From Diplonema japonicum (Eukaryota > Protista > Euglenozoa: Diplonemea), in the NCBI GenBank assembly GCA_964019335.1, contig OZ025710.1, positions 310,001 to 374,000 of the forward strand: a stretch of DNA of 64,000 nucleotides, in the 5' to 3' direction. Position numbers and translations under genes: made by a program. This document shows, piece after piece, positions 1 to 64,000 of the stretch. The notes under the pieces are model-generated. The model did no database searches, was not told where the DNA came from, and saw nothing but the letters and a program-made list of their open reading frames with translations. The number at the start of each line of letters is the position of its first letter. Position 1 is the stretch's first letter.

Positions 1-2829
1 CGCATGAAGTTCAACGGTGAAGGGGTCCTCATCGGCGCTTACATCGAGCCGTACTTGCTGGAGCGGAGCAGGGTCATCTCGCATTCCCATGGCGAACGTG
101 GGTTCCATGCCTTCTACCAATTGATCGCAGGATCGACTCCTGAAGAGAAGCGTAGAATGAAGTTGGGGAAGCTGTCTGACTACCCCTGCCTCAACGCGGG
201 GGGCATGGGGATAGTCAACGGCGTGGATGACGCAGAGGAGCATCGCATTACGCGAGAGGCTATGACCATCGTCGGGATATCTGAGAGCGAGCAGCGGTCT
301 CTGTACAATGTGCTGGCAGCTGTGCTGCATTTGATGAGCGTGTCCTTCTTGGAGAAGGACTCACGCAGCTATCTAAGCGACGATGACACGCAAACAGTTG
401 CTCTTGTTGCGGAGCTTCTTGGGATCTCTGCTGCGAATCTTCTTGAAGAACTCACGTCGACGACCCGCACTGTGGCAGGGGACACCTATACCACTGCACT
501 GGACACCTCGTTGGCCACAGAGCAAAGAGACACCCTGTGCAAGACGCTGTATGAAAGAGTGTTTCTATGGTTGGTGCAGTCGATCAACGGTTTGATAGAC
601 TGCCCTACTGACGACAGCGACCACTGGCTGGGGCTGCTGGACATCTTTGGGTTCGAACACTTCGAGAAGAACACCTTCGAGCAGCTCTGCATCAACCTCA
701 CCAACGAGCAGCTGCAGCAGCATTACAACAAGTACATCTTTGCCAAGGACATGCAGGAATGCAAGGACGAAGGTATCGATGTCCAGAGCGTAATCTTCTC
801 CGACAACCAGCCCACGCTCGACCTCATCACCTCCACTCTCGGTGTTTTGTCCCTCCTCGATGAGGAGGTACAGCTCCGTAAAGGCACTGACTCTGCTTTT
901 GCCGCAAAACTTTCCGAAGCGCAGGGTTCACACCCTTCTTATGTCAAGCACAGAATGGACCGCCAGTCGTTTGGTGTCCGGCACTACGCAGGTACCGTGA
1001 TGTACACCGTGGACGGCTGGAAGGACAAGAACATGGATACCTTGAAGGACCAACTGAAGATGTTGGCGAGGTCGTCCAACAACACCTTCGTCGCAAATCT
1101 CGTTGAAGAACCCCCCTCGGCTGACCAGGTCCGCAGGAAGCCCACCGTGGCGAGAATATACAAAGGACAGCTGCAGGACCTCATGGCAGTCATCAACTCC
1201 TCGAACCCGCATTGGATTAGATGCATCAAACCGCACCACTGCAAGAAGCCCCGCAAGTTCCACGGGCAGGAAGTCATGACACAGCTGCGCTCTGCTGGTG
1301 TGTTGGAGACAGTGCGGATCCGGAAGATGGGGTTCTCAATCAGACTGACCTTCGAGGAGTTCGTGGCAAGGTATCATACCATATGCAATACAAGAGGCCG
1401 CGCCAAGGAGATCTGCCAAGCGGTACTGACCACCCTTGAGATCAAGACAGACATGGGGCAAGTTGGTAGAACAAAGGTGTTCCTGAAGAACGAGTCCTGG
1501 ATGGTAATCGAGGATGCAAGAGCACAGGCACTAAACTCGAGGGCATTGGTCATCCAGCGCAGTGTGTACGCAAGGCATGCTAAGGCACACCATGCTGTGC
1601 AGCTCGCTAAGAAGCGTGTAAAGATGTTGCAGGCCTACGCAAGGACCAAGCTGGCGATGAGACATGTGAAATGGGTTGAATACAAGTCACGAGAAGAGGT
1701 TCTTCTCAGTGGGGCTGCGAAGCTACAGTCCTGCATCAGAGAGGAAGAGAGAAGCAGAGTAGCGCTGATGCAAACAGAAGTCGATTATTTACATTCGTTC
1801 GGTGAGTGCAAAAAGAAACATTTAGAAGGCATTGTGGAGAAGTGGTACAAGGACAAGCCAGTGAAAGACGCATTGCAGCAATCGGACTTCAAGGTGCAGG
1901 AAGAGACGGAGCGGATGGCGATGGAGAGGAGAGAGCAAGAACAACTGTTGAAGACGCTGGACTTGCTGAAGGAGGACTTCTGTGTGATGCAGCAACGACA
2001 GGCACAGAGAGAAAGGCTAGAGGACGAACAACGGTTGAGGTTGCAGGAGCAGATGCTTCAAGAGCAGAGGCAAAAGGCACAGCTTGCGTGGGCACGGGCT
2101 ATGGAAGAGAAGCGAGCTGAAGAGGAGCTTGTAATGCAAGATGAGTATCGAAAGTGGCAACAGCTGCAGAAGGTGAACGAGAACATCCACCATGCTAAGT
2201 CGCTGTACGAGACAGAGAGGCAGCAGGCCGTGAAGGAGAAGCGACAATTTGACCCAGCCACTTTCTGCTCCTCTGTCCCCTCCCACCGCGTTGAGTCTCC
2301 TCGGAGAGGTCGTTCACGATCCCCCTCCTTCACGCAGCGTGTGGGATACCCAGAGCAGCCTCCTTCCTATGCCACCCCAACTTTCTCAAGAGTTTCCATG
2401 GCTGGACCTTCGCAGGCAGGGCACATGTACTCTTCCATACCTGGTGCTCATTCAAGGATGAGCCACTCGAGGAGGGCACGCAGTCCGCAGCCGCCAAAGC
2501 CTGTCAAGGCAGACCCCAACGGGACGCACTCGCTGGATATGGTCAGGAAGCTGCAGAAATTGTCGAAGGTACACAAACACAAAAAATTACAAATTCAAAC
2601 GTCACAGGCTGTGCAGTCCAACCCTTACCGCCTCATCACACACCGCCACTCCGCCATGAGCTCAAAATCCCCTAACAACCCTAATCATCCTGATTGGCAG
2701 CCAGCTGCTGACGGGAGTGTGTTGTTGCCTGACGGCACAAAGTATGAGACGATGGGACAAGAACAAGGGGTGAAAAAAAATAATATTTGCAGGTGTCATG
2801 TTGATGAGCTGGATTCCCAGATGTGGTGA
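1..2829 (+). CDS. Myosin heavy chain, 5'-partial (motor C-terminal part, IQ-like neck, coiled-coil tail); exons <1-2568, 2608-2741, 2793-2829
   Basis: Motor motifs YLLERSRV, ERGFHAFYQL, GLLDIFGFEHFEKNTFEQLCIN, HYAGTVMY, HWIRCIKP, QLRSAGVLETVRIR, GRTKVFL. The P-loop lies upstream of the window. Two AT-rich GT-AG introns (2569-2607, 2742-2792) are read through in the ORF track. Confidence 0.93.
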   Translation, partial: RMKFNGEGVLIGAYIEPYLLERSRVISHSHGERGFHAFYQLIAGSTPEEKRRMKLGKLSDYPCLNAGGMGIVNGVDDAEEHRITREAMTIVGISESEQRSLYNVLAAVLHLMSVSFLEKDSRSYLSDDDTQTVALVAELLGISAANLLEELTSTTRTVAGDTYTTALDTSLATEQRDTLCKTLYERVFLWLVQSINGLIDCPTDDSDHWLGLLDIFGFEHFEKNTFEQLCINLTNEQLQQHYNKYIFAKDMQECKDEGIDVQSVIFSDNQPTLDLITSTLGVLSLLDEEVQLRKGTDSAFAAKLSEAQGSHPSYVKHRMDRQSFGVRHYAGTVMYTVDGWKDKNMDTLKDQLKMLARSSNNTFVANLVEEPPSADQVRRKPTVARIYKGQLQDLMAVINSSNPHWIRCIKPHHCKKPRKFHGQEVMTQLRSAGVLETVRIRKMGFSIRLTFEEFVARYHTICNTRGRAKEICQAVLTTLEIKTDMGQVGRTKVFLKNESWMVIEDARAQALNSRALVIQRSVYARHAKAHHAVQLAKKRVKMLQAYARTKLAMRHVKWVEYKSREEVLLSGAAKLQSCIREEERSRVALMQTEVDYLHSFGECKKKHLEGIVEKWYKDKPVKDALQQSDFKVQEETERMAMERREQEQLLKTLDLLKEDFCVMQQRQAQRERLEDEQRLRLQEQMLQEQRQKAQLAWARAMEEKRAEEELVMQDEYRKWQQLQKVNENIHHAKSLYETERQQAVKEKRQFDPATFCSSVPSHRVESPRRGRSRSPSFTQRVGYPEQPPSYATPTFSRVSMAGPSQAGHMYSSIPGAHSRMSHSRRARSPQPPKPVKADPNGTHSLDMVRKLQKLSKVHKHKKLQIQTSQAVQSNPYRLITHRHSAMSSKSPNNPNHPDWQPAADGSVLLPDGTKYETMGQEQGVKKNNICRCHVDELDSQMW

Positions 2830-3543
2830 TATTGATCAAAGGTCTTGAAAGGAAAGAGGGATTTTTTTTTTTTGCTAGAGTTCTTTCCCCCCCCCCTACT
2901 TTTTTCTTCTCCCCCTGTTCCTCTCAGAAGAGCAATTATAGATCGAATATATATATATTTTTTTTAGATGTTCAGTTGATACACATGTTTTCTTTTTCTT
3001 TCTTTAGGAAAAGTTGAAGTTCGGCCCCGAGAGTCCTATTCATATGAAAAAAAAAGCTGGATTTTACTCCCTCTTTTCCCAGCCTGATGTTGTTTCCCCT
3101 CTTTTTTTTTGCAATAGTTTCTATTTGTCAATTCTAGGGGGGAAGAGGAAAAAAAATAAATGAACGAAAGAACAGAGGAAAAAAAAAAGAAAGAAAAGTG
3201 CTGTATTTCTTCCCCCCTTGACCCATTGTTATCTTCTCACACTCCTTTTTTTTTTATTTTTCTTTTCCTTCATGTTTCTCCCTTCATTCCGTCCACTGTC
3301 TTATTAACCATATTTGTCTACTCCTGTTGTGTGCGGCTTTCCACCACTTTTTTTTTTACTTCCCCACACAGATTTTGCTTTTTTCATTTTGTTTTCCCCC
3401 TGTATTTCTTTTGGAAAAATAAAAAAAAATTGGATAACGATTTTTTCTTTTTCGTGTTTTCTCTTCAAACACACCAAACAAACAGGAGAAGGGGAGGGGG
3501 GAGTGGCGGGTGGAGGGAAGAAAGTAGAAGAAAAATAAAAGAA

Positions 3544-6500
3544 ATGCCAGCTGGAAAGTTGCGCAGCTCGCTGAGACCTAAGGCGAAGTCAAAGCCGCAA
3601 AGTAATGGGATCACAAATGGGACTGGAAACGGTACCACGAGCGGGAATTGGACTTCGGCAGGTGCCAATGAAGGTGCAGGAGAAGGACCGCTTAACCCAA
3701 AGCCACCAAGTGAAGTTGCTGGGGAGAGTGGGTCGCCTAGAAGTTATGCAGACCCAACACAAGAAGGGCTGCTGGATGGTAGTGAATCTGTACCGCATAA
3801 AGTTTTCTGCGATCTGCCTCCGAGGGTATTGGAACCCAAGGTGCTCCTCCCATTCGTTCACGTCAGAGGAAAGGTCCCTCGGAAAATCGAGATCGAGAGG
3901 AAAAGGCGGCAGTATGAATCGCAAAGTGTCGAGCAGCTCTGCAGCCTTGCAGGCCTTCCCCTCGACGCCATCAGTGCCAGGGAAGGACCCACCCTCCCGT
4001 TGGAGATTTTCGACAACACCTCCTTCGACCCCAGAACCCCAGACGAGTGGATGAGCTTGGCACATGAAGGTGTCGACCCCAAGGCTGCAGAGACGTCATT
4101 CTACATCCCTGCAAAGTGTCTGCAAAAGGACAAACAATCAGGAGCATGGGTGTACAAATACTGCAGAGTCGTGGATTGGAACAAAGACACGAACAAACTT
4201 AGGATTCTATGGGGGGCAACACCGACCGAGAACGGGGAGATGACCACATGGGTGCCCAGGATCACAACATGCTTCCTCTCAGAGGACCCTGCTACCTATG
4301 TGCAACGCTTGGTCCACGCCAACCGGCAACGAGAGAAGGTCATGCGGTGGCTGAAGTACAAACTCTGCTGTGATTCAATGCCGACGGACGAGATGACACC
4401 CATCGACTCTGCGATACTGGAGAGGATCACACACCTTGGGACAAACATTAGATCGCTGCCTCCAGAGGACCGGCGGAACATCAAACCACAGGAAGATGCA
4501 TTGGTCAAGGAGTTCGTGCTGGACTGGAACCGATGCATGAACAAAGTGATGCTGGAACATAAATACTTCATGAACGAGTGTGAAGCTGAAGGTCTCGTGG
4601 AGCTATTCAACGGCCTTTCTCAAGAAGACATCTCGCGGGGGGTTTCGCCATGTGCACCTTTGGCACCGCTGGACAAGGTTGTGTCCGTGCCCCCGAGCTC
4701 CAGGCAGGACTTCATGGAGTCCAACCAAAGGTTCAACTTTTCAACGTATTTCACACAACCCGAAGTGATCAAAGCCCTTGCCTCCGTGCAGGAGGAGTGT
4801 CAGAAGGTTCTTGAAGTCTCCCTCTTCAACCTCCCGAAAGAACGGCACATGTCTCTGCAGGAGTTCGAACGCAAGCAGCTAGACAACATCGAGGAACGCA
4901 CAGCTTACTTGAAGTACGAATGGAAGGAGAAGCTGAAGGACTGCATCATCGCACACATCGCCGGTGTGGGGAAGGGGTGGCTCAACCTGGAGGAAAAATC
5001 AAAGGAAATCTATGAGATCTCAAAGCTGAAGAAGTTCTTAACCACAGTGAAGTACATGATGGAGGACACACTGCACTTCCTAGTGCTGAACTCTATTACT
5101 GCCTTTGCGGAGTTCATCGAAGACGTGTCCAACTTCCAAGTTAAAGTGAAGGATATGTACACCGTTAACAACTCGTGGCCAGGCAGTGACGACCCGGCAG
5201 CCATTGAAAAAACCCCTTTGTTCACACTGGAGCTTGTGGAGAGAGAAGGGGACTTCAGCTACTCCACACCGACCGACAAGTTCGAGCAGACCATTGTGAA
5301 TCTCTTCGAAAAGGCCATCATCTCCACCCACGATGTCCCCCAGCTTGAAAAGTACGTCATGTCAAACTACTTCTGGCCTGAAGAGAACGGACCTTACTGT
5401 GCATCTGTCACCCCGTCAGACCAGCGTGTTGTTGAAATGCGAGCACGTGTCGTGGCTGCCCTTCAGCAGAGTCTTGCACCCCTTCAGGACTACAAAGACA
5501 CTTATCTCAAGTACACTGACGTTATAAAGCTAGACAAAGCAGCTTATATCAAGAACTTCCAAGCGCAGTGCACGGACCCAGAGGCGCGAAACCCCACTGA
5601 AGAGATGTCTGCCGAGATCAAGAAACACGAGAAAAAGAAACGAGAAGTCCGGAAAGAGATCCCTCACTACATGGAAGTGGGGAACTTCTTCGTAGACTGC
5701 ACAACGTTCAGGATGACGATGGAGAAGAAGCACGACGAGTTGAAGAAGGGCGTCGAGGACCTCATCAAGGGGTTGGCCAAGGAGAAGGCAAAAACCATCA
5801 GAGAACAGTTCACAAAGATTAACGCCACGCTGCAGCGCCCAGCGCAGACGGTCGAGGCACTCTTCACCACACGGTCCTACATCAAGAAGGACATCCCAGA
5901 GCTTGTCTATGCAGCACCCGAGGGGCTCATCCACCGCATCGAAGACATGAAAACATACTACGCCATCCTTGAGACCTTTCAATACCAACTCACTGATGAG
6001 GACTTCAAAGGGAAGTGGGAAGCAATGTATTGGCCGAAGAAGCTGGAGACGCAGGTCGACCTTGTTTCGAAGAGACTGGACACTGAGGGCGAGAAGCTTC
6101 ATGATGCAATGATCGTCGAGCAGGAGGCTTTCAAGAAGGAGATTGAGAAGGTCGCTCGAGATGTTCAAAAGTTCAGTGCACAGACAGACCTTCAGGTCAA
6201 CGTGGCACAGCTGGCAGGGGATGTCAAGTCGCTGCAGAAGAGGATCAACGATGCCAAAGAGCTGTCTGCAGAGTTTAACAGGAAGCAAGAGCTGTTTGGC
6301 GACGAGGTTATCAGCTACAGGCAGATCACGGAGGTGGGGAAAGAGTTCAAACCCTACGCAGACCTGTGGATCACAACCAACGACTGGCAGAACTGGGTGG
6401 AGGGCTGGCACAAGGATCCGTTCACCTCCCTTGACCCTGACGAGCTCAAGAAAAATGTCGATACTGCGGAGAAGGTCATGGCCTCTCTGCGGAAGGTATT

Positions 6501-9500
6501 TAAAGACAAGCCGCAGATCAAAATTGTGGATGAGATTCGGATGCAGCTGCAGGACTTCTCGCCGTTGGTGCCAATCCTGCAATCCTTACGCAACCCGGGG
6601 ATGAAGGAACGTCACTGGTTGGAGCTTGCTGGGAAACTACCGCCTGGGACATTGGACCAGGAAAACCCGGAAGACTGCATCCAAACTCTGCAAGACTGCC
6701 GCGACAGAGACCTCGTCAGCCATAAAGACACCATTGTCAGGGTGTGCGAGGTGGCAGCGAAGGAGTACGGCATCGAGTCGAGCCTGAACGAGATGTACGG
6801 GAAGTGGAAGGACGTGGTCTTTAAGATCGAGGCGTACAAAGAAACCAAAACGTACATGATGAAGGGCTCCGAAGAGATCCAGGCACGCCTCGACGAAGAC
6901 GTGAACCTCACGCAACAGCTGTCCTTCTCACCGTTCAAGGGTCATTTCGAGGATCAGATCATGGACTGGGACAAGTCGCTGACCCTCATCTCGGAGATCT
7001 TAGAGCAGTGGTTGGATTGTCAACGAAACTGGCTGTACTTGCAACCTATTTTCTCAGCTGAGGATATTCAAGTCCAGCTTCCCGTCCTTGCGAAGAAGTT
7101 CGACAAGGTAGATAGGACCTGGCGGAAAATCCTAGGGCAGGCCTTTCAGAACCCTAATGCGCTCGACTTCTGCACAAAGTCTAACAAGCTTCTGGACCAG
7201 TTTATCGATGCCAACAAGAACCTTGAAATCGTGCAGAAGGGGTTGAACGACTACCTGGGGGAGAAGCGGCAGTTGTTCGGGAGGTTCTACTTCCTGTCCG
7301 ACGAGGAACTGTTGGAGATCCTGTCGCAGTCGCGGGACCCGCGCACCATCGACCTGCACCTCACGAAGCTTATGGAATTCATGCAATTCTTGGACTGGGG
7401 GGAAGAGAACGACGAGATGTTAGGATGGAACTCATCGGAAGGCGAACGTGTCTCATTTGTGAAGCCGATCTACCCCCAGGGCAACGTGGAGATCTGGTTA
7501 GGCGTCATTGAGACAGGGATGAAGGAAGGCCTCCACGAGGGCATCACTATTGCGAACGAAGAATACTCCAAGGTCCCAAGGAAAGAGTGGGTGCTCCAGC
7601 ATTGCGGGCAAGTGGTCATCGCGGTCACACAAATCTGGTGGACCATCGAGATCGAGGAAGCCCTCAACACAGACGGCCTCCCCGGGCTGGAACGGTACGC
7701 GCAGAAGTCAGAAAACCAGCTGCTGGAGCTTGTGGACGTCGTGCAGTCACCTTTGAACCGCATGCAGCGTGTCAACATGGGTGCCCTCATCACTATCGAG
7801 GTGCATGCAAAGGACACGGCAAAAACATTGTTTGCAATCAAAACCTCCAGCACCACCGACTTCGACTGGATCAAACAGCTGAGGTACTACTACGACACAA
7901 GTGACTCCCGCTGCAAGATCAAACAGGTGGATGCATTGTTTGTGTATGGCGGTGAATATCTTGGGAACACAATGCGTCTTGTGATCACTCCTTTGACCGA
8001 CAGGATCTATCTGACGTTGACAGGAGCTTTGGCGCTGTGCTTGGGAGGTGCGCCAGCAGGACCTGCAGGAACAGGTAAAACTGAGACGACAAAGGATTTG
8101 GCCAAAGCGCTGTCAAAGCAGTGCGTGGTGTTCAACTGCCAGGAGGGTTTGGACTTCCGCGCGATGGGGAAATTTTTCAAGGGTCTCGCGATGACAGGTG
8201 CGTGGGCGTGCTTTGACGAGTTCAACCGTATTGATGTTGAAGTGCTTTCCGTCGTCGCCCAGCAAGTCTCCGACCTCCAGGAGGCACTCAAGAGGCAACA
8301 ATACCGCATCGACTTCGAGGGCTCAGAGATCGTGGTGGACCCTACCCACGCTGTGTTCATCACCATGAATCCAGGGTACGCTGGGAGGACAGAACTCCCT
8401 GACAACTTAAAGGTGTTGTTCCGACCTGTGGCCTGCATGGTCCCCGACTACGCACTCATCGGTGAGATCAGGCTGTTCTCATACGGTTACAAAAACGCAC
8501 GCCCGTTGTCGAAGAAGATGGTGCAGACCTTCCAGCTATCCTCCGAGCAACTATCCACACAGGACCACTACGATTTTGGGATGAGGGCCGTGAACACCGT
8601 CATCACTGCTGCCGGCATCAACAAGCGAGAGAACCCTGATGGGGAGGAGTCGCTGCTGCTGCTCCGGTCGCTCCGAGATTCGAATGTTCCCAAGTTCCTT
8701 CACGCGGACATAGTGCTCTTCGAGAATATCATTTCCGATCTGTTCCCAGATGCTGTCCTCCCTGAGGCCGACTACGGCGCCTTGATGGAAGGCGTCCACA
8801 ACGGGATCACCAAGCTGGGTATACAACCTGTCCCCGAATTCATCGTGAAGGTCATCCAGTTGTTCGAAGTGACCGTTTTGAGGCACGGTCTGATGTTGGT
8901 GGGCCAGGCTGGGGGCGGGAAGACGATGAATTACAAAGTGCTGCAGCTCGCAATGACATCTATAGCGACCAAGCGTGAGAAGCAAGGTGGTGTGGACAAG
9001 GAGTCGAAGTACCAACGTGTTAGGACACATATCTGCAACCCTAAGAGTATCACGATGAACCAACTGTATGGTGCGTACGACGAAGCGACGCATGAGTGGA
9101 GCGATGGGATCCTGTGTGTGTTGTTCAGAAGAGCTGCGAAGGAGACGTCGGGTGCGAAACAGTGGGTCGTGTTTGATGGGCCCGTTGACGCATTGTGGAT
9201 CGAGTCCATGAACACAGTGCTGGACGACAACAAGAAGCTGTGCTTGGTGTCCGGAGAAATCATCCAGATGACACGCCACATGACAATGATGTTCGAGGTG
9301 GAGGACCTTGCCGTTGCCTCCCCTGCAACCGTCAGCAGGTGCGGGATGATCTTTATGGAACCAGCAACATGCACACCCACGAAGGACAGGACAGAGTCAT
9401 GGGTGCAACGTCTTCCAGACATGTACAAGCCACATGCAGAAACGCTCAGGGAGAAGAGTTTAATGTACATCCCCTCCTGCGTGGACTTTATCCGATGGAA

Positions 9501-12500
9501 CACAGTGGAGTACGTGCCCACCGTGGATAACAACCTGGTTGACTCTGCGTTCAGGGTCATGGACGGGTTTATAAATATTTTCGTGACGGCCCATGGTGGT
9601 GTTGGGGAGGTCTCTGAAGAGCTTCAGGCTGCCGTAGCATCCAGTTTGCTTCCTTACTTTTTCTTATCTCTCGTCTGGTCCATTGGTGCTAGCTGCAATG
9701 CCACCAGCCGAGTGAAGTTCTCTGAGTACCTCTCTGACCTCATGAAGCAGCACGAGGAGCCGATCCTTGCCGATCTCAGCATTGAGTACGAAGGCCGTCC
9801 TACCACTCTTTACGATATCTTCTACGAATGGGAGGACGACAAGGGTGCAGGGTGGAAACACTGGCTCCAGACAGAGCCGGCGCCGTCTATCGACCCCAAG
9901 CAGAAGTTCGGAGATCTCCTTGTCACTACCAAGGACACGGTCAGGAGCAACTTCCTGTGCAAGCTCATCGTCAAAACGAACAACCACCTGCTTGCAACAG
10001 GCCCTACCGGTACAGGTAAGACCCTGAACATGCAGAACATGATCATGAGTGGGCTTCCCGAGAAGTACTCTGGTGTGTCTTTCTTTTTCTTCAACATATC
10101 TTTTGTTTAAGGAATCTTCTTGACATTCTCTGCGCAAACGCACTCCAACCAATGCCAAAACACGCTGATGGGGAAATTCGAAAAGCGAAAGAACGGGATG
10201 GAGACCACCTCGTGGGGCCCGCCTGTTGGGAAGGTATGACAGCAGTCAATAATTAAAAAAAAGCTATTTTTTTCTCCCTAGATGTTTGTGATCTTCGTAG
10301 ATGATGCAAACATGCCCATCAAGGAACAGTATGGTGCCCAACCACCGCTTGAGCTGCTGAGACAGTTCCTGGACCATGCTGGATTCTACAACTACACACC
10401 GCCCATCAAGTACAATGAAGTTCTAGATGTTGTGCTGACGGCATCGATGGGCCCTCCCGGAGGGGGCAGGCAAAGTGTGACGAATAGATTCTTGCGCCAC
10501 TTCAACCACATATCCTTCCCTGAGTTGGACGATGAATCGATGACACTGATCTTCAGCACCATCATGCTGACAAGGCTCGCCGCCGTGGGCCTTGGCCAAG
10601 AAATTGTAGACACCATGCACGGGGTCATCTCCAGCACTATTAAGCTGTTCCACTTCGCGTGCAAAAATTTCCTTCCAACACCCAACCACGTGCACTACAC
10701 CTTCAACCTGCGAGACATTTCGAAAGTCTTCACACTGGTGTACGATGTGGAGCCAAGGGTGGTGCGGGACCAGTCTTCAATCGTGAAGCTCTGGATCCAC
10801 GAATGCATGAGGGTGTTCCGAGACCGGCTGATTTGTGAAGCGGATCGGAAAACACTGGACAGCCAGCTGGATGTCCTGTGCAAGGAGAATCTGAACATCG
10901 AAGGCGGGTTGTCCGAGCTGATCACGGCAGAGAGGCTTGTCTTTGGCGACTTTATGATCCCCGACATCGAGAGCCGTGTTTATGATGAAGTGACTGACAT
11001 GCAAGCGTTTGTCACAAGCATTTCACAATATCTGCAAGATTACAACGAGACGGCCGACTCCAGCAGGCCTCCGATGCCGTTGGTTGTGTTTTTGGACGCG
11101 GCGGAGCATGTTGCACGTGTGAGCAGGGTGCTGCAGATGCCGTCGGGCCATGCTTTGTTGCTGGGTGTCGGGGGTTCCGGTCGAAGGTCGCTTGCGAGAC
11201 TGGCATCGTACATCCCCGAGCTTGAGGTGTTCTACTTGGAGATCACGAAGAGCTTCACAATGACAGACTGGAAGGACTCGTTGAAACGGTTGATGACTGA
11301 TGCCGGTGTGGAGGACAAGGGACTTGTATTCCTCTTCACTGACACGCAGATTGTGAAGCCTATATTTATGGAAGACGTGGCCAACCTGCTCGGCACGGCT
11401 GACGTTCCCAACCTCTTCGATGGTCCTGACCTCGACAGCATCTACAGCTACTTCCGCAGTGTCTGTCAAGCCGAGCGGCTGCCCACTACAAAGCTCTCCC
11501 TCTACTCCCGCTTCATTAAGCAGGTCAAACGCAACCTCCACATCGTCCTCGCATTCTCCCCACTCGGCGAGGCCTTCCGCACCCGCATGCGTCAGTTCCC
11601 TTCTCTCTCCAACTGCTGCACCATTGATTGGTACGACCCATGGCCTGCAGAGGCCCTTGCATCCGTAGCCAAGGTCACACTCCAAAAGGCAAACTGCATC
11701 GTTGTGAACCCAGACAATCCAGAAGCGGCAACTATTGAGGTATGTTGTTTGTTTTGAATAAGCACATGCGATGTTTCTTTGCACAGGAAGGCGTCAGCAA
11801 CATGTTCACGTTCCTTCATAGATCGGCGACGGATCTCACTGAGCAGTTCTACACGGTATGGATAAAAACAAAGTAATCAAAAATACAAACAGGAGCGGAA
11901 GAGAATCACGTACGTGACCCCCACCTCCTACTTGGGGTTGTTGCAGGCCTTCCAGAGAATGCTTGCCGAGAAAAGGGAAGAAACAACTCAGAACAAACAG
12001 CGGCTTGTCAACGGGCTGAGCAAGCTGAAGGTGACGGAGGACGGTGTAGCGGAGTTGCAGGAGAAGCTGCAAGCAAGGCAACCCGAGCTTGTGAAGACGC
12101 AACAAGAGGTGAAGGTGATGATGGAACAGATCCAAGTCGATAAGCAAGAGGCAGATGTGGCAAGGAATGCGGCAAAGGGGGAAGAAACGGCTGCCAGTGA
12201 AAAGGCTGCTGTCTGCGAGGGAATCCAGAAACAAGCGCAGGCTATGCTTGACGAAGCTTTGCCTGCACTGGACGAGGCCAAGAAGGTACTACGTACCTTG
12301 AAGGTCAGAGATTTGCAGGAAGTTGGGAAGTACGCTGCGCCCCCCGGCGGGGTGTTGTTAGTTATGCAAGCCGTGCTGACGATCAAGGGCAGGGTGGCCA
12401 ACAAGGTTAATAAAGGTGGACAGAAAGAGGAAGACTGGTGGGGCCCTGCTAGGGAAGAGCTCAGAGACGCTTCCGGCCTTCACGAGTTCATGTTGAACTA

Positions 12501-15500
12501 CGAGGCAGACAAGATGTCGAAGACCCTCATCGGGCAACTGCAGAAGTTCATTGACGACGATAAGTTCAGCCCACTAGAAGTGAAGAAGGTCTCGGTGCCT
12601 TGCGCGGGAATGTGTCAGTGGGTGCATGCTATGTTTAAGTACTACCACGTGAATCTTGAAGTGGAACCCAAGCGACGAGAGCTGGAAGGAGCAGAGAAGG
12701 AGCTGAAAGTGGTGCAGGACGCGCTCAGTGTGACAAGGAAGAAGCTTGACGCTGTTGAAACGAAAATCGCGGAACTGCAGTCGAACTTCGACGCGGCAAT
12801 ATCAAAGCAGAAGGACCTGCAAGCAGAGGTTGCACAGACCGAGGCAAGGCTTGACCGTGCAGGGCGTCTAATCGACGGGCTGTCAGGTGAGAAGTCTCGT
12901 TGGATTGACTTAGTGTCAATGTACGAAAGCCAAGAAGAGAACGTTCTTGGGGACGTGCTCATAGCTTCAGGGTACGTGGCGTACCTCGGGCCGTACACGG
13001 CGGAGTACCGGCAGAGCATTGCGTTGAGGTGGATTCCGCAGCTCGACAAGCTTGGGTTGAAGCACAGCGAGAACTGCAGTCTGCTGTCGTGCTGTGCCGA
13101 CCCCGTCCAGATCCAGCAGTGGAACATCCAAGGCCTGCCTTCAGACAACCTCTCCACAGAGAACGCAATCATTCTGAGCAAGAACGCAAGGTGGCCGTTA
13201 ATGATCGACCCGCAGGGGCAGGCCAATGTGTGGATTAAGAACATGGAAGGCAAGGACGTGAGTGGACGCCCGCCGCTGGTGACGTGCAAGGTGTCCGACC
13301 CGAAGTACGCACAAGCGTTGGAAGGGGCCATCCGTCTAGGTGCAACATGCTTGCTTGAAAACGTTCAAGAGGATTTGGACCCGCTTCTGGAGCCCGTGCT
13401 GCTGACACAGACATACTTGGCAGGCTCGACACTGATGATGAAGCTGGGCGAAAACGCGATCCCTTACGACGACAGGTTCAAGCTCTTCATGACGACAAAG
13501 CTGCCAAACCCACACTACACACCAGAGACTTCTGTGAAGGTGTCATTGTTGAATTTCTTCATTACGCCTGGCGGTTTGGAGGATCAGTTGCTAGGAAAAC
13601 TTGTTGGTAAGGAACGGAAGGACCTCGAAGACCAGAAGAACAGCCTGACACAGCAGAACGCGGCAATGATGAAGGAGCTAAAAGAGCTGCAAGCGCTGAT
13701 CCTGCGAATGCTGCAGGAGTGCGAGGGTGAGATCCTCGACAACGAGGAGCTGATTGAAACCTTAGAAAAAAGTAAAGTAAAGTCGGCAGAGATCAACACT
13801 GCGGTAGCAGAGGCTAAGAAGACAGAAGTTGTTATTGACGAGACGCGTAACAAGTACCGTCCTGTGGCATTCCGAGCAGCGATACTGTTCTTCTGTGTGG
13901 CGGGATTGGCTGCGGTTGACCCTATGTACCAATACTCTCTTCAGTGGTTCATGAATATGTTTGTGAATGCAATTGACAAAGCAGAACAGGACTCTGTTCT
14001 TGAAACCCGTCTCAGTAACTTGATCGAGTATTTCACGTACAGCTTCTACACGAACGTCTGCAGGTCGCTCTTTGAACGGCACAAGCTGATCTTCTCATTC
14101 TGTCTCACGGTGGCCATCATCCGTCCTGAAGGAAAGGTGGACCACAATCTCTTCCGATTCTTCCTCACTGGTCCCACAGGACAGGGCGGCAACGCCCCCA
14201 ACCCTGCCCCCGATTGGGTCACGGAAGTGGTTTGGAACGACATCCAATTTATTTCAAACAATTTGGAGGCGTTCAAGGGGTTCGCAGAGCACTTCGCCAA
14301 CGAACACCACCACTACAGGAAGGTTTTCGACAGTTCGGAGCCGCACCTGCAAGCGATGCATGAACAGTGGGAGGAAAAGTTCGACCCGTTCATGAAGTTG
14401 GTCTTCTGCAGGGTCCTACGGGCTGACAAGGTCATCCTAGCCATCCAGCAATATGTAACCACATACCTGCCTGAGAAATACATAATCGCGCCCACCTTTG
14501 ACTTAGAATCGTCTTATAAGGACTCCGATCCTGCGACACCATTGATCTTCATCCTCTCGACGGGTGCTGACCCGATGGACGAGCTGCAGAAGTTCTCGAC
14601 AAAAATGCGGATGAACAACAAAATGCACCCTATCTCGCTGGGGCAGGGACAGGGTCCAAGAGCGCAGGCTTTGATGGCATCGGGTATCGAAAGAGGCACA
14701 TGGGTGGTCCTGCAGAACTGCCATCTGGCAACGTCGTGGATGCCCAAACTGGAGACGATAGTGGAAGGTTTCAACCCGGAGACGATGAAGAGGGAGTTCA
14801 GGTTGTGGCTGACTTCGATGCCCTCAAAAACCTTCCCTGTAAGTGTGCTGCAAATCGGGGTCAAGATGACCAACGAACCACCAAAGGGGCTGCGGGCAAA
14901 CCTCACGAGGAGCTACATCGGGTTTTCGGAAGACTTCCTGGAAGGGTCGAGCAAGCCCGACGAGTTTAAAAAACTACTGTTCTCGCTGTCATTATTCCAC
15001 GCCATCATCCAGGACAGGCGAGGGTACGGGTCGCTGGGCTTCAACATACCTTACGAGTTCAACGACTCGGATCTGAAGTGCTGCAACAGACAGTTGGACA
15101 AGTTCATCAACATGTATGACGAAGTACCCTTCCCGGTCCTGCACTTCTTGACTGGACACGTGAACTATGGAGGAAGAGTGACAGACGACTGGGACCGAAG
15201 GTGCTTGATGACACTTCTCGACGACTATATGGCTGAAAAGGTTCTTGAAAACGGTTACCAGTTCAGCCCGTCAGGAGTATACGAAACATTAACTGGCACG
15301 AACCGCACAGCCTATCTGGACTACCTTGAAACACGTCCTTTGAATGCAGCACCAGAAATGTTCGGGCTACATGACAATGCAGACATCACCTCTGCAAGGG
15401 CACGCACCTTCAACTTCCTTGAAACTGTGCTCCTTATGGAGTCTGGCGGGTCCTCTGCAGGCGGTAAATCGCGAGAGGAAATTCTTGCCGAAACTGCCTC

Positions 15501-16427
15501 TGATATCCTTTGCAAGATCCCACCCGAGTTCAACGTCAGGGAGGTCCAAGCCAAGTACCCTGTCACCTACAAAGAGTCCATGAACACGGTCCTTGTACAA
15601 GAAGCAGTGCGGTACAACAAGCTGCTTAAGATCTCTGCTCGCTCGTTGAAGGACTTCACCCGGGCGCTCCGTGGTGAGGTGGTGATGGCTGCTGACTTGG
15701 AGGAGCTTGGCAACTCTTTGTTTGTCAACCAGGTGTGAGGGAAAACTTTAAAAGAAAGAAAAAAAAAAGAAAAAAAAAATACCCAAGGTCCCAACAAAAT
15801 GGGCGTCTGCAGCATACCCATCGTTGAAGAGCTTGTCGGATTGGGTGAAGGATCTGCTGTGTCGGGTTAAGTTCATCAAGGTTTGTTTGTTTTTTCTCGA
15901 ACACAAAAATAAAATTAAAAAAAAAATTAATAATAATAAAACAGGACTGGTACGAGCAAGGGCACCCTGTGGTGTACTGGTTGTCTGGATTCTACTTCCC
16001 GCAGGCATTCATGACAGGTAGCAAGCAGAATTTTGCTAGAGCAATGCAAATCTCCATTGACACTGTTTCCTTTAACACCCTAGTACTGGCCGAGGACAAT
16101 CCCGATAAGCGTCCTGAGCATGGAACCTACGTGAACGGTTTGTTCATGGAGGGTGCAAGGTGGGACAAGTCGCAGAGCAGCGTCATTGAGTCTCGCCCCA
16201 AGGAGCTTTACACTACCATGCCTCCCTTCTGGTTCCAACCTGTGCAACATCGTAAACCTCCAGAAAGCCAGTACCACTGTCCCTTGTACAAAACACTGAC
16301 CAGGGCAGGCACGCTCTCAACGACTGGGCACTCCACGAATTTCGTAATGACACTTGAGATCCCTATTGACATAAGCGAAGCTCACTGGATCAAACGAGGG
16401 GTTGCGTGCGTGCTCGCACTGACTTAG
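3544..16427 (+). CDS. DNAH1: Axonemal inner-arm dynein heavy chain, DNAH1-like, ~4197 aa; exons 3544-10072, 10112-10233, 10282-11739, 11787-11855, 11893-15732, 15788-15880, 15945-16427
   Basis: P-loops GPAGTGKTET, GQAGGGKT, GPTGTGKT, GVGGSGR; CFDEFNR; C-terminal HWIKRGVA. N-terminal LPLEIFDNTSFDPRTPDEW is typical of DNAH1. Six GT-AG introns restore frame and conserved text (FSAQT..WGPPVGK-MFVIFVDD; YVTPTSYL; AAYPSLK; VYWLSGF). Start taken at the A-tract-preceded ATG 3544. Confidence 0.93.
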
Positions 16428-16719
16428 GATGAATGGAAGAGAGAAAAGGAAACAAAAAAAAAAGTTTTTTTTTTTTTTAAACCGACCTTGTTTATTACCA
16501 TTAAGTTTAACATTTTTTTTTCCATGTTTATTTTCTTCTTTTTTTTTGTGGGGGCTTTCATTTTTGTGTATTTTTTTAGTTCTCCTCCCCCCCCTTTTTT
16601 TTTCTTTCGAGATCTTCCCAGGGATCTCGTAGAAAAATTAAAATTAAAAAAAACCCCCGCTGGTAGTTTCAGCAGAAAATAAAAAAGAAGGTGGAGGGGA
16701 GGGGGGGGGGGGGAGACCA

Positions 16720-19083
16720 ATGCGCAGCTACAGCAAATCAAAAGTTCATGTCCCAGCTCCGCCGGATATGGAAAGGTTGCGGAAGGCTGCCAGCAAGGCG
16801 AGGCTGATCTCTGTAAGGATGAAGGCGAGCCAGAACACCGACGAACTAAAAGGAGAAGTCCGACAAATGGAAATGATGGTGTCCGGCGCTGTAGCAATTA
16901 TCCAATGCGTATACCTTCACGTCAGCGTGAGCTCGCTGGAGATGCAAGAAAGATGGACCATCGAGCTGTTCGAAGAAGAACAACGAGCCATCGTTTCAAA
17001 CATGACAAGCACGATGACACAACGGTGCAGATTTGACGGGTTCATCGCAGAACTACACACCAGGGGACAGTGCAAAATACGCGAAAACTTCCAACCACTT
17101 CTCGAGGCCAACCCGACATCTTTCTCCAGGCTCGTCTATTGCAGCGCTGCACAATTCGGGTTCACAGAAGACATCCTTACCCGTATCACCACGAATGCTA
17201 TCCAGAAAAACCAAAAAGTAAACATCACAGGCCACATTCTGTACGTCCCACCGTTTCTCTTCCAGGTTCTGGAAGGCACCGCCGAGAATGTTTGCAGTCT
17301 GTTCGAAACGCTGTGGGCTGACGACAGGCACCACACTGTTTCGTTGGTGAGCTTTACCCGCGTGCAGACGAGAATATTTCAAGACCATATGAAGTGCACG
17401 GTGATCCACCCCTTCCACGGTTTGAAGGGGTCGGTGGTGGTCTCGATATTCCAAAACGTCGGGCACCGGTTCATGACAAAACAAATGTACGCTAGTAAAA
17501 CCCGCGACGTTCCCTGGCGACACACCCGAACGGTTCTTGTCATCGTGTTCGTCTTTTCATTCCAACCCGAGAAACTCGAGGTGGTACTGGACCCCGTCAT
17601 CGAACTGATCCGAAAGTACAAAGGCGAAATTCTTAAAGCAGACGCCGACCGTATAACAGCAGTTTCGGAGGATACCAACACGAACTTCGTTGAGCTCGGT
17701 ACGGCGGTCTGTGATGCGGTTAGCACGCTGATAACAGATTGCAGGTTCGGCCTCGCAAAGGGTAGGATCACTAGAGTGCCGATTGAGTCAAGGATACACG
17801 TGGGCACATGTATCGATCGTGCCACGTTTCTCGCTTCGAAGGCGAAGAATTCGCAATGGTCGGCCATCGTTGACACGTCAGCTTCATACCTGCTACCGCA
17901 GCCTCGGAGCACAGTGGACAGCGTGCCCAATGCATTCCTCATAGAGAAGGATTGCTTGGCATCAACGGTCACAGCAGCCATACCTTTAATCACATTTCCC
18001 GAACTGCCTGTTGTCGCATCGGAGTCTTTAGTCAGACTCACTTACGTGTCCTGCTCCAAGTCCATCGACATCGCCGCTGAGATGTACAACTTCATCCATT
18101 CAAAAAACTCTTTTATCGCTGACAAGATGATCCTCATGAAATCTGCGGACTGTCGGATCATCTTGCACATCATGGAAGGGACGCTTTCGGAGCTGCTGGA
18201 CCTCTACGCGCTGATACGGAAGAACAAGCTTCATAAATACTGCTTCCAGACATCGATAACGCCTTTGAAGGAGTTGATCTTTTCCTCAGAGTATGCTCCG
18301 CTGCAGGTTGTATCAGGGGATCATTGGTGTCCCATTCTGAAGGTGTTGATCAAGGTTGTGTCCAAAACGGACCACAGCTGCCCCGAGGTGCTGAAAAAGC
18401 TGGCTGCCGCGAACCAAGCACCGTCGGCGGTGGGGATCATCCCTATGGGGCGGCAGATTTTCGCAACGATAATCCCGGTGTGCTGCAGTATTCAAGGGCT
18501 GTGTGAATGTTACAGACAGCTTGTGGCGAAGCAAAACGAGACCTGGGTCGAAGTGATTGAAATTTCGCAAAGATTTGTCATTGCATGCCGGGAAGGCTAT
18601 ATCGTCAGGTTGATACACCTATGCGTGTATTTCGCAGGGATTATCAAGAAGATACCTCGGGCGTGGTGCGCTATTGGGGTTGCAACAGGCCGGGGTTTGT
18701 CAGGTCACATCGGGAAGGCAAATCCGATTTTCTTCATCTCGGGTGAGGCTCCAGAGCGTTCCCACACCATGGCTTCTTGGGTCATAAACAAGCCAAACTC
18801 CCATGGATCCTGCATGCTTATCTGTACGACTTCTGCTGCCCTTGCACGTCTCACCGCCCCCGAGGACACCATTGTGGGTATCGGCTCCATGGGGCTGCAC
18901 GCCCTTCCGACTTGGAATGTCTATTCTGTTGATCACCCTAACACCGATACAATCTCACGGAGTTTGTCGTCTACCTACTATCTTGTCCCGAGGCCGCTGG
19001 TGAAGTGCCTTCCGGAGGTTATGAGTGCAGACAATTACGTGCCAAAGGCACCATGGATGGTGCCTGGAAAAAAGAAGAAATAA
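16720..19083 (+). CDS. BLUF-domain flavoprotein with BLUF/cyclase-like/BLUF/cyclase-like (PAC-type) architecture, 787 aa
   Basis: BLUF1 RLVYCS..KNQKVNITGHILY..FQVLEG..V..LFETLWADDRH. Second BLUF-like RLTYVS..ILHIMEG..L..LY..I. Cyclase-like segments GEILKADADRI/CRFGLAKG and CAIGVATG..SGHIG..FFISGEA. Confidence 0.8.
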   Translation: MRSYSKSKVHVPAPPDMERLRKAASKARLISVRMKASQNTDELKGEVRQMEMMVSGAVAIIQCVYLHVSVSSLEMQERWTIELFEEEQRAIVSNMTSTMTQRCRFDGFIAELHTRGQCKIRENFQPLLEANPTSFSRLVYCSAAQFGFTEDILTRITTNAIQKNQKVNITGHILYVPPFLFQVLEGTAENVCSLFETLWADDRHHTVSLVSFTRVQTRIFQDHMKCTVIHPFHGLKGSVVVSIFQNVGHRFMTKQMYASKTRDVPWRHTRTVLVIVFVFSFQPEKLEVVLDPVIELIRKYKGEILKADADRITAVSEDTNTNFVELGTAVCDAVSTLITDCRFGLAKGRITRVPIESRIHVGTCIDRATFLASKAKNSQWSAIVDTSASYLLPQPRSTVDSVPNAFLIEKDCLASTVTAAIPLITFPELPVVASESLVRLTYVSCSKSIDIAAEMYNFIHSKNSFIADKMILMKSADCRIILHIMEGTLSELLDLYALIRKNKLHKYCFQTSITPLKELIFSSEYAPLQVVSGDHWCPILKVLIKVVSKTDHSCPEVLKKLAAANQAPSAVGIIPMGRQIFATIIPVCCSIQGLCECYRQLVAKQNETWVEVIEISQRFVIACREGYIVRLIHLCVYFAGIIKKIPRAWCAIGVATGRGLSGHIGKANPIFFISGEAPERSHTMASWVINKPNSHGSCMLICTTSAALARLTAPEDTIVGIGSMGLHALPTWNVYSVDHPNTDTISRSLSSTYYLVPRPLVKCLPEVMSADNYVPKAPWMVPGKKKK

Positions 19084-19300
19084 CAAAAAAAAAATCTTTT
19101 TTTTCTTTCTAGAAAAAAGTTTTGGTTTTGTTGTCTCTCCCCCCCCTCCCCCACCCCGCGACTATCGTGTAAAAATGTCCTTGAATAGTTTTACCAAAAA
19201 AAGAGAAAAAAAAACAAGTTAAATGCGCCGAGCCATTAAGAAAACAGGATAGGGGGATAAAAACCAACCTTAATATGTAATTGGTGAAGAAAGAAGAAGC

Positions 19301-21118
19301 ATGCAAACACGTTCGATAGAAGTCCTAAAGGGGACAAGATTGCCGGAGTATGAACACCGTTCAGGCTGCTCACGGGTGCACCACAGCATGGTGAGTTTCA
19401 GGAGGAGTGTGTACCTGTATGGGGGACACGAAGCGGAGAGTGGGATAATACAGCAAAACGTTGTATGGAGGTACAACCTGGAAAAAAGCAGATGGAGCAG
19501 CTTGGGAGGGGTCGTAGCGGGAAGAAAATACGTGAAACGAGAAGGCCACACAGCAGTGATTTGGAAGACTGGGATGTACGTGTTCGGCGGCCACCGAGGG
19601 GTGTCCTTCTGCAGCGATATGCAAAAATTCGATCTCGAGTCCTTTAAGTGGGAAAAAGTAGAAGAGACAAAGGGTTCAGTGGTGGCTTCGCCACGGTTCG
19701 GCCATGCCGCCCTTGTTTACGACGACAAGATGTGGGTTGCTGGTGGGTTTTTGAAAGAGGACGCACCATCTGTTGTGGCATGCTTTTCGCTTTTATGGAA
19801 AACCTGGCACCACGTGGTCACACCAGAGTCCATCAGAACCAACGCGCACTCGCAGCCGATCATGGCGCAGCATGACGGTAGGCTGTACATTATCGGATTG
19901 TACCAAGAGGCAAGCCGATCCACAGACATATGTATTTACCACATTACAACCGAGCAGTGGATTGAGATCAAAGGGTCTGGGATACCCCCAGATTCGCTGC
20001 ATTCTTGCGGTCACATGTACACCTCACCCGTGCATCATCCGCGAGCTCGGAAGCTTTACGTGTTCATGGCGTCGTCGAAGCGGAAAACCTCATTTGGGTC
20101 CGACATGTCTGTCGCTGCGCTGCCGTATTGTTTGGATATTAGCTCCATGGTGTGGTCGCTGGTGAGGATCGAAGCGTTCAGGCTTCCAAAGACAACACCC
20201 ACGACGGCGTATGACGTGAAGTTCACGACCTGTTTGGTGCAGGACAGGATCCTTATCAATGGGGGCATCGGGTCCGAACACTTCTTCGCAGCGTTCACAC
20301 CCGCTGTTGAGGTTGTGAAGGAACCCACCCCACCTGCAAAGGTCTTGGTATCTCAACCGCACCAAAGGAGGTCCGGGAGGCCATCAGAAGAGGACACACA
20401 GTTCGATGTCGGGTTTGTGAAGGAAATCACGTATCCAGCCACAGTGTTCGTGGACTCGTCAACCCCTGTGCTGAAGTTAGGAACACCAGAGGAGATACGA
20501 GCCTGGCAAGACGCAACCTACGCACAGCAACGGGGGTGGCTTTTAGCTCAATTCAACGATGTGAAGCAAGATGACTCCCGCCGAAAAATTGCGGAAAAAC
20601 CCGTCAAGCCAGACACAGTGGATGCGAGCAGGTTCGCTGCAGGACGAACAGCAAGGGGAATGCGGCAAACAGGAGAGCAGCTGCAGGAAAGGTTTCAGAA
20701 ACCACGAGTCACGTCCCAGTCATCTGACAAAGACATCCTGGGCATGAAGCTTGGCATGGGGCTGTTCGTGAAACGATCAGATATAACACTTCCCTGCGAC
20801 AAAGCCATCGTGCCGAAAAAACCTGCAACGCTGTGGGGCGGATTGAGGAGGGTGTTTGCAGGTGCGGTTGGCTTCAAAGCAGCAACTTCAACTGAACAAA
20901 GATTGAAAAGGGCATCTTTGTTCCCAACCACGGACGCAGCGGACGACCTGGACCCACCCCCCACAAAGCAGGGGGACATCAGCGAGGTTGTGACCTCGGT
21001 TGCGTTCTTCATTGATTCGGTGAAGGATCTCGGGCTCATACCGCAGCCCCCCACCGGCCATGAGCTCCAAAAAGCAATACAAACATCTGCAATATCACAT
21101 GACCCTCATCTGCTGTAA
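19301..21118 (+). CDS. Kelch-repeat protein, 605 aa
   Basis: Repeated R.HH/REGH/RFGH...Y.FGG motifs (VYLYGG, MYVFGG, MWVAGG, ILINGG) in the N-terminal half; intronless ORF. Confidence 0.85.
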   Translation: MQTRSIEVLKGTRLPEYEHRSGCSRVHHSMVSFRRSVYLYGGHEAESGIIQQNVVWRYNLEKSRWSSLGGVVAGRKYVKREGHTAVIWKTGMYVFGGHRGVSFCSDMQKFDLESFKWEKVEETKGSVVASPRFGHAALVYDDKMWVAGGFLKEDAPSVVACFSLLWKTWHHVVTPESIRTNAHSQPIMAQHDGRLYIIGLYQEASRSTDICIYHITTEQWIEIKGSGIPPDSLHSCGHMYTSPVHHPRARKLYVFMASSKRKTSFGSDMSVAALPYCLDISSMVWSLVRIEAFRLPKTTPTTAYDVKFTTCLVQDRILINGGIGSEHFFAAFTPAVEVVKEPTPPAKVLVSQPHQRRSGRPSEEDTQFDVGFVKEITYPATVFVDSSTPVLKLGTPEEIRAWQDATYAQQRGWLLAQFNDVKQDDSRRKIAEKPVKPDTVDASRFAAGRTARGMRQTGEQLQERFQKPRVTSQSSDKDILGMKLGMGLFVKRSDITLPCDKAIVPKKPATLWGGLRRVFAGAVGFKAATSTEQRLKRASLFPTTDAADDLDPPPTKQGDISEVVTSVAFFIDSVKDLGLIPQPPTGHELQKAIQTSAISHDPHLL

Positions 21119-21264
21119 AGGAGAAGTACTGTCGCTGGTCTTCGGATGCCAGCCCTTCACCCCCTTCTTTTTTTTACTCCCCTGCACTTTGTTTTATGTT
21201 GTATTCAGTCACTACTCACCACCCACTCTAAGACAGCTTTTAATTACTAAAACCCCAACACAAA

Positions 21265-21778
21265 ATGGCCGCCGCCGCTGGTATGGACAAGGAGAAGTAC
21301 GAGGAGCTGAAGAAGAAGAGGCAGTTCAAGAAGTTCACCTACCGTGGTATTGAGACCGATGACCTTCTGAAGCTCTCCAACGACGAGCTGTCCGAGCTTG
21401 TGTGCGCCCGTGCCAGGAGGAGGTTCCAGAGGGGTCTGAAGAGGAAGCCTATGGCGCTTATCAAGAAGCTCCGCAAGGCCAAGAAGGACACCCCCATTGG
21501 TGAGAAGCCTCCTGTATGTTTAAATAGTTTTATTTATTTATTTACTTACCCACCCCACACAGCACATCAAGACCCACCTCCGTAACATGATCATCGTGCC
21601 TGAGATGATCGGTTCGATCGTTGCTGTGTACAACGGTAAGGTGTTCAACTCCGTTGAGGTGAAGGGTGACATGGTGGGCCACTACCTTGGCGAATTCTCG
21701 ATCTCCTACAAGCCCGTGACCCACGGTAGGCCCGGTATCGGTGCCACCCACTCTTCCCGTTTCATCCCCCTCAAGTAG
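21265..21778 (+). CDS. RPS15: 40S ribosomal protein S15 (uS19), copy 1; exons 21265-21513, 21563-21778, 154 aa
   Basis: [26 protein letters not shown]|[51 protein letters not shown]; 49-nt GTATGT..CAG intron. Confidence 0.97.
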
Positions 21779-21962
21779 AAGTCTTTATCATCAAAAGAGG
21801 GATATGGGAAGATTGCTTGGGGTACCAGCAACCTTCTTTTTTTTCTTTAGTAATTGAAAATTAAAAAAAAAAAAAAAAAAAACATTCTTTGGTGTTGATT
21901 ATTGTGCAAACAATGAATTATATCTGGTAGGTTAGGTTAATCCAAAAAAAAAAAGAGAAAAA

Positions 21963-22476
21963 ATGGCCGCCGCCGCTGGTATGGACAAGGAGAAGTACGA
22001 GGAGCTGAAGAAGAAGAGGCAGTTCAAGAAGTTCACCTACCGTGGTATTGAGACCGATGACCTTCTGAAGCTCTCCAACGACGAGCTGTCCGAGCTTGTG
22101 TGCGCCCGTGCCAGGAGGAGGTTCCAGAGGGGTCTGAAGAGGAAGCCTATGGCGCTTATCAAGAAGCTCCGCAAGGCCAAGAAGGACACCCCCATTGGTG
22201 AGAAGCCTCCTGTATGTTTAAATAGTTTTATTTATTTATTTACTTACCCACCCCACACAGCACATCAAGACCCACCTCCGTAACATGATCATCGTGCCTG
22301 AGATGATCGGTTCGATCGTTGCTGTGTACAACGGTAAGGTGTTCAACTCCGTTGAGGTGAAGGGTGACATGGTGGGCCACTACCTTGGCGAATTCTCGAT
22401 CTCCTACAAGCCCGTGACCCACGGTAGGCCCGGTATCGGTGCCACCCACTCTTCCCGTTTCATCCCCCTCAAGTAG
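21963..22476 (+). CDS. RPS15: 40S ribosomal protein S15 (uS19), copy 2; exons 21963-22211, 22261-22476
   Basis: Appears identical to copy 1, intron included, at offset 698. Confidence 0.97.
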
Positions 22477-22744
22477 AAGCTGTGGAGAGAACAGAGAAGA
22501 AAGAAAAAAAAAAAAAAAGGGATATCAAAGACAAGTGTCAAATATCAAATTTTTTTTTATTCAATCTATTTTTTTTTTTTTTTTAAACCGTCTTTGTGTG
22601 CTCCTTTTTCTTGGGGGGAGACTCAAAAACACCACATTTTTACAGTTGGGCCCCTCGAAGACGAGAGTTTTCTATTTAAAAACACAAAAAAAAAATAAAT
22701 AAAAAAAATCATACACACACACCTCTCTAATCTTAAATGAATGT

Positions 22745-25316
22745 ATGACCGGCCAGACCACACAAAATCTTATTGAGTCCTTACAACTGAGTCCTGAGCA
22801 TCCCTCACCACCACCTTCACCTTCCGAAAACACGAGCTGCAAGACAAATCGAGACAAGGAAATGCCTTGCCTACTAGCTGATCCTATGGGCAGTATTCAA
22901 GTGCAGCAAGTCACACCACCGAGATCCCCTCCAAGGGGAGATGCTACCGCTGTGAGAGGAAACGCGGACTTGGGCTTTTTAAGGCTACCATCGGGTGATA
23001 TAAGGCCGAACTCCGCACCGGCTGTGATCGCGAGTATGAGTTGTTTTCATTTTCATTACATTTAATCTCATTACAGAACTACCATTGAAACCCTTAACAG
23101 GCCAGATACAAGATCTGGCAGGCAATGTGAATGGGAGCCCTCAAGCGGGAGGGGAGGCCGATTCAATTTTAGACTCGTATCTAGCACAGTCGGAGAAGGC
23201 TCCGGGAGGCCTGCTTTCAACACCGATACAAGGGTCCTTGGATTTCAACTTTCCAGTTGCCGGAGATTCTGGGGAGCAGCAGTCCTTTGTTTCCATCAGT
23301 CTAGAACAGGAACTGAGGAGAGACGCAGAGGCAAGGGGTAGGTCCCTGTCTCCAACACGGTCCACATTTGAACACGGTGTTCACATAGCACAGGTCTTCG
23401 AGAAACCAGAATGTAATATCATCAACGAGAGCAACCCAGCAGCGCAGGATTCCAATGAAACCAGCGACGATCTGTCGGTATGTATAGCAAAAACAAAAAA
23501 AAAAAGGGAAGAAGAAAAAAAAAAAAATAGAAACTCCGAGTCCAACAGCAGCAGCTTGCCACCCAACTTCGGTTCCTGCAAGAACAGGAATGGGCGATAC
23601 TCGACAAGAGGAGCGGATCGTCACTGGGAGAACAGCAGGGCAAGACGTCGGAGGGGTCGCAAAAAGAGGAAGAGGTGTATTTACAGGTAATTGAAATTGA
23701 GGGTAAAAAGAGAAAAAAAAACATAACGCACCGCAGGGCGTGGGGGAACGTGGGGGACCGATGACAGCATCATCTCCAGGGACGAGCCTGAACACCACCC
23801 CCTCTACACTTCCTTCTTCAGCGCCGATGGACTCCAAGCCCCCCCCAGCACTGAACCCACCGTTGTTGTCGCCAAGTGTGGTATGAGTATTTAAAAAAGA
23901 AGTTTTTAAAAAAAAAAAAGCTTGATTTGAACAAAAATCCGTACCCTCCTGGGCAGAGGTTGGACACGTTTGTGGGGCACATCGGGCTGGTTGCCAAAGA
24001 CCAACATGGGTTTGAGGAAACAACTTACTTTTTTTTTTTCTAAAAAAAAAAAAAATTCCCCCCCCAGATGCCGATTCCTGCAGAAGCTATGCGAGGAAGG
24101 CAACCAACGGGAAATCGCCATCATCTTCGACGAAGTGGTACCCTTAACGGGCGAGCTCATGGTCGATCCATTCGGGAACTACCTCATGCAGAGGTTGTGC
24201 GAGTACTGCTCGGAGACACAACGAACAGTGTTAATACAGAAAGTGACAGGAGAAATACCAGGGGTGAGCGCGAACATGCACGGGACAAGGGCGGTACAGA
24301 AAGTAGTGGACCATCTCCGCACACCCCAACACGTAGCCATTATGCGAGACGCCCTGTCAAAACACACTGTGACGATGGTGAAAGACCTCAACGGCAACCA
24401 CGTCATTCAGAAATGTCTGCAGAAGTTCGACTCTGCCAACAAACAGTTCATCTATGACGCCGTGACCAAGCAGCTACAGGACGTAGCAATGCACCGGCAT
24501 GGGTGCTGTGTTCTACAAAGATGCATCGATTTTGGAGCACCCGAACAAAAGATGCAGCTTGCAACTGAGGTAGTTGCCAATGCATTGATACTTGTGCAGG
24601 ACCCTTATGGCAACTATGTGGTGCAGTATGTGCTGGATATGGATGTCCCGGTGATTACGAAGAAAATGATTTCTAATTTCTGTGGGTCGTTGTGCGATCT
24701 TGCGATGAACAAGTTCTCCTCAAATGTCATTGAAAAGTGTATCAAGCTGGCCACACCCGACGCAAGGGCACCGCTTCTTGATGAGCTCTGCGACCCCACC
24801 GTGCTTCCCCGTATGCTTCAAGACCAGTTCGCGAATTACGTGGTTCAAACAGCATTGACAAAGGCTACTCCACATGAATTTAACATGTTGTGCCATGCCA
24901 TTAGACCCTTCTTGCATGTTATCAGGAACACACCACATGGGAAGCGTATTGAAATGAAGATCAACAGAAAACCTGAGCCGCCCACATCTCCCGGCACCAT
25001 GCCCTTGAAAAACCCTTCTCGAGGTGGGGGAGGGTCTCGAGGATCGCCTCTTTCCGCACCTAGCAACACCATACAGTACATTGCCGAGAAGGACCCTCGA
25101 GGGGAAAAGCGGGGTGCTGGGTACACACAAGGAAACCAGAATTGGAACTCTTCTGGCCCACCACCTGTGTCGGCTTACAATAACAATATTCCTAACATTG
25201 TTGCGCACCAACAAGCAAGGCCACCACGCAGACAGAGGTTAAGAGCTGACGCCCCTGCTTATGCTCCCAGAAAGTTAGAACTACATGCAGGTGTCCCACC
25301 TACAGCTCAGTGGTAA
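22745..25316 (+). CDS. Pumilio/PUF RNA-binding protein (Puf4/Mpt5-like repeat code), ~775 aa; exons 22745-23033, 23077-23477, 23531-23686, 23737-23880, 23921-24009, 24068-25316
   Basis: Eight PUF repeats after splicing: KDQHG|CRFLQK, DPFGNYLMQ, MHGTRAVQK, LNGNHVIQK, HRHGCCVLQR, DPYGNYVVQ, NKFSSNVIEK, DQFANYVVQ. Five GT-AG introns keep the frame open. The low-complexity N-terminal exons are less certain. Confidence 0.88.
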
Positions 25317-25352
25317 AGAGGGGGGTGATTCTTTTTCCAAAGAATTGAAGGG

Positions 25353-25353
<1 letters not shown>

Positions 25354-25396
<43 letters not shown>
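25354..25396 (+). repeat. Poly(T) tract, 43 nt, downstream of the PUF stop
   Basis: Uninterrupted T run. Confidence 0.9.
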
Positions 25397-25398
<2 letters not shown>

Positions 25399-26521
25399 TG
25401 TACCATCATCCACTTCTCTTCCCACTTCTGCCTCTCTCTCTCCTCATTTTTGGACGCAGCCATTTGAGGGGAGGGTTTTTTTTTTTTTTTTTTTTTTCCC
25501 CCTTTTTTTTTTCTTACTCAGAGAATTTAGGGAACCCCCCCGACAACAAAAAAGGATAAAAAAGAAAAGAAAGGGGGGAAAGGAAAAAAGGCGAACAACG
25601 TTTCTTAACAGAAAACAACAATTACAAACACACACCCACGACACACACACAAATGGAGTGATTTGAAAAAAAAAAATGAAAGGGGGGAAAAAAAAGGGAA
25701 ATTAAAATGGCTTCTCCCTACTTCGCCCCGTTTCTGTTTTTATTCTTTTTGTGCTTTTTTTTATTATTTCCCTGCGGTGGGATAGTCGCCAACACTTCTT
25801 TCCCATCATGGCGCATCGTCTCTTCTTTTTTTTTCCCCTTTTTTCTTCTCTCTCTTTTTTTTTTCTTCTTCTCTATTTGTCCGCCCACCGCCCCCATTCA
25901 CCACTTTTTATGGCGAGCAGAACCACTTGTTATTGTAGTTATCAAAAAAAAAGAGGATGTTTGACAGTGGCATATGTGTTACATAGAATCTCTTTTCTCT
26001 GGTAAAAATTTTGTAACTGTTACGCACAAGCAAATGCTAACACGCCTATTTTCTTTTTTTTTATTTATTTTTCTTTTTATTTTACTTTATTTATTTACAT
26101 ACAAATGGAACGAAAAGAAAGAAGAAGCGGAAACAAAAAAAAAAAGAAACAAATACATTTTGCACCCCTTTCCCCCCCCCCTTTTTATTTTTATTCCTCT
26201 CTATTCTTCCTCTCATCATGCTTTTTTTCTTCTTCTTTTTTTTTTTTCCACTCCATTGTCGGCCCAAACACCCTCTGGTGAAGAAGGGGAAGAAAAAAGA
26301 GGAAAAAAACGGCAAACTCTGTGCAGGGGAAAGTTGGATTTTTTTTTAGAAAAAAAAAAAAAGAAAAAAAAGAAACATAATTTTTTTTCCACCTTTTTTT
26401 TTTTTTTTTTTTTTCCCTTCAAAGCACCTTTTTTTTTTTTTTTTTTTTTTTTTTTTGCCCTCCCACTGCTTTTCTCATACAATACAAAAAAAAAAGGGGG
26501 ATTTTTAGGGGGGAAAAAAAA

Positions 26522-28009
26522 ATGCCCTTAAAACCTGGTAATAGACTGTTATATCGTGGTGTGACGAGGGTGAATGTGGTAAAAGAAAATTGGAAGGCAG
26601 CGGCAAGACGAAATGATTTGTACGGGCTAAGGGGTCGAAAAGCAGCGGAAAAAAAAGAATATGAAGCACCGCAAACACAAAAGAGCGTTTGGGGAGGTGA
26701 GTTCAAAGTGACGAAAAAACTAATGCAGTTCGACAGCAAACCAAAAGGCGTGATAAACACACAGATGGAGAGGAACACCAGAATTGAAGACTTAAACAAA
26801 GGCGGGTTCCAAGACAGCATCCACATAAATAAAAATAAAACACCCGAACAACAAACTATCAAAGCGAACCTGGCAAAGGACGCAGCGAGAAGGGTACGGG
26901 AATTCCTATTCAAAAACATCGAAAAAAACGAAGGCGCGCCGCCTGTGTCCGACATGTTATGCGAGCTCATCCTCAATCACACAGACAAGTCAAAACCAGA
27001 TGTGATACAGTCTATCAAAGCTGCGAACCACGAGATCCCTCTTGCCCTCTACCACCTTGACCAAGAACATCCTCGGCAACCACACTCCGGTGTTGTATCC
27101 GCAGAGATAATCCAGGACTATGGAGGTGCCGTGATCCGATTGGAGTGCGAGACAGTGGAACGATCACTCGGCGAAGGTTTCTTAAGACTGGCAAAACGGA
27201 TTTCAAGAACGGCAGCCATGCTACCCATGAACACACCCCCAGACAAGGTTCTTCAAGAGCTTCTGACCACCCAGCTGACGGACTCCGATGTTTATGTGTG
27301 CGATGAACTGATCAAAGCCTCAACATCGTGGGGTGAAACCGTTACCGTAACATCAGCCTCGCTGGTCCCTTCGCCTGAAGGGTCTCTGTTTGGGTGGTAT
27401 GTACACAACCCAAGGGATCTCTATCCTGGACAGGGTGCTGGCATTGCATTTGTGACGTTCTTGCTGTCCGACTCCGACACACAGCTCCTCGAACCCGAGT
27501 GGATGCAACGGCTGCAGGACACTATCCCCGCACGGCTTGCCGAGCACTGTCTGTTGGAACCGTTGTATCGAAACAAAGGCGGGAGGATACTCAAACAGAC
27601 GCTTGTATCGCCTCTCACACCAGCGGAGCACCGTAGGTACCCCACCTACACCCCTACCGTGTACGACTGGCTGGAGGATGAGATGTACCGTGCCAGGGTA
27701 ACTGCGTCGCGGTTCGGGCTTGTTTCCACGGTGCTCTCTCCTAACCCTGCGACGCGTACCTGGGTATCACTGTCCGCCGAGGCGCATCGTTACGATAAGT
27801 TCAGCTCTCGTACAGACCCACCACCGGCAGCAGACGGCAGTAGGAACATGCAGGCGGAAAACACCCGTATCAAAGCCGACCACAAAGAAGAGGAGCTGTG
27901 GTTCAACGAACCCGGACAGATGACAGAAACCGAGCTTCAGGAGGAGCAGAAAAACTCAAACGACGATGGGTTTGAGACAGACGACGAGCTGATGCGGAAG
28001 GGCGTGTAG
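26522..28009 (+). CDS. Divergent elongation factor Ts (EF-Ts)-like protein, probably mitochondrial, 495 aa
   Basis: EF-Ts landmarks in order: UBA-like helix bundle (LILNHT..SIKAANHEIPLALYHL), GVV..GAVIRLECET..F..LA, WGETVTV, FGWYVHN, LAEHCL, ILKQTLV, TVYDWL; basic N-terminus. Confidence 0.65.
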   Translation: MPLKPGNRLLYRGVTRVNVVKENWKAAARRNDLYGLRGRKAAEKKEYEAPQTQKSVWGGEFKVTKKLMQFDSKPKGVINTQMERNTRIEDLNKGGFQDSIHINKNKTPEQQTIKANLAKDAARRVREFLFKNIEKNEGAPPVSDMLCELILNHTDKSKPDVIQSIKAANHEIPLALYHLDQEHPRQPHSGVVSAEIIQDYGGAVIRLECETVERSLGEGFLRLAKRISRTAAMLPMNTPPDKVLQELLTTQLTDSDVYVCDELIKASTSWGETVTVTSASLVPSPEGSLFGWYVHNPRDLYPGQGAGIAFVTFLLSDSDTQLLEPEWMQRLQDTIPARLAEHCLLEPLYRNKGGRILKQTLVSPLTPAEHRRYPTYTPTVYDWLEDEMYRARVTASRFGLVSTVLSPNPATRTWVSLSAEAHRYDKFSSRTDPPPAADGSRNMQAENTRIKADHKEEELWFNEPGQMTETELQEEQKNSNDDGFETDDELMRKGV

Positions 28010-28083
28010 TCCCCCCTCATTCCCCCCCCCCCTGTATCTACATTTTTAAACCTCCCATCAATACTAAAGAAGGGGGGTTAGCC

Positions 28084-30417
28084 ATGGACGCTGCAGTGGG
28101 GGGTCTGTTGGGCCTCCTAGAGGCACAGTCACGTGACACAGAGTCTTTCAGTCACATGGCAAAACTGATAGAAGCAAAATTGGGTGACGCTGGGATCATC
28201 CTAAGAAGGATACTGGCTCATGAAGAGGTCATGCAGCGCATGGAAGCGGTCAAGAACGAAAGGCCTGTGCGGAGGATCATGACCCCGCGTTACACAGAGC
28301 GCACACCAGAACTCCGTACGGTGCAAGAATCGGATTCTTTATCAGAAGGGACATCTGTCACAGCGTCGCCTTCTTCACAAGAAAGCGATGTTGGGAGTGA
28401 CACCTATGCTACGACAGCTACAGTGCCCAGTCCTATGGCAGCAACGTCACCGAGAACTGAACGGAGCCACCCCGTCGCAATGGGGTATCTGGCGAAGACT
28501 ACTCCAGCACGACGGCAGTCTTCCCCGCCCGTGATGTCTTCGTTGGGAGGGTTCTTTGCTCTGACGATCGACGGGCCCATGGAACCGCCATCCCCACCCC
28601 CTGCTGAGAGCCTTGCCACCACAGCTCGGAAATTTTCTTCATCAGGAATGTTGAAGGTCTCCGAGATGACACAGCGCGAATCCTCATATTCAATTAAAAA
28701 GGTTATGACAGCAACGGAGTCGGATTCATGGGAAGACAGCACGCAAGCAGTCGAGATAACATTCCCTGAGGAATACACCCCTGGTGAGGATCAAAGTGGA
28801 GGGGATAAGCATGTGGAGCATGATTTGTTCGCAGCGGCTGAGGAGTATGCTGATGATGAAATCGTGACGGTGGAAAGTGAAGTGGTGGCCCCCACCCCGC
28901 CGCCATTCGTGGAGACAAAGGAGATAGGTGTTATGGTGGATTCAGAGTTTTTACAGCTGGCCGAGTTCCGGTTTGGGGACAGCACAGGGGCTCCGCCGCC
29001 GCCACCGCCACAACCTCAAGTTGTGCAGCATTATGCACACCTACCACCGAACCCCTCTCCGCCTCCGTTGGAGACAACCTCGAGTCCTGATGTGTTGGTT
29101 TGTAGGTTGGTGTCGACAAGCGGAGCGTCTGGAAGCTCAGCAACAAACCCACCACCGCTGTCTCTTGCACCACCGTCGCCTTCGAATGATGCTGGGACAG
29201 ACAGAGAGGGGGGCGGGTCTCCGTTCCATTCACTGGTGTCGAAGAGGCGGCACTCCACGCAGTCGCCCTCCATGTTCGGGTACCGCAAGCAGACCACCAT
29301 TGCAAAGAACGTCGAGGTGTACAGCCCGTCCAGCAGCTCGCCTGCTCTGTCACCTACCGCGGACGATCCTAAGAAGCTGCGAGGGTCCTTGAAGCGGATC
29401 GACGCCTCGCGAAGGTACTCCACCGTGCACACAGACGACATCATGTTGGCGTTGAAGGAGAAGGCGGAACGTGCGAACAACGAGAAGCGAAAGGCAAGAA
29501 TCGAGAAAATCTCGAGGAAGGAGTCCAGCCACCGCGAGTCAGTAGAAAGCCTCGAACATACAGAAGGCGTCAATCTGTCCATAGTCAACGAAACACTGCT
29601 TGTCAGCGTGCAAGAGGAATATGACAGAATGGTCCTGCACAAACAGTTTGAAAACCCAGACTGGTGGAGCGAAGCGAGGTACCTTGAAAAAACCGACAGA
29701 AAAATCTGGGGCGGGGTGTATCCCAAAAGGGTTGTTGAGTATGAACGCCTGAAGCGGGGCGAATCAGAAGACAGGAGGAAGCTCGCTGACAACTTCAAGG
29801 TGATGCACCAAGCCATCCAATCATCGAAATACGAAACCACATTAACAACTGTGTCAGGCACAACACGAAGCACGACAGATTTAGTTGCATCCCCTGACCT
29901 GTCTGTGTACTATGGGGACACAGCGTTGAATGCGGCTAAACTTGTCGACGAAGTGTTGAAATCCCGTACGTGGAAGAAAAAAACAGATGCTCGCAAAGAT
30001 CCTCCAAAACCTTTCTATGTGAACCACAGTACAAAAGAACGTGTTTGGGACTTGAAGAGACATTTATGTGGGTTGAAGCAAGTTGAGTACCGTTCCAACC
30101 CACCTTTTTCGCACATTTATACCGCGTATTGTAAACGGTGCAAATTGTACTGGGAAGGAATCCCTAATAGATGGCGGTGCGACACCTGCTCCGCCGAGCT
30201 GTGGCAGCCCTCCTCCCATGACAACCTTGCCTCTAGGTACTGTGCTGCGTGTAAGCAGGACATCTCACGGAACCCGCCGTCGCACAGCGTCAACTGTAAG
30301 ATCTGCGGGCGGATATGTTGTAAGTCTTGCACGGCCACTGAGATCCCCCTTCCGCGTCTGGGGTATTCTGGTAAGACCCTTCTACCAGTGTGCACCGAAT
30401 GCCTTGGTGCTGGGTAG
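28084..30417 (+). CDS. Low-complexity protein with WW-like motif and C-terminal FYVE-like zinc finger, 777 aa
   Basis: WKKK..PFYVNHSTKERVWD (WW-like); CKRC..CDTC; WQPS..CAAC..CKICGRICCKSC..PVCTEC. Confidence 0.75.
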   Translation: MDAAVGGLLGLLEAQSRDTESFSHMAKLIEAKLGDAGIILRRILAHEEVMQRMEAVKNERPVRRIMTPRYTERTPELRTVQESDSLSEGTSVTASPSSQESDVGSDTYATTATVPSPMAATSPRTERSHPVAMGYLAKTTPARRQSSPPVMSSLGGFFALTIDGPMEPPSPPPAESLATTARKFSSSGMLKVSEMTQRESSYSIKKVMTATESDSWEDSTQAVEITFPEEYTPGEDQSGGDKHVEHDLFAAAEEYADDEIVTVESEVVAPTPPPFVETKEIGVMVDSEFLQLAEFRFGDSTGAPPPPPPQPQVVQHYAHLPPNPSPPPLETTSSPDVLVCRLVSTSGASGSSATNPPPLSLAPPSPSNDAGTDREGGGSPFHSLVSKRRHSTQSPSMFGYRKQTTIAKNVEVYSPSSSSPALSPTADDPKKLRGSLKRIDASRRYSTVHTDDIMLALKEKAERANNEKRKARIEKISRKESSHRESVESLEHTEGVNLSIVNETLLVSVQEEYDRMVLHKQFENPDWWSEARYLEKTDRKIWGGVYPKRVVEYERLKRGESEDRRKLADNFKVMHQAIQSSKYETTLTTVSGTTRSTTDLVASPDLSVYYGDTALNAAKLVDEVLKSRTWKKKTDARKDPPKPFYVNHSTKERVWDLKRHLCGLKQVEYRSNPPFSHIYTAYCKRCKLYWEGIPNRWRCDTCSAELWQPSSHDNLASRYCAACKQDISRNPPSHSVNCKICGRICCKSCTATEIPLPRLGYSGKTLLPVCTECLGAG

Positions 30418-30535
30418 AGAGTTCTTTCATGTAGATTTATTTATTTATTCCCCTCCCCCCTCGAAGACCTTGGGGAAAAAAAAATGGAAAAAAAAGGGGA
30501 GGAGGGAAGAGGGAAAAAAAAAAAAAAAAAAAAAA

Positions 30536-30932
30536 ATGTTGCGTCACGGAATGCGTGGCATGGCACGCGCTGCCAGGAACAATGTGTTCAGTGGTGTGTA
30601 CAGGGAGGGAAAGGGAATGGGGGCATTTTATTTTTTAAAAAAAAATAATAATAATAATAATAATAAAATAAAATAAAAAGGTGGAGCAAACCAGTTGCCG
30701 AGGCATCTTTCGAGGTCGCTCCTTCCTGTGCAGACTAGGGCCGTGGGGTCATTGGTTATTGGTATGCATTAAGGGAAGAAGAAGGAAGAAAAAAAAAAAA
30801 ATACACCCAGGTTCCTCTCAGCCGGGGATCACGATTGCCGCACCTGAGGGCGATTTGGAGGTGGTGTCCCCCCTTCTTATGGACCTTTGGTATGCCAGCT
30901 TTATTCCTACCTCCCTTGTGGTCATTAGATGA
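30536..30932 (+). CDS. Small hypothetical protein, 86 aa, putative mitochondrial presequence; exons 30536-30593, 30681-30761, 30811-30932
   Basis: A-tract-preceded ATG and two GT-AG introns give MLRHGMRGMARAARNNVFSGGANQLPRHLSRSLLPVQTRAVGSLVIGSSQPGITIAAPEGDLEVVSPLLMDLWYASFIPTSLVVIR*; Arg-rich, acid-free N-terminus. Confidence 0.7.
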
Positions 30933-31038
30933 GAGGGGAGAAAAAAAAAAGAAAGAGTGAGAGAGAGAGAGAGAGAGAGACTATCCTTTTTTTTTTTTGT
31001 ATTTGTTTTGCTTTTTCTCCTTTCTTTTTCTTTTTTTC

Positions 31039-31082
31039 AGGCGTCCTGCCACATACCGCAGGTACCCTTAAATGTCTCTTTT
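31039..31082 (+). repeat. 44-nt dispersed hairpin element, copy 1 (AGGCGTCCTGCCACATACCGCAGGTACCCTTAAATGTCTCTTTT)
   Basis: Exact match to 46325-46368; follows a long pyrimidine tract. Confidence 0.9.
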
Positions 31083-32363
31083 CTTTTTTTTTTTTTTTTT
31101 TGCTTTATTTTTATCTTCTTTCTTTTTTATAAAAAAATAACAGGGGGTTAACAGGGCAGTGTACACTGGTCACTAGTTGTCTAATCGATAGGATTACTTG
31201 CTAATTGTCTTAAAAAGAGAAAGAAAGAAAAAAAAATATTTTGGAAAAAAAATAAAAAAAAGGATTGTATAGTTAATATTTTTTTTGGGGGGAGAAGAAT
31301 AAAACAATAAAAAGGAATCCTTTGTAGAAGAGAGAAAAAAAAAAGAGAAGAAAGGGAGAGAGAGGGAAAGGAAAGAGAAATAGACCCCCCCCCCCCTTTC
31401 GTCTTTCACATGTGTCTGTAAACCAAATAAATAAATAAATAAACAGGGGAATGGACATTCTGATGTTGCGTGAAGATGAGAGGACATCCTTCTTTTTTTT
31501 TGACGAAACAAAGAAAAAATGAAGAAAATAAAATAAAAGGGAATCATGAACCCTCTCTCTCTCTAACTCTCTATTCCCGTTTTTTTTTTCTCTTCTTTCG
31601 GACCCTTTCCTTTCAATTTAAATGAAAAAAAAAACACAAATCTACAGCGATTTTTCATTTGCAAGCCTAGGCATCAGAAGCCGCCAGTGAAGTTAAAATA
31701 CTCAGAAAAAAAAAGAAAGAAAGAGGCGATATTTTTTTTCTCTCTATGTCTCTCACTCTTATCTCTTTTCTCTTCTTTTTTTCACCCCTCTCAATTTTTT
31801 TTTCAAAAAAAAAAATATTAATAAAAAATTACAGCCAAATTATCTCCCTCCAGAGTACGATGCTAAGCCTATCTGAGGTTGATTGACTTAAAAAAATTTA
31901 AAAAAAAAAAGAAGAGTGAAATAGAGAGAAAAGGAAGGAAAAAAAGGGAAAGATTGAAAAAAAAAAGAAGAAAATAAAAGAAAGAGGTATCGAAATGTAT
32001 CTGAGGATATACGTATCGAGAATGAAAAAGAAAGAAAAAAAGAAACAGAAGCTCCCCATAAGAGACCGCTGCTGCTTGTCTTGTCCAAAAAAAAAAAAAA
32101 ATCTATTTTTTTTTACCCCCACTCCATTGTTCACCCAACCTACCGCATCATATATTTTTTTTTCTTCTTTCGCACGAAATTTTTTAATTTTGGTCATTCC
32201 TCTTTTTTTTTTTTTTTTTTTTTACCCCCGTGTTTCTTTTCCCCCCCTCCTTTTTTTTTCACCTGCTTTTTTATAAAAACGAAAAAAAAAAAAAAATGTA
32301 TCGAAAAAAAGGGTGTGATTTTTATGATCATCTTCCCTCCTAAAAAATAAAATAAAAAAAAAA

Positions 32364-32669
32364 ATGAACCCCCCCGAGCGTGCACAGGCGATTCTAGAGC
32401 TTTCATCCCTCCTTAGCAGGTATAAGGAGGGTCTAAGACAATGGGGGGAAGGCACAAATTTGGTTCTAGACTGCGAAAAAACTGCAGCGGCCCAGCGAGA
32501 AGCACTCTACGGAGTGCGCACGGAGGACGCAACAACAGAATACTGTGAGAAAGCAACCATCGAAAAAAAACCCGAAGGCGCGAAAACACCCGAAGGGTAC
32601 ACCGAGGTACGGATGAGTTTTGCAGCGATAACACCGAAAGAAAAACTGAAATGGCACATCGTGATATAA
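32364..32669 (+). CDS. Small hypothetical protein, 101 aa
   Basis: A-tract-preceded ATG; coding-like composition between homopolymer spacers; no recognisable domain. Confidence 0.6.
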   Translation: MNPPERAQAILELSSLLSRYKEGLRQWGEGTNLVLDCEKTAAAQREALYGVRTEDATTEYCEKATIEKKPEGAKTPEGYTEVRMSFAAITPKEKLKWHIVI

Positions 32670-32770
32670 AAGAATACATACTTTATTTTTTTTTTTTTTT
32701 GTTTTTTTTTTAAATAAAAAAAAAAACCATAAATCCCACCCAGGGGAAAAAAAAAAAAAAAAAAAAAAAA

Positions 32771-35395
32771 ATGCCCCCGAAAAAAAAAGATGACAATCAA
32801 GCAAAGTGGACAGACGGGATGGACTGCTCCGTGAAGGTGTTCCTTCGAGTGCGCCCGTTCAACAACAAAGAGAAAAAGGAGATGGGCGTGAAAAGTGATT
32901 CAACAGAAGCAGCAAGCATATGCAAGGCGGTGGAAGGGCTGGAAGCAAACTCAGTAGTCCGCACAAAGGGCCCCACCTGCTGCACAATGTCGAATGACGC
33001 TGCTGACAAAAATTCCGGAAAAACTTTATTCCACTTCGACAGAGTTTTCAACACAGTAGCACCAGGCGAAGGTTCCCAAGAAGAAGTCTTCCAAACTATA
33101 GGACCGGACCTCCTGGACGCTTCCCTGTGCGGGTACAACATTTGCTTAATGGCATACGGCCAGACATCAAGCGGCAAAACCTTCACAATGACAGGCGGCG
33201 ACAGCTACCAGTCTGCCATAAAACGTGGCGTCATCCCAAGGTTTCTAGACGGTCTGTTTAACCGCATGCAAGGGAAGGAAGCGTCCGATAAAAACGTGCA
33301 CTTCAAACTAGAAGCAGGCTACATGGAAATCTACAATGAACAAGTTAAGGATCTGCTCAACCCGGGGAGGGCGAAAAAATTGCAAGTTCGAGAACACCCT
33401 GAACAAGGACCCTTCGCAGATGGTTTAACCATGAAACCCATTCTCAACCCGGGCACCATCAACCACCTTCTCGAGACAGGGAACAAGGCACGCCACGTCC
33501 GTGCCACCAAGATGAACGATGTTTCTAGTAGGTCCCATGCAATTCTGCAGCTGGTCTTGACGCAGTACATAACGATTCAAGAGGAAGATGATGAGGAGCC
33601 GACCACCTCAACGGTGATGGCGAAGATGAACCTCGTGGACCTTGCAGGGTCCGAACGGCAGAAATCAACTGGTTCCGAAGGCGTTGGGATGAAAGAAGCA
33701 ATACACATAAACACCGCTCTCCACTGCCTTCGAAAAGTCATCGATTCCCTCACCACTAAGAAAAAACCCACCGCCGGGGGGGCACTTCGTTCACTTCAAC
33801 GAGAATCCATCTTAACATGGCTGCTAGCAGACTCGCTCGGCGGGAACTCTAAAACCGTTCTCATCGCCACCGTGTCACCCGCAGCAGCGAACTTCGCTGA
33901 AACCCTTTCCACTCTGAAATACGCGTCAGCCGCACGAGCAATAGAAAACACGGTCAAGGTGAACACGGACGGGCAAACAGCTGTCATAAAAGCACTTGAA
34001 GAAGAAATTGAGAAACTGCAGAGCCAGCTTAAAACAGCGGACCGCAACGCACGGCAGCAGCAGGTCAACGACTACATCGAGGAACAGCGCCGCTTGCAGA
34101 ACCAGCTCGAGACGGACCACCTCATCCACGAAGAAGAACGCGCCATGCTCAACGCCAACCTAGAACAGCTGGAGATAACCCGCTACGAGCTGGAACGCAA
34201 TATTGAAGATGAAAAGGAGGCCCACGGGAAGCTCAAGAAACAGCTTCAAGTAGCCCAGGGGCAGTTGAAGGGCGCGGTGACCGACCAGGCCAACTATGTT
34301 AAACATCAAAACGATTTGACCAACGAGCTCATCTCGCTAAGAAGAGAATGCGAGGGCAAGACCACACAACTCTTCAAAATGGAACGCGACTATGCCAGAA
34401 ACCTGGAAAGAATGGTTAAGGGCGATAAAAAATGGGAGAGGCTGCTCAAGGAAGCCACAAAACCCATAAAACACAAGGGTGACGGGGGTGCAGGCGACCC
34501 AATGGTGGTTGAGTTATATTTTACCAGATTACAAAACGAGGCGCAAAGCGAAACCATGGAAGCGATGAACAAGGCACTGAAGGACGCCTACTCAGAAAAT
34601 GCAAGATTGGTAACTGCTGTGAGCAGCTCAATGGGCCACGTGGTGGACGTGCAGAATCAGTTAATGAACGAACAGGAAAAAGATGCTACCATTCGTAGAC
34701 AGCAGCAGGACTTAGAAACAGCAAATGCGAAGGAGGAAAAGTACCTGGGGCAGTTGCGTGATCTCTCCATCCAGCACTTGATGCTTCAGAACAGGGTAGA
34801 CACTGCTTCGTCAGCTCCTTCTTCTAGACAGCCTTCACTGTCCCCGCCACCAAACCACGCCCCTCAAATCGTTTATAGACTCCCCGAGGAGCTTAGGGAT
34901 GCTTGCAGTTTCTTTGGTTTCGATGACCCCAAGCTTTTTTCGAAGTGGGTGGTCAAGACACTTGGTTATGAACCTAGTGAAGATGCGTATGTTTTTTTTT
35001 TTTTTTTTTTTGTGTTTTTTTTCCCCCCCCCAATGAGAGAGAGAAAGAGATTTTTTTTTAAAAGGGCTCCTGAGGCAAACGCCCAGGATATACAGCAAGA
35101 TTCTGTGCAACGGACGGACCCTGTATGTGTTTTTTTTTCTTTTCTTTTTTCTATCCCTATTTTTTTGTAGACACTTGCAACTGATGGGGCTCTGTCCTTG
35201 CGTAGCACTGGGTATATTAGCCAAGAGGTAAAAAATAAAAAAAATAAAAATCTCTTTCTCTCTTTCTTTTTTTTTTAAAAAAAAAAACTCCCTTGTTGTC
35301 AAAAAAAAAAAAAAAAAAAAAACACACACACCCTTCCACAGAGAATGAAAGAACTAGTCTCAGAACAGAAGTGGGGAAAGAAGAAGAAGAAGTAA
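32771..35395 (+). CDS. Kinesin (kinesin-3-like motor plus coiled coil), ~794 aa; exons 32771-34986, 35065-35122, 35171-35227, 35342-35395
   Basis: VKVFLRVRP, GQTSSGKT, VREHP..GP, NDVSSRSH, DLAGSE, LTWLLADSLGGNSKT, ETLSTLKYA. The last acceptor is uncertain: the alternative AG at 35343 gives a different C-terminus. Confidence 0.88.
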
Positions 35396-36272
35396 GCTTG
35401 TTAAAGACAGAACATTGAACAGATATCTGACCAGTGGGGTATATGAGCAAGGGACCCATGAACTGACACTTCTCTCCTGAAATTTCATGACTGTTAAGTT
35501 CCTTAGGCGGCCCGAGGACCACCTAAAGTTTAGGAAGGATAGGGGAAAAAAAAAGTGTCCCTAGCCCCACTTACTCTTTGCAGTTTTTTTACTTCGTTAG
35601 GCGACCTCTTTCAACGCTTTCGATTTTACTTCTTTTTTTGAAGAAGAAGAAGAAGAAAAAAAAAAAAAAAAAAAAAAAAAAAACGGAGTGCTTGTACGCA
35701 CAATTATAGTTTTCTTTTGTTATTTCTTATTTCTCCTCGCTCAATTCTTAAAAAAAAAAAAAAAAAAAAAAAGTAAAACAAAAATGAAGATTAGGTGAAT
35801 GGGGGGTTTCTTTTACAAATGTCTTCACTGGCCACCTTTCCCCCTCACCGTGCCCTTGTTCTATTCTGTGTTCTTTTTTTTTTTTTTTTTAAGCATGCGG
35901 TTTTCGTCTCAGGAGCTTGCATGTTAATTTGAATTTTTTCTCTTTTTTTTACTTAACACCTGAACACACACGACACCACCATCTAAAAAATCTTTCATTT
36001 CGTGAGTCATCCCCCGTTTCGCTAAGAGTGTCCGAGACAAAACCTCTAAAGGAGACCACCACTAGGCTTTTTTTTTTGATCTTCCAAAAGGCCGGCTCCC
36101 CCTCCTCCTCCCCTCCCCTCCCTCAGAGAGTTTCGGACATTTCAGAGAGATCCGAGGGGATGGGTAACACAAAAAAAAAAAAAAAAACCTAACTCCGCGA
36201 CACAAGTTGTTCCTATTATTGAGTGGACCCCTTCCCCCCATCCCATCCCGTGTGTCCTTATTGTGTAAAGCA

Positions 36273-36304
<32 letters not shown>

Positions 36305-36387
36305 AACCCCTTTTTTTTTCTATCTTCTCCCGCATATATCGCCTAAATAGACGGGGGGATAAGAAAAAACAAAAACAAAAAAAAAAA

Positions 36388-37827
36388 ATGTTCGCTCGCT
36401 GTTTACAAACTGCCGCAAGAAATAAAAGAGTAATGCAGCGAGCAGTACCGGTGGCGGCCCTCCAGGCGAGACACGCTACAGCGGTACCAAATGTAGCACC
36501 CGGCCTGCAGGACCCGACAAGGAAAAAGGTCATGATTTTCAACAGAACCGCAAAGAAAATCCAACGCGCAAAAACCGCAAACCTCAGTATCGACGAATGC
36601 AAGCTCCACGACCACATAGCCGGGATAGTGATGGAGAGGCTGGGGTACATCACAAGGGAGTTCCCAACCGTCTTGGAACTGGGCTGCGGAAGAGGAATAT
36701 TAAGCAAGAAGTACCTCGAAGCGAACCCAGAAGGCCTGCAAACATACATGCAATGCGACATGAGCCAAGAAATGCTGGACAGCTGTTATGAGGAAACATG
36801 CAAAGCGGTACCAAAGGGCGTAACACTAGAACAGTACAACGCAGATGAAGACAATACACTTCCCTTCAAGAAGAGATCAGTAGATCTCATCATATCGATG
36901 CTGTCCCTGCACTGGGTCAACGACATCGAAGCCACGCTCAAACAATGCCGAACCCTTCTAAAGCAAGACGGTGTACTGTTGATCTGCGTTTTTGGCGGGA
37001 AATCCCTTGCAGAGCTTCAGTCATGCTTCACAGTCGGCGAACAAGAACGCGACGGAGGGGTGTCCCCCCACATCAACCCCTTCTTAACAGGTCCTTCAAT
37101 GGGCGACTTACTCTCCAACGCTGGGTTCAACTTCCCAACAGTCGACATTGACAGATTTACATTCTTTTGGAAGACAACCTTCCATCTGATGGAGTACCTG
37201 CAGATGATAGGGGAGTCATCGTGTCTACACGGAAGGAGGAGATTTGTTTCAAAAGACGTTCTTTTGGCAACTGCTGCGATTTACGACCGATTGTGGGCGG
37301 AGGAAGGGAAGGGGATACCAGCAACATTTGAAATCATCCATGCTGTTGGATGGTCACCTCATCCATCACACGCTGAACCTTCTGCGCGAGGCAGTGGATC
37401 TACCTTGTCGTTGAAAGATATTGCAGAATCACTTGGCGAGGAGTTGATGTCTGAGGACAGTGTGGGGACAGAGCTTGATAAGAAGAAAAAGCTTATGAAA
37501 ATCCTGAAGGAGCACGGGGTGTCGAACTCGCGGTTGAAAACTCTAGAAGACCTCATGGAGCGCCGCTTAATGGGCGACAACAGCCTTGAACTGGAGGAAC
37601 AGATCATGGCCGCCAGGAACGAGATCCAATCTTCTTTCGACAAGAAGGACCTTGCCGATGTGCAGCACAACCTCCCATCCGCGGAAAATACCAGTTACAA
37701 GAAGAGCATCACACATATTAAGAACGCCACGGTCATCACCCCCGACCAGAACTACTCAGAGAGAAAGGTCACCGAGGCACTCGAACGGAGCTCCCGGTTG
37801 TCAAACCCGGGACATCCCGAAAAATGA
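36388..37827 (+). CDS. NDUFAF5: Complex I assembly factor 5 (SAM-dependent arginine hydroxylase) with C-terminal extension, 479 aa
   Basis: Mitochondrial-type presequence MFARCL; IFNR.AK..QR, VLELGCGRG, SMLSLHWVND, EQERDGGVSPHINPF, LMEYLQMIGES, IPATFEII..VGW.P...P.ARGS. Confidence 0.92.
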   Translation: MFARCLQTAARNKRVMQRAVPVAALQARHATAVPNVAPGLQDPTRKKVMIFNRTAKKIQRAKTANLSIDECKLHDHIAGIVMERLGYITREFPTVLELGCGRGILSKKYLEANPEGLQTYMQCDMSQEMLDSCYEETCKAVPKGVTLEQYNADEDNTLPFKKRSVDLIISMLSLHWVNDIEATLKQCRTLLKQDGVLLICVFGGKSLAELQSCFTVGEQERDGGVSPHINPFLTGPSMGDLLSNAGFNFPTVDIDRFTFFWKTTFHLMEYLQMIGESSCLHGRRRFVSKDVLLATAAIYDRLWAEEGKGIPATFEIIHAVGWSPHPSHAEPSARGSGSTLSLKDIAESLGEELMSEDSVGTELDKKKKLMKILKEHGVSNSRLKTLEDLMERRLMGDNSLELEEQIMAARNEIQSSFDKKDLADVQHNLPSAENTSYKKSITHIKNATVITPDQNYSERKVTEALERSSRLSNPGHPEK

Positions 37828-37840
37828 GAGGACAGTGTTC

Positions 37841-37890
37841 TTTCTTTATCTTTTTTTTTTTTTTTTTTTTTTTTTTCTCCCCTAAATCAG
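37841..37890 (+). promoter_or_regulatory. Putative trans-splice acceptor (polypyrimidine tract + CAG) upstream of the LRR gene
   Basis: About 40 nt of T/C, then ..CCTAAATCAG 54 nt before the ATG, with no obvious partner donor. Representative of many spacers in the window. Function is inferred. Confidence 0.45.
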
Positions 37891-37944
37891 AAAGGCAGGG
37901 GGAGGGGCCACGGAAGACCACAAAAAAAAAATATAAAAAAAAAA

Positions 37945-38832
37945 ATGGATAAATGTTGTACAGGGTGCTTCGCTCAGTTTTTCAAAAGAAACAAGCAAGC
38001 GTCTCGGAACGCGGAGCGCAGCAGATTAGTAGCGGAAGACACCGCCATGGAGGTCAGGGCGAGGAGTGACAAGTTGGGACCGATGGAAATACAAGAAAAA
38101 CTAAGAGAAAGCAGGATCTTCGAATCTGTATCTGTGGTGAGACACGTGGGCAGCGGCAGCGCCGCTGCACCATCGGCTACCGACGGAGATTCGATAGACA
38201 GCAGAATGATAACAAACTATCTGGACTCTGTAGAAGGAGGCGAGAACCCTGAATCAAGCTACCTCCTAGAGATAAAAGGCCCCATAACTGAAACAGATGA
38301 AACAAGCGTGGCCAAGGGACTGGACCTATTGGAGACAGTTCTATTGGATGACAGCGATACGCGGCGGTTTCACCTAGAGGCCATCCGCGCGGTTAACCTT
38401 GAGGTTCGATTCCCCTTGACATCATTCTTAAACAATTTGTTGATGTCTGGGTCTGTTACATCCGTTACGTTGATGAATTGTGTGTTGACCCCGCCTGTGT
38501 TGGGGACAGGTCTTCATGTAACAAGGAGCAAGACCCTTACAAATATTACGTTAAAGTCCTGTAGCCTAACCGATGCGCACCTCTCGTTCTTCATCACTTC
38601 TCTTCAGGAGAATGGGACGCTTTTACCGCACTTGGAATCTTTCAACATAACGGGGTCCTTTACAAACGACACCGTACTGCCGCTCCTCGATCTTCTTGAA
38701 GAGGAAGCGCCAAAGCTGCGCAGTCTAACTTTTCCCAGGCGGGCGGAGAATTTTGTGAAACAGCATTTGCTTTGTGCTACGTTGCCGCACCTTGTGCTGA
38801 ATGGGAAGAAGGTGCGACATGTTTTGACATGA
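37945..38832 (+). CDS. Leucine-rich-repeat (RNI-like) protein with N-terminal Cys cluster, 295 aa
   Basis: LxxLxL-type repeats (VTSVTLMNC, LTNITLKSCSLTD, LESFNITG, LRSLTF); MDKCCTGC may be an acylation site. Confidence 0.7.
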   Translation: MDKCCTGCFAQFFKRNKQASRNAERSRLVAEDTAMEVRARSDKLGPMEIQEKLRESRIFESVSVVRHVGSGSAAAPSATDGDSIDSRMITNYLDSVEGGENPESSYLLEIKGPITETDETSVAKGLDLLETVLLDDSDTRRFHLEAIRAVNLEVRFPLTSFLNNLLMSGSVTSVTLMNCVLTPPVLGTGLHVTRSKTLTNITLKSCSLTDAHLSFFITSLQENGTLLPHLESFNITGSFTNDTVLPLLDLLEEEAPKLRSLTFPRRAENFVKQHLLCATLPHLVLNGKKVRHVLT

Positions 38833-39901
38833 AATAATAATATTTAACAAAAAAAAAAAAAAAAAAAAAGATAGAAAAAGATTATTTTAACCTAACCTCT
38901 ACTCCACCATCGTGTCTTTTTTACGAAATAAAAAAAAATAAAAAATAAAAAAAAAGATGGAAGAAAAGAAAAAAAAAAATGTGGTCAGTTTTTTTTTCTC
39001 TTTTTTTTTTCGTTAAGTTTCTTTCGGATGGTTTTTTTCTTCTTCTTTTTTTTTCTTTTGGTGGATCGGTTAGCTAGCACCCCCTCCCCAATCATAGTGA
39101 ATTCTCTTTTTATTTTATTTTATATTTTTTTTTATAGTTCTCTTTCTTTGTTATTTGTGTGCTGCCCTCTGCTATGTCTGCCTTTTTATAAAAGAAATTT
39201 GAAGAGAAAAAAAAACAAAAAAAAAGGCACCCCTCTTCTTCTTCCACTTCCAGAAGGGCGGCAACTTTTATTTTTTAACAAATACCCCCATGCCCATAAT
39301 TCACTGTTTTTTCCACTCTAAGACTGCAAAAGGCCAAAAAAAAAAAAAGTGTTGTTTTTTTTTTTTCTTTTTTTTTTCTGTTCCCCATTCCCCTCTTTTT
39401 TGAGGTGGATTCGTTTTTAAACACTTCTGTCTCCCCCCCCCATTTTTTTTCTTTGATAGGAAATCGACTTGGGACAACCCGTTACACTTGCGAGGGATCT
39501 TTTTCTTTCTTCTTTCTCCGTCTCAGGGTTCCCAAAAAAAAAATAAAGATACACCAACAATTGCGGGAAAGGGTTTTTCTAATTGAGCAAAAAAAAATTT
39601 TTTTTTTTGGAGGCTCCACGGAAGACCACGTTAGTTGGAGGAAACGATATTTTTTAACAAAAAAAAAAGGCACCATGACCCGGAACTGGAACTGATGCAA
39701 ATACAAAAAAAAATCTTTTCTTTTTGCAGGACCCCCTTCCCTCACCCCCCCCCATCTTTGACAGTCTTAATACACCCCCCCCTATTTTATATTCTCTTAG
39801 TTCTTGTTTCGTTTATTTCTTTCCTTTTTTTTTCAATTTTCGTTTCCAATAAAAAAAAAACCCAAAAAAAAAAGGAGGCGGAAGGAGGGGGAAAAAAAAA
39901 G

Positions 39902-42900
39902 ATGAAACGATGGAGCTTAGCGATAAAAGACTGCATGGGCGCAGATGTAAGAGGAATGCTTGGCGCATTTGAAGAACCAACAGATTGGGTAGAACAAAGC
40001 CCAGCGGGTAAGGTGGTGAACCCAGCACAAACAGGCGGCGGTGTGGTAAGGGAAAAATTAGTAGACATAGGACGCATTGACATCGACGCACGGCCGCGAC
40101 GTAACGAAGGCGATGGGAAGTGGTTGGTAGCGAACGTAGTAAGAAGCGATCTGGGCAGAAAGCACGGGATGAACGCTTTGAAGCAGAAAGCAGGCAACGC
40201 GCTCCTCCCAGACACGTCTTTAACACAAATCTACAAATCCCGGCACACCTCCCTCGACACCGCCACAACATTAACCGAAAAACTCGAAACCAGCACGGTA
40301 CCCGACACAGTAGTAACAAGTGGCAACATATCACAATTGCTATCCCACGCAGCTGCCCCTCATCCCCTCTCGAACGGACCTGCCCTCACTCCTGAAGACA
40401 GCATGAGCCACTCCATGGAGGCCGACCGTCGAAAGGACTCTGAAACTCGTATGAAATACGAGGTGTTCACCAACAAGATCACCCAACGTACTATGCACAA
40501 CCAGTTCGTCCCCGACAGATTCGAAGGTCCCAAGTCCGTTTTCAAATTCTATTATGACGGTGATGACCTGCAATACAACCCTCACAAGCCTGTCTGGAGG
40601 CAGATGATGGACCAACGGAAAGGAGTCTCCGTCACTGTCGGTGGGGACCTCGACGCGAAACGCCTCAAAAATTTTCAAAAATACATCAGAAGAGTCTCGC
40701 AACTCGGCAGCCCGGAAACAGTAGGTGATCTTCAAAAAATGCTATCAGAACAACGTGCACTGGTTTCCGACTTGAAAGACGAAACCTTCAGCACCGGTAC
40801 CCGTTACAACTCCATGACTTCTAGACGGGACGCCTTTATGAGACGCAGAATGGCCTCCCCAACAGCGATACTAAGGGAACAGGTTAATGCGGAGCTCCCG
40901 CTGGTGGAGAGGATTGTGTCAAAGAGGAAGAGCGACCCACGGAAAATGCTGACGACAGACGAGGCCTTTGAGCTTGCGGAAGCGGATGTAGATGATGCGA
41001 AGGCGTCGCTCCTCAGGCAGAGGGAGCACCTCAAGGAACAGAATTTCTCCGATGAACGTGAAGACAAACTCGTCCCCCCTACCGTGCCCACCGCTTACCT
41101 CCCTGAGCACAAGCGGGCCACAAGATGGCTTGCTGATTATTCCATGCCAGGTGACTTAGAAGACCCTCGTACCCACTCACCTTTCCTCCTCGCGCAGGAT
41201 ACTTCTACGCCTCTCACTTCTGAGTTGAAAGGCCGCAAGGTCGGGGTGTGGGAGGCAGCTGACGGTGCAGGAATGCCAGGAACACACCGTGCCGTCGCGG
41301 AGAAGATCAAGGACGTCTTCGACTACCAGCGTGCCACCGACAGGGTCTCGCTTGGGCTGCAGGAGAAGGCGGTGGCTGATTGGAGGCCCACGAAATCCGT
41401 TGACGAAGCCGTGTTCCAACAGACACAGGTTATGAAGGGCGGGTTCGACAGGAGGCCTATTGGGTATACATATATATTTTTAGAAAAAGAAGGGGGGGGG
41501 AAAAAAAACACAGTTTCTGGTCGAAGGAAAACCCAGACCTCCGTACCACTACTCAATGGGACGATGTGGTATGTTTTTTGAAAAATAAATTGGAAACCTT
41601 TTAAAAAAAAAGATCGGTGCGCCTGTGGCGTCTGACGGCAACACCATCGACAGGGTTAGGTTCTACCAAGTCCGTGCTAGGTATCCTCATTTTTATTTAC
41701 ATGAATATTTAAAAAAAAAAAAAAAACAGATGGGAAAAGCGAAAGGCCCTTGCAATCCAGTTCGGGTTGGAACCCAAGCCTGACGAGACCATCCAAGAGA
41801 GGAACATAAGGAGGGTCGAGCTCGACAAGGTAGCACCACCCCCACCCCACCCTACTAAACAAACACCACAGAGACTCGAACACGTTGTGGAGAACAAAGA
41901 AGTCGACGGTGCCGTCCTTGCAGCATGGTCAGACGACAGGAGGAACGAGCAGTGGCATGGAAAACGGCACAACAGGGACACGATGGGCGACAGGATGTCC
42001 AGCTACCCGTTGACACAGCGTCCCTTAGGGGACTTGCTAGCCTACCAAAGCCTCTCCGACCCAAGAGTGAGGGAAGAAGACCTGTCAGAAGAGGTTAGGA
42101 CGAACCAGAAGTTCAACCAGTCATGGTTCAAGGACGACGCGGAGCTTGTGATGCGACGAAGGAACGACCCAAGGGTGGACTACCTCGCATCGGCTGGGAT
42201 AAAACCGGAAAGGCTCCGATTTCAAGTCGGATGCGCGCACTACATGCAGGTCCAAGACGCTCTGTGGGAGCTTCGTGTGTACCGTAATGAACCCGAGCCT
42301 GGTCAGGCAGACAGGACTTGGCTGGAGAACACAACCTTCATCAACATGATGAACGTTGACTGGGCCAAACAGGAGGTCGTCAAGATCGAAAAGGAACTGG
42401 AAGCAAAGCTTCTGGCGGAATACAGAACACACAGCACGAAGGAGCACGGAATCGCTGAGGAGACAATGGACCGAACCGACGACTCCCAAGACAGCCTCGG
42501 CTGGAAGTCCCCGTCGGAAATCGATAAATGGAGAACCACGGACGGAGCAAGAGAAGGCTTGGAGCTCGAACGTGAATTATCATACCCGATAGCAGCAGTG
42601 AACAATATGGGCAGCCATAGGTGGTTGGCAAAAACCCCTTGGGACAGGCTTGCTGCAAATTCGCTTGTTTCTAAACAGCTTCGGCCAGAGGACGATGCCA
42701 GGGGGACTGAGCTCGGGCCTTCATTCTACTTCAACAGGAACAGACAGCATTACTACAGGATGCCTGTGCAGCGGTACAGGGCATACGGTCCCGAGCTTCG
42801 GGAGATGCAGTTCCTGTCTGAGAAGCTCGTCCCTCACGATATGGTAAGGAAGATCAAGAACTACTACGCGGTGGCTAGGCATAATATGATCCCCTTCTTC

Positions 42901-43097
42901 TCAGAGCATGTCGGGAAGAACGGACCCAAGTTCATGCACACTCCGAAGGTACTGTTTTTACCCCCACACCCACACCCACACCCACACGGACATATTTTTT
43001 TTTTTCTCAGGTGACCTTTGATCACATTGGTCTGCACGACGATCTTGAAGACTATGTGAGGATCAACCCGCACTTGGCGAAGTGGGAGGAGATGTAG
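39902..43097 (+). CDS. Hypothetical protein, ~996 aa; exons 39902-41463, 41514-41568, 41613-41680, 41730-42948, 43011-43097
   Basis: Four GT-AG introns (50, 44, 49, 62 nt) join ORFs 39635 and 41767 in frame (..RRPIG|FWSKENP..WDDV|IGAPV..VRAR|WEKRK..HTPK|VTFDH..WEEM*). No domain recognised. Confidence 0.75.
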
Positions 43098-43266
43098 AAA
43101 AAAAAAAAGAAAAAAAGAAAAAAAAAAAAGAAAAAAACCAACACACGGAACGGAAACGAAAAAAAGTGTGTTGAAGTGTGTTTTTTTTTTGTTGATTTAC
43201 CCCCTTTGAAGAAAAAAAAAAAAGAAAAGTACAACAACAAAAAAAAGGAGCGGGGGGGGGAAAAAA

Positions 43267-43491
43267 ATGGTATTCAGCAAAACTGCCTTCTCCCCCCAGC
43301 TGGGGTATTACTGTCACGAGGTGGTAGACCTCAAACACGAGCCGGGGCCAACCACATTCGGGATAGGGGCATGCGCAGACCAAGGGTTTGTGAAAAGGGT
43401 CGGAACGCTGCCGCCGCCGTCAACTGATGCGATTTTCGTAAAGGACTGTGGAGAGGTGACGAAGAGGAGCCCAGGAGCAACGTGCTCGTGA
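43267..43491 (+). CDS. Small hypothetical protein, 74 aa
   Basis: A-tract-preceded ATG; GC-balanced island exactly spanning the ORF. Confidence 0.5.
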   Translation: MVFSKTAFSPQLGYYCHEVVDLKHEPGPTTFGIGACADQGFVKRVGTLPPPSTDAIFVKDCGEVTKRSPGATCS

Positions 43492-43631
43492 AGAAAGGAG
43501 AGAAACAAAAAAAGAAATATATTTACACGTGCCTATCCCCCTCCCCCGTCCTCCTAAGATTTCATTTTAGTTTCCATTCTGCAACTATTTTATCCGAGAA
43601 GAGGGATTCAAAAAAAAAAAAAAAAAAAAAA

Positions 43632-44327
43632 ATGGCACTCCTCACGCACCCGACGTCGCCTCCGAGAGTCTCTCCATGGCAACTCAGTGCGTGGCCGGAA
43701 AAGGATCCGGAATGTAAAGAATGTGGTGGGCATGGGTCAAACCCTGCTGCGGCACATGAGGACAGTGTGATTGAGGAGATTCAAGGCTCGCCTTGTCCGG
43801 CAAAGAAGGAGCATGTGATGCTGCAAAAGGAGAGCATGAGGATGATGATGGTGTTGAGTGAGCGGAGCTTTGCACCAGAGAAGCCTGGGGGGTCCGAGGC
43901 GGCCATCACAAAGGACAGAAGAAGAGCTTTTGAAATCTTCCAAACTGTTGTAAAGGGAGAGAGGATGATGTACGCCTTCGATCTAGAACAGGCATTTGAA
44001 ACTGCAGGGGTGAAGGGTATCGACCAACATCAGATCTCCGTCCTCATGCACAAATTCAACCTCCAACCTGGCGACCCTTTGCCGTTTGACCACTTCAGTG
44101 CAATGTGTGACACTCTCCTCAGCGGCCAAATTCCCCCACACCCCTCCTCCCCTCCAAGAGACCTTACGCCACCTTGTCCAGGCTCCCCAGAGTATAAAGC
44201 CGGCAAGAAGGAGAAACCCTCAGCCAAGACGTTCCGCATGGCGAACTCCTGCCCCTTCCATCTCCAGATGGACCAGAAGATGCAAGTACCGCAGAAAGCA
44301 AGGGTGCAGCACGGGTTCGGAAAGTGA
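43632..44327 (+). CDS. Protein with degenerate EF-hand pair, 231 aa
   Basis: RRAFEIF..DLEQAF..G..ISVLMHKFN..GDPLPFDHF resembles a calmodulin-like lobe lacking Ca-binding Asp residues. Confidence 0.6.
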   Translation: MALLTHPTSPPRVSPWQLSAWPEKDPECKECGGHGSNPAAAHEDSVIEEIQGSPCPAKKEHVMLQKESMRMMMVLSERSFAPEKPGGSEAAITKDRRRAFEIFQTVVKGERMMYAFDLEQAFETAGVKGIDQHQISVLMHKFNLQPGDPLPFDHFSAMCDTLLSGQIPPHPSSPPRDLTPPCPGSPEYKAGKKEKPSAKTFRMANSCPFHLQMDQKMQVPQKARVQHGFGK

Positions 44328-44591
44328 GTTCGGCTGAAAACAAACTTCACGCCTTGCTGTTTGTTCGCAGGGTGTCCTTTTTTTTTTTCTCGTAAAACCC
44401 TCCATTCTCTTTGTTATGTACTGTAAGCCTTTCCCACCACCCCCGTTGCCCCCTTATATCCCAGCAACAATTTCTTCCCCTTCCATATATAAAAAAAAAC
44501 AAAAAAAGATTTTTTTTTTTTTTTGTGCATACTCTCGGCGAAAACACAAAAAAAGGGGGGAAACAAATCAGAAAAAGAAAAAGAAAAAAAA

Positions 44592-46178
44592 ATGTTGGTC
44601 CAAAAAATGGTAATCGCGGTGGTGCTCCTCACCGCAACCATGTCGGAGTGTAGAAAAGTGACCGTGTCTGTGAAGGGACGGTGGACATTTATCGACAAGT
44701 TTGTCTTCGATGAAAGAGACAGCAAGCTGGGCAACGCACCACCGCTACTAGAGTTCTACACCAAAGACGCCCCAAAAGATGGCTACAGGCTGGTACTGTA
44801 CAGCGACCAACCGTACAGCTGGCCTGCGGCAAAAGGCTACATAAGAGACGACGAACTATGGAAGAACGATGAACTGGGCGCCTGCGAGATCCTCTCAACG
44901 TGCCCCAGCACGACAAACTGCAGCACCTGCATGTTGAGATCGTGCAACGGGGCAATACCCATCGCAGCGACGTGTGACGACCCGAAGTCACACTGCATAG
45001 GCACCAAAGCCAACCCATACAGGCAGCTCATCGAGCAGCACACACGGCCAAGATTCTGGTTCATCGGCGTCACCAACTGCGAGGTGAACAAGACCCCCTT
45101 GCTGCAAACAAAAATATACGTCACATTCCGTAACCCCGGTGGCTGGTTCCGCGAGGAATTCGGTGTCGATGAACAGGGGATCCTCGAGTTCCAAATTATC
45201 ATTGTACCGTACTTTGCCATCATGGCCGGGGCCTATGCTGGCATGACCTACCGTGAGAGGAAGCGACAAGGCGACGCTGCCGAGATCCACGCTGTCATCA
45301 AGTGGTTCCTTCTAATCATCGCGCTGCAGCTTATCTATTATACAGACAAGTTGAAGACATACTCATTCGTTGCTACCTATGGTGAGGGGTACCAGTACTT
45401 CAGCTCCGCGGGGTTCCTCGCCTCTGTGATGTTTATCATGCTTGTGGTCAACTTCTCTACGGGTTTCTCGGCGATCGGAACGCAGTTCTTCGCACCGTTG
45501 AAGGACAGTTTCCACCAGAAGGCCATCGCAGGTATGGGTCTGTTCCTCATCCTGTGGAACTGTGTGTTGTTTGTGTACTCAAGGCTCAACGAGGATCCGA
45601 TGGATGTTGAGTCGCCGTATCAAACGTGGCCCTCCATCCTCCTCAGCACTGCAAGAGTGCCCATCATCGGGTACTACATGTGGTGTTTGTACAACACAGT
45701 CCAAGAGGTACCGGAGCAGAAGAAGTACTACGTGAAGTGGGGTGCGGTCTTCTTCTCGTACCTCTGTGCGTTGCCGCTGTTCACGGTGCTTGCGAGTGTT
45801 GTGTCTCCTCACGTGAAATTCCGGGCGGTTGACTGCACAGTGGACGTTGTTACTGTAGTTTCGATGTCATGTATGTGCTACCTTCTCTGGCCTGGTCCAG
45901 GTTTGACAAATGTACTGTCGAACACATACACCCTGTCTGCTACTGGTCCCACTCATATGCCAATGTCTGATGGTGGTGCACTGTCGCCTCCTCCGCCGCC
46001 TATTTCCAATACTGTATCTTCCATGCACCATGTTGATGGTGATGATGGTGTTGGTGAGGGTGAGGTTCCTCTTGTTAATGACGACACCCGAGAGGGCGGC
46101 CTTGAGGTTACCATTAATGAAGCGGACGACCTTGAGGGTGATGGGGCGAATCCGCTTAGACCACTGGTGGCGAGTTAG
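44592..46178 (+). CDS. GPR180/TMEM145-like (GOST family) seven-transmembrane protein, 528 aa
   Basis: Signal peptide; W.FIDKF; RPRFWFIGVTNC; FRNPGGWFREEFGVDEQGILE; about 7 hydrophobic helices; YQTWP motif. Confidence 0.8.
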   Translation: MLVQKMVIAVVLLTATMSECRKVTVSVKGRWTFIDKFVFDERDSKLGNAPPLLEFYTKDAPKDGYRLVLYSDQPYSWPAAKGYIRDDELWKNDELGACEILSTCPSTTNCSTCMLRSCNGAIPIAATCDDPKSHCIGTKANPYRQLIEQHTRPRFWFIGVTNCEVNKTPLLQTKIYVTFRNPGGWFREEFGVDEQGILEFQIIIVPYFAIMAGAYAGMTYRERKRQGDAAEIHAVIKWFLLIIALQLIYYTDKLKTYSFVATYGEGYQYFSSAGFLASVMFIMLVVNFSTGFSAIGTQFFAPLKDSFHQKAIAGMGLFLILWNCVLFVYSRLNEDPMDVESPYQTWPSILLSTARVPIIGYYMWCLYNTVQEVPEQKKYYVKWGAVFFSYLCALPLFTVLASVVSPHVKFRAVDCTVDVVTVVSMSCMCYLLWPGPGLTNVLSNTYTLSATGPTHMPMSDGGALSPPPPPISNTVSSMHHVDGDDGVGEGEVPLVNDDTREGGLEVTINEADDLEGDGANPLRPLVAS

Positions 46179-46324
46179 GATTAAAAGGGGGAGGGGGGGG
46201 AATAGAAAAAAAGGGGGGGTGTTCATAGATGTGATGTAATGTAGCGTGTTCGGGAGAAATGTGGATGTGTTTTCTTTTCTTTTTTTTTCTTTTTTTTTCT
46301 TTTTTTTCTTTTTTTTCTTTTTTT

Positions 46325-46368
46325 AGGCGTCCTGCCACATACCGCAGGTACCCTTAAATGTCTCTTTT
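46325..46368 (+). repeat. 44-nt dispersed hairpin element, copy 2
   Basis: Exact match to 31039-31082; follows a T/C tract of about 55 nt. Confidence 0.9.
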
Positions 46369-46890
46369 TTTTTGCAGTGTTTTTTTATATGTATTTCTTG
46401 TAATGAACAACAAAAAAGAACACAAAAAAGGGTCGTGGTGGATTTGTACCGGCACAGAACACCTTCTGTTATGTTTCTTTCTTCCTTTCTTTTTTTTTTT
46501 CTCTCTTTCCTTGATAAGAAAAGAAGGGGGGGGGGGGACCCCAATATATTGAAAATGAAATTCTTGTTGATGTTTGCTTTGAAAAGAAGGGGAAAAAAAG
46601 AGAATAGGGCGGGTAGCAGCGCGTTGGACTTCGGTTGTGCACAAAACAACAAATCAAAAACCGACTCTTTTTTTTTGTTTTCGTTTCCTTTATCTGCCTG
46701 TGTCTTCTCCCCCCCCGCCCGCCCCCGCCCCTTCTTTTTATGTTCTCTCATCACAAAAGAAAACTGACGTTATACATTTTTTAATATATTTTCACCCCCC
46801 CCCCCCCGTGTAATTCAAAAAAAAGAGAGAAGGCGTAAAAAGAAGGGAAACCTAAAAGGAAAAAGGAAAAAAGGGAAAAAGAAAAAAAAG

Positions 46891-49215
46891 ATGGGTTGGG
46901 AAACCTTCGCCGCGAAATGTCAGGACCTTATACCAACGTACTGCTCGGAGGAGGTTGGTGTGGAGAAGTCAACTCTGGCAGGGTGCTGGCACATAACGGA
47001 AAAGGTAGCGGACGCAATTGCAGTGGGGAGCCTGGTGGACTCACCCAAGAGACAAATCGTGTACCTAGACATGACTAAGCTCGATGAAGAGACTGCGAAT
47101 CACATTACCGGGAAAACTGCAAACTCCCCTGGCCTGTACATGAGCTTAGCACATGTCGCAATCCACTACCTGTTTTACACAAAGAAACCAACACCCACCG
47201 AACCAATGGTATCCGTACGCCTACGAGGCGTCCCGTTATCAAAAATAAACGGCCAGCTCCGAGCTCACGACGTGCAAAGTGTAATAGCGGTGAGGGGTAC
47301 TGTTGTCCGCTTGTCTTCCGTCCAGCCAATGGTTTTGAAGATGGTGTACGGGTGTCAGAAGTGTGGCGACGCACAAAGCGTTCCGACCTCGGACGGTGTT
47401 TGCATCTTCCCCACATCATGCTCCAGAAGCAACTGTCGGGCTGTGAAGAAATTCGGGTCTGGTTTCTACCCCGACCCGCTTCACGAATCTGTCAAGACGG
47501 TGAATCATCAAAGATTGAAGCTGCAAGTCGAAACATCGAACACCGGTCGCATCCCTTGCAGCGTTGAAGTAGAGCTGCAAGGTTCCTTGTGCGACACGAT
47601 TTCACCTGGCGACATCGTAACCTGCATTGGTATTCTGAAGCAGGACTGTGTTAGTTCGAAGGGTCGTTCACGTGGAGCCGCTGCAGCCGATGCCACCTCC
47701 CTAACAGCGGCGTACCTTGAGTGCAACAACATCGAGAAGTACGGGCAGGGCGGGCAGGGTTCCGGCACAACGTCAAACAACCAGAGCAACCCGGTAGCCA
47801 GCGCGAAGGACAGCCATGTCATCACAGCTGCAAACATCGCTGGTATCAAGGAAATCTCCACACGGGAAGACACCTTCGCTTTGCTGGTGCATTCACTGTG
47901 TCCTTCTATATTAGGTCACGAGCTTGTCAAAGCAGGGATGATCCTAACCCTTTTGGGAGGCACCCTGCGAGACCCAGAATCCGGCCAACGAGGGAACACC
48001 CACTTACTCGTAGTCGGGGATCCCGGTGCAGGGAAGAGTCAGATGTTAAAAGCAGTCTCCCACGTAGCTCCCAGAGGCGTTCATGTCAGTGGGAACTCCG
48101 CCTCTGCATCGGGTCTGACGGTGACACTGGTACGCGATGTCGCCACAGGAGACTCGGCATTGGAGGCAGGTGCGTTGGTTCTTGGGGATCAAGGGATAAC
48201 ATGCATTGATGAGTTCGATAAGATGGACAAGGTCGAGCATCAAGCACTCCTTGAAGCCATGGAACAACAGAAGATTAGTATCGCAAAGGCGGGTGCGGTG
48301 GGCTCCCTCCCTGCAAGGACCAGCATCATCGCGGCGGCCAACCCTACCTCAGGGCACTACGACGATTTCAAGTCGGTTGCGGAGAACGTGCGGACGAACC
48401 CCGCGCTGCTCTCGCGTTTCGACCTCGTTTTCATCTTGAAGGACACCATTGAGGGCCGTTTGCAAGAGGGTCTTACCAGACATGTTATATCCCTCCATTC
48501 AGGTGTGGGGTCCCGTGCAAAACACCACCAGCCCTCTACCATTGAGGACGCAGCAAACCCGACAAACGATCTGCTCGCGTTCACCACAGATGGTGTCGAG
48601 ACACGGCTGCGGACGACAAAGTACGACAGAGACGAACTCGTGCCGCACAGGCTTATGACGAAATATATATCATACGCGAGAAGGGTTGTCCGGCCGAGAA
48701 TGTCGAGCGCTGCAAGCGAAGTGTTGAAGGCCTATTACATAGAACTGCGGAAGAGCAGTGACTCAAAGGATGCGATGCTCATCACCACTAGGCAGCTGGA
48801 ATCACTTGTACGACTGGCACAGGCACGTGCTAAGGTGGACCTCCGCGACGAGGTCACGGCAGAGGATGCTGAGGACGTGATCTCACTGATGAAGCGGTCC
48901 CTTTACCAGATGTGTACCGACGTTGAAACCGGTCAGATCGATGCCAACCGTGGCCCTTGCGGTGCTGGCCGATCTCGCGACGGACGTGCCCTCGTTCACT
49001 GGATGCAAGACCAAGTCAAGGCACTTGGCGCAGATCCCTCCTACCAAGTCTTTACTCATAAGGAACTCGTTGCTCAGCTTCAAAAATGGGCCTACACAGA
49101 AGCCAAAGCAGAGAAGACTGTCTCGCATCTCAACGCTATGGGCGATATCCTAGCCGCCCCTGGTGGGTACAAGATGCGGATTGTTTCGGCGCTCCAGACA
49201 CCTAAAAAGAAATAG
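46891..49215 (+). CDS. MCM8: DNA helicase MCM8, 774 aa
   Basis: Zn finger CQKC..C...C; SLCPSILGHELVKAG; GDPGAGKSQML; LEAGALVLGDQGITCIDEFDKM; HQALLEAMEQQKISIAKAG..SLPARTSIIAAANP..GHY; ITTRQLESLVRL. Confidence 0.9.
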   Translation: MGWETFAAKCQDLIPTYCSEEVGVEKSTLAGCWHITEKVADAIAVGSLVDSPKRQIVYLDMTKLDEETANHITGKTANSPGLYMSLAHVAIHYLFYTKKPTPTEPMVSVRLRGVPLSKINGQLRAHDVQSVIAVRGTVVRLSSVQPMVLKMVYGCQKCGDAQSVPTSDGVCIFPTSCSRSNCRAVKKFGSGFYPDPLHESVKTVNHQRLKLQVETSNTGRIPCSVEVELQGSLCDTISPGDIVTCIGILKQDCVSSKGRSRGAAAADATSLTAAYLECNNIEKYGQGGQGSGTTSNNQSNPVASAKDSHVITAANIAGIKEISTREDTFALLVHSLCPSILGHELVKAGMILTLLGGTLRDPESGQRGNTHLLVVGDPGAGKSQMLKAVSHVAPRGVHVSGNSASASGLTVTLVRDVATGDSALEAGALVLGDQGITCIDEFDKMDKVEHQALLEAMEQQKISIAKAGAVGSLPARTSIIAAANPTSGHYDDFKSVAENVRTNPALLSRFDLVFILKDTIEGRLQEGLTRHVISLHSGVGSRAKHHQPSTIEDAANPTNDLLAFTTDGVETRLRTTKYDRDELVPHRLMTKYISYARRVVRPRMSSAASEVLKAYYIELRKSSDSKDAMLITTRQLESLVRLAQARAKVDLRDEVTAEDAEDVISLMKRSLYQMCTDVETGQIDANRGPCGAGRSRDGRALVHWMQDQVKALGADPSYQVFTHKELVAQLQKWAYTEAKAEKTVSHLNAMGDILAAPGGYKMRIVSALQTPKKK

Positions 49216-49372
49216 TACCGCGAGAAGAGAGAAAGAAGTGAAATGTTATCCCAATTTTCATGTACTTTTTTTTTCCCCCCTTGCTGTTTGCGTTTGCTAA
49301 CCCTCTTTCTCCCCCCCCCCCCCCCCCAATGAATTTTCCGATAATACTATTATTTGTAGGGTGCCGCCGCCA

Positions 49373-50086
49373 ATGAAGCTCGGCTCTGTGGTGGTGTTGC
49401 TGAGTGTTGCAGAGGTATGCCATGGACAGGACAACACACAGAGTCAAGGGTTTGGAGGGGTGCAGTTGGGGTCAGATTTGCAATGTGCGAGCTTGATAGA
49501 TGCGAACAAAGCAAAAATAATAAAGGACATCCTGCCCTGCAAGTGCAGGGTCAAGAGCGAAGTGGCTGTGGGGTGCCACCCGAACTGCTGCGAAACAGAC
49601 AGGTGCTGGTCGGGGAACGAGAGGGAGTGGTCGCCTTACGAACAGATCATATGCAGACCAAGCACCACTGAAGGGAACTCCTTCTCGGACGGTGTCTGCC
49701 TCTACACAGGGGGGAATCCTCATACTGTGGTGGGGAACCTCACTGCCGTGAACTTTTATCTAAGTACGCTTGTCGAGTATTTCTGCATAGATCTCATTCT
49801 GTCTTCGTGTCTGCCTTCTGACGACGCTGCTGACTTCACGTTCCGAACCGATAGCAACCTCCCTTGTCGTCAGTTGTGCCCGCCACCGCCCATTGAGCCT
49901 TGTACCTCAACCTCCTGTTTGTACAACAGGGGGCGCACACACCCCTTCGTGCGGTCCTGGGTGCTCAACGCGCACCTGCCGCCTGGTGCTTACATGCTTA
50001 CCTGTGTCACTATCCAGAGGCTCAACGCAGGAGTCACGGAGGTGAACCAGACGCAGTATCTCCCGACGGCTTTTGAGGTTGCGTAG
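49373..50086 (+). CDS. Secreted cysteine-rich hypothetical protein, 237 aa
   Basis: Signal-peptide-like MKLGSVVVLLSVAEVCHG; many Cys; no TM anchor seen. Confidence 0.65.
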   Translation: MKLGSVVVLLSVAEVCHGQDNTQSQGFGGVQLGSDLQCASLIDANKAKIIKDILPCKCRVKSEVAVGCHPNCCETDRCWSGNEREWSPYEQIICRPSTTEGNSFSDGVCLYTGGNPHTVVGNLTAVNFYLSTLVEYFCIDLILSSCLPSDDAADFTFRTDSNLPCRQLCPPPPIEPCTSTSCLYNRGRTHPFVRSWVLNAHLPPGAYMLTCVTIQRLNAGVTEVNQTQYLPTAFEVA

Positions 50087-50286
50087 TGTTTGCAGTTGTG
50101 TTCCCCCCCCTCCCCCCTTCCTTTCTTTTTAGGGGAAAAAAGAGAGTTTGCAATTTACGTTGCATCAAAAAAAAGAAAGAAAGAATAATAATATTATAAC
50201 CGTTGTTGTTTTTTTTTCTTTTTTAGCTTTACTTTTCTCCTTCGAAACCAATCAACCGCCACAGTTATCAAAAGGGAGGTATTAAC

Positions 50287-52098
50287 ATGACTGCCACATG
50301 GGAATGGGATGCTCCGGAGATCACGGACCCGGAGGTCATGGGGAAGCTGACTGCGCCCAAAGCAGATGTTGAGGTGATGGCGTGCGGGCGGGCATACGAG
50401 GAGGCTCTTGCGAGGTGGGTCCCGAGTCTGAAGAAAGAAGAAGAAAAGGAGCCGTCGAGCCCGACCAGCCCTGCGAGCCCCGCAAGCGGCAACGGGACGA
50501 AGAAGGAAAAGAAGAAGAAGGCGACGAGCACTAAGCTGTCTGAGGCGGAGCTGGAGGGCAACCACTACGAACTCCTGGAGTTGGAGGACAAGGAGTGGGA
50601 GGCCACCGAGGATGAGATCACGAAGGCATACAAGAAGAAGTGTCTCGAGACCCACCCCGACAAGACAGGAGGCGACGACACGCTGTTCAAGGCAGTGCAG
50701 GTGGCAGGCGAGGTGCTCCTCAGCGAGCAGAAGAGGAAGGCGTACGACTCGTCCCTCCCCTTCGACGACGGCATCCCTGCTGCAAAGATCCCTGTCGACC
50801 GCTTCTACAAAACCTTCGCACCCGTCTTCGAGAGGAACGGGAAGTGGTACCTCCACGGAAGGGAGAAGGTCCTCCCCCTGGGTAACGAGAAGACCCCAAT
50901 GGAAACCGTCGATGCCTTCTACACCTTCTGGTTCTCTTTCAAGTCATGGAGGGACTTTGCCCACGAGGCTGCGGAGCACGACCTGGAGCAGGCTGAGCAC
51001 CGTGAGGAGCGCAGGTGGATGGAACGCGAGAACCAGCGTGGAATCGAGAAACGCAAGAAGACCGAGATGGCACGTATCCTGCAGCTTGTGGAGCGTTCCT
51101 ACAGGAACGACCCGAGGATCAAGCAGAGGGAGGCCGACCGCATTGCTGAGAAGGAGCGCGTCCGTGAGGCAAAACGTCAGGAGGAAGAGGACAAGAAGCG
51201 CAAGGAGATCGAAGAAGCTGAACGCATTGCGAAGGAAGAAGGCGAGCGCAAGGTCGCACACAAGGCAAGCCAGCAAAACAGCAAGAAGCTCCGTCAGGGG
51301 CTCAGGAAGGCGCTCAAGGCGTCGGACTCTGAGGAGACCATCAACAGAACACATGTCGACTGGCTCATCGGGAAGTTCGAGCCCGCCGACCTGGAGGAGG
51401 CAACGGAGATCCTGAAGAACTGCGCAACACCCGAAGAGACTGCAGACGCTGTGGAGGTGCTCATCCTGGCAGCAGAGGACAAGAGAAGGGAGTCCCGCTG
51501 GGGAGTCTCGACCGCAGGCAAGAAGGAAGAGAAGAAAGAGACCGTCGCCGTCAAGGCCAAGGAAACAGAATGGACCGACGACGAACTCCTTGAGCTTCAG
51601 AAAGCGTGCGTGAAGTACCCTGCCGGGTCCATGGAGAGGTGGAAGAGACTTTCCGAGTTCATGATGGACAAGAGGACCCCTGAGCAGTGCCTCAAGAAGG
51701 TGAAATTCTTGGAACAGGAGTACAGAATGCCGCAGCAACAGGTTGCAGGTGGCATGAGGGATATCAGCGCCAAGAAGCTCAACCTGCCTTCCTCCATTGG
51801 TAAGGAAGCAACGAATGAAACTATTGAACCGACTTGGGGCGACGTTCCCACCAGAAAATTCAAGGAAGAGGAGAAGCCTGCAGAGAGCGAAGCCGCTGCC
51901 GAGCAACCTGCTGCTGAAGAACCAACAGCTGACATCTGGAGTGCATCGCAGCAGAAGGCTCTCGAAACTGTGCTCAGAGACCTCAAGGCCTACAAAGATA
52001 AGGACAAATGGGAGAAAATTGCCGCTGCGGTAGAGGGTAAGAACAAGAAACAATGCGTTTCAAGGTACAAGTTCCTTTGTAGCCAGATGAAGAAATAG
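50287..52098 (+). CDS. DNAJC2: DnaJ homolog subfamily C member 2 (zuotin/MPP11), 603 aa
   Basis: J domain with HPDK; zuotin region (FY.TFAPVFERN.KW, FY.FWFSFKSWRDF, REERRWMEREN, DPRIK); two C-terminal SANT domains. Confidence 0.93.
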   Translation: MTATWEWDAPEITDPEVMGKLTAPKADVEVMACGRAYEEALARWVPSLKKEEEKEPSSPTSPASPASGNGTKKEKKKKATSTKLSEAELEGNHYELLELEDKEWEATEDEITKAYKKKCLETHPDKTGGDDTLFKAVQVAGEVLLSEQKRKAYDSSLPFDDGIPAAKIPVDRFYKTFAPVFERNGKWYLHGREKVLPLGNEKTPMETVDAFYTFWFSFKSWRDFAHEAAEHDLEQAEHREERRWMERENQRGIEKRKKTEMARILQLVERSYRNDPRIKQREADRIAEKERVREAKRQEEEDKKRKEIEEAERIAKEEGERKVAHKASQQNSKKLRQGLRKALKASDSEETINRTHVDWLIGKFEPADLEEATEILKNCATPEETADAVEVLILAAEDKRRESRWGVSTAGKKEEKKETVAVKAKETEWTDDELLELQKACVKYPAGSMERWKRLSEFMMDKRTPEQCLKKVKFLEQEYRMPQQQVAGGMRDISAKKLNLPSSIGKEATNETIEPTWGDVPTRKFKEEEKPAESEAAAEQPAAEEPTADIWSASQQKALETVLRDLKAYKDKDKWEKIAAAVEGKNKKQCVSRYKFLCSQMKK

Positions 52099-52289
52099 AT
52101 GGAAAAAAAAAAAGAAAAAAAAAGAGAATACAGAAAAAAAAAAAAAAGACTTACCCTTTTTGAAAAAAAAAATCTTAAAAAAAAAAGTTTTAGTACCTCG
52201 CCCCCTTAAATTCCACACACATGTTTATCCTGTTTCTTCTTCTTCTTTCTTTCATTTTTTTTTTATTTTACTTTGTTCCTCTCTTCACT

Positions 52290-52385
52290 TTTTTATTTTT
52301 ATTTTTATTTTTATTTTTATTTTTATTTTTATTTTTATTTTTATTTTTATTTTTATTTTTATTTTTATTTTTATTTTTATTTTTA
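52290..52385 (+). repeat. (TTTTTA)16 microsatellite
   Basis: A at every sixth position from 52295 to 52385. Confidence 0.92.
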
Positions 52386-52797
52386 TTTGTTATCAATTTT
52401 TTTTATACTCAGTCATCAACACGAAAGAAAAAAAAGAAAGAGAAAAAAAAAAGAAACAGCGTTAAAGAAGTACTGCGCTGTCGTCGTTCAAAATGTTTTT
52501 TTTTTCCCTTCTGTTATTATTATTTTTTTATTTTCCCACATTCTTGATCAGCCTCAGAGAGAAAAAAAAAAGTACTTTTTTTTTTGTTTGTTTTTTTTTT
52601 TTTTATTTCATTTATTTTTTTTCTTCAGCCCCACATTCTTCCCTTTCCTTTTTTTTTTTTTTTTTTTTTTTTTTTTCCGACTTAATCTCTTGAGATGTTT
52701 TTTTCTTCTTTTTTTTTCCCGCAAAAAAAAAAAAAAAAAAAAAAAAAAACTCCTCACCCCAACCAAGGAGAGGGGAAAAAAAAAATATAATAACACA

Positions 52798-53578
52798 ATG
52801 ACGAGCACGTTAGAGCTCCTTTGGGAGCATGTTTATCAGCCAGTGTGCGTTCACGACGGAGGGATAGTCACATCCATTGAAAGAGCAAAAGACCCTTGCT
52901 GGTGGCGAGTCCTGGACGAATCAGGGATAGGTTTCATCTTTGGTTTGGGGCTTGGATTCGGTGTAAGTATGATCCATTCCAGAAGAAAAAAAAAAAAAAA
53001 AAACTCCAGATATCTATCAGGGTTTCCGAATGGCAGTTCCAGGCAAGCGATTCCGGGTAATCAGAGACCGGATAGTAACCCAGGTCCCTGCGAATGGCGG
53101 CTCTTTTGCTGCCTGGACAACAGCTTTTGCTCTTACAGAGTGCGTGGTGGTTAAGATTAGGGGTTTGTCAAAAAAAAAAAATTTTTTTTTAGGAAAAAAA
53201 AAATTTTTTTTTTTTCGCAGGGGGTACTGAAGACGCGATAAACCCGACAATCGCTGGTGCCGGTGCAGGTTTCTTTACAAACTTTGCTGGTGGGCGTAGG
53301 GCGATGATCCACGGTGCGAAAATGGGTGCTCTTCTTCTCGGTACAATGGAGCTTCTCATGAATGCCTACTCCGCCTACACCGTGAACCAGCAGCTTTGTA
53401 TGGCACAGGACGTGGCGCCCCCTGAAGAATATTTGGTGAAAGACGGAAGAGATGCAAGGTATCAATTTTTGAAATTTTGGAAGGGAAAAAAAAAAAATCC
53501 AGGTATTCACACAAGCGGAGGACACAAGAGTTCAATTGGGCACCTGCCTTGCCTTCCACTACCGTTAGTTCTGCATAA
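52798..53578 (+). CDS. TIM17: Mitochondrial inner-membrane translocase Tim17-family protein, 209 aa; exons 52798-52960, 53010-53162, 53221-53458, 53503-53578
   Basis: DPCWWRVLDESGIGF..G (compare Tim17 DPCPWRIVDD.G.AF), P..GGSFAAW...F...EC....IR..ED..N..IAGA..G; three GT-AG introns restore the frame. Confidence 0.8.
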
Positions 53579-54100
53579 AAAAAAAAAAAAAAAAATTAAA
53601 AAAAAAAAACCCCTTCAGTTGTGAGAGAGAAATAAGAGTGAAGGGGGAGAAGGGGGAAAAAAAAAAGTGCTGTTTTTTTTTTTTTTTGTTGCAAACTACC
53701 TGCTGGTGGTCTTTTTTTTTTTTTTTTTTTTTTTTTGTCTTTCTTTTTTTCTTTTCTCCCCGTCCCCCCGTTCCTATCCCCATTCTTTTTTTTTTTCCCC
53801 CTGTTTTCTTTTTTTTCAAAAAAGTCATTCATTGCCTTTTTCTTTTCTTTTTCTCCTTTTTCTTCTTTTTTTACCCCCTTTTTTTTTACCTTGTTCATCC
53901 ACACATCAATTTTCATATATTCCTATTCTCTTTTTCTTTCCTTATGGTAATTCGGCCTCTTAGAGGAGAACATGAGAACAGGTCGTAATGAGGAAAGTCG
54001 GTCCTCGGTCTCCTCGTATCAGGCTTGTTCCTCCGGTTTACCTCGGCTCCAAGACCGTGCTTTAAATTTAAAAAAAAAAAAAAAAAAAGGCGGGGGGACA

Positions 54101-57100
54101 ATGAACTTTGCCATACCAGATCTTCCTACTCCACTAGCACCTCTGAGGATACCACCGGTGACAAGGGCGTGCAGCATCGAGAGAAGCGAGAAACAAGGAC
54201 TGAAGTTGAAAGTTTTAAAGGAAACCGCCAACTTCCTACGCGACCACGCAGAGCCTCGAAAGCTGATTGTGGACCCGGTGCGGACCTGGAAGGACTGGAG
54301 CACAGGCGTAGCCATCCCAAAGAGATGGAGAGACCCCCTGACAACAAAAACAACCGGCCGGGAGAAAGCAGTGATAAACATAAACAGAAACAGCAGCCAA
54401 ATAACGTTTTCAGGAGGCATATTAGAACCAACACTTTTACTCCACTTTGAAGAGATGTGCCGATGGCACACATCAACAAATATCGGGGAGGAAATATCGG
54501 TATCGTTCGCACAATGCACCATTCCACCGGAGCTCTCTCGTGAGCTCACGTTCATCGTGGATAAGTACAAAGACGTGTTGCTCCACGTAACGGTCCCCCA
54601 TGACGGGGCACAGCAACATCTACAAGAAGAGATCAACGGAATCTTCACGAGAAAGCGGGCACGGATAGACCAAGAGGACCGCTTGAAAACTGAGACCGCA
54701 AAATTCAAGTCGGAACTCCGAACCTACAAAAGGTTCGTGGTCGGGTCACAAGCGCAGCGGAAGGACACAGTTTCCGAGGAAGCCCTCTCCCGCACGAGCA
54801 TCACGAGAGCCTATGAAAAGGGTTTCAAAGCCATCGCAAAGGCCGCACGGCTGGACTACAATAAGACCTACGAAGAAGTGGCTCACGCCAATGCCGAACG
54901 ATTCCTAACCTCTTGCCTCTCGGATCTCTGCGTTCAGGAGGCACGGGAAAGGTTCAGAAGGTTTGTCAATAAACACCAGACGCTATGTCTCTCATGGTGC
55001 TTGGAGTCCGAGCTGATATGCAGAATCATGCTTCGCAACACAGAGAAGACCGACCGTGAGGCCTTCGTCAGGAAATGCAACAGAAGCTGGGGGGACTCAA
55101 GGATCACGGAAATCGCAAGAAACCGAAGCGAGGCCGCAGAACGGGCTTCCTTCTGGGAGGGCTTTATGCAATTCCACGTGGGCTTGCAAGAGGAAGAAAA
55201 GAATGAACGGCACGTCATCTCCGATGAGTTCGACAGCGACGCAGCACGCATTTCTGCACTGGAAGCGGAAAGACTCGTCGTTGCCGAAGAAGAACAGCTC
55301 GGCAGGGAACTCATTGAGTTCAACGGGCAGAAAACATATTATTTCAAAGAGATCTTCGACGGTATTCAAGCACGGCTTGTCTTTGAGCGTAGAATCAAGC
55401 AAGAACTGTTCATCAAACGGGAACAGGCCACACGAACGAAACAAAAGGCTGCTGCCGCAGCTCAATGGATGCAGTTTGCATCCATTTCCACGTTTCTTAT
55501 CGCGATGCACCAACGGTTCTCGCATCTCCGCGAGCTTGGCGTGCTCAGGGAAAAAATGCTCAGTGAACTTCCCGTGCTTACCTTCGAGGTTCCATACAGC
55601 ACCGACCTCCCTGTTCACTATCTTAGCCACAACGTTGCCCCCTTTCCCACCCGCATCTGCGACACAGGGTTCTTCTGCATCAGACCCGAGCTGTCTTATC
55701 TTGAACAGCTTCACACGTCCATTGCAGCACATGAGGACGTGCTTGAATCGCTTCTTGTAGACATCCCCCCGCTGCCTGGCCACGGGTACACCGAGGTATA
55801 CGAAGCTCTCTGTGAACGCGTCGCAGCGTATGAGAGAGCCCCCCCACTGCAGTGGTATCTAACGCAAAAGACCCTAGTCTCGAAATGGACTTTTGAAATC
55901 TCGATTGACAAGATGTCGCGTGGGGAATGCTTGACATCCGACAACGGGGCGGGCTTAACAGAACAAGATGGGGTGTGGAGATGGAAGAGCACGGAATCCA
56001 CGCTCGGGGTGCAGTATTTGACAGACGCTTGCCGTCAGGTGTCGTTCACCTCACACGGCAGTGAGGGTGTTGAGGATGCGGTAGAAGGCGAGCCTCTTCG
56101 CTTCTTTTCTCTTTCGGCAACGGTTTGTCTATCTGGTGTCCCTGGTACCCCTGAGACCTCTGTCGAGTCCCGAGTCAAGATCGAGGTACGTCCTCCGAAA
56201 ATATCCCTGAACCCTCATGCTCCCGAGCTCTTCACCGACTACACATCGGAGACCACAGACATCCTGAAAAACCTGGTTTTTAAAGGCACCGAGCTGCCCA
56301 GAAAAACTGTTTTACGAGTCTTCCTCGACAAGCATGTGGAGTTTCTAACGCAAAACGCCCGCGAGAAAATCAGGTTCGTCACCGGACGTGACGTGGCCAT
56401 TACAGAAGAGAACGAAATAATCTACAGGAGCACGCGGGTTGGCTCGCTTGAACTCAGGGAAACGGGGCTTGAGATGACTGTAAACCCCTCCACGGCAGTC
56501 GACGTACTGAACAGGCTGGCACGGTGTGTTAAATACTGCATACCCCAGGGAGGGAAACCCATCATAGGGGAGAGGAAAACGATGGTGGAATACGACGACG
56601 GCGCAGGGGTCTCCCGTATTAGAGTTGGAATGACCGTTAGACACGTCGACCAGCCGACCACCGTCACACTGCCGGTGGCGAAGGTGTTGTACCACCAAGC
56701 GATGACAAGGACGTTGTCGGATATTCTGCAGCAAGCCCCGGCAGGGGGCTGCACAGTGCACGTCTTTCCCAAGGCCTCTGTGACCGACCCCGACACAGAG
56801 TACTTTTCAGGAGGGCATATGACAGTTACGCTTTCCGGTGTTACGGGACGCTATGATTCGCTGGTTTTAAACAGTGACAGGAATGCAGTGGTCTTCGACC
56901 ATGCAGCCAAAAAGATCTACCAAGGCTCACAAGAGGTGGGCACCTTCCGCTTTGAGGGGCACCACGTCGACGGCGCAGTTGTCGAATTGCTAAAAAACGC
57001 TGTTAAAAAAGCAAAGCTGACAACGTTCCTGTCGCAAGCCCCGGAGCCCCCCCGAAGGCGTGTCGAGAGCCTCGACCCGCTGGCACCTCCGCCCGACTCG

Positions 57101-59182
57101 GAATTCCCTTCGTGGAAGAAAAAAGTCAGAAGGATATTCTGCATGATCTCGGCTGTCTCCCACCTTGTCCGGGGTAGCTTCACCAAGAAGGTCGCACGGA
57201 AAGTGACCATATTCTTCTCAGAGAAGACTCCCCTTTCGGTGGTGGCAATGATCCTCAACGCGTTCAAATACGGGGTTTTGATAGGCCCAGAGCGAGTGGG
57301 GATACGCAACATTTCAGTCTCTCTCCAACTAGGGCAGTCCATCATGTCGAAGCTCACCGATGACGGGCTGCACGACGTTCTGTCTGAAGAAACAACACCC
57401 GTGTTTTTAAAGCAGACGCAGGTGAAGGTCACAGGCCCGTTGATATCTGTAATTGGGAAGTATGCTCTGCGATACAAGGAGGGCTCCGGTGCTGTTCGCC
57501 TTGCGGGGTTTGACATCCACCCTGATCTTGATTCGATTCCTTTACCTAGCTTCACCTTTGTTTTCAAGCTCTTTACCTCCGACGAAGAGGACAGTTTATG
57601 TCTTGCAGCCAAGGACAGCGTCGTGCGGCATCACCCAATTGAGGATCACAACGATGGTGAAGGAAGTACGCTGCCTTCTGCTGAGCGAAGCTTAACACGC
57701 GCTCCAGACAGTCCGGTGAGCCCTGGGAAAACCTCGACGAAGCTGAACAAACTGAGAACAAAACTACACGAAAAGATCACGCAAAAACTGGACGGAAACC
57801 TGGCAGGCGTTCTGGGCACGCACGTGAAGAACGAAAAGGTGAGAACCGGAAACAAGACGAAAGACCACGCGATTCTGGTGGACGGTAAACAAATCGGCGT
57901 GGCGCAGTATGTTGGGAACAACAACATGCACACCTTTGTCTTGTCGCTGCAAAGCGGGGTGAAGAGAAAGTGTTTGATAAGCGTCCTCAGAGCAGTGTGC
58001 TTCGAAAATTCCTCATCATGCCCAGCAAGCGACAAGCGACGCGTGTTGATTTCCGCCTCTTTGAAAGGAAACCACGTGGCATCTCTCGGCATGACCGTCT
58101 CTGTCTTGGAAGTGGACGACGTGACTGTGATAAACATGGAAGCACCGAATCTCGCCTACCGAGCAGTTCACAATGAGGCTTCACAACCTTTCATGATCGC
58201 ACCGTTGTATTCTACAACGATCTCAGACCCCGACACGCAGTTCTTCGACCATGGCCAGTTGGTCATTGAGAACATCTCAGGTGGTCACAAGGGCGACACG
58301 CTCACGTTGCTCTCCAAACAGCAGCAGGTTGACATGATCGCACGAACGAAGCCGAACACGTTGTCTATCTTTTCCAAACATTTCATCAGCGACCCATCAG
58401 CATGTCTCTTCGAGGTGAGGGAGGGCAAGTACCTCCATCTCTGCGGTGAAAACGCTACACAGATAGCCCAGCTGTTCAACCCGAAAAGCAAAAACTCTCT
58501 TGCCGGCCGCAGCCTTTGCATAAACTTCGACTCCTGTCGATCAAACAACGGTACAGAAAAATTCGTAACCATTGATATATTGATGTTCATTCTGAACTGT
58601 GTTTGCTATTCCAATTCGGAGTACACCACTATCGGGGGAAAGGCTATCATATCCAACTTTCAAATCCGGGTTTCAGATGGGTTCAACTCTTTAGAGGGGA
58701 AAAAACGCTTTACTCTAAAGCTTCTCGCACCTTTAATAGGTCTTCCCGGTTTCCACAGCACAGCGACCATTCAAAGCCCTATACAGTATGTGAGGCTTTA
58801 TCCCGTTCTTACTCTGAACGTAAGCCCGAACCACTCCTTCACCAAAGGGTTCGTGTCCGTCAGGTTGGATACGTCGTTCGCCTCATCGTCTCCTTCGCTT
58901 CTCTTGTCGCTCGACATTTCTCAGTTGGGGCTGAAACTTGTCAACAATGGGCTGTATGTTTCCGCGGTCTTGGTCTGCTTCGTGGAGGCGTTCTCTCCGC
59001 ATTGCATCCGGTTGGAGTTCACTCAAGGATGTAAGTGCTCTGCCAAACAGCTGCTTTCCCTTTTGCGTGCCATTGAGGTACGCAGCGATATGGGCACCCC
59101 GGGCACGGCTCAGGCTGTCCTCACCACATGCGAGGGTGACGATCGTGTCCTCAGCTGCACCACCAAAATAGTGGTTGGTTGA
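54101..59182 (+). CDS. Large intronless hypothetical protein, 1693 aa: coiled coil followed by repeated cadherin-like beta domains
   Basis: 5-kb open frame; internal repeat VD..T...L.Y..TDPDTEYFSGGHMTV / VDD.T...L.Y..SDPDTQFFDHGQLVI; no signal peptide. Confidence 0.75.
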   Translation: MNFAIPDLPTPLAPLRIPPVTRACSIERSEKQGLKLKVLKETANFLRDHAEPRKLIVDPVRTWKDWSTGVAIPKRWRDPLTTKTTGREKAVININRNSSQITFSGGILEPTLLLHFEEMCRWHTSTNIGEEISVSFAQCTIPPELSRELTFIVDKYKDVLLHVTVPHDGAQQHLQEEINGIFTRKRARIDQEDRLKTETAKFKSELRTYKRFVVGSQAQRKDTVSEEALSRTSITRAYEKGFKAIAKAARLDYNKTYEEVAHANAERFLTSCLSDLCVQEARERFRRFVNKHQTLCLSWCLESELICRIMLRNTEKTDREAFVRKCNRSWGDSRITEIARNRSEAAERASFWEGFMQFHVGLQEEEKNERHVISDEFDSDAARISALEAERLVVAEEEQLGRELIEFNGQKTYYFKEIFDGIQARLVFERRIKQELFIKREQATRTKQKAAAAAQWMQFASISTFLIAMHQRFSHLRELGVLREKMLSELPVLTFEVPYSTDLPVHYLSHNVAPFPTRICDTGFFCIRPELSYLEQLHTSIAAHEDVLESLLVDIPPLPGHGYTEVYEALCERVAAYERAPPLQWYLTQKTLVSKWTFEISIDKMSRGECLTSDNGAGLTEQDGVWRWKSTESTLGVQYLTDACRQVSFTSHGSEGVEDAVEGEPLRFFSLSATVCLSGVPGTPETSVESRVKIEVRPPKISLNPHAPELFTDYTSETTDILKNLVFKGTELPRKTVLRVFLDKHVEFLTQNAREKIRFVTGRDVAITEENEIIYRSTRVGSLELRETGLEMTVNPSTAVDVLNRLARCVKYCIPQGGKPIIGERKTMVEYDDGAGVSRIRVGMTVRHVDQPTTVTLPVAKVLYHQAMTRTLSDILQQAPAGGCTVHVFPKASVTDPDTEYFSGGHMTVTLSGVTGRYDSLVLNSDRNAVVFDHAAKKIYQGSQEVGTFRFEGHHVDGAVVELLKNAVKKAKLTTFLSQAPEPPRRRVESLDPLAPPPDSEFPSWKKKVRRIFCMISAVSHLVRGSFTKKVARKVTIFFSEKTPLSVVAMILNAFKYGVLIGPERVGIRNISVSLQLGQSIMSKLTDDGLHDVLSEETTPVFLKQTQVKVTGPLISVIGKYALRYKEGSGAVRLAGFDIHPDLDSIPLPSFTFVFKLFTSDEEDSLCLAAKDSVVRHHPIEDHNDGEGSTLPSAERSLTRAPDSPVSPGKTSTKLNKLRTKLHEKITQKLDGNLAGVLGTHVKNEKVRTGNKTKDHAILVDGKQIGVAQYVGNNNMHTFVLSLQSGVKRKCLISVLRAVCFENSSSCPASDKRRVLISASLKGNHVASLGMTVSVLEVDDVTVINMEAPNLAYRAVHNEASQPFMIAPLYSTTISDPDTQFFDHGQLVIENISGGHKGDTLTLLSKQQQVDMIARTKPNTLSIFSKHFISDPSACLFEVREGKYLHLCGENATQIAQLFNPKSKNSLAGRSLCINFDSCRSNNGTEKFVTIDILMFILNCVCYSNSEYTTIGGKAIISNFQIRVSDGFNSLEGKKRFTLKLLAPLIGLPGFHSTATIQSPIQYVRLYPVLTLNVSPNHSFTKGFVSVRLDTSFASSSPSLLLSLDISQLGLKLVNNGLYVSAVLVCFVEAFSPHCIRLEFTQGCKCSAKQLLSLLRAIEVRSDMGTPGTAQAVLTTCEGDDRVLSCTTKIVVG

Positions 59183-59204
59183 TTCTTTTTTCGTCTTTTT
59201 TTTT

Positions 59205-59690
59205 ACGCGGAGTCGCTGTTGAAATGGATGTCGGAGCTAAGATGGGTTAAAGAAGACACGACGTCGGAGGTGACGGCGGTGGAGTTAGCCCTAGACTTCG
59301 AAGCGACGACACGAAGATCGCTGGGAATGACGCAGGATGAAAAGGCGCGAAGGATCAAGAAACTGATCCAAAAGGTGAACGACAGGTGCGCATTACAAGG
59401 AAGGAAAATGCCTTTCCCGGCGAAGAACAAAACGAGAGTGAAGTCCCTCATGGCAATAGGAGGGAAGGCGGCGATAGGCTTTGCAAGGAGACCGATCTTC
59501 GCCTCACGAGAAACCCAGGACAGGCTAAGAGAGCTGAAGACCAACCTGAAGAAGGACCGCATCAACCGTCTGCGAAAGACACTGGTATCCGCCATCGGAA
59601 CGAAAGCGAGGCTCCAAAAAGGAAGCATCAAGAGATAGACCCCCACCCCCCCTAAGGGTGGTCCTCGAGTGGGATTTGCCCTTAAACATC
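59205..59690 (+). mobile_element. Probable 5'-truncated non-LTR retroelement 3' end, copy 1 (alternatively a small basic protein from ATG 59228)
   Basis: Frame starts abruptly after a T-tract and contains W..ELRW..VTAVELALDFE, which I associate with C-termini of protist LINE ORFs. The C-rich 3' tail is shared with copy 2. Confidence 0.45.
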
Positions 59691-59703
59691 GCCTTTTTTT
59701 TAA

Positions 59704-60065
59704 ATAGGGCACGCAGAATCAAGGCCCTAATCGTAAAGATAAACGCAGCGTGCAGGGCACGGAAGAAGCGACGCCCCTTCCCAGCAGACGAGCAGAAAAG
59801 GGTGAAGTCCCTCATCGCCATTGGAGGTAAGGCAGCTATAGGCTTCTCCAGGAGGCCCATTTTTGCTACCCAGTCCACGCACGACAAGCTGATGGATTTG
59901 AAGGCCGCCTACAAGCGGGATCGCATCACTCGACTTCGCAAGACGCTCACAGCCACGATCGGGATGAAAGCAATGCTCCAGAAGGGGAGTATTAACAGAT
60001 AGACCCCCCCCCCCCCCCCCCCCCTCCCATAGGGCGGCCCTCTAGCGGGGGGCTTGTCCTGTACT
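59704..60065 (+). mobile_element. Probable 5'-truncated non-LTR retroelement 3' end, copy 2
   Basis: 61/97 aa identical and colinear with copy 1; no upstream ATG; same AGATAGACCCCC..AGGGYGGYCCTC tail. Confidence 0.45.
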
Positions 60066-60330
60066 TTGAGTTTTTATCCTCCTGTTTTCACAGGGGGGCT
60101 TTTTTTTTGAAACATAAACGTGTTTAGTTCTGGATGGTTTTTCTTTTTTTTTTCTCCATTTTCAGTATTTTTTTCTTCCGTTCTATCATCCCCCTTCCCC
60201 AAACATTCATTACATATCACAGGACACACAAAAAGAGAGACACAAAGAAGAAAAAAAAAAAAAGAAGCAAGAGCAAAAGCTCTACCGGGAGTAGGGTTTG
60301 CTTGCGCTTTCCAAGAAGGAAAGACAAAAG

Positions 60331-63300
60331 ATGCATCGACCTGTGATGCTGGTGTCGCTGGCAGCGTCGTGCCTCGGCACCGTGTACGACCAAGGGGTGC
60401 CGATGACACCCTTCCCCGATGTGAAGTGCTCGGACATCACGTTCACGCCCGGCGCGGGGTGCAGTTGCACCACGACCATCAGCGGCTCCGTGGTGGACGT
60501 GGAGGACGGGTTCGACCCTGCCACAGACACGCTGACGTGTGGAGCGTGCGCGAGTCTGGGCATCACACCGAACTTCGACAGGACAACGGGGATCCTGCAG
60601 ATGTCTGGCGACGCCACCATCGACCAGTACGCGCAGGCGATCGCGAGCGTGACCTTTACGTCGACGTCGGGAGCTGGAACCTCCCGCCGCCTGACCTACA
60701 ACTTCGGTCACGCCATGTACTCCACGCACACGGGGAACTTCTACGAGTACTACCCGAAGAACAACGTGAACTGCAACACGGTGGGGAACTGTCACTGGGA
60801 CGACGCGCAGTCGGAGTGCGCGGACAAGTCGAAGGACATCCTCGGCCTTGCAGGCTACCTCATCACCATCACCTCGCAGGACGAGCAGGACGTTGCCTCT
60901 GCTAAGCTGCACGGCGAGGGTTGGATCGGAAGTGCCGACATCGCGAAGGAGGGGGAGTGGCGCTGGCTCACGGGACCGGAGGGGTGCCCCCCCTACAACC
61001 TGCAGCTCACGGGGGCTGCGAGGACCGCCTGCGACGTCGGGTACCCTCTCCCGGAGTTGAAGGACGCGTGCTCGGGGCCCGACTGCGGGCAGGGTATGCT
61101 GATCGGGTCCGGGAAGGGGTCCAGCTTCCGGACCGCGTCGGGGGCCTACGCCAACTGGGCCACCGCTGAACCGAACGAGTACTCGAAGGACTGTCCGGGG
61201 ACCTGCGCCACCACCGGCGAGGACTACGGGCACTACTACGGGAGCGGGAAGTGGAACGACTACCCGAACGGACACACCCGGATCGAGGGCTACGTGTGTG
61301 AGTGGGGCGGTGTGGGGAACCTCTGCATGAGCAAGGACGACGTGTACGGGTCGCAGATCGTGACGGCAGGGTGCAGCTCGTACACGAACCAGGGGGTGTG
61401 CGAGGCGCGCCTCCCCGCCGGCTCGTGCAAGTGGGACCGGACGCAGAACCCCGCGAAGTGCGTGGAGGCCGGGTGCCGCCGCTACGACTCGATGACGACC
61501 TGCGAGGGGGACCTCATGTGCGACTGGGACACGACGAAGAGCCCGCCCGAGTGCGTGGACAACTACTGCGCGGTGACGCACGCCGCGGCGGCGAGCTGCA
61601 ACGCCGACAAGACCGCCGACGGACCGTGCTACTGGAAGGGGAACACGTGCCAGCCGCTGGTGTGCACGGACGTGACGGACAAGTGCAGCTGCCTGCAGGC
61701 CTCTCCGCAGTGCGCGTGGGTCGGGGGAACGTGCGTGAACCCGGCGCTCACGAGCAACCCGCTGTGCGGGGGCAAGGCCACGGACTCGGCGTGCATGGCG
61801 GACGCGAACTGCGTGTGGGACATGTCGAGGACGCCGCTGTGCCAGATTTCAGAGTGCTACCCGCTGTGCACGCAGCAGACCTGCAGCGCGAAGAGCGGGT
61901 GCACGTGGGACGGGACGGACTGCAAGCGCGAGCAGCCCGGGTGCGCGAAGCACGCGGACGCGGCGTCCTGCAAGCAGGACGACAAGTGTCTGTGGGACGT
62001 GATGTGGGCGACGGCGAACACCTGCGTTGACAACCCGTGCCGCACGATCACAGACCAGCAGGCGTGCACGGCGGTGGCGATGGAGATGCCTTCCCCGTGC
62101 ACGGCACCAAGGGGGAACCCGGACTACTGCTTCCTGAACGTGTGCGAGTACGACGCGAACAAGGCCCCGAGCTGCAACCCGAAGAAGTGCCTGCACACGG
62201 CGGAGGGGGAGTGCAACGCGGAGGACGGGTGCCAGTGGGTGCCGCTCGCCACGCCGGCGCCAACGGGCCCGCCGTCGACCCTCGTGGAGTACTGCGCGGA
62301 GGAGAAGTGCAAGTACACGAACACGCAGCAGTGCAACAACGACCCGTACTGCAAGTGGGACGACCAGAGGTCGACCTGCGTGGAGGCGAAGTGCCCGAAG
62401 CACCCGGATGAGCTGACCTGCGACCAGGACAAGGTGTGCCACTGGGACTCGTCCTCGAGCCCGCCGATCTGCGGGCCCACCGTGTGCGGGGTGCACACGA
62501 CGCAGGGGGCGTGCACGGCGAACAGCGGCTGCATGTGGGAGGACAGCTCGAACCCCGCATACTGCACCGCCGCGTCTTGTGAGAGGTACAACGTCCCGAA
62601 CCCGAACGACAAGTGCGGGTGCGTGGCGGACCCCGATTGCTCGTGGGTGGCGGACACAACCGGATCGGGGAACTCGCACTGCGCGAAGACCTCCTTCTCC
62701 ACCTGCCCCGACATGGACGTTGCCTTCGTGGTCGACGGGTCGGGCTCCATGTCGAGGTCCTTCGGGAACCACCCACACGGCTTCTACGGGCTGATGGAGA
62801 CTCTGAGGGACTGGGTGAGGACGCTCCCCCTCACGGGAGAGGACCACACGGTGGGAGGAAACTCGAACGTGAAGGGGGGCGGTTTCCGTCTCACCTTCAT
62901 CCAGTTCTCGAGGGCTGAGGCGACGCCCGCGATGGACCACCCCACAAACTGCGCGGTGGGCCAGTGCACGGACGGTCTCTTCTCTGGTAACATCAACGAG
63001 CTGATGGGGGACATCGACTGGCACGAGGCGAACTACCAGGGGCAATGGACCTACCTCCACGACGCCCTTCTGGACGTGGCGGACCACGCCTTCCTCCCCA
63101 CTCAGTCCCCCCCGCACAGGAAACACGTGGTGATCATCATCGCCGACGGTGGGCTCACCGACTACGACGGCGACGCCTGCAGCGCCGGGACGTCGTGCGG
63201 GCAGTGCCCCCGCGGCTGTGACGCCAACTGGAAGCCCACCTACCCCGGGATGCTGGACGACGCGCAGCAGAAGCTCCGCGACGAGGACGTGATCGTGTTC

Positions 63301-64000
63301 GGGATCGTGATGAGGAGGTTCAGCTACCACACCTTCCAGGACGACAACGCGGAGGCGAAGCTGAAGCCGCTTGTGACGGACCCGAAGAACGACCACTTCA
63401 TGAACCTCATGCTGGACGAGATCCCGGGGCAGGTGCTGGAGCCCTTCTGCGACCCGAACTCGAAGTTCGGGAAGGCGCTGATCCCCCCCGTGGACGCGAA
63501 GCACTACCAGTGCGCGACCTGGGGGTTCAAGGACGAGTGCAACGCCGACAGCCTGTGCGAGTGGACGACCCCGCGTCTCACGACCTGCTCGTCCACGACG
63601 GGGTGCCCCCAGCTGAACTGCCAGGGGATCCCGCAGCAGTACAAGGGACTGTACGACTGCAGCAAGTGCAAGCTGCAGAGGGCGACGGTGATCTGCGGGG
63701 CGACGGTGCGGTCGTCGATCTCCGGGACGTGCGAGGAGACACACTGCGCGAAGTGCTGCGACAAAAAGTGCTGCGACGCCGACCCCGCGTGCGGGTGGCA
63801 GACACCGGGCGACGTGTGCGTGCGCAACGTGTGCAAGTACACGGACCAGAACGCGTGTGTGAACGACCCCGACCTCCTGTGCAAGTGGGACGGGAGCAAG
63901 TGCGACCCGAAGCCGTGCGGCTCGATCTTCGTGAGGGAAAAGTGTTTGAACAGCACGGCGGACTGCCAGTGGGACACGTCCCTCGACCCCCCCGTGTGCA
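60331..64000 (+). CDS. Large secreted/surface protein, 3'-partial: signal peptide, cadherin-like repeat, C-type lectin domain, Cys-rich repeats, vWA domain, more Cys-rich repeats
   Basis: Frame from ATG 60331 (MHRPVMLVSLAASCLG) runs off the window, so it is absent from the ORF track. GYLITITS..E..GWIG..D...EGEWRW, YANW...EPN..WND..YVCE; DVAFVVDGSGSM near 62716; HVVIIIADG; many C.W..C repeats. Confidence 0.88.
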   Translation, partial: MHRPVMLVSLAASCLGTVYDQGVPMTPFPDVKCSDITFTPGAGCSCTTTISGSVVDVEDGFDPATDTLTCGACASLGITPNFDRTTGILQMSGDATIDQYAQAIASVTFTSTSGAGTSRRLTYNFGHAMYSTHTGNFYEYYPKNNVNCNTVGNCHWDDAQSECADKSKDILGLAGYLITITSQDEQDVASAKLHGEGWIGSADIAKEGEWRWLTGPEGCPPYNLQLTGAARTACDVGYPLPELKDACSGPDCGQGMLIGSGKGSSFRTASGAYANWATAEPNEYSKDCPGTCATTGEDYGHYYGSGKWNDYPNGHTRIEGYVCEWGGVGNLCMSKDDVYGSQIVTAGCSSYTNQGVCEARLPAGSCKWDRTQNPAKCVEAGCRRYDSMTTCEGDLMCDWDTTKSPPECVDNYCAVTHAAAASCNADKTADGPCYWKGNTCQPLVCTDVTDKCSCLQASPQCAWVGGTCVNPALTSNPLCGGKATDSACMADANCVWDMSRTPLCQISECYPLCTQQTCSAKSGCTWDGTDCKREQPGCAKHADAASCKQDDKCLWDVMWATANTCVDNPCRTITDQQACTAVAMEMPSPCTAPRGNPDYCFLNVCEYDANKAPSCNPKKCLHTAEGECNAEDGCQWVPLATPAPTGPPSTLVEYCAEEKCKYTNTQQCNNDPYCKWDDQRSTCVEAKCPKHPDELTCDQDKVCHWDSSSSPPICGPTVCGVHTTQGACTANSGCMWEDSSNPAYCTAASCERYNVPNPNDKCGCVADPDCSWVADTTGSGNSHCAKTSFSTCPDMDVAFVVDGSGSMSRSFGNHPHGFYGLMETLRDWVRTLPLTGEDHTVGGNSNVKGGGFRLTFIQFSRAEATPAMDHPTNCAVGQCTDGLFSGNINELMGDIDWHEANYQGQWTYLHDALLDVADHAFLPTQSPPHRKHVVIIIADGGLTDYDGDACSAGTSCGQCPRGCDANWKPTYPGMLDDAQQKLRDEDVIVFGIVMRRFSYHTFQDDNAEAKLKPLVTDPKNDHFMNLMLDEIPGQVLEPFCDPNSKFGKALIPPVDAKHYQCATWGFKDECNADSLCEWTTPRLTTCSSTTGCPQLNCQGIPQQYKGLYDCSKCKLQRATVICGATVRSSISGTCEETHCAKCCDKKCCDADPACGWQTPGDVCVRNVCKYTDQNACVNDPDLLCKWDGSKCDPKPCGSIFVREKCLNSTADCQWDTSLDPPVC

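What the first reader, a model, noticed from the sequence alone, without database searches (positions are those of the whole stretch)
16720..19083. Euglena-PAC-type BLUF photoreceptor with degenerate cyclase domains (pseudo-PAC) next to an axonemal dynein
Seen: domain order BLUF (~17121-17395), cyclase-like (~17520-17880), BLUF-like (~18028-18290), cyclase-like (~18450-18830), with PAC-like linker helices (PILKVLIKVV..PEVLKKLAAANQAP). BLUF1 keeps the photocycle Tyr (RLVY), Asn, Gln (FQVLEG) and Met. BLUF2 has Gln>His (LHIMEG). Both cyclase-like halves lack the F.DI metal Asp and the N..AR motif. Known: F1-C1-F2-C2 is the layout of Euglena photoactivated adenylyl cyclase alpha/beta. Inference: a blue-light sensor that signals without making cAMP (scaffold or regulatory subunit of an active PAC). 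It has an N-terminal coiled-coil segment and may belong to a non-photosynthetic flagellate.
Basis: partly seen in the sequence, partly recalled or inferred. Interest (0 to 1): 0.85.

Follow-up and report, generated by a model that had tools for sequence, protein, structure and literature searches.

The report
Light-sensor protein with dead cyclase domains
A marine non-photosynthetic flagellate (very probably Diplonema japonicum) encodes a protein built like the blue-light-activated cAMP-making enzyme of Euglena, with one sensor domain that looks intact and both enzyme domains lacking their catalytic residues, so it probably senses blue light without making cAMP.

Summary
Window 16720-19083 (+) is one intact 787-aa ORF with the order BLUF1, cyclase-like C1, BLUF2, cyclase-like C2.

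- **BLUF1** passes Pfam (79 bits) and keeps Tyr140, Asn164, Gln182 and Met224.
- **BLUF2** is degenerate (Gln to His483). Profile comparison and fold support it.
- **Whole protein** aligns collinearly with Euglena PAC-alpha-type proteins (99.6%, 576 columns).
- **Catalytic residues:** C2 has lost all seven canonical residues in every orthologue. C1 keeps only Lys306, Asp310 and Arg342. No complete active site can form.

The family has three further members, where named diplonemid. Two of them have lost the BLUF1 Tyr/Asn/Gln.

The genome has over 150 cyclase domains, only three BLUF loci, and no intact PAC. That argues against the "subunit of an active PAC" idea.

The neighbouring dynein is axonemal (DNAH1/DHC2 type). 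Adjacency in a polycistronic array is not evidence of a link.

This scan already reported a single-module sibling (BLUF plus dead cyclase) elsewhere in this genome.

Verdict: a new variant of a known kind.

The parts
16720..19083 (+). Whole gene: intact 787-aa ORF including the stop codon, single copy in the genome
16720..17109 (+). N-terminal region (aa 1-130): basic start, then a conserved stretch. No known family found and no structure predicted.
16873..16938 (+). Hydrophobic segment aa 52-73. Kyte-Doolittle 19-residue mean is 1.77 here and 2.30 in orthologue P0002. Candidate membrane anchor, unverified.
17116..17400 (+). BLUF1 (aa 133-227), with Tyr140, Ser142, Asn164, Gln182, His223 (Trp position) and Met224
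17401..17520 (+). Linker 1 (aa 228-267): predicted helix after BLUF1, 55% identical to the two full-length orthologues
17521..17904 (+). C1, a class III cyclase-homology domain (aa 268-395). Asp1 is Phe277. Lys306, Asp310 and Arg342 are kept. Asn is Asp366 and Arg is Phe370.
17905..18027 (+). Inter-module linker (aa 396-436): poorly conserved, low pLDDT
18028..18309 (+). BLUF2 (aa 437-530), degenerate: Tyr442 kept, Gln replaced by His483, no Met
18310..18444 (+). Linker 2 (aa 531-575): PAC-like helices and a ...PEVLKKLAAANQAP... motif that aligns to the PAC linker
18445..18954 (+). C2, a class III cyclase fold (aa 576-745). All canonical catalytic positions are replaced: Ile584, Glu614, Gln617, Ala651, Phe672, Glu679, Thr683. 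It is among the best-conserved parts of the protein (50% identity).
18955..19080 (+). C-terminal tail (aa 746-787). It carries the end of a conserved motif (Y-S-V-D-H-P..T-D..S-R-S..S-T-Y-Y-L..R-P-L) that begins about aa 736 in C2. Modelled as disordered. Possible docking or phosphorylation site (inference).

Best explanation
The gene encodes a non-catalytic descendant of the photoactivated adenylyl cyclase (PAC) architecture, so far seen in diplonemids.

Shown here:
- Four domains in the order BLUF1, C1, BLUF2, C2, collinear with Euglena PAC.
- Both C domains keep the class III cyclase fold.
- The residues needed for catalysis are missing: two metal-binding Asp on one domain, and Lys, Asp/Thr, Asn and Arg on the other. 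C2 has none of them. C1 has only Lys306, Asp310 and Arg342.
- BLUF1 has the full flavin photocycle set (Tyr140, Asn164, Gln182, Met224). BLUF2 does not.

Inferred mechanism:
1. BLUF1 binds a flavin.
2. Blue light rearranges the Tyr-Gln-flavin hydrogen-bond network.
3. The change passes through strand beta5 and the linker helix to an intramolecular C1-C2 pseudo-dimer.
4. The output is a change in binding to a partner rather than cAMP synthesis.

This is how the E. coli BLUF protein with a degenerate EAL domain, BluF/YcgF, antagonises its repressor directly. Candidate partners are members of the genome's very large class III cyclase family, or a protein that docks on the conserved C-terminal tail.
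For: - Architecture and homology: Pfam BLUF at 79 bits. Full-length hhalign to six true PACs at 99.6%, E 7e-25, 576 collinear columns. Domain-wise hhalign: F1 98.9%, F2 92-94%, C1 84%, and C1 95.7% against a broader cyclase profile.
- Dead sites. The C2 replacements are shared by all orthologues.
- Not a decaying gene: intact ORF. Orthologues are 44-46% identical, with C2 and the linkers among the best-conserved parts. The Lacrimia orthologue comes from a transcriptome. A run that carries a spliced dynein contig also has low-depth contigs on this ORF, and its three listed differences inside the ORF all fall on third codon positions (own arithmetic).
- Precedent for a BLUF domain with a dead enzyme domain that signals by binding: abstract of PMC3509220.
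Against: - No experiment here shows flavin binding or a photocycle.
- Two of the three other family members with BLUF1 sequence (P0002 and Lacrimia P0001) replaced Tyr, Asn and Gln of BLUF1. The conserved function of the family therefore cannot depend on light.
- Met224 is shifted by one residue and the Trp position is His.
- The AlphaFold models are low confidence (mean pLDDT 50-53). C1-C2 pairing was not modelled.
- No partner is identified.
- Diplonemids have no reported light response in the papers I could search.
Confidence: 0.55

Rival explanations
1. Light-independent scaffold. The BLUF domains are structural relics, or redox or flavin sensors. The protein does a job that needs no photochemistry, and the intact BLUF1 residues in this species are ancestral leftovers.
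For: Orthologues P0002 and Lacrimia P0001 lost Tyr, Asn and Gln of BLUF1 together, yet keep the rest of the protein, above all C2 and the tail. BLUF2 is degenerate in all members. No diplonemid light response was found in the literature searches.
Against: This species and a third one (P0004) keep Tyr, Asn and Gln (this one Met as well), along with the YxS, NITG, LEG and DxRH motifs. BLUF1 scores 79 bits in Pfam, which is typical of working BLUF domains.
Confidence: 0.25
2. Nucleotide-binding pseudo-cyclase. The C1-C2 pair still binds ATP or GTP without turning it over, at the remnant site formed by Lys306, Asp310 and Arg342. It acts as an allosteric sensor, possibly gated by light.
For: C1 keeps three phosphate-, metal- or base-contacting positions. 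A class III cyclase-like ATP-binding protein without cyclase function exists among solved structures and is among the fold matches (6yii).
Against: Lys306 is Phe in both full-length orthologues and Asp310 is Asn in Lacrimia, so the remnant site is not conserved. C2 offers none of the complementary residues.
Confidence: 0.1
3. Regulatory or scaffold subunit of an active PAC, as Euglena PAC is an alpha2-beta2 complex.
For: The architecture is the same as the PAC subunits. An active-type PAC with two BLUF and two cyclase domains exists in another diplonemid, Rhynchopus euleeides (P0006).
Against: This genome holds only three BLUF loci: this gene, a single-module protein whose cyclase-like part gets no Pfam hit, and a TEX47/LAX28 orthologue. 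A search with the Rhynchopus PAC finds no orthologue.
Confidence: 0.05
4. It is still a working light-activated cyclase that uses non-canonical residues.
For: The fold is retained in both C domains.
Against: No domain has both metal-binding Asp residues. The Asn/Arg transition-state pair is absent from both domains.
Confidence: 0.03

Closest known systems
Euglena photoactivated adenylyl cyclase (PAC alpha/beta; here P0070 = UniProt P84739, PAC-alpha-like of E. gracilis, and P0011 of E. stellata)
   Same: Same domain order F1-C1-F2-C2. Collinear profile alignment over 576 columns. PAC-like second linker. Both hosts belong to Euglenozoa.
   Different: In PAC, C2 supplies both metal Asp and C1 supplies Lys/Thr/Asn/Arg, giving one composite active site. 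Here those residues are gone. BLUF2 is degenerate, where PAC keeps the Tyr and Gln in both BLUF domains. An extra N-terminal region carries a hydrophobic segment. Identity outside BLUF1 is about 12-20%. Whether F1 and F2 correspond one-to-one with PAC F1 and F2 is unresolved.
bPAC / OaPAC (bacterial BLUF plus class III cyclase; PDB 5m2a, 4yus)
   Same: Each half of the protein (BLUF, linker helices, cyclase fold) finds these as its best structural match.
   Different: The bacterial proteins are single-module homodimers with complete active sites. This protein is a tandem of two modules with dead sites.
E. coli BluF (YcgF): BLUF plus degenerate EAL domain
   Same: A BLUF sensor fused to an enzyme domain that has lost catalysis and signals by binding a partner (PMC3509220 abstract). 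This is the closest functional analogy.
   Different: The output fold is unrelated (EAL, not a cyclase), and the protein is bacterial. The analogy concerns mechanism only. No homology of the output domain.
Single-module BLUF plus cyclase-like protein of the same genome (G000 contig C27, locus L001, 553 aa)
   Same: Same genome. BLUF passes Pfam at 82 bits. The region after BLUF gets no Pfam cyclase hit. An earlier agent of this scan read it as a dead bPAC-type cyclase with an EF-hand.
   Different: It has one module, not two. Only the BLUF domains align (30% identity), so it is a separate family, not a recent paralogue.
DYBLUP / MOT7 / TEX47 / LAX28 (dynein-associated BLUF protein)
   Same: A BLUF-type protein of flagellated eukaryotes. 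It is tied to inner-arm dynein f/I1 (PMC7909887 and bioRxiv 10.1101/782888).
   Different: It is a small protein of about 230-250 aa with no cyclase-like domains. This genome has its own orthologue elsewhere (L003, Pfam TEX47 at 42 bits). The gene studied here gets no TEX47 hit.

Membership tests
BLUF domain (Pfam PF04940) | Match to the family profile above the curated cut-off | tested here: met
   BLUF1 scores 79.4 bits against a cut-off of 25. BLUF2 alone scores 12.6 bits, below the cut-off, but reaches 92-94% in hhalign and has the BLUF fold in the model.
BLUF domain (Pfam PF04940) | Photocycle residues: Tyr on beta1, Gln on beta3, Met on beta5, and the flavin-contacting Asn | tested here: met
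   BLUF1 has Tyr140, Asn164, Gln182 and Met224, with Met shifted by one residue. BLUF2 fails: Gln is His483 and there is no Met.
BLUF domain (Pfam PF04940) | Flavin binding and a light-induced red shift | not testable with these tools
   Needs recombinant protein and spectroscopy.
Class III nucleotidyl cyclase catalytic domain (Pfam PF00211) | Match to the family profile above the curated cut-off | tested here: not met
   No PF00211 hit on the whole protein at E up to 1, nor on the C1 (aa 228-437) and F2-C2 (aa 421-787) pieces at E up to 10.
Class III nucleotidyl cyclase catalytic domain (Pfam PF00211) | Homology detectable by profile-profile comparison | tested here: inconclusive
   C1 is met: 95.7%, E 9.8e-9, 169 columns. 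C2 is marginal: 8.6%, E 0.004, but collinear over 147-170 columns.
Class III nucleotidyl cyclase catalytic domain (Pfam PF00211) | Class III cyclase fold | tested here: met
Class III nucleotidyl cyclase catalytic domain (Pfam PF00211) | Catalytic set: two metal Asp, substrate Lys and Asp/Thr, transition-state Asn and Arg | tested here: not met
   C1 has F277, K306, D310, R342, I359, D366, F370. C2 has I584, E614, Q617, A651, F672, E679, T683.
Euglena-type PAC (F1-C1-F2-C2) | Domain order, and collinear homology to PAC subunits | tested here: met
   hhalign of the family against six PACs: 99.6%, E 7e-25, 576 columns from F1 to C2.
Euglena-type PAC (F1-C1-F2-C2) | One complete composite active site across C1 and C2 | tested here: not met
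   Compare the PAC rows.
Euglena-type PAC (F1-C1-F2-C2) | Shared origin of the tandem duplication (F1 with F1, F2 with F2) | tested here: inconclusive
   In the BLUF tree the family's F1 and F2 group together (99/96). A tree with all F2 held as one clade is not rejected (AU p 0.43). F2 sits on a very long branch.
Euglena-type PAC (F1-C1-F2-C2) | Light-activated cAMP synthesis | not testable with these tools
   Needs an enzyme assay. The sequence predicts none.
DYBLUP / TEX47 / LAX28 | Match to Pfam TEX47 (PF24787) and small size | tested here: not met
   No TEX47 hit on this protein. The genome's TEX47 orthologue is locus L003.

The most novel reading that the evidence does not exclude
[quoted passage not shown] Instead it gates a partner by binding, for example a member of the genome's family of more than 150 class III cyclase domains, or a flagellar component. 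With the active-type PAC seen in Rhynchopus, this would also place the two-module PAC architecture before the split of diplonemids and euglenids, and so before euglenid photosynthesis.
Probability: 0.3. Interest if true: 0.75.

Novelty: new variant of a known kind. Interest (0 to 1): 0.6.

Why it matters
PACs are known as light-driven enzymes and optogenetic tools. I found no described PAC-type protein whose cyclase domains survive only as a fold. Such a protein would be a eukaryotic counterpart to the bacterial BluF principle, in which a sensor is kept and a dead enzyme domain is reused as a binding module.

It also points to blue-light sensing in diplonemids, a very abundant but little-studied marine group. 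The idea is directly testable with a single recombinant domain, and with tagging or knock-out in the tractable relative Paradiplonema papillatum, if it carries an orthologue.

Some orthologues keep the photocycle residues and others lost them. That natural contrast could be compared with habitat depth.

Tried and rejected
I could not check synteny of the orthologues, nor the full gene behind fragments P0003 and P0004.
- **Pairwise BLAST of the two halves** found no internal similarity. The duplication is visible only through profiles and fold.
- **ESM Atlas on the N-terminal 132 residues** gave no usable hit.
- **Second two-BLUF family without a Pfam cyclase** (Euglena EG_transcript_835 = P0124, P0117, Petalomonas P0008): only its BLUF1 aligns to this family. 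I rejected it as an orthologue.
- **BLUF phylogeny** could not resolve whether the tandem duplication is shared with Euglena PAC.
- **Paradiplonema subcellular proteomics paper** and its held supplements contain no BLUF entry. No localisation lead.
- **Very high read depth and 'joints' in the two flanking intergenic regions** come from low-complexity A-run/T-run tracts, not a mobile element.
- **Sequencing runs:** X2, X6 and X7 carry contigs that continue through the intergenic regions on both sides of the gene, as genomic DNA would, so they say nothing about expression. Only X1 shows splicing.
- **Dynein exons:** They were searched piece by piece by reference.
Full report
**What is there**

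Window 16720-19083 (+) is a single uninterrupted ORF of 787 aa. It lies in a run of same-strand genes typical of Euglenozoa. The assembly (G000) has 62.5 Mb in 132 contigs. This agrees with the published Diplonema japonicum YPF1604 genome of 62.30 Mb in 118 pseudomolecules (PMC13598402 abstract). Earlier agents of this scan gave the same identification. The only named orthologue comes from the diplonemid Lacrimia lanifica (EukProt EP01063).

**Domain by domain**

BLUF1:
- Pfam finds one domain, BLUF, at aa 136-222, with 79.4 bits against a cut-off of 25.
- Sequence searches of solved structures return OaPAC, bPAC, PixD and AppA through this domain.

Whole protein against true PACs:
- I aligned the family (this protein, P0002, P0001, and fragments P0003 and P0004; alignment A1).
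- I compared it with six true PACs that carry two BLUF and one or two Pfam-detectable cyclase domains. They include E. gracilis P84739 and an E. stellata PAC-beta.
- The result is one collinear alignment of 576 columns from BLUF1 to the end of C2, at 99.6% and E 7e-25.

Because BLUF1 could carry that score, I cut the family alignment into domains:

| Part | Result against the six PACs |
|---|---|
| F1 | 98.9% |
| F2 | 92-94% |
| C1 | 84% |
| C2 | 1% |

Against a broader profile of 22 cyclase domains (six from this genome and sixteen from the PACs), C1 reaches 95.7%, E 9.8e-9, over 169 columns. C2 reaches only 8.6%, E 0.004, though it is collinear over the whole domain.

**Fold**

I predicted the two halves separately, using only the four family sequences as the alignment, so that the fold was not imposed by PAC sequences. 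Confidence is low: mean pLDDT is 50 and 53, and domain cores are 60-79. The searches are nevertheless unambiguous.

- The C-half finds bPAC and OaPAC first (Foldseek E 3.4e-8, about 320-336 columns), followed by isolated cyclase domains.
- ESM language-model features of C2 also land on Guanylate_cyc clusters at 0.93. This is a lead only.
- The N-half finds bPAC/OaPAC at E 2.9e-14 over about 300 columns.

**Catalytic residues**

In the aligned Euglena and Rhynchopus PACs, C2 supplies both metal-binding Asp (in their ATD and GD motifs). C1 supplies the Lys, Thr, Asn and Arg. In this protein the positions read as follows:

| Canonical position | C1 | C2 |
|---|---|---|
| Metal Asp 1 | Phe277 | Ile584 |
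| Substrate Lys | Lys306 (kept) | Glu614 |
| Metal Asp 2 | Asp310 (kept) | Gln617 |
| beta4 Arg | Arg342 (kept) | Ala651 |
| Specificity Asp/Thr | Ile359 | Phe672 |
| Transition-state Asn | Asp366 | Glu679 |
| Transition-state Arg | Phe370 | Thr683 |

All seven C2 positions are non-catalytic in every orthologue, five of them with the same residue in both full-length proteins. Lys306 is Phe in both full-length orthologues, and Asp310 is Asn in Lacrimia. No domain has both metal ligands and none has the Asn/Arg pair. A working site cannot be built either way round. The pseudo-enzyme inference follows from the established catalytic mechanism of class III cyclases.

**BLUF residues**

An alignment with 30 BLUF domains and the family table show the following.

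- BLUF1 has Tyr140, Ser142, Asn164 and Gln182, together with the NITG, LEG and DxRH motifs.
- The Trp position is His223. Met224 follows directly, one residue closer than usual.
- BLUF2 keeps Tyr442 but has His483 for Gln and no Met.

Among orthologues, P0004 keeps Tyr, Asn and Gln. P0002 has Leu, Ser and Ile at those positions, and Lacrimia has Val, Gly and Ile. The photocycle is therefore optional for the family. This is the main argument for the light-independent rival.

**Family and genome context**

- Among 1.84 billion representative proteins, only two reach E 1e-30 or better: P0002 and the C-terminal fragment P0003. The N-terminal fragment P0004 follows at 2.7e-30. Lacrimia P0001 comes from the other database.
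- P0003 and P0004 come from contigs of identical length (1.39 Mb), probably the same contig.
- Identity to the two full-length orthologues is highest in the linkers, C2 and the hydrophobic-plus-acidic N-terminal stretch (46-55%), and reaches 62% to P0002 in the tail. It is lowest in C1 and the inter-module linker (32-36%).
- The gene is single copy.
- The genome has only three BLUF loci: this gene; a 553-aa single-module protein on contig C27 whose post-BLUF part gets no Pfam cyclase hit, already followed up by another agent; and a 228-aa TEX47/LAX28/DYBLUP orthologue on C99.
- The genome holds more than 150 Pfam-positive class III cyclase domains, many in tandem arrays.
- A search with the active-type PAC of the diplonemid Rhynchopus euleeides (P0006) finds no orthologue. 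An active PAC partner is therefore unlikely here.

**Expression**

- The Lacrimia orthologue is a transcript.
- Of the public runs, X2, X6 and X7 have contigs that run through the intergenic regions on both sides of the gene, as genomic DNA would.
- X1 comes from an organism that differs at about 3% of the laid positions. It carries a contig that skips two short GT..AG introns of the neighbouring dynein (15733-15787 and 15881-15944), so it contains RNA.
- X1 also has low-depth contigs on the ORF at 18066-18262 and 18688-19001.
- Its three listed differences inside the ORF (18846, 18912, 18939) all fall on third codon positions (my arithmetic).
- This is weak but consistent evidence for a transcribed gene under constraint.

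**Neighbours**

The upstream gene (3160-16427) is a dynein heavy chain in several exons. Outside Euglenozoa its best solved relatives are human DNAH1 and Chlamydomonas DHC2, which are single-headed inner-arm dyneins. "Axonemal" is correct. Gene order in these polycistronic arrays is not evidence of shared function (established knowledge).

**N-terminus**

I could not confirm a coiled coil. Residues 52-73 form a hydrophobic segment above the classical Kyte-Doolittle threshold (1.77 here, 2.30 in P0002). It is preceded by a basic stretch and followed by a conserved acidic one. A membrane anchor is possible but untested.

**How it most likely works**

Shown: the PAC architecture, the cyclase folds, the dead sites, and an apparently competent BLUF1.

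Inferred: light-driven rearrangement at Tyr140/Gln182 passes via beta5 and linker 1 to a C1-C2 pseudo-dimer. The output is altered partner binding, as in E. coli BluF, whose degenerate EAL domain has no activity but which directly antagonises the repressor BluR (PMC3509220 abstract).

I give this 0.55. The rivals are:
- a light-independent scaffold, 0.25;
- a nucleotide-binding sensor, 0.10;
- a subunit of an active PAC, 0.05;
- a non-canonical active enzyme, 0.03.

**Novelty**

Searches of the held literature found no paper linking diplonemids with BLUF beyond passing mentions in Euglena genome papers. They found none combining PAC with "pseudoenzyme". The kind (BLUF fused to a cyclase module) is known. 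A tandem PAC with both cyclase domains dead, in a heterotrophic marine lineage, is a new variant. The scan has already reported the single-module sibling in this genome, so the general idea of a light sensor with a dead cyclase in D. japonicum is not new to the scan.

**Limits**

- The structure models are low confidence.
- C1-C2 pairing, the membrane anchor, flavin binding and partners are all untested.
- The dynein exons were not joined.

Noticed in passing
window 3160-16427 (+): An inner-arm (DNAH1/DHC2-type) axonemal dynein heavy chain, split into at least six exons. Two mini-introns with A-rich bodies (15733-15787 and 15881-15944, GT..AG) are confirmed by a spliced contig in run X1. Two further breaks (about 10111-10281 and 11758-11913) are inferred only from ORF and Pfam continuity.
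   Followed up: partly
L003 (G000 contig C99, about 258272-258463, minus strand); ORF L003:1168-1857 (-): A 228-aa TEX47/LAX28/DYBLUP orthologue that still passes the Pfam BLUF cut-off (28.8 bits). Published work says the Leishmania and Trypanosoma homologues lack a clear BLUF domain. Its Tyr and Gln positions are Met and His, so it is probably not photoactive.
   Followed up: partly
G000, many contigs (for example C109, C28, C2, C103, C52): More than 150 Pfam-positive class III cyclase catalytic domains (291 first-look candidates), many in dense tandem arrays of ORFs of about 700-850 aa. This is a very large expansion of receptor-type cyclases.
   Followed up: no
protein P0006 (EukProt EP01061, Rhynchopus euleeides): A diplonemid transcript encodes an active-type PAC with two BLUF and two Pfam-detectable cyclase domains. 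Its catalytic residues are split between C1 and C2 as in Euglena. If it is not contamination, the PAC architecture is older than the euglenids. This genome has no orthologue.
   Followed up: partly
proteins P0124 (Euglena gracilis EG_transcript_835), P0117 (ENA contig), P0008 (Petalomonas cantuscygni): A second family of two-BLUF proteins of about 770-1140 aa without a Pfam-detectable cyclase, present in euglenids. Only BLUF1 aligns to the diplonemid family. These may be independent pseudo-PACs.
   Followed up: partly
window 16454-16479 and 19081-19108: Shortly after the stop codons of the dynein gene (about 25 bases on) and of this gene (directly) lies a similar A-run, short spacer, T-run palindromic tract. 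Pyrimidine and G/C homopolymer runs follow. These low-complexity tracts explain the roughly 100-fold excess word depth and the spurious joints in the read tables.
   Followed up: partly
window 4-2829, 19301-21118, 23970-25316 (+): Neighbouring genes: a myosin motor (its N-terminus lies outside the window), a Kelch-repeat protein (KLHDC2/KLHL20/DRC7-type), and a Pumilio-family RNA-binding protein. ORFs at 26522-28009 and 28084-30417 have no Pfam family.
   Followed up: no

What the first reader, a model, noticed from the sequence alone, without database searches (positions are those of the whole stretch)
31039..46368. Exact 44-nt hairpin element after poly(Y)-AG whose loop is antisense to the genome's 5' splice site
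Seen: AG|GCGTCCTGCCACATACCGCAG|GTACCCTTAAATGTCTCTTTT occurs identically at 31039 and 46325 in otherwise unrelated spacers. Each copy is 106-146 nt past a stop codon, directly after a long pyrimidine tract, and followed by T-rich sequence. It folds as stem CCTGC/GCAGG with loop CACATACC. ACATACC is the perfect complement of G|GTATGT, and GTATGT is the commonest donor here (7/27; GTATG 13/27). The element also reads as a 21-nt micro-exon (31041-31061) with its own CAG|GTA donor buried in the stem. Inference: a dedicated RNA-processing module, e.g. a cis-acting U1 mimic that captures an SL-RNA or intron donor, a punctuation mark for polycistron cleavage/polyadenylation, or a very short mobile element targeting acceptors. 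I do not recognise it as any known family.
Basis: partly seen in the sequence, partly recalled or inferred. Interest (0 to 1): 0.82.

Follow-up and report, generated by a model that had tools for sequence, protein, structure and literature searches.

The report
Tail stubs of a T-tailed LINE
The repeated 44-letter hairpin is not a host RNA-processing signal. It is the last 40 or so letters of a jumping gene (a LINE ending in a run of T) that lands in T-rich spacers, and four out of five copies stop right at the foot of its terminal hairpin.

Summary
AG plus a 38-mer plus Ts occurs identically at window 31039 and 46325, and chance expects 0 such matches. The genome holds at least 511 copies.

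The 38-mer is the last 38 nt of the 53-nt 3' UTR of a ~6.25-kb LINE that encodes an APE endonuclease and a reverse transcriptase and ends in a T-run.
- The AG belongs to the LINE (CTCTTCAG|GCG).
- The pyrimidine tract upstream is the T-tract target, and the T-run downstream is the element's tail.
- In an unbiased sample of 100 copies, 80 are stubs whose 5' ends lie 0-7 nt before the 38-mer. That point is the base of the predicted 3' stem-loop. The other 20 have scattered 5' truncations.
- A variant subfamily shows the same ratio (46 stubs, 10 long copies).
- A related LINE family has the same tail layout with a different loop, and it also leaves stubs.
- The loop varies as much as its flanks.
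- The SL RNA donor is G|GTACCC, not G|GTATGT.

Stubs point the same way as the neighbouring genes in 28 of 30 loci. T-run availability does not explain this.

The scan had already found the parent LINE on other DNA of this genome (s1-867015). What is new here is the stub class and its sharp boundary.

The parts
30986..31037 (+). T/C-rich tract upstream of copy 1. Read as the remainder of the T-tract target. It is not part of the repeat.
   Evidence: Sequence read. In 77 of 80 sampled stubs, at least 6 of the 12 nt before the junction are T.
31038..31078 (+). Stub copy 1: CAG plus the 38-mer (31041-31078). This is the last 41 nt of the LINE 3' UTR. The stem-loop spans 31039-31068.
   Evidence: Exact match. 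Identical to the 3' end of the LINE copies L134 and L135. Fold.
31079..31101 (+). T tail of copy 1 (23 nt, with one C).
   Evidence: The pure T-run after the 38-mer has a median length of 17-18 nt in both stubs and long copies.
46271..46324 (+). T/C-rich tract upstream of copy 2 (the target T-tract).
46325..46364 (+). Stub copy 2: AG plus the 38-mer (46327-46364). Here the 5' end is at -2, and a T, not the LINE's C, stands at -3.
46365..46373 (+). T tail of copy 2 (9 T).
59204..59702 (+). 5'-truncated copy of a sister T-tailed LINE family. It has a C-terminal ORF remnant ending ...QKGSIKR with stop TAG at 59636-59638, a 17-nt spacer, the stem-loop GGGTGGTCCTCGAGTGGGATTTGCCC, then TTAAACATCGCC and a T-run. 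It is used here as the comparator for the tail architecture.
   Evidence: sequence; 30% identity, E = 1e-11, to the C-terminus of the family-1 ORF, with the same last seven residues. (145-170 genome copies). (shared stem, different loop).

Best explanation
Each 'hairpin element' is a tail-only stub of a young non-LTR retrotransposon (LINE).

Shown:
- The parent is about 6.25 kb and encodes an APE-type endonuclease and a reverse transcriptase.
- It begins with the end of the host spliced-leader exon followed by GT.
- Its ORF stops at TAG.
- It ends with a 53-nt 3' UTR, ATTGAGACTCTTCAG plus the 38-mer, followed by a T-run of variable length.
- The 38-mer and the AG before it fold into a stem-loop whose base is that AG.
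- About 80% of copies end at their 5' side 0-7 nt beyond that base.
- About 20% are ordinary 5'-truncated or full-length copies.

Inferred:
- The element integrates by target-primed reverse transcription into T-tracts. An A-run on the opposite strand primes on the RNA's U tail.
- The stem-loop with the CCCUUAAA motif is the tail that its own reverse transcriptase recognises, as in 'stringent-type' LINEs.
- cDNA synthesis very often ends just after the recognised stem-loop has been copied. The cause could be abortive elongation, or an RNA whose 5' end lies there.
- The short cDNA is then joined to the upstream Ts of the target.

On this reading, the poly(Y)-AG in front, the T-run behind and the loop complementary to GGTATGT are by-products of the element's own sequence and of its target choice. 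They are not a host signal.
For: Copy number and flanks:
- 511 genome copies with at most 3 mismatches and 0 in the reversed-pattern control.
- Flanks are unrelated.
- 107 copies carry 33 or more further nt upstream. These run on for 91 to more than 1571 nt, with 5' ends scattered and each preceded by a T-run.

The parent element:
- L134 and L135 share 3.1 kb at 99.7% identity, ending in the 38-mer.
- Their ORFs hit RVT_1 (3e-22) and Exo_endo_phos (1e-5), and L1 ORF2p and R2 proteins in the PDB (about 2e-13).
- The ORF stop TAG lies 16-18 nt before the 38-mer.
- The 5' end, at L135:~837, is TTTCTGTACTTTATTG|GT.

The stub class:
- Unbiased 100-copy sample. The number of LINE bases kept upstream of the 38-mer was 0 in 1 copy, 1 in 6, 2 in 23, 3 in 9, 4 in 10, 5 in 28 and 7 in 3. 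That makes 80 stubs, and 73 of them keep the AG. The remaining copies kept 17 (1), 24 (1), 31 (2) and 33 or more (16).
- The CCTGTC variant subfamily has 46 stubs and 10 long copies, the same ratio.
- The stem runs from A(-2) to U28.

The sister family:
- It has a homologous ORF end and the same layout. The outer stem and CCCTTAAA are conserved, the inner stem has 2 compensatory pairs, and the loop differs. It also occurs mostly as stubs.

Other:
- T tails have the same median length, 17-18, in stubs and long copies.
- Stringent-type LINE proteins recognise the stem in general and the loop specifically (PMC4176376).
Against: - No empty site or target-site duplication could be shown. The flanks are T-runs and the window loci are single-copy.
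- No RNA data were reachable, so neither the 5' end of the template nor any use of the stubs by the host was seen.
- The cause of the hot spot is inferred, not shown.
- Some junction bases recur that the parent does not have (GCAG, CCAG, CTCAG, GTCAG, AAG). These could be untemplated additions, or a sign that stubs are copied from other stubs.
- The 28/30 sense bias exceeds what T-run availability predicts and is unexplained.
Confidence: 0.85

Rival explanations
1. The stubs are a self-propagating minimal non-autonomous element, a tail-only 'micro-SINE'. A sense-oriented stub is transcribed within the polycistronic precursor. The LINE reverse transcriptase binds its stem-loop and primes on the U-run behind it. 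It then stops at the U-run in front, which pairs with the T-tract target. Stubs therefore beget stubs.
For: - The stub equals the whole predicted recognition module.
- Every stub is flanked upstream by a T-run that could give microhomology.
- Non-parental junction variants recur (GCAG, CTCAG, GTCAG, AAG).
- 28 of 30 stubs lie in sense to the genes, so they would be transcribed on the right strand.
Against: - The stub-to-long ratio is the same (about 4:1) in the main family and in the CCTGTC subfamily. A fixed by-product rate predicts this. Independent amplification does not.
- 5' ends are fuzzy (0-7 nt) rather than inherited as one form.
- Shorter stubs of 10-14 nt also exist.
Confidence: 0.2
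2. The stubs originated from the LINE but have since been co-opted by the host. Each one places poly(Y)-AG, a hairpin and a U-run in a spacer. They could therefore serve as SL trans-splice acceptors or as 3'-end and polyadenylation cues.
For: - The layout resembles a 3' splice site: a T-tract, then (C/T)AG.
- There is a strong sense bias relative to genes.
- All sampled stubs lie in spacers, 15-839 nt after a frame's stop and 87-1351 nt before the next ATG.
Against: - They show no fixed position relative to genes.
- Only a small share of spacers carry one.
- Loop and flanks decay at about the same rate, roughly 1.5% per nt.
- Copies are very young (many are identical), so there has been little time for co-option.
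- No RNA evidence exists.
Confidence: 0.1
3. One reading: the loop acts as a cis U1 mimic that captures the donor of the SL RNA or of an intron.
For: The loop's ACATACC is complementary to G|GUAUGU, and (G)/GTATG is the cis-intron consensus in D. japonicum.
Against: - The SL RNA gene found here has the donor TTG|GTACCC, which shares only GGTA with the loop's target.
- The sister LINE tail has another loop.
- About 12% of copies carry loop variants, mostly CACACACC, which breaks the pairing.
- The element is the 3' end of a transposon.
Confidence: 0.02

Closest known systems
5'-truncated ('dead-on-arrival') copies of APE-type LINEs made by target-primed reverse transcription, as in L1 (my own knowledge of the field)
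   Same: - All copies share a common 3' end.
- 5' ends are variable among the long copies.
- The homopolymer tail varies in length.
- Copies are dispersed with unrelated flanks.
- The parent encodes APE and RT.
   Different: - The tail is a T-run, not an A-run, and the target is a T-tract.
- 80% of copies end within a 7-nt zone only 39-45 nt from the 3' end, instead of showing a broad distribution.
- The 5' end of the full element is a piece of the host spliced leader.
Stringent-type LINE 3' tails (eel UnaL2, zebrafish ZfL2-1 and ZfL2-2; PMC4176376)
   Same: - A short conserved stem-loop sits next to the terminal repeat.
- The stem architecture is shared between related families while the loop is family-specific. 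That matches the published bipartite recognition of stem and loop.
   Different: - Binding by the cognate protein was not tested here.
- The terminal repeat is a T-run rather than a short microsatellite.
- To my knowledge, stubs that consist of nothing but the tail are not a described feature of those families.
Tail-sharing SINEs (non-autonomous elements that borrow a LINE's 3' tail)
   Same: They carry the LINE's 3' recognition sequence and outnumber the parent.
   Different: There is no tRNA-, 7SL- or 5S-derived head and no room for a promoter in 39-45 nt. Rfam finds nothing.
SIRE/VIPER, RIME/ingi, NARTc/L1Tc and SIDER elements of kinetoplastids (my own knowledge)
   Same: They are short retroposon-derived pieces lying in the spacers and UTRs of trans-splicing, polycistronic euglenozoan genomes. 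Some influence mRNA processing or stability.
   Different: Those are hundreds of nt long, are mostly defined by a shared 5' signature, and are A-tailed. No sequence relation was seen or tested here.

Membership tests
Non-LTR retrotransposon (LINE) copy | Sequence continuity with the 3' end of an element that encodes a reverse transcriptase and an endonuclease | tested here: met
   107 copies extend upstream into the ORF. RVT_1 at 3e-22 and Exo_endo_phos at 1e-5. L1 ORF2p and R2 hits. The ORF stop lies 16-18 nt before the 38-mer.
Non-LTR retrotransposon (LINE) copy | Common 3' end with variable 5' truncation | tested here: met
   Copy lengths run from 39 nt to about 6.25 kb. There is an extra hot spot at the base of the stem.
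Non-LTR retrotransposon (LINE) copy | 3' homopolymer or simple-repeat tail of variable length | tested here: met
   T-run of 0-68 nt, median 17-18. The tail is T, not the usual A.
Non-LTR retrotransposon (LINE) copy | Target-site duplication, or a matching empty site | tested here: inconclusive
   Both flanks are T-runs, so a duplication cannot be delimited. A search for a paralogous empty site of copy 2 found none.
Stringent-type LINE 3' tail | Conserved stem-loop next to the terminal repeat, with a family-specific loop | tested here: met
   Fold z = -3.05. Between the two families the outer stem is invariant, the inner stem has 2 compensatory pairs, and the loops differ.
Stringent-type LINE 3' tail | The cognate ORF protein binds the tail, and the tail is needed for retrotransposition | not testable with these tools
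   Needs biochemistry.
SINE | Head derived from a small RNA with an internal promoter | tested here: not met
   Stubs are 39-45 nt and consist of the tail alone. No Rfam family reaches threshold in the window.
Host RNA-processing signal (U1 mimic or polycistron punctuation) | Present at most spacers, or at a fixed position relative to genes | tested here: not met
   Two copies in a 64-kb window with many spacers. Distances to the neighbouring frames are 15-839 nt and 87-1351 nt.
Host RNA-processing signal (U1 mimic or polycistron punctuation) | Loop under stronger constraint than its surroundings | tested here: not met
   About 12 of 100 copies with perfect flanks have a changed loop. This is about the same per-nt rate as the rest of the 38-mer.
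Host RNA-processing signal (U1 mimic or polycistron punctuation) | Loop complementary to the SL RNA donor | tested here: not met
   SL RNA gene tandem in L136: the exon ends ...TTTATTG and the intron starts GTACCCAATC.
Host RNA-processing signal (U1 mimic or polycistron punctuation) | SL-addition, cleavage or poly(A) events map to the element | not testable with these tools
Introner-like element (antisense copy spliced out as an intron) | Antisense copies interrupt open reading frames, and removing them restores the frame | tested here: not met
   Only short frames of 150-420 nt, running through A-runs, could be joined. 28 of 30 copies are sense and intergenic.

The most novel reading that the evidence does not exclude
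The reverse transcriptase of these T-tailed LINEs has a near-programmed stop at the foot of its own recognition hairpin. Most integration events therefore deposit only a 40-nt module of T-tract, AG, hairpin and U-run, in sense orientation, into intergenic T-tracts. These modules seed new 3' splice-site-like acceptors, or 3'-end cues, that the trans-splicing host then uses. A transposon would in this way keep rewriting the punctuation of polycistronic transcripts.
Probability: 0.1. Interest if true: 0.75.

Novelty: new variant of a known kind. Interest (0 to 1): 0.4.

Why it matters
It removes a tempting false lead. The poly(Y)-AG-hairpin motif looks like splicing machinery but is transposon debris.

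It also documents an unusual retrotransposition outcome in a poorly studied marine protist.
- The LINE has a T tail and targets T-tracts.
- It leaves mostly 40-nt stubs that end at the foot of its 3' hairpin.
- The stubs almost always point the same way as the genes.

The sharp boundary marks, in natural data, the minimal tail module that the enzyme probably recognises. It could therefore guide work on how stringent-type LINE enzymes start and abandon cDNA synthesis.

The unexplained sense bias may reflect a link between integration and transcription or replication, or selection, in a polycistronic genome.

Genome annotators of diplonemids should mask these stubs before inferring splice or processing motifs.

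Tried and rejected
- Rfam, at gathering thresholds, on the whole window: no family.
- Exact 38-mer scan of metagenome contigs: nothing.
- SL-relic idea: the stubs are not preceded by SL sequence. The SL exon and its donor were read from the SL RNA gene.
- Trans-splicing of LINE RNA at CAG|GCG as the source of the fixed 5' end: rejected. 73 of 80 stubs keep the AG and none carries an SL.
- Antisense-intron (introner) idea, prompted by the 41-nt median intron length and A-rich tracts reported for D. japonicum: no convincing frame-restoring case. A real window intron (23034-23076) is unrelated.
- T-run microhomology alone as the cause of the hot spot: unlikely. The sister family has a C-rich spacer and still leaves stubs at the stem base.
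- Ribosome-collision idea. The stop codon lies 16-18 nt (family 1) or 18-20 nt (family 2) before the stem, so a terminating ribosome's leading edge would fall near the stub ends. I could not separate this from the stem-base explanation, because both families have similar spacing.
- Empty-site search for copy 2: the flanks are single-copy.
Only 5 family-2 copies in loci already held could be checked, and all were co-oriented with family 1.
- The species name (Diplonema japonicum) comes from earlier notes. I did not test it.
Full report
OBSERVATION

The repeat is real. The 42-nt core matches exactly at 31041-31082 and 46327-46368 on the + strand, with none expected in 100 shuffles. The sequence shows AG directly before both copies, a long T/C tract before that, and a T-run after. 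It runs from the A of the AG to U28 around the 8-nt loop CACAUACC (-11.8 kcal/mol, z = -3.05). Rfam has no family for it.

WHAT IT IS

- The window's genome (62.5 Mb, 132 contigs) holds 511 copies of the 38-mer with at most 3 mismatches, on both strands, and none of the reversed control.
- In the first 32 copies read, 30 showed the same picture as the window: unrelated flanks, a T-rich tract, NAG, the 38-mer and a T-run.
- Two copies shared 33 more bases upstream. A search with that extension found 107 copies.
- Most of those continue for hundreds of bases or more. Their 5' ends are scattered and each abuts a T-run.

Two long copies share 3.1 kb at 99.7% identity, ending in the 38-mer. Their frames carry a reverse transcriptase domain (RVT_1, 3e-22) and an endonuclease domain (Exo_endo_phos, 1e-5). 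They also match L1 ORF2p and R2 proteins in the PDB at about 2e-13. The ORF ends ...QKGSIKR, with TAG lying 16-18 nt before the 38-mer. The 3' UTR is therefore ATTGAGACTCTTCAG plus the 38-mer, 53 nt in all, followed by Ts. The full element is about 6.25 kb. Its first bases are TTTCTGTACTTTATTG|GT, which is the end of the host spliced-leader exon.

It follows that the AG is the LINE's own CTCTTCAG, the upstream pyrimidine tract is what remains of a T-tract target, and the downstream T-run is the element's tail. I confirmed its 3' hairpin and T-run, its T-tract landing sites, its co-orientation with genes and its 5' end.

THE STUB CLASS

I took the first 100 perfect copies in contig order as an unbiased sample. 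The number of LINE bases kept upstream of the 38-mer was:

| Bases kept | 0 | 1 | 2 | 3 | 4 | 5 | 7 | 17 | 24 | 31 | 33 or more |
|---|---|---|---|---|---|---|---|---|---|---|---|
| Copies | 1 | 6 | 23 | 9 | 10 | 28 | 3 | 1 | 1 | 2 | 16 |

- So 80% of copies end in a 7-nt zone, and 73 of those 80 keep the AG. The other 20% behave like ordinary 5'-truncated LINE copies.
- The whole-genome counts agree: 107 of 511 copies, or 21%, are long.
- The zone coincides with the base of the predicted stem.
- A subfamily marked by a C-to-U change in the stem (CCTGTC, which still leaves a G-U pair) has 46 stubs and 10 long copies. The ratio is a constant of the process, which fits stubs as by-products of each active lineage.
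- T tails are equally long in stubs and long copies, with medians of 17.5 and 17.
- A few still shorter stubs of 10-14 nt exist. One stub has landed in the T tail of another.

COMPARISON WITH A SISTER FAMILY

- The sampled loci and the window itself (59204-59702) contain a second tail, GGGTGGTCCTCRAGTGGGATTTGCCCTTAAACAT, with 145-170 genome copies.
- The window copy carries an ORF remnant that is 30% identical to the family-1 C-terminus and has the same last seven residues. After it come TAG, a 17-nt C-rich spacer, the stem-loop, TTAAA and a T-run.
- When the tails are aligned, the outer stem (A/G)GG...CCCUU and the CCCUUAAA motif are conserved. Two inner pairs change on both sides, and the loop is different.
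- Most family-2 copies listed with their upstream bases are also stubs that begin 1-3 nt before the stem.
- This is the pattern described for stringent-type LINEs, whose protein recognises the stem in general and the loop specifically (PMC4176376).

- Loop invariance: among 100 copies with perfect flanks, about 12 have a changed loop. Seven of these are CACACACC, which breaks the complementarity to GGTATGT. That is about the same per-base rate as in the rest of the 38-mer.
- SL donor: the SL RNA gene occurs as a tandem with a 352-bp unit. Its 39-nt exon is AACCAACGATTCTAAAGCTACAGTTTCTGTACTTTATTG and its donor is G|GTACCC, not G|GTATGT.
- Cis donors: the consensus (G)/GTATG is published for D. 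japonicum. The complementarity is therefore a true string fact, but nothing suggests that it is used.
- Position: stubs lie 15-839 nt after a frame's stop and 87-1351 nt before the next ATG. They are not a fixed punctuation mark.
- Orientation: copies are not randomly oriented. In 28 of 30 loci the longest open frame is on the element's strand (26/4 and 23/7 using one flank only). T-runs of 10 or more make up 64% of T- plus A-runs on that strand near stubs, and only 38% in the window. The bias therefore exceeds target availability (p = 4e-4).
- The five family-2 copies I could check point the same way, so the bias is not tied to the family-1 loop. I have no tested explanation. Integration linked to transcription or replication, or selection against antisense copies, are both possible.

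MECHANISM

Shown: the identity of the parent, the tail architecture, the T-tract context, the two populations of copies, and the constant ratio between them.

Inferred:
- Priming of reverse transcription by an A-run on the opposite strand, on a U tail.
- Recognition of the stem-loop by the element's own protein.
- An end to cDNA synthesis just past the stem. This could happen because elongation aborts once the bound hairpin has been copied, or because the template is a short protected tail RNA.
- A terminating ribosome at the nearby stop codon is a third possibility that I could not separate from the others.

The main rival is that stubs copy themselves from read-through transcripts. The recurrent non-parental junction bases favour it. 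The constant stub-to-long ratio argues against it.

LIMITS

- No empty site was found.
- The metagenome scan was blank.
- The species name comes from earlier notes.

VERDICT

The RNA-processing reading is not supported. The element is the tail stub of a LINE, a new variant of a known kind. Two points stay open: the sharp stop at the stem base and the sense bias.

Noticed in passing
L136 (G000:C15:778800-779700), minus strand: Two tandem SL RNA genes 352 bp apart. The 39-nt exon is AACCAACGATTCTAAAGCTACAGTTTCTGTACTTTATTG and the intron starts GTACCCAATC. The gene ends in a GC-rich hairpin plus ACAC plus a T-run. This is the same hairpin-then-T-run ending that the LINE tails have.
   Followed up: partly
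genome-wide: 253 places carry the SL exon end CTGTACTTTATTG followed by GT or GG and at least six different continuations (for example GTCGCTCCCC, GTCGTTCGTG, GTGTCCGACC, GTATCGACC, GGTGCATGGGG, GTGGTGGGGAT). Several retroelement families therefore appear to be headed by the spliced leader.
   Followed up: no
L005:~286-356 and L027:~575-646 (upstream flanks, element orientation): A third short repeat lies between T-runs: GGGCCGTTGYTAACCACTTCGTTTCCTATCATWGTGA followed by Ts. It may be the stub of yet another T-tailed family.
   Followed up: no
window 59204-59702 and 59703-59820: A truncated sister-family LINE copy is followed at once by sequence that again resembles a LINE C-terminal region (…RKKRRPFPADEQKRVKSLIA-like). 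This suggests stacked insertions just before the GC-rich block.
   Followed up: partly
window 60000-64000: GC content rises to 63-66% and the long open frames switch to the minus strand (60217-61581, 61849-63744). This is probably a convergent strand-switch or a different gene class.
   Followed up: no
window 30940-30985 and 31220-31400: Long purine tracts, (GA)n and A/G-rich runs, flank copy 1 on both sides. In the window, A-runs of 10 or more outnumber T-runs on the coding strand (68 against 41).
   Followed up: partly
L016, 47 nt upstream of the central stub: An 11-nt stub (TTAAATGTCTC plus T6) sits directly in front of a full stub. This is a nested insertion into an earlier T tail.
   Followed up: partly
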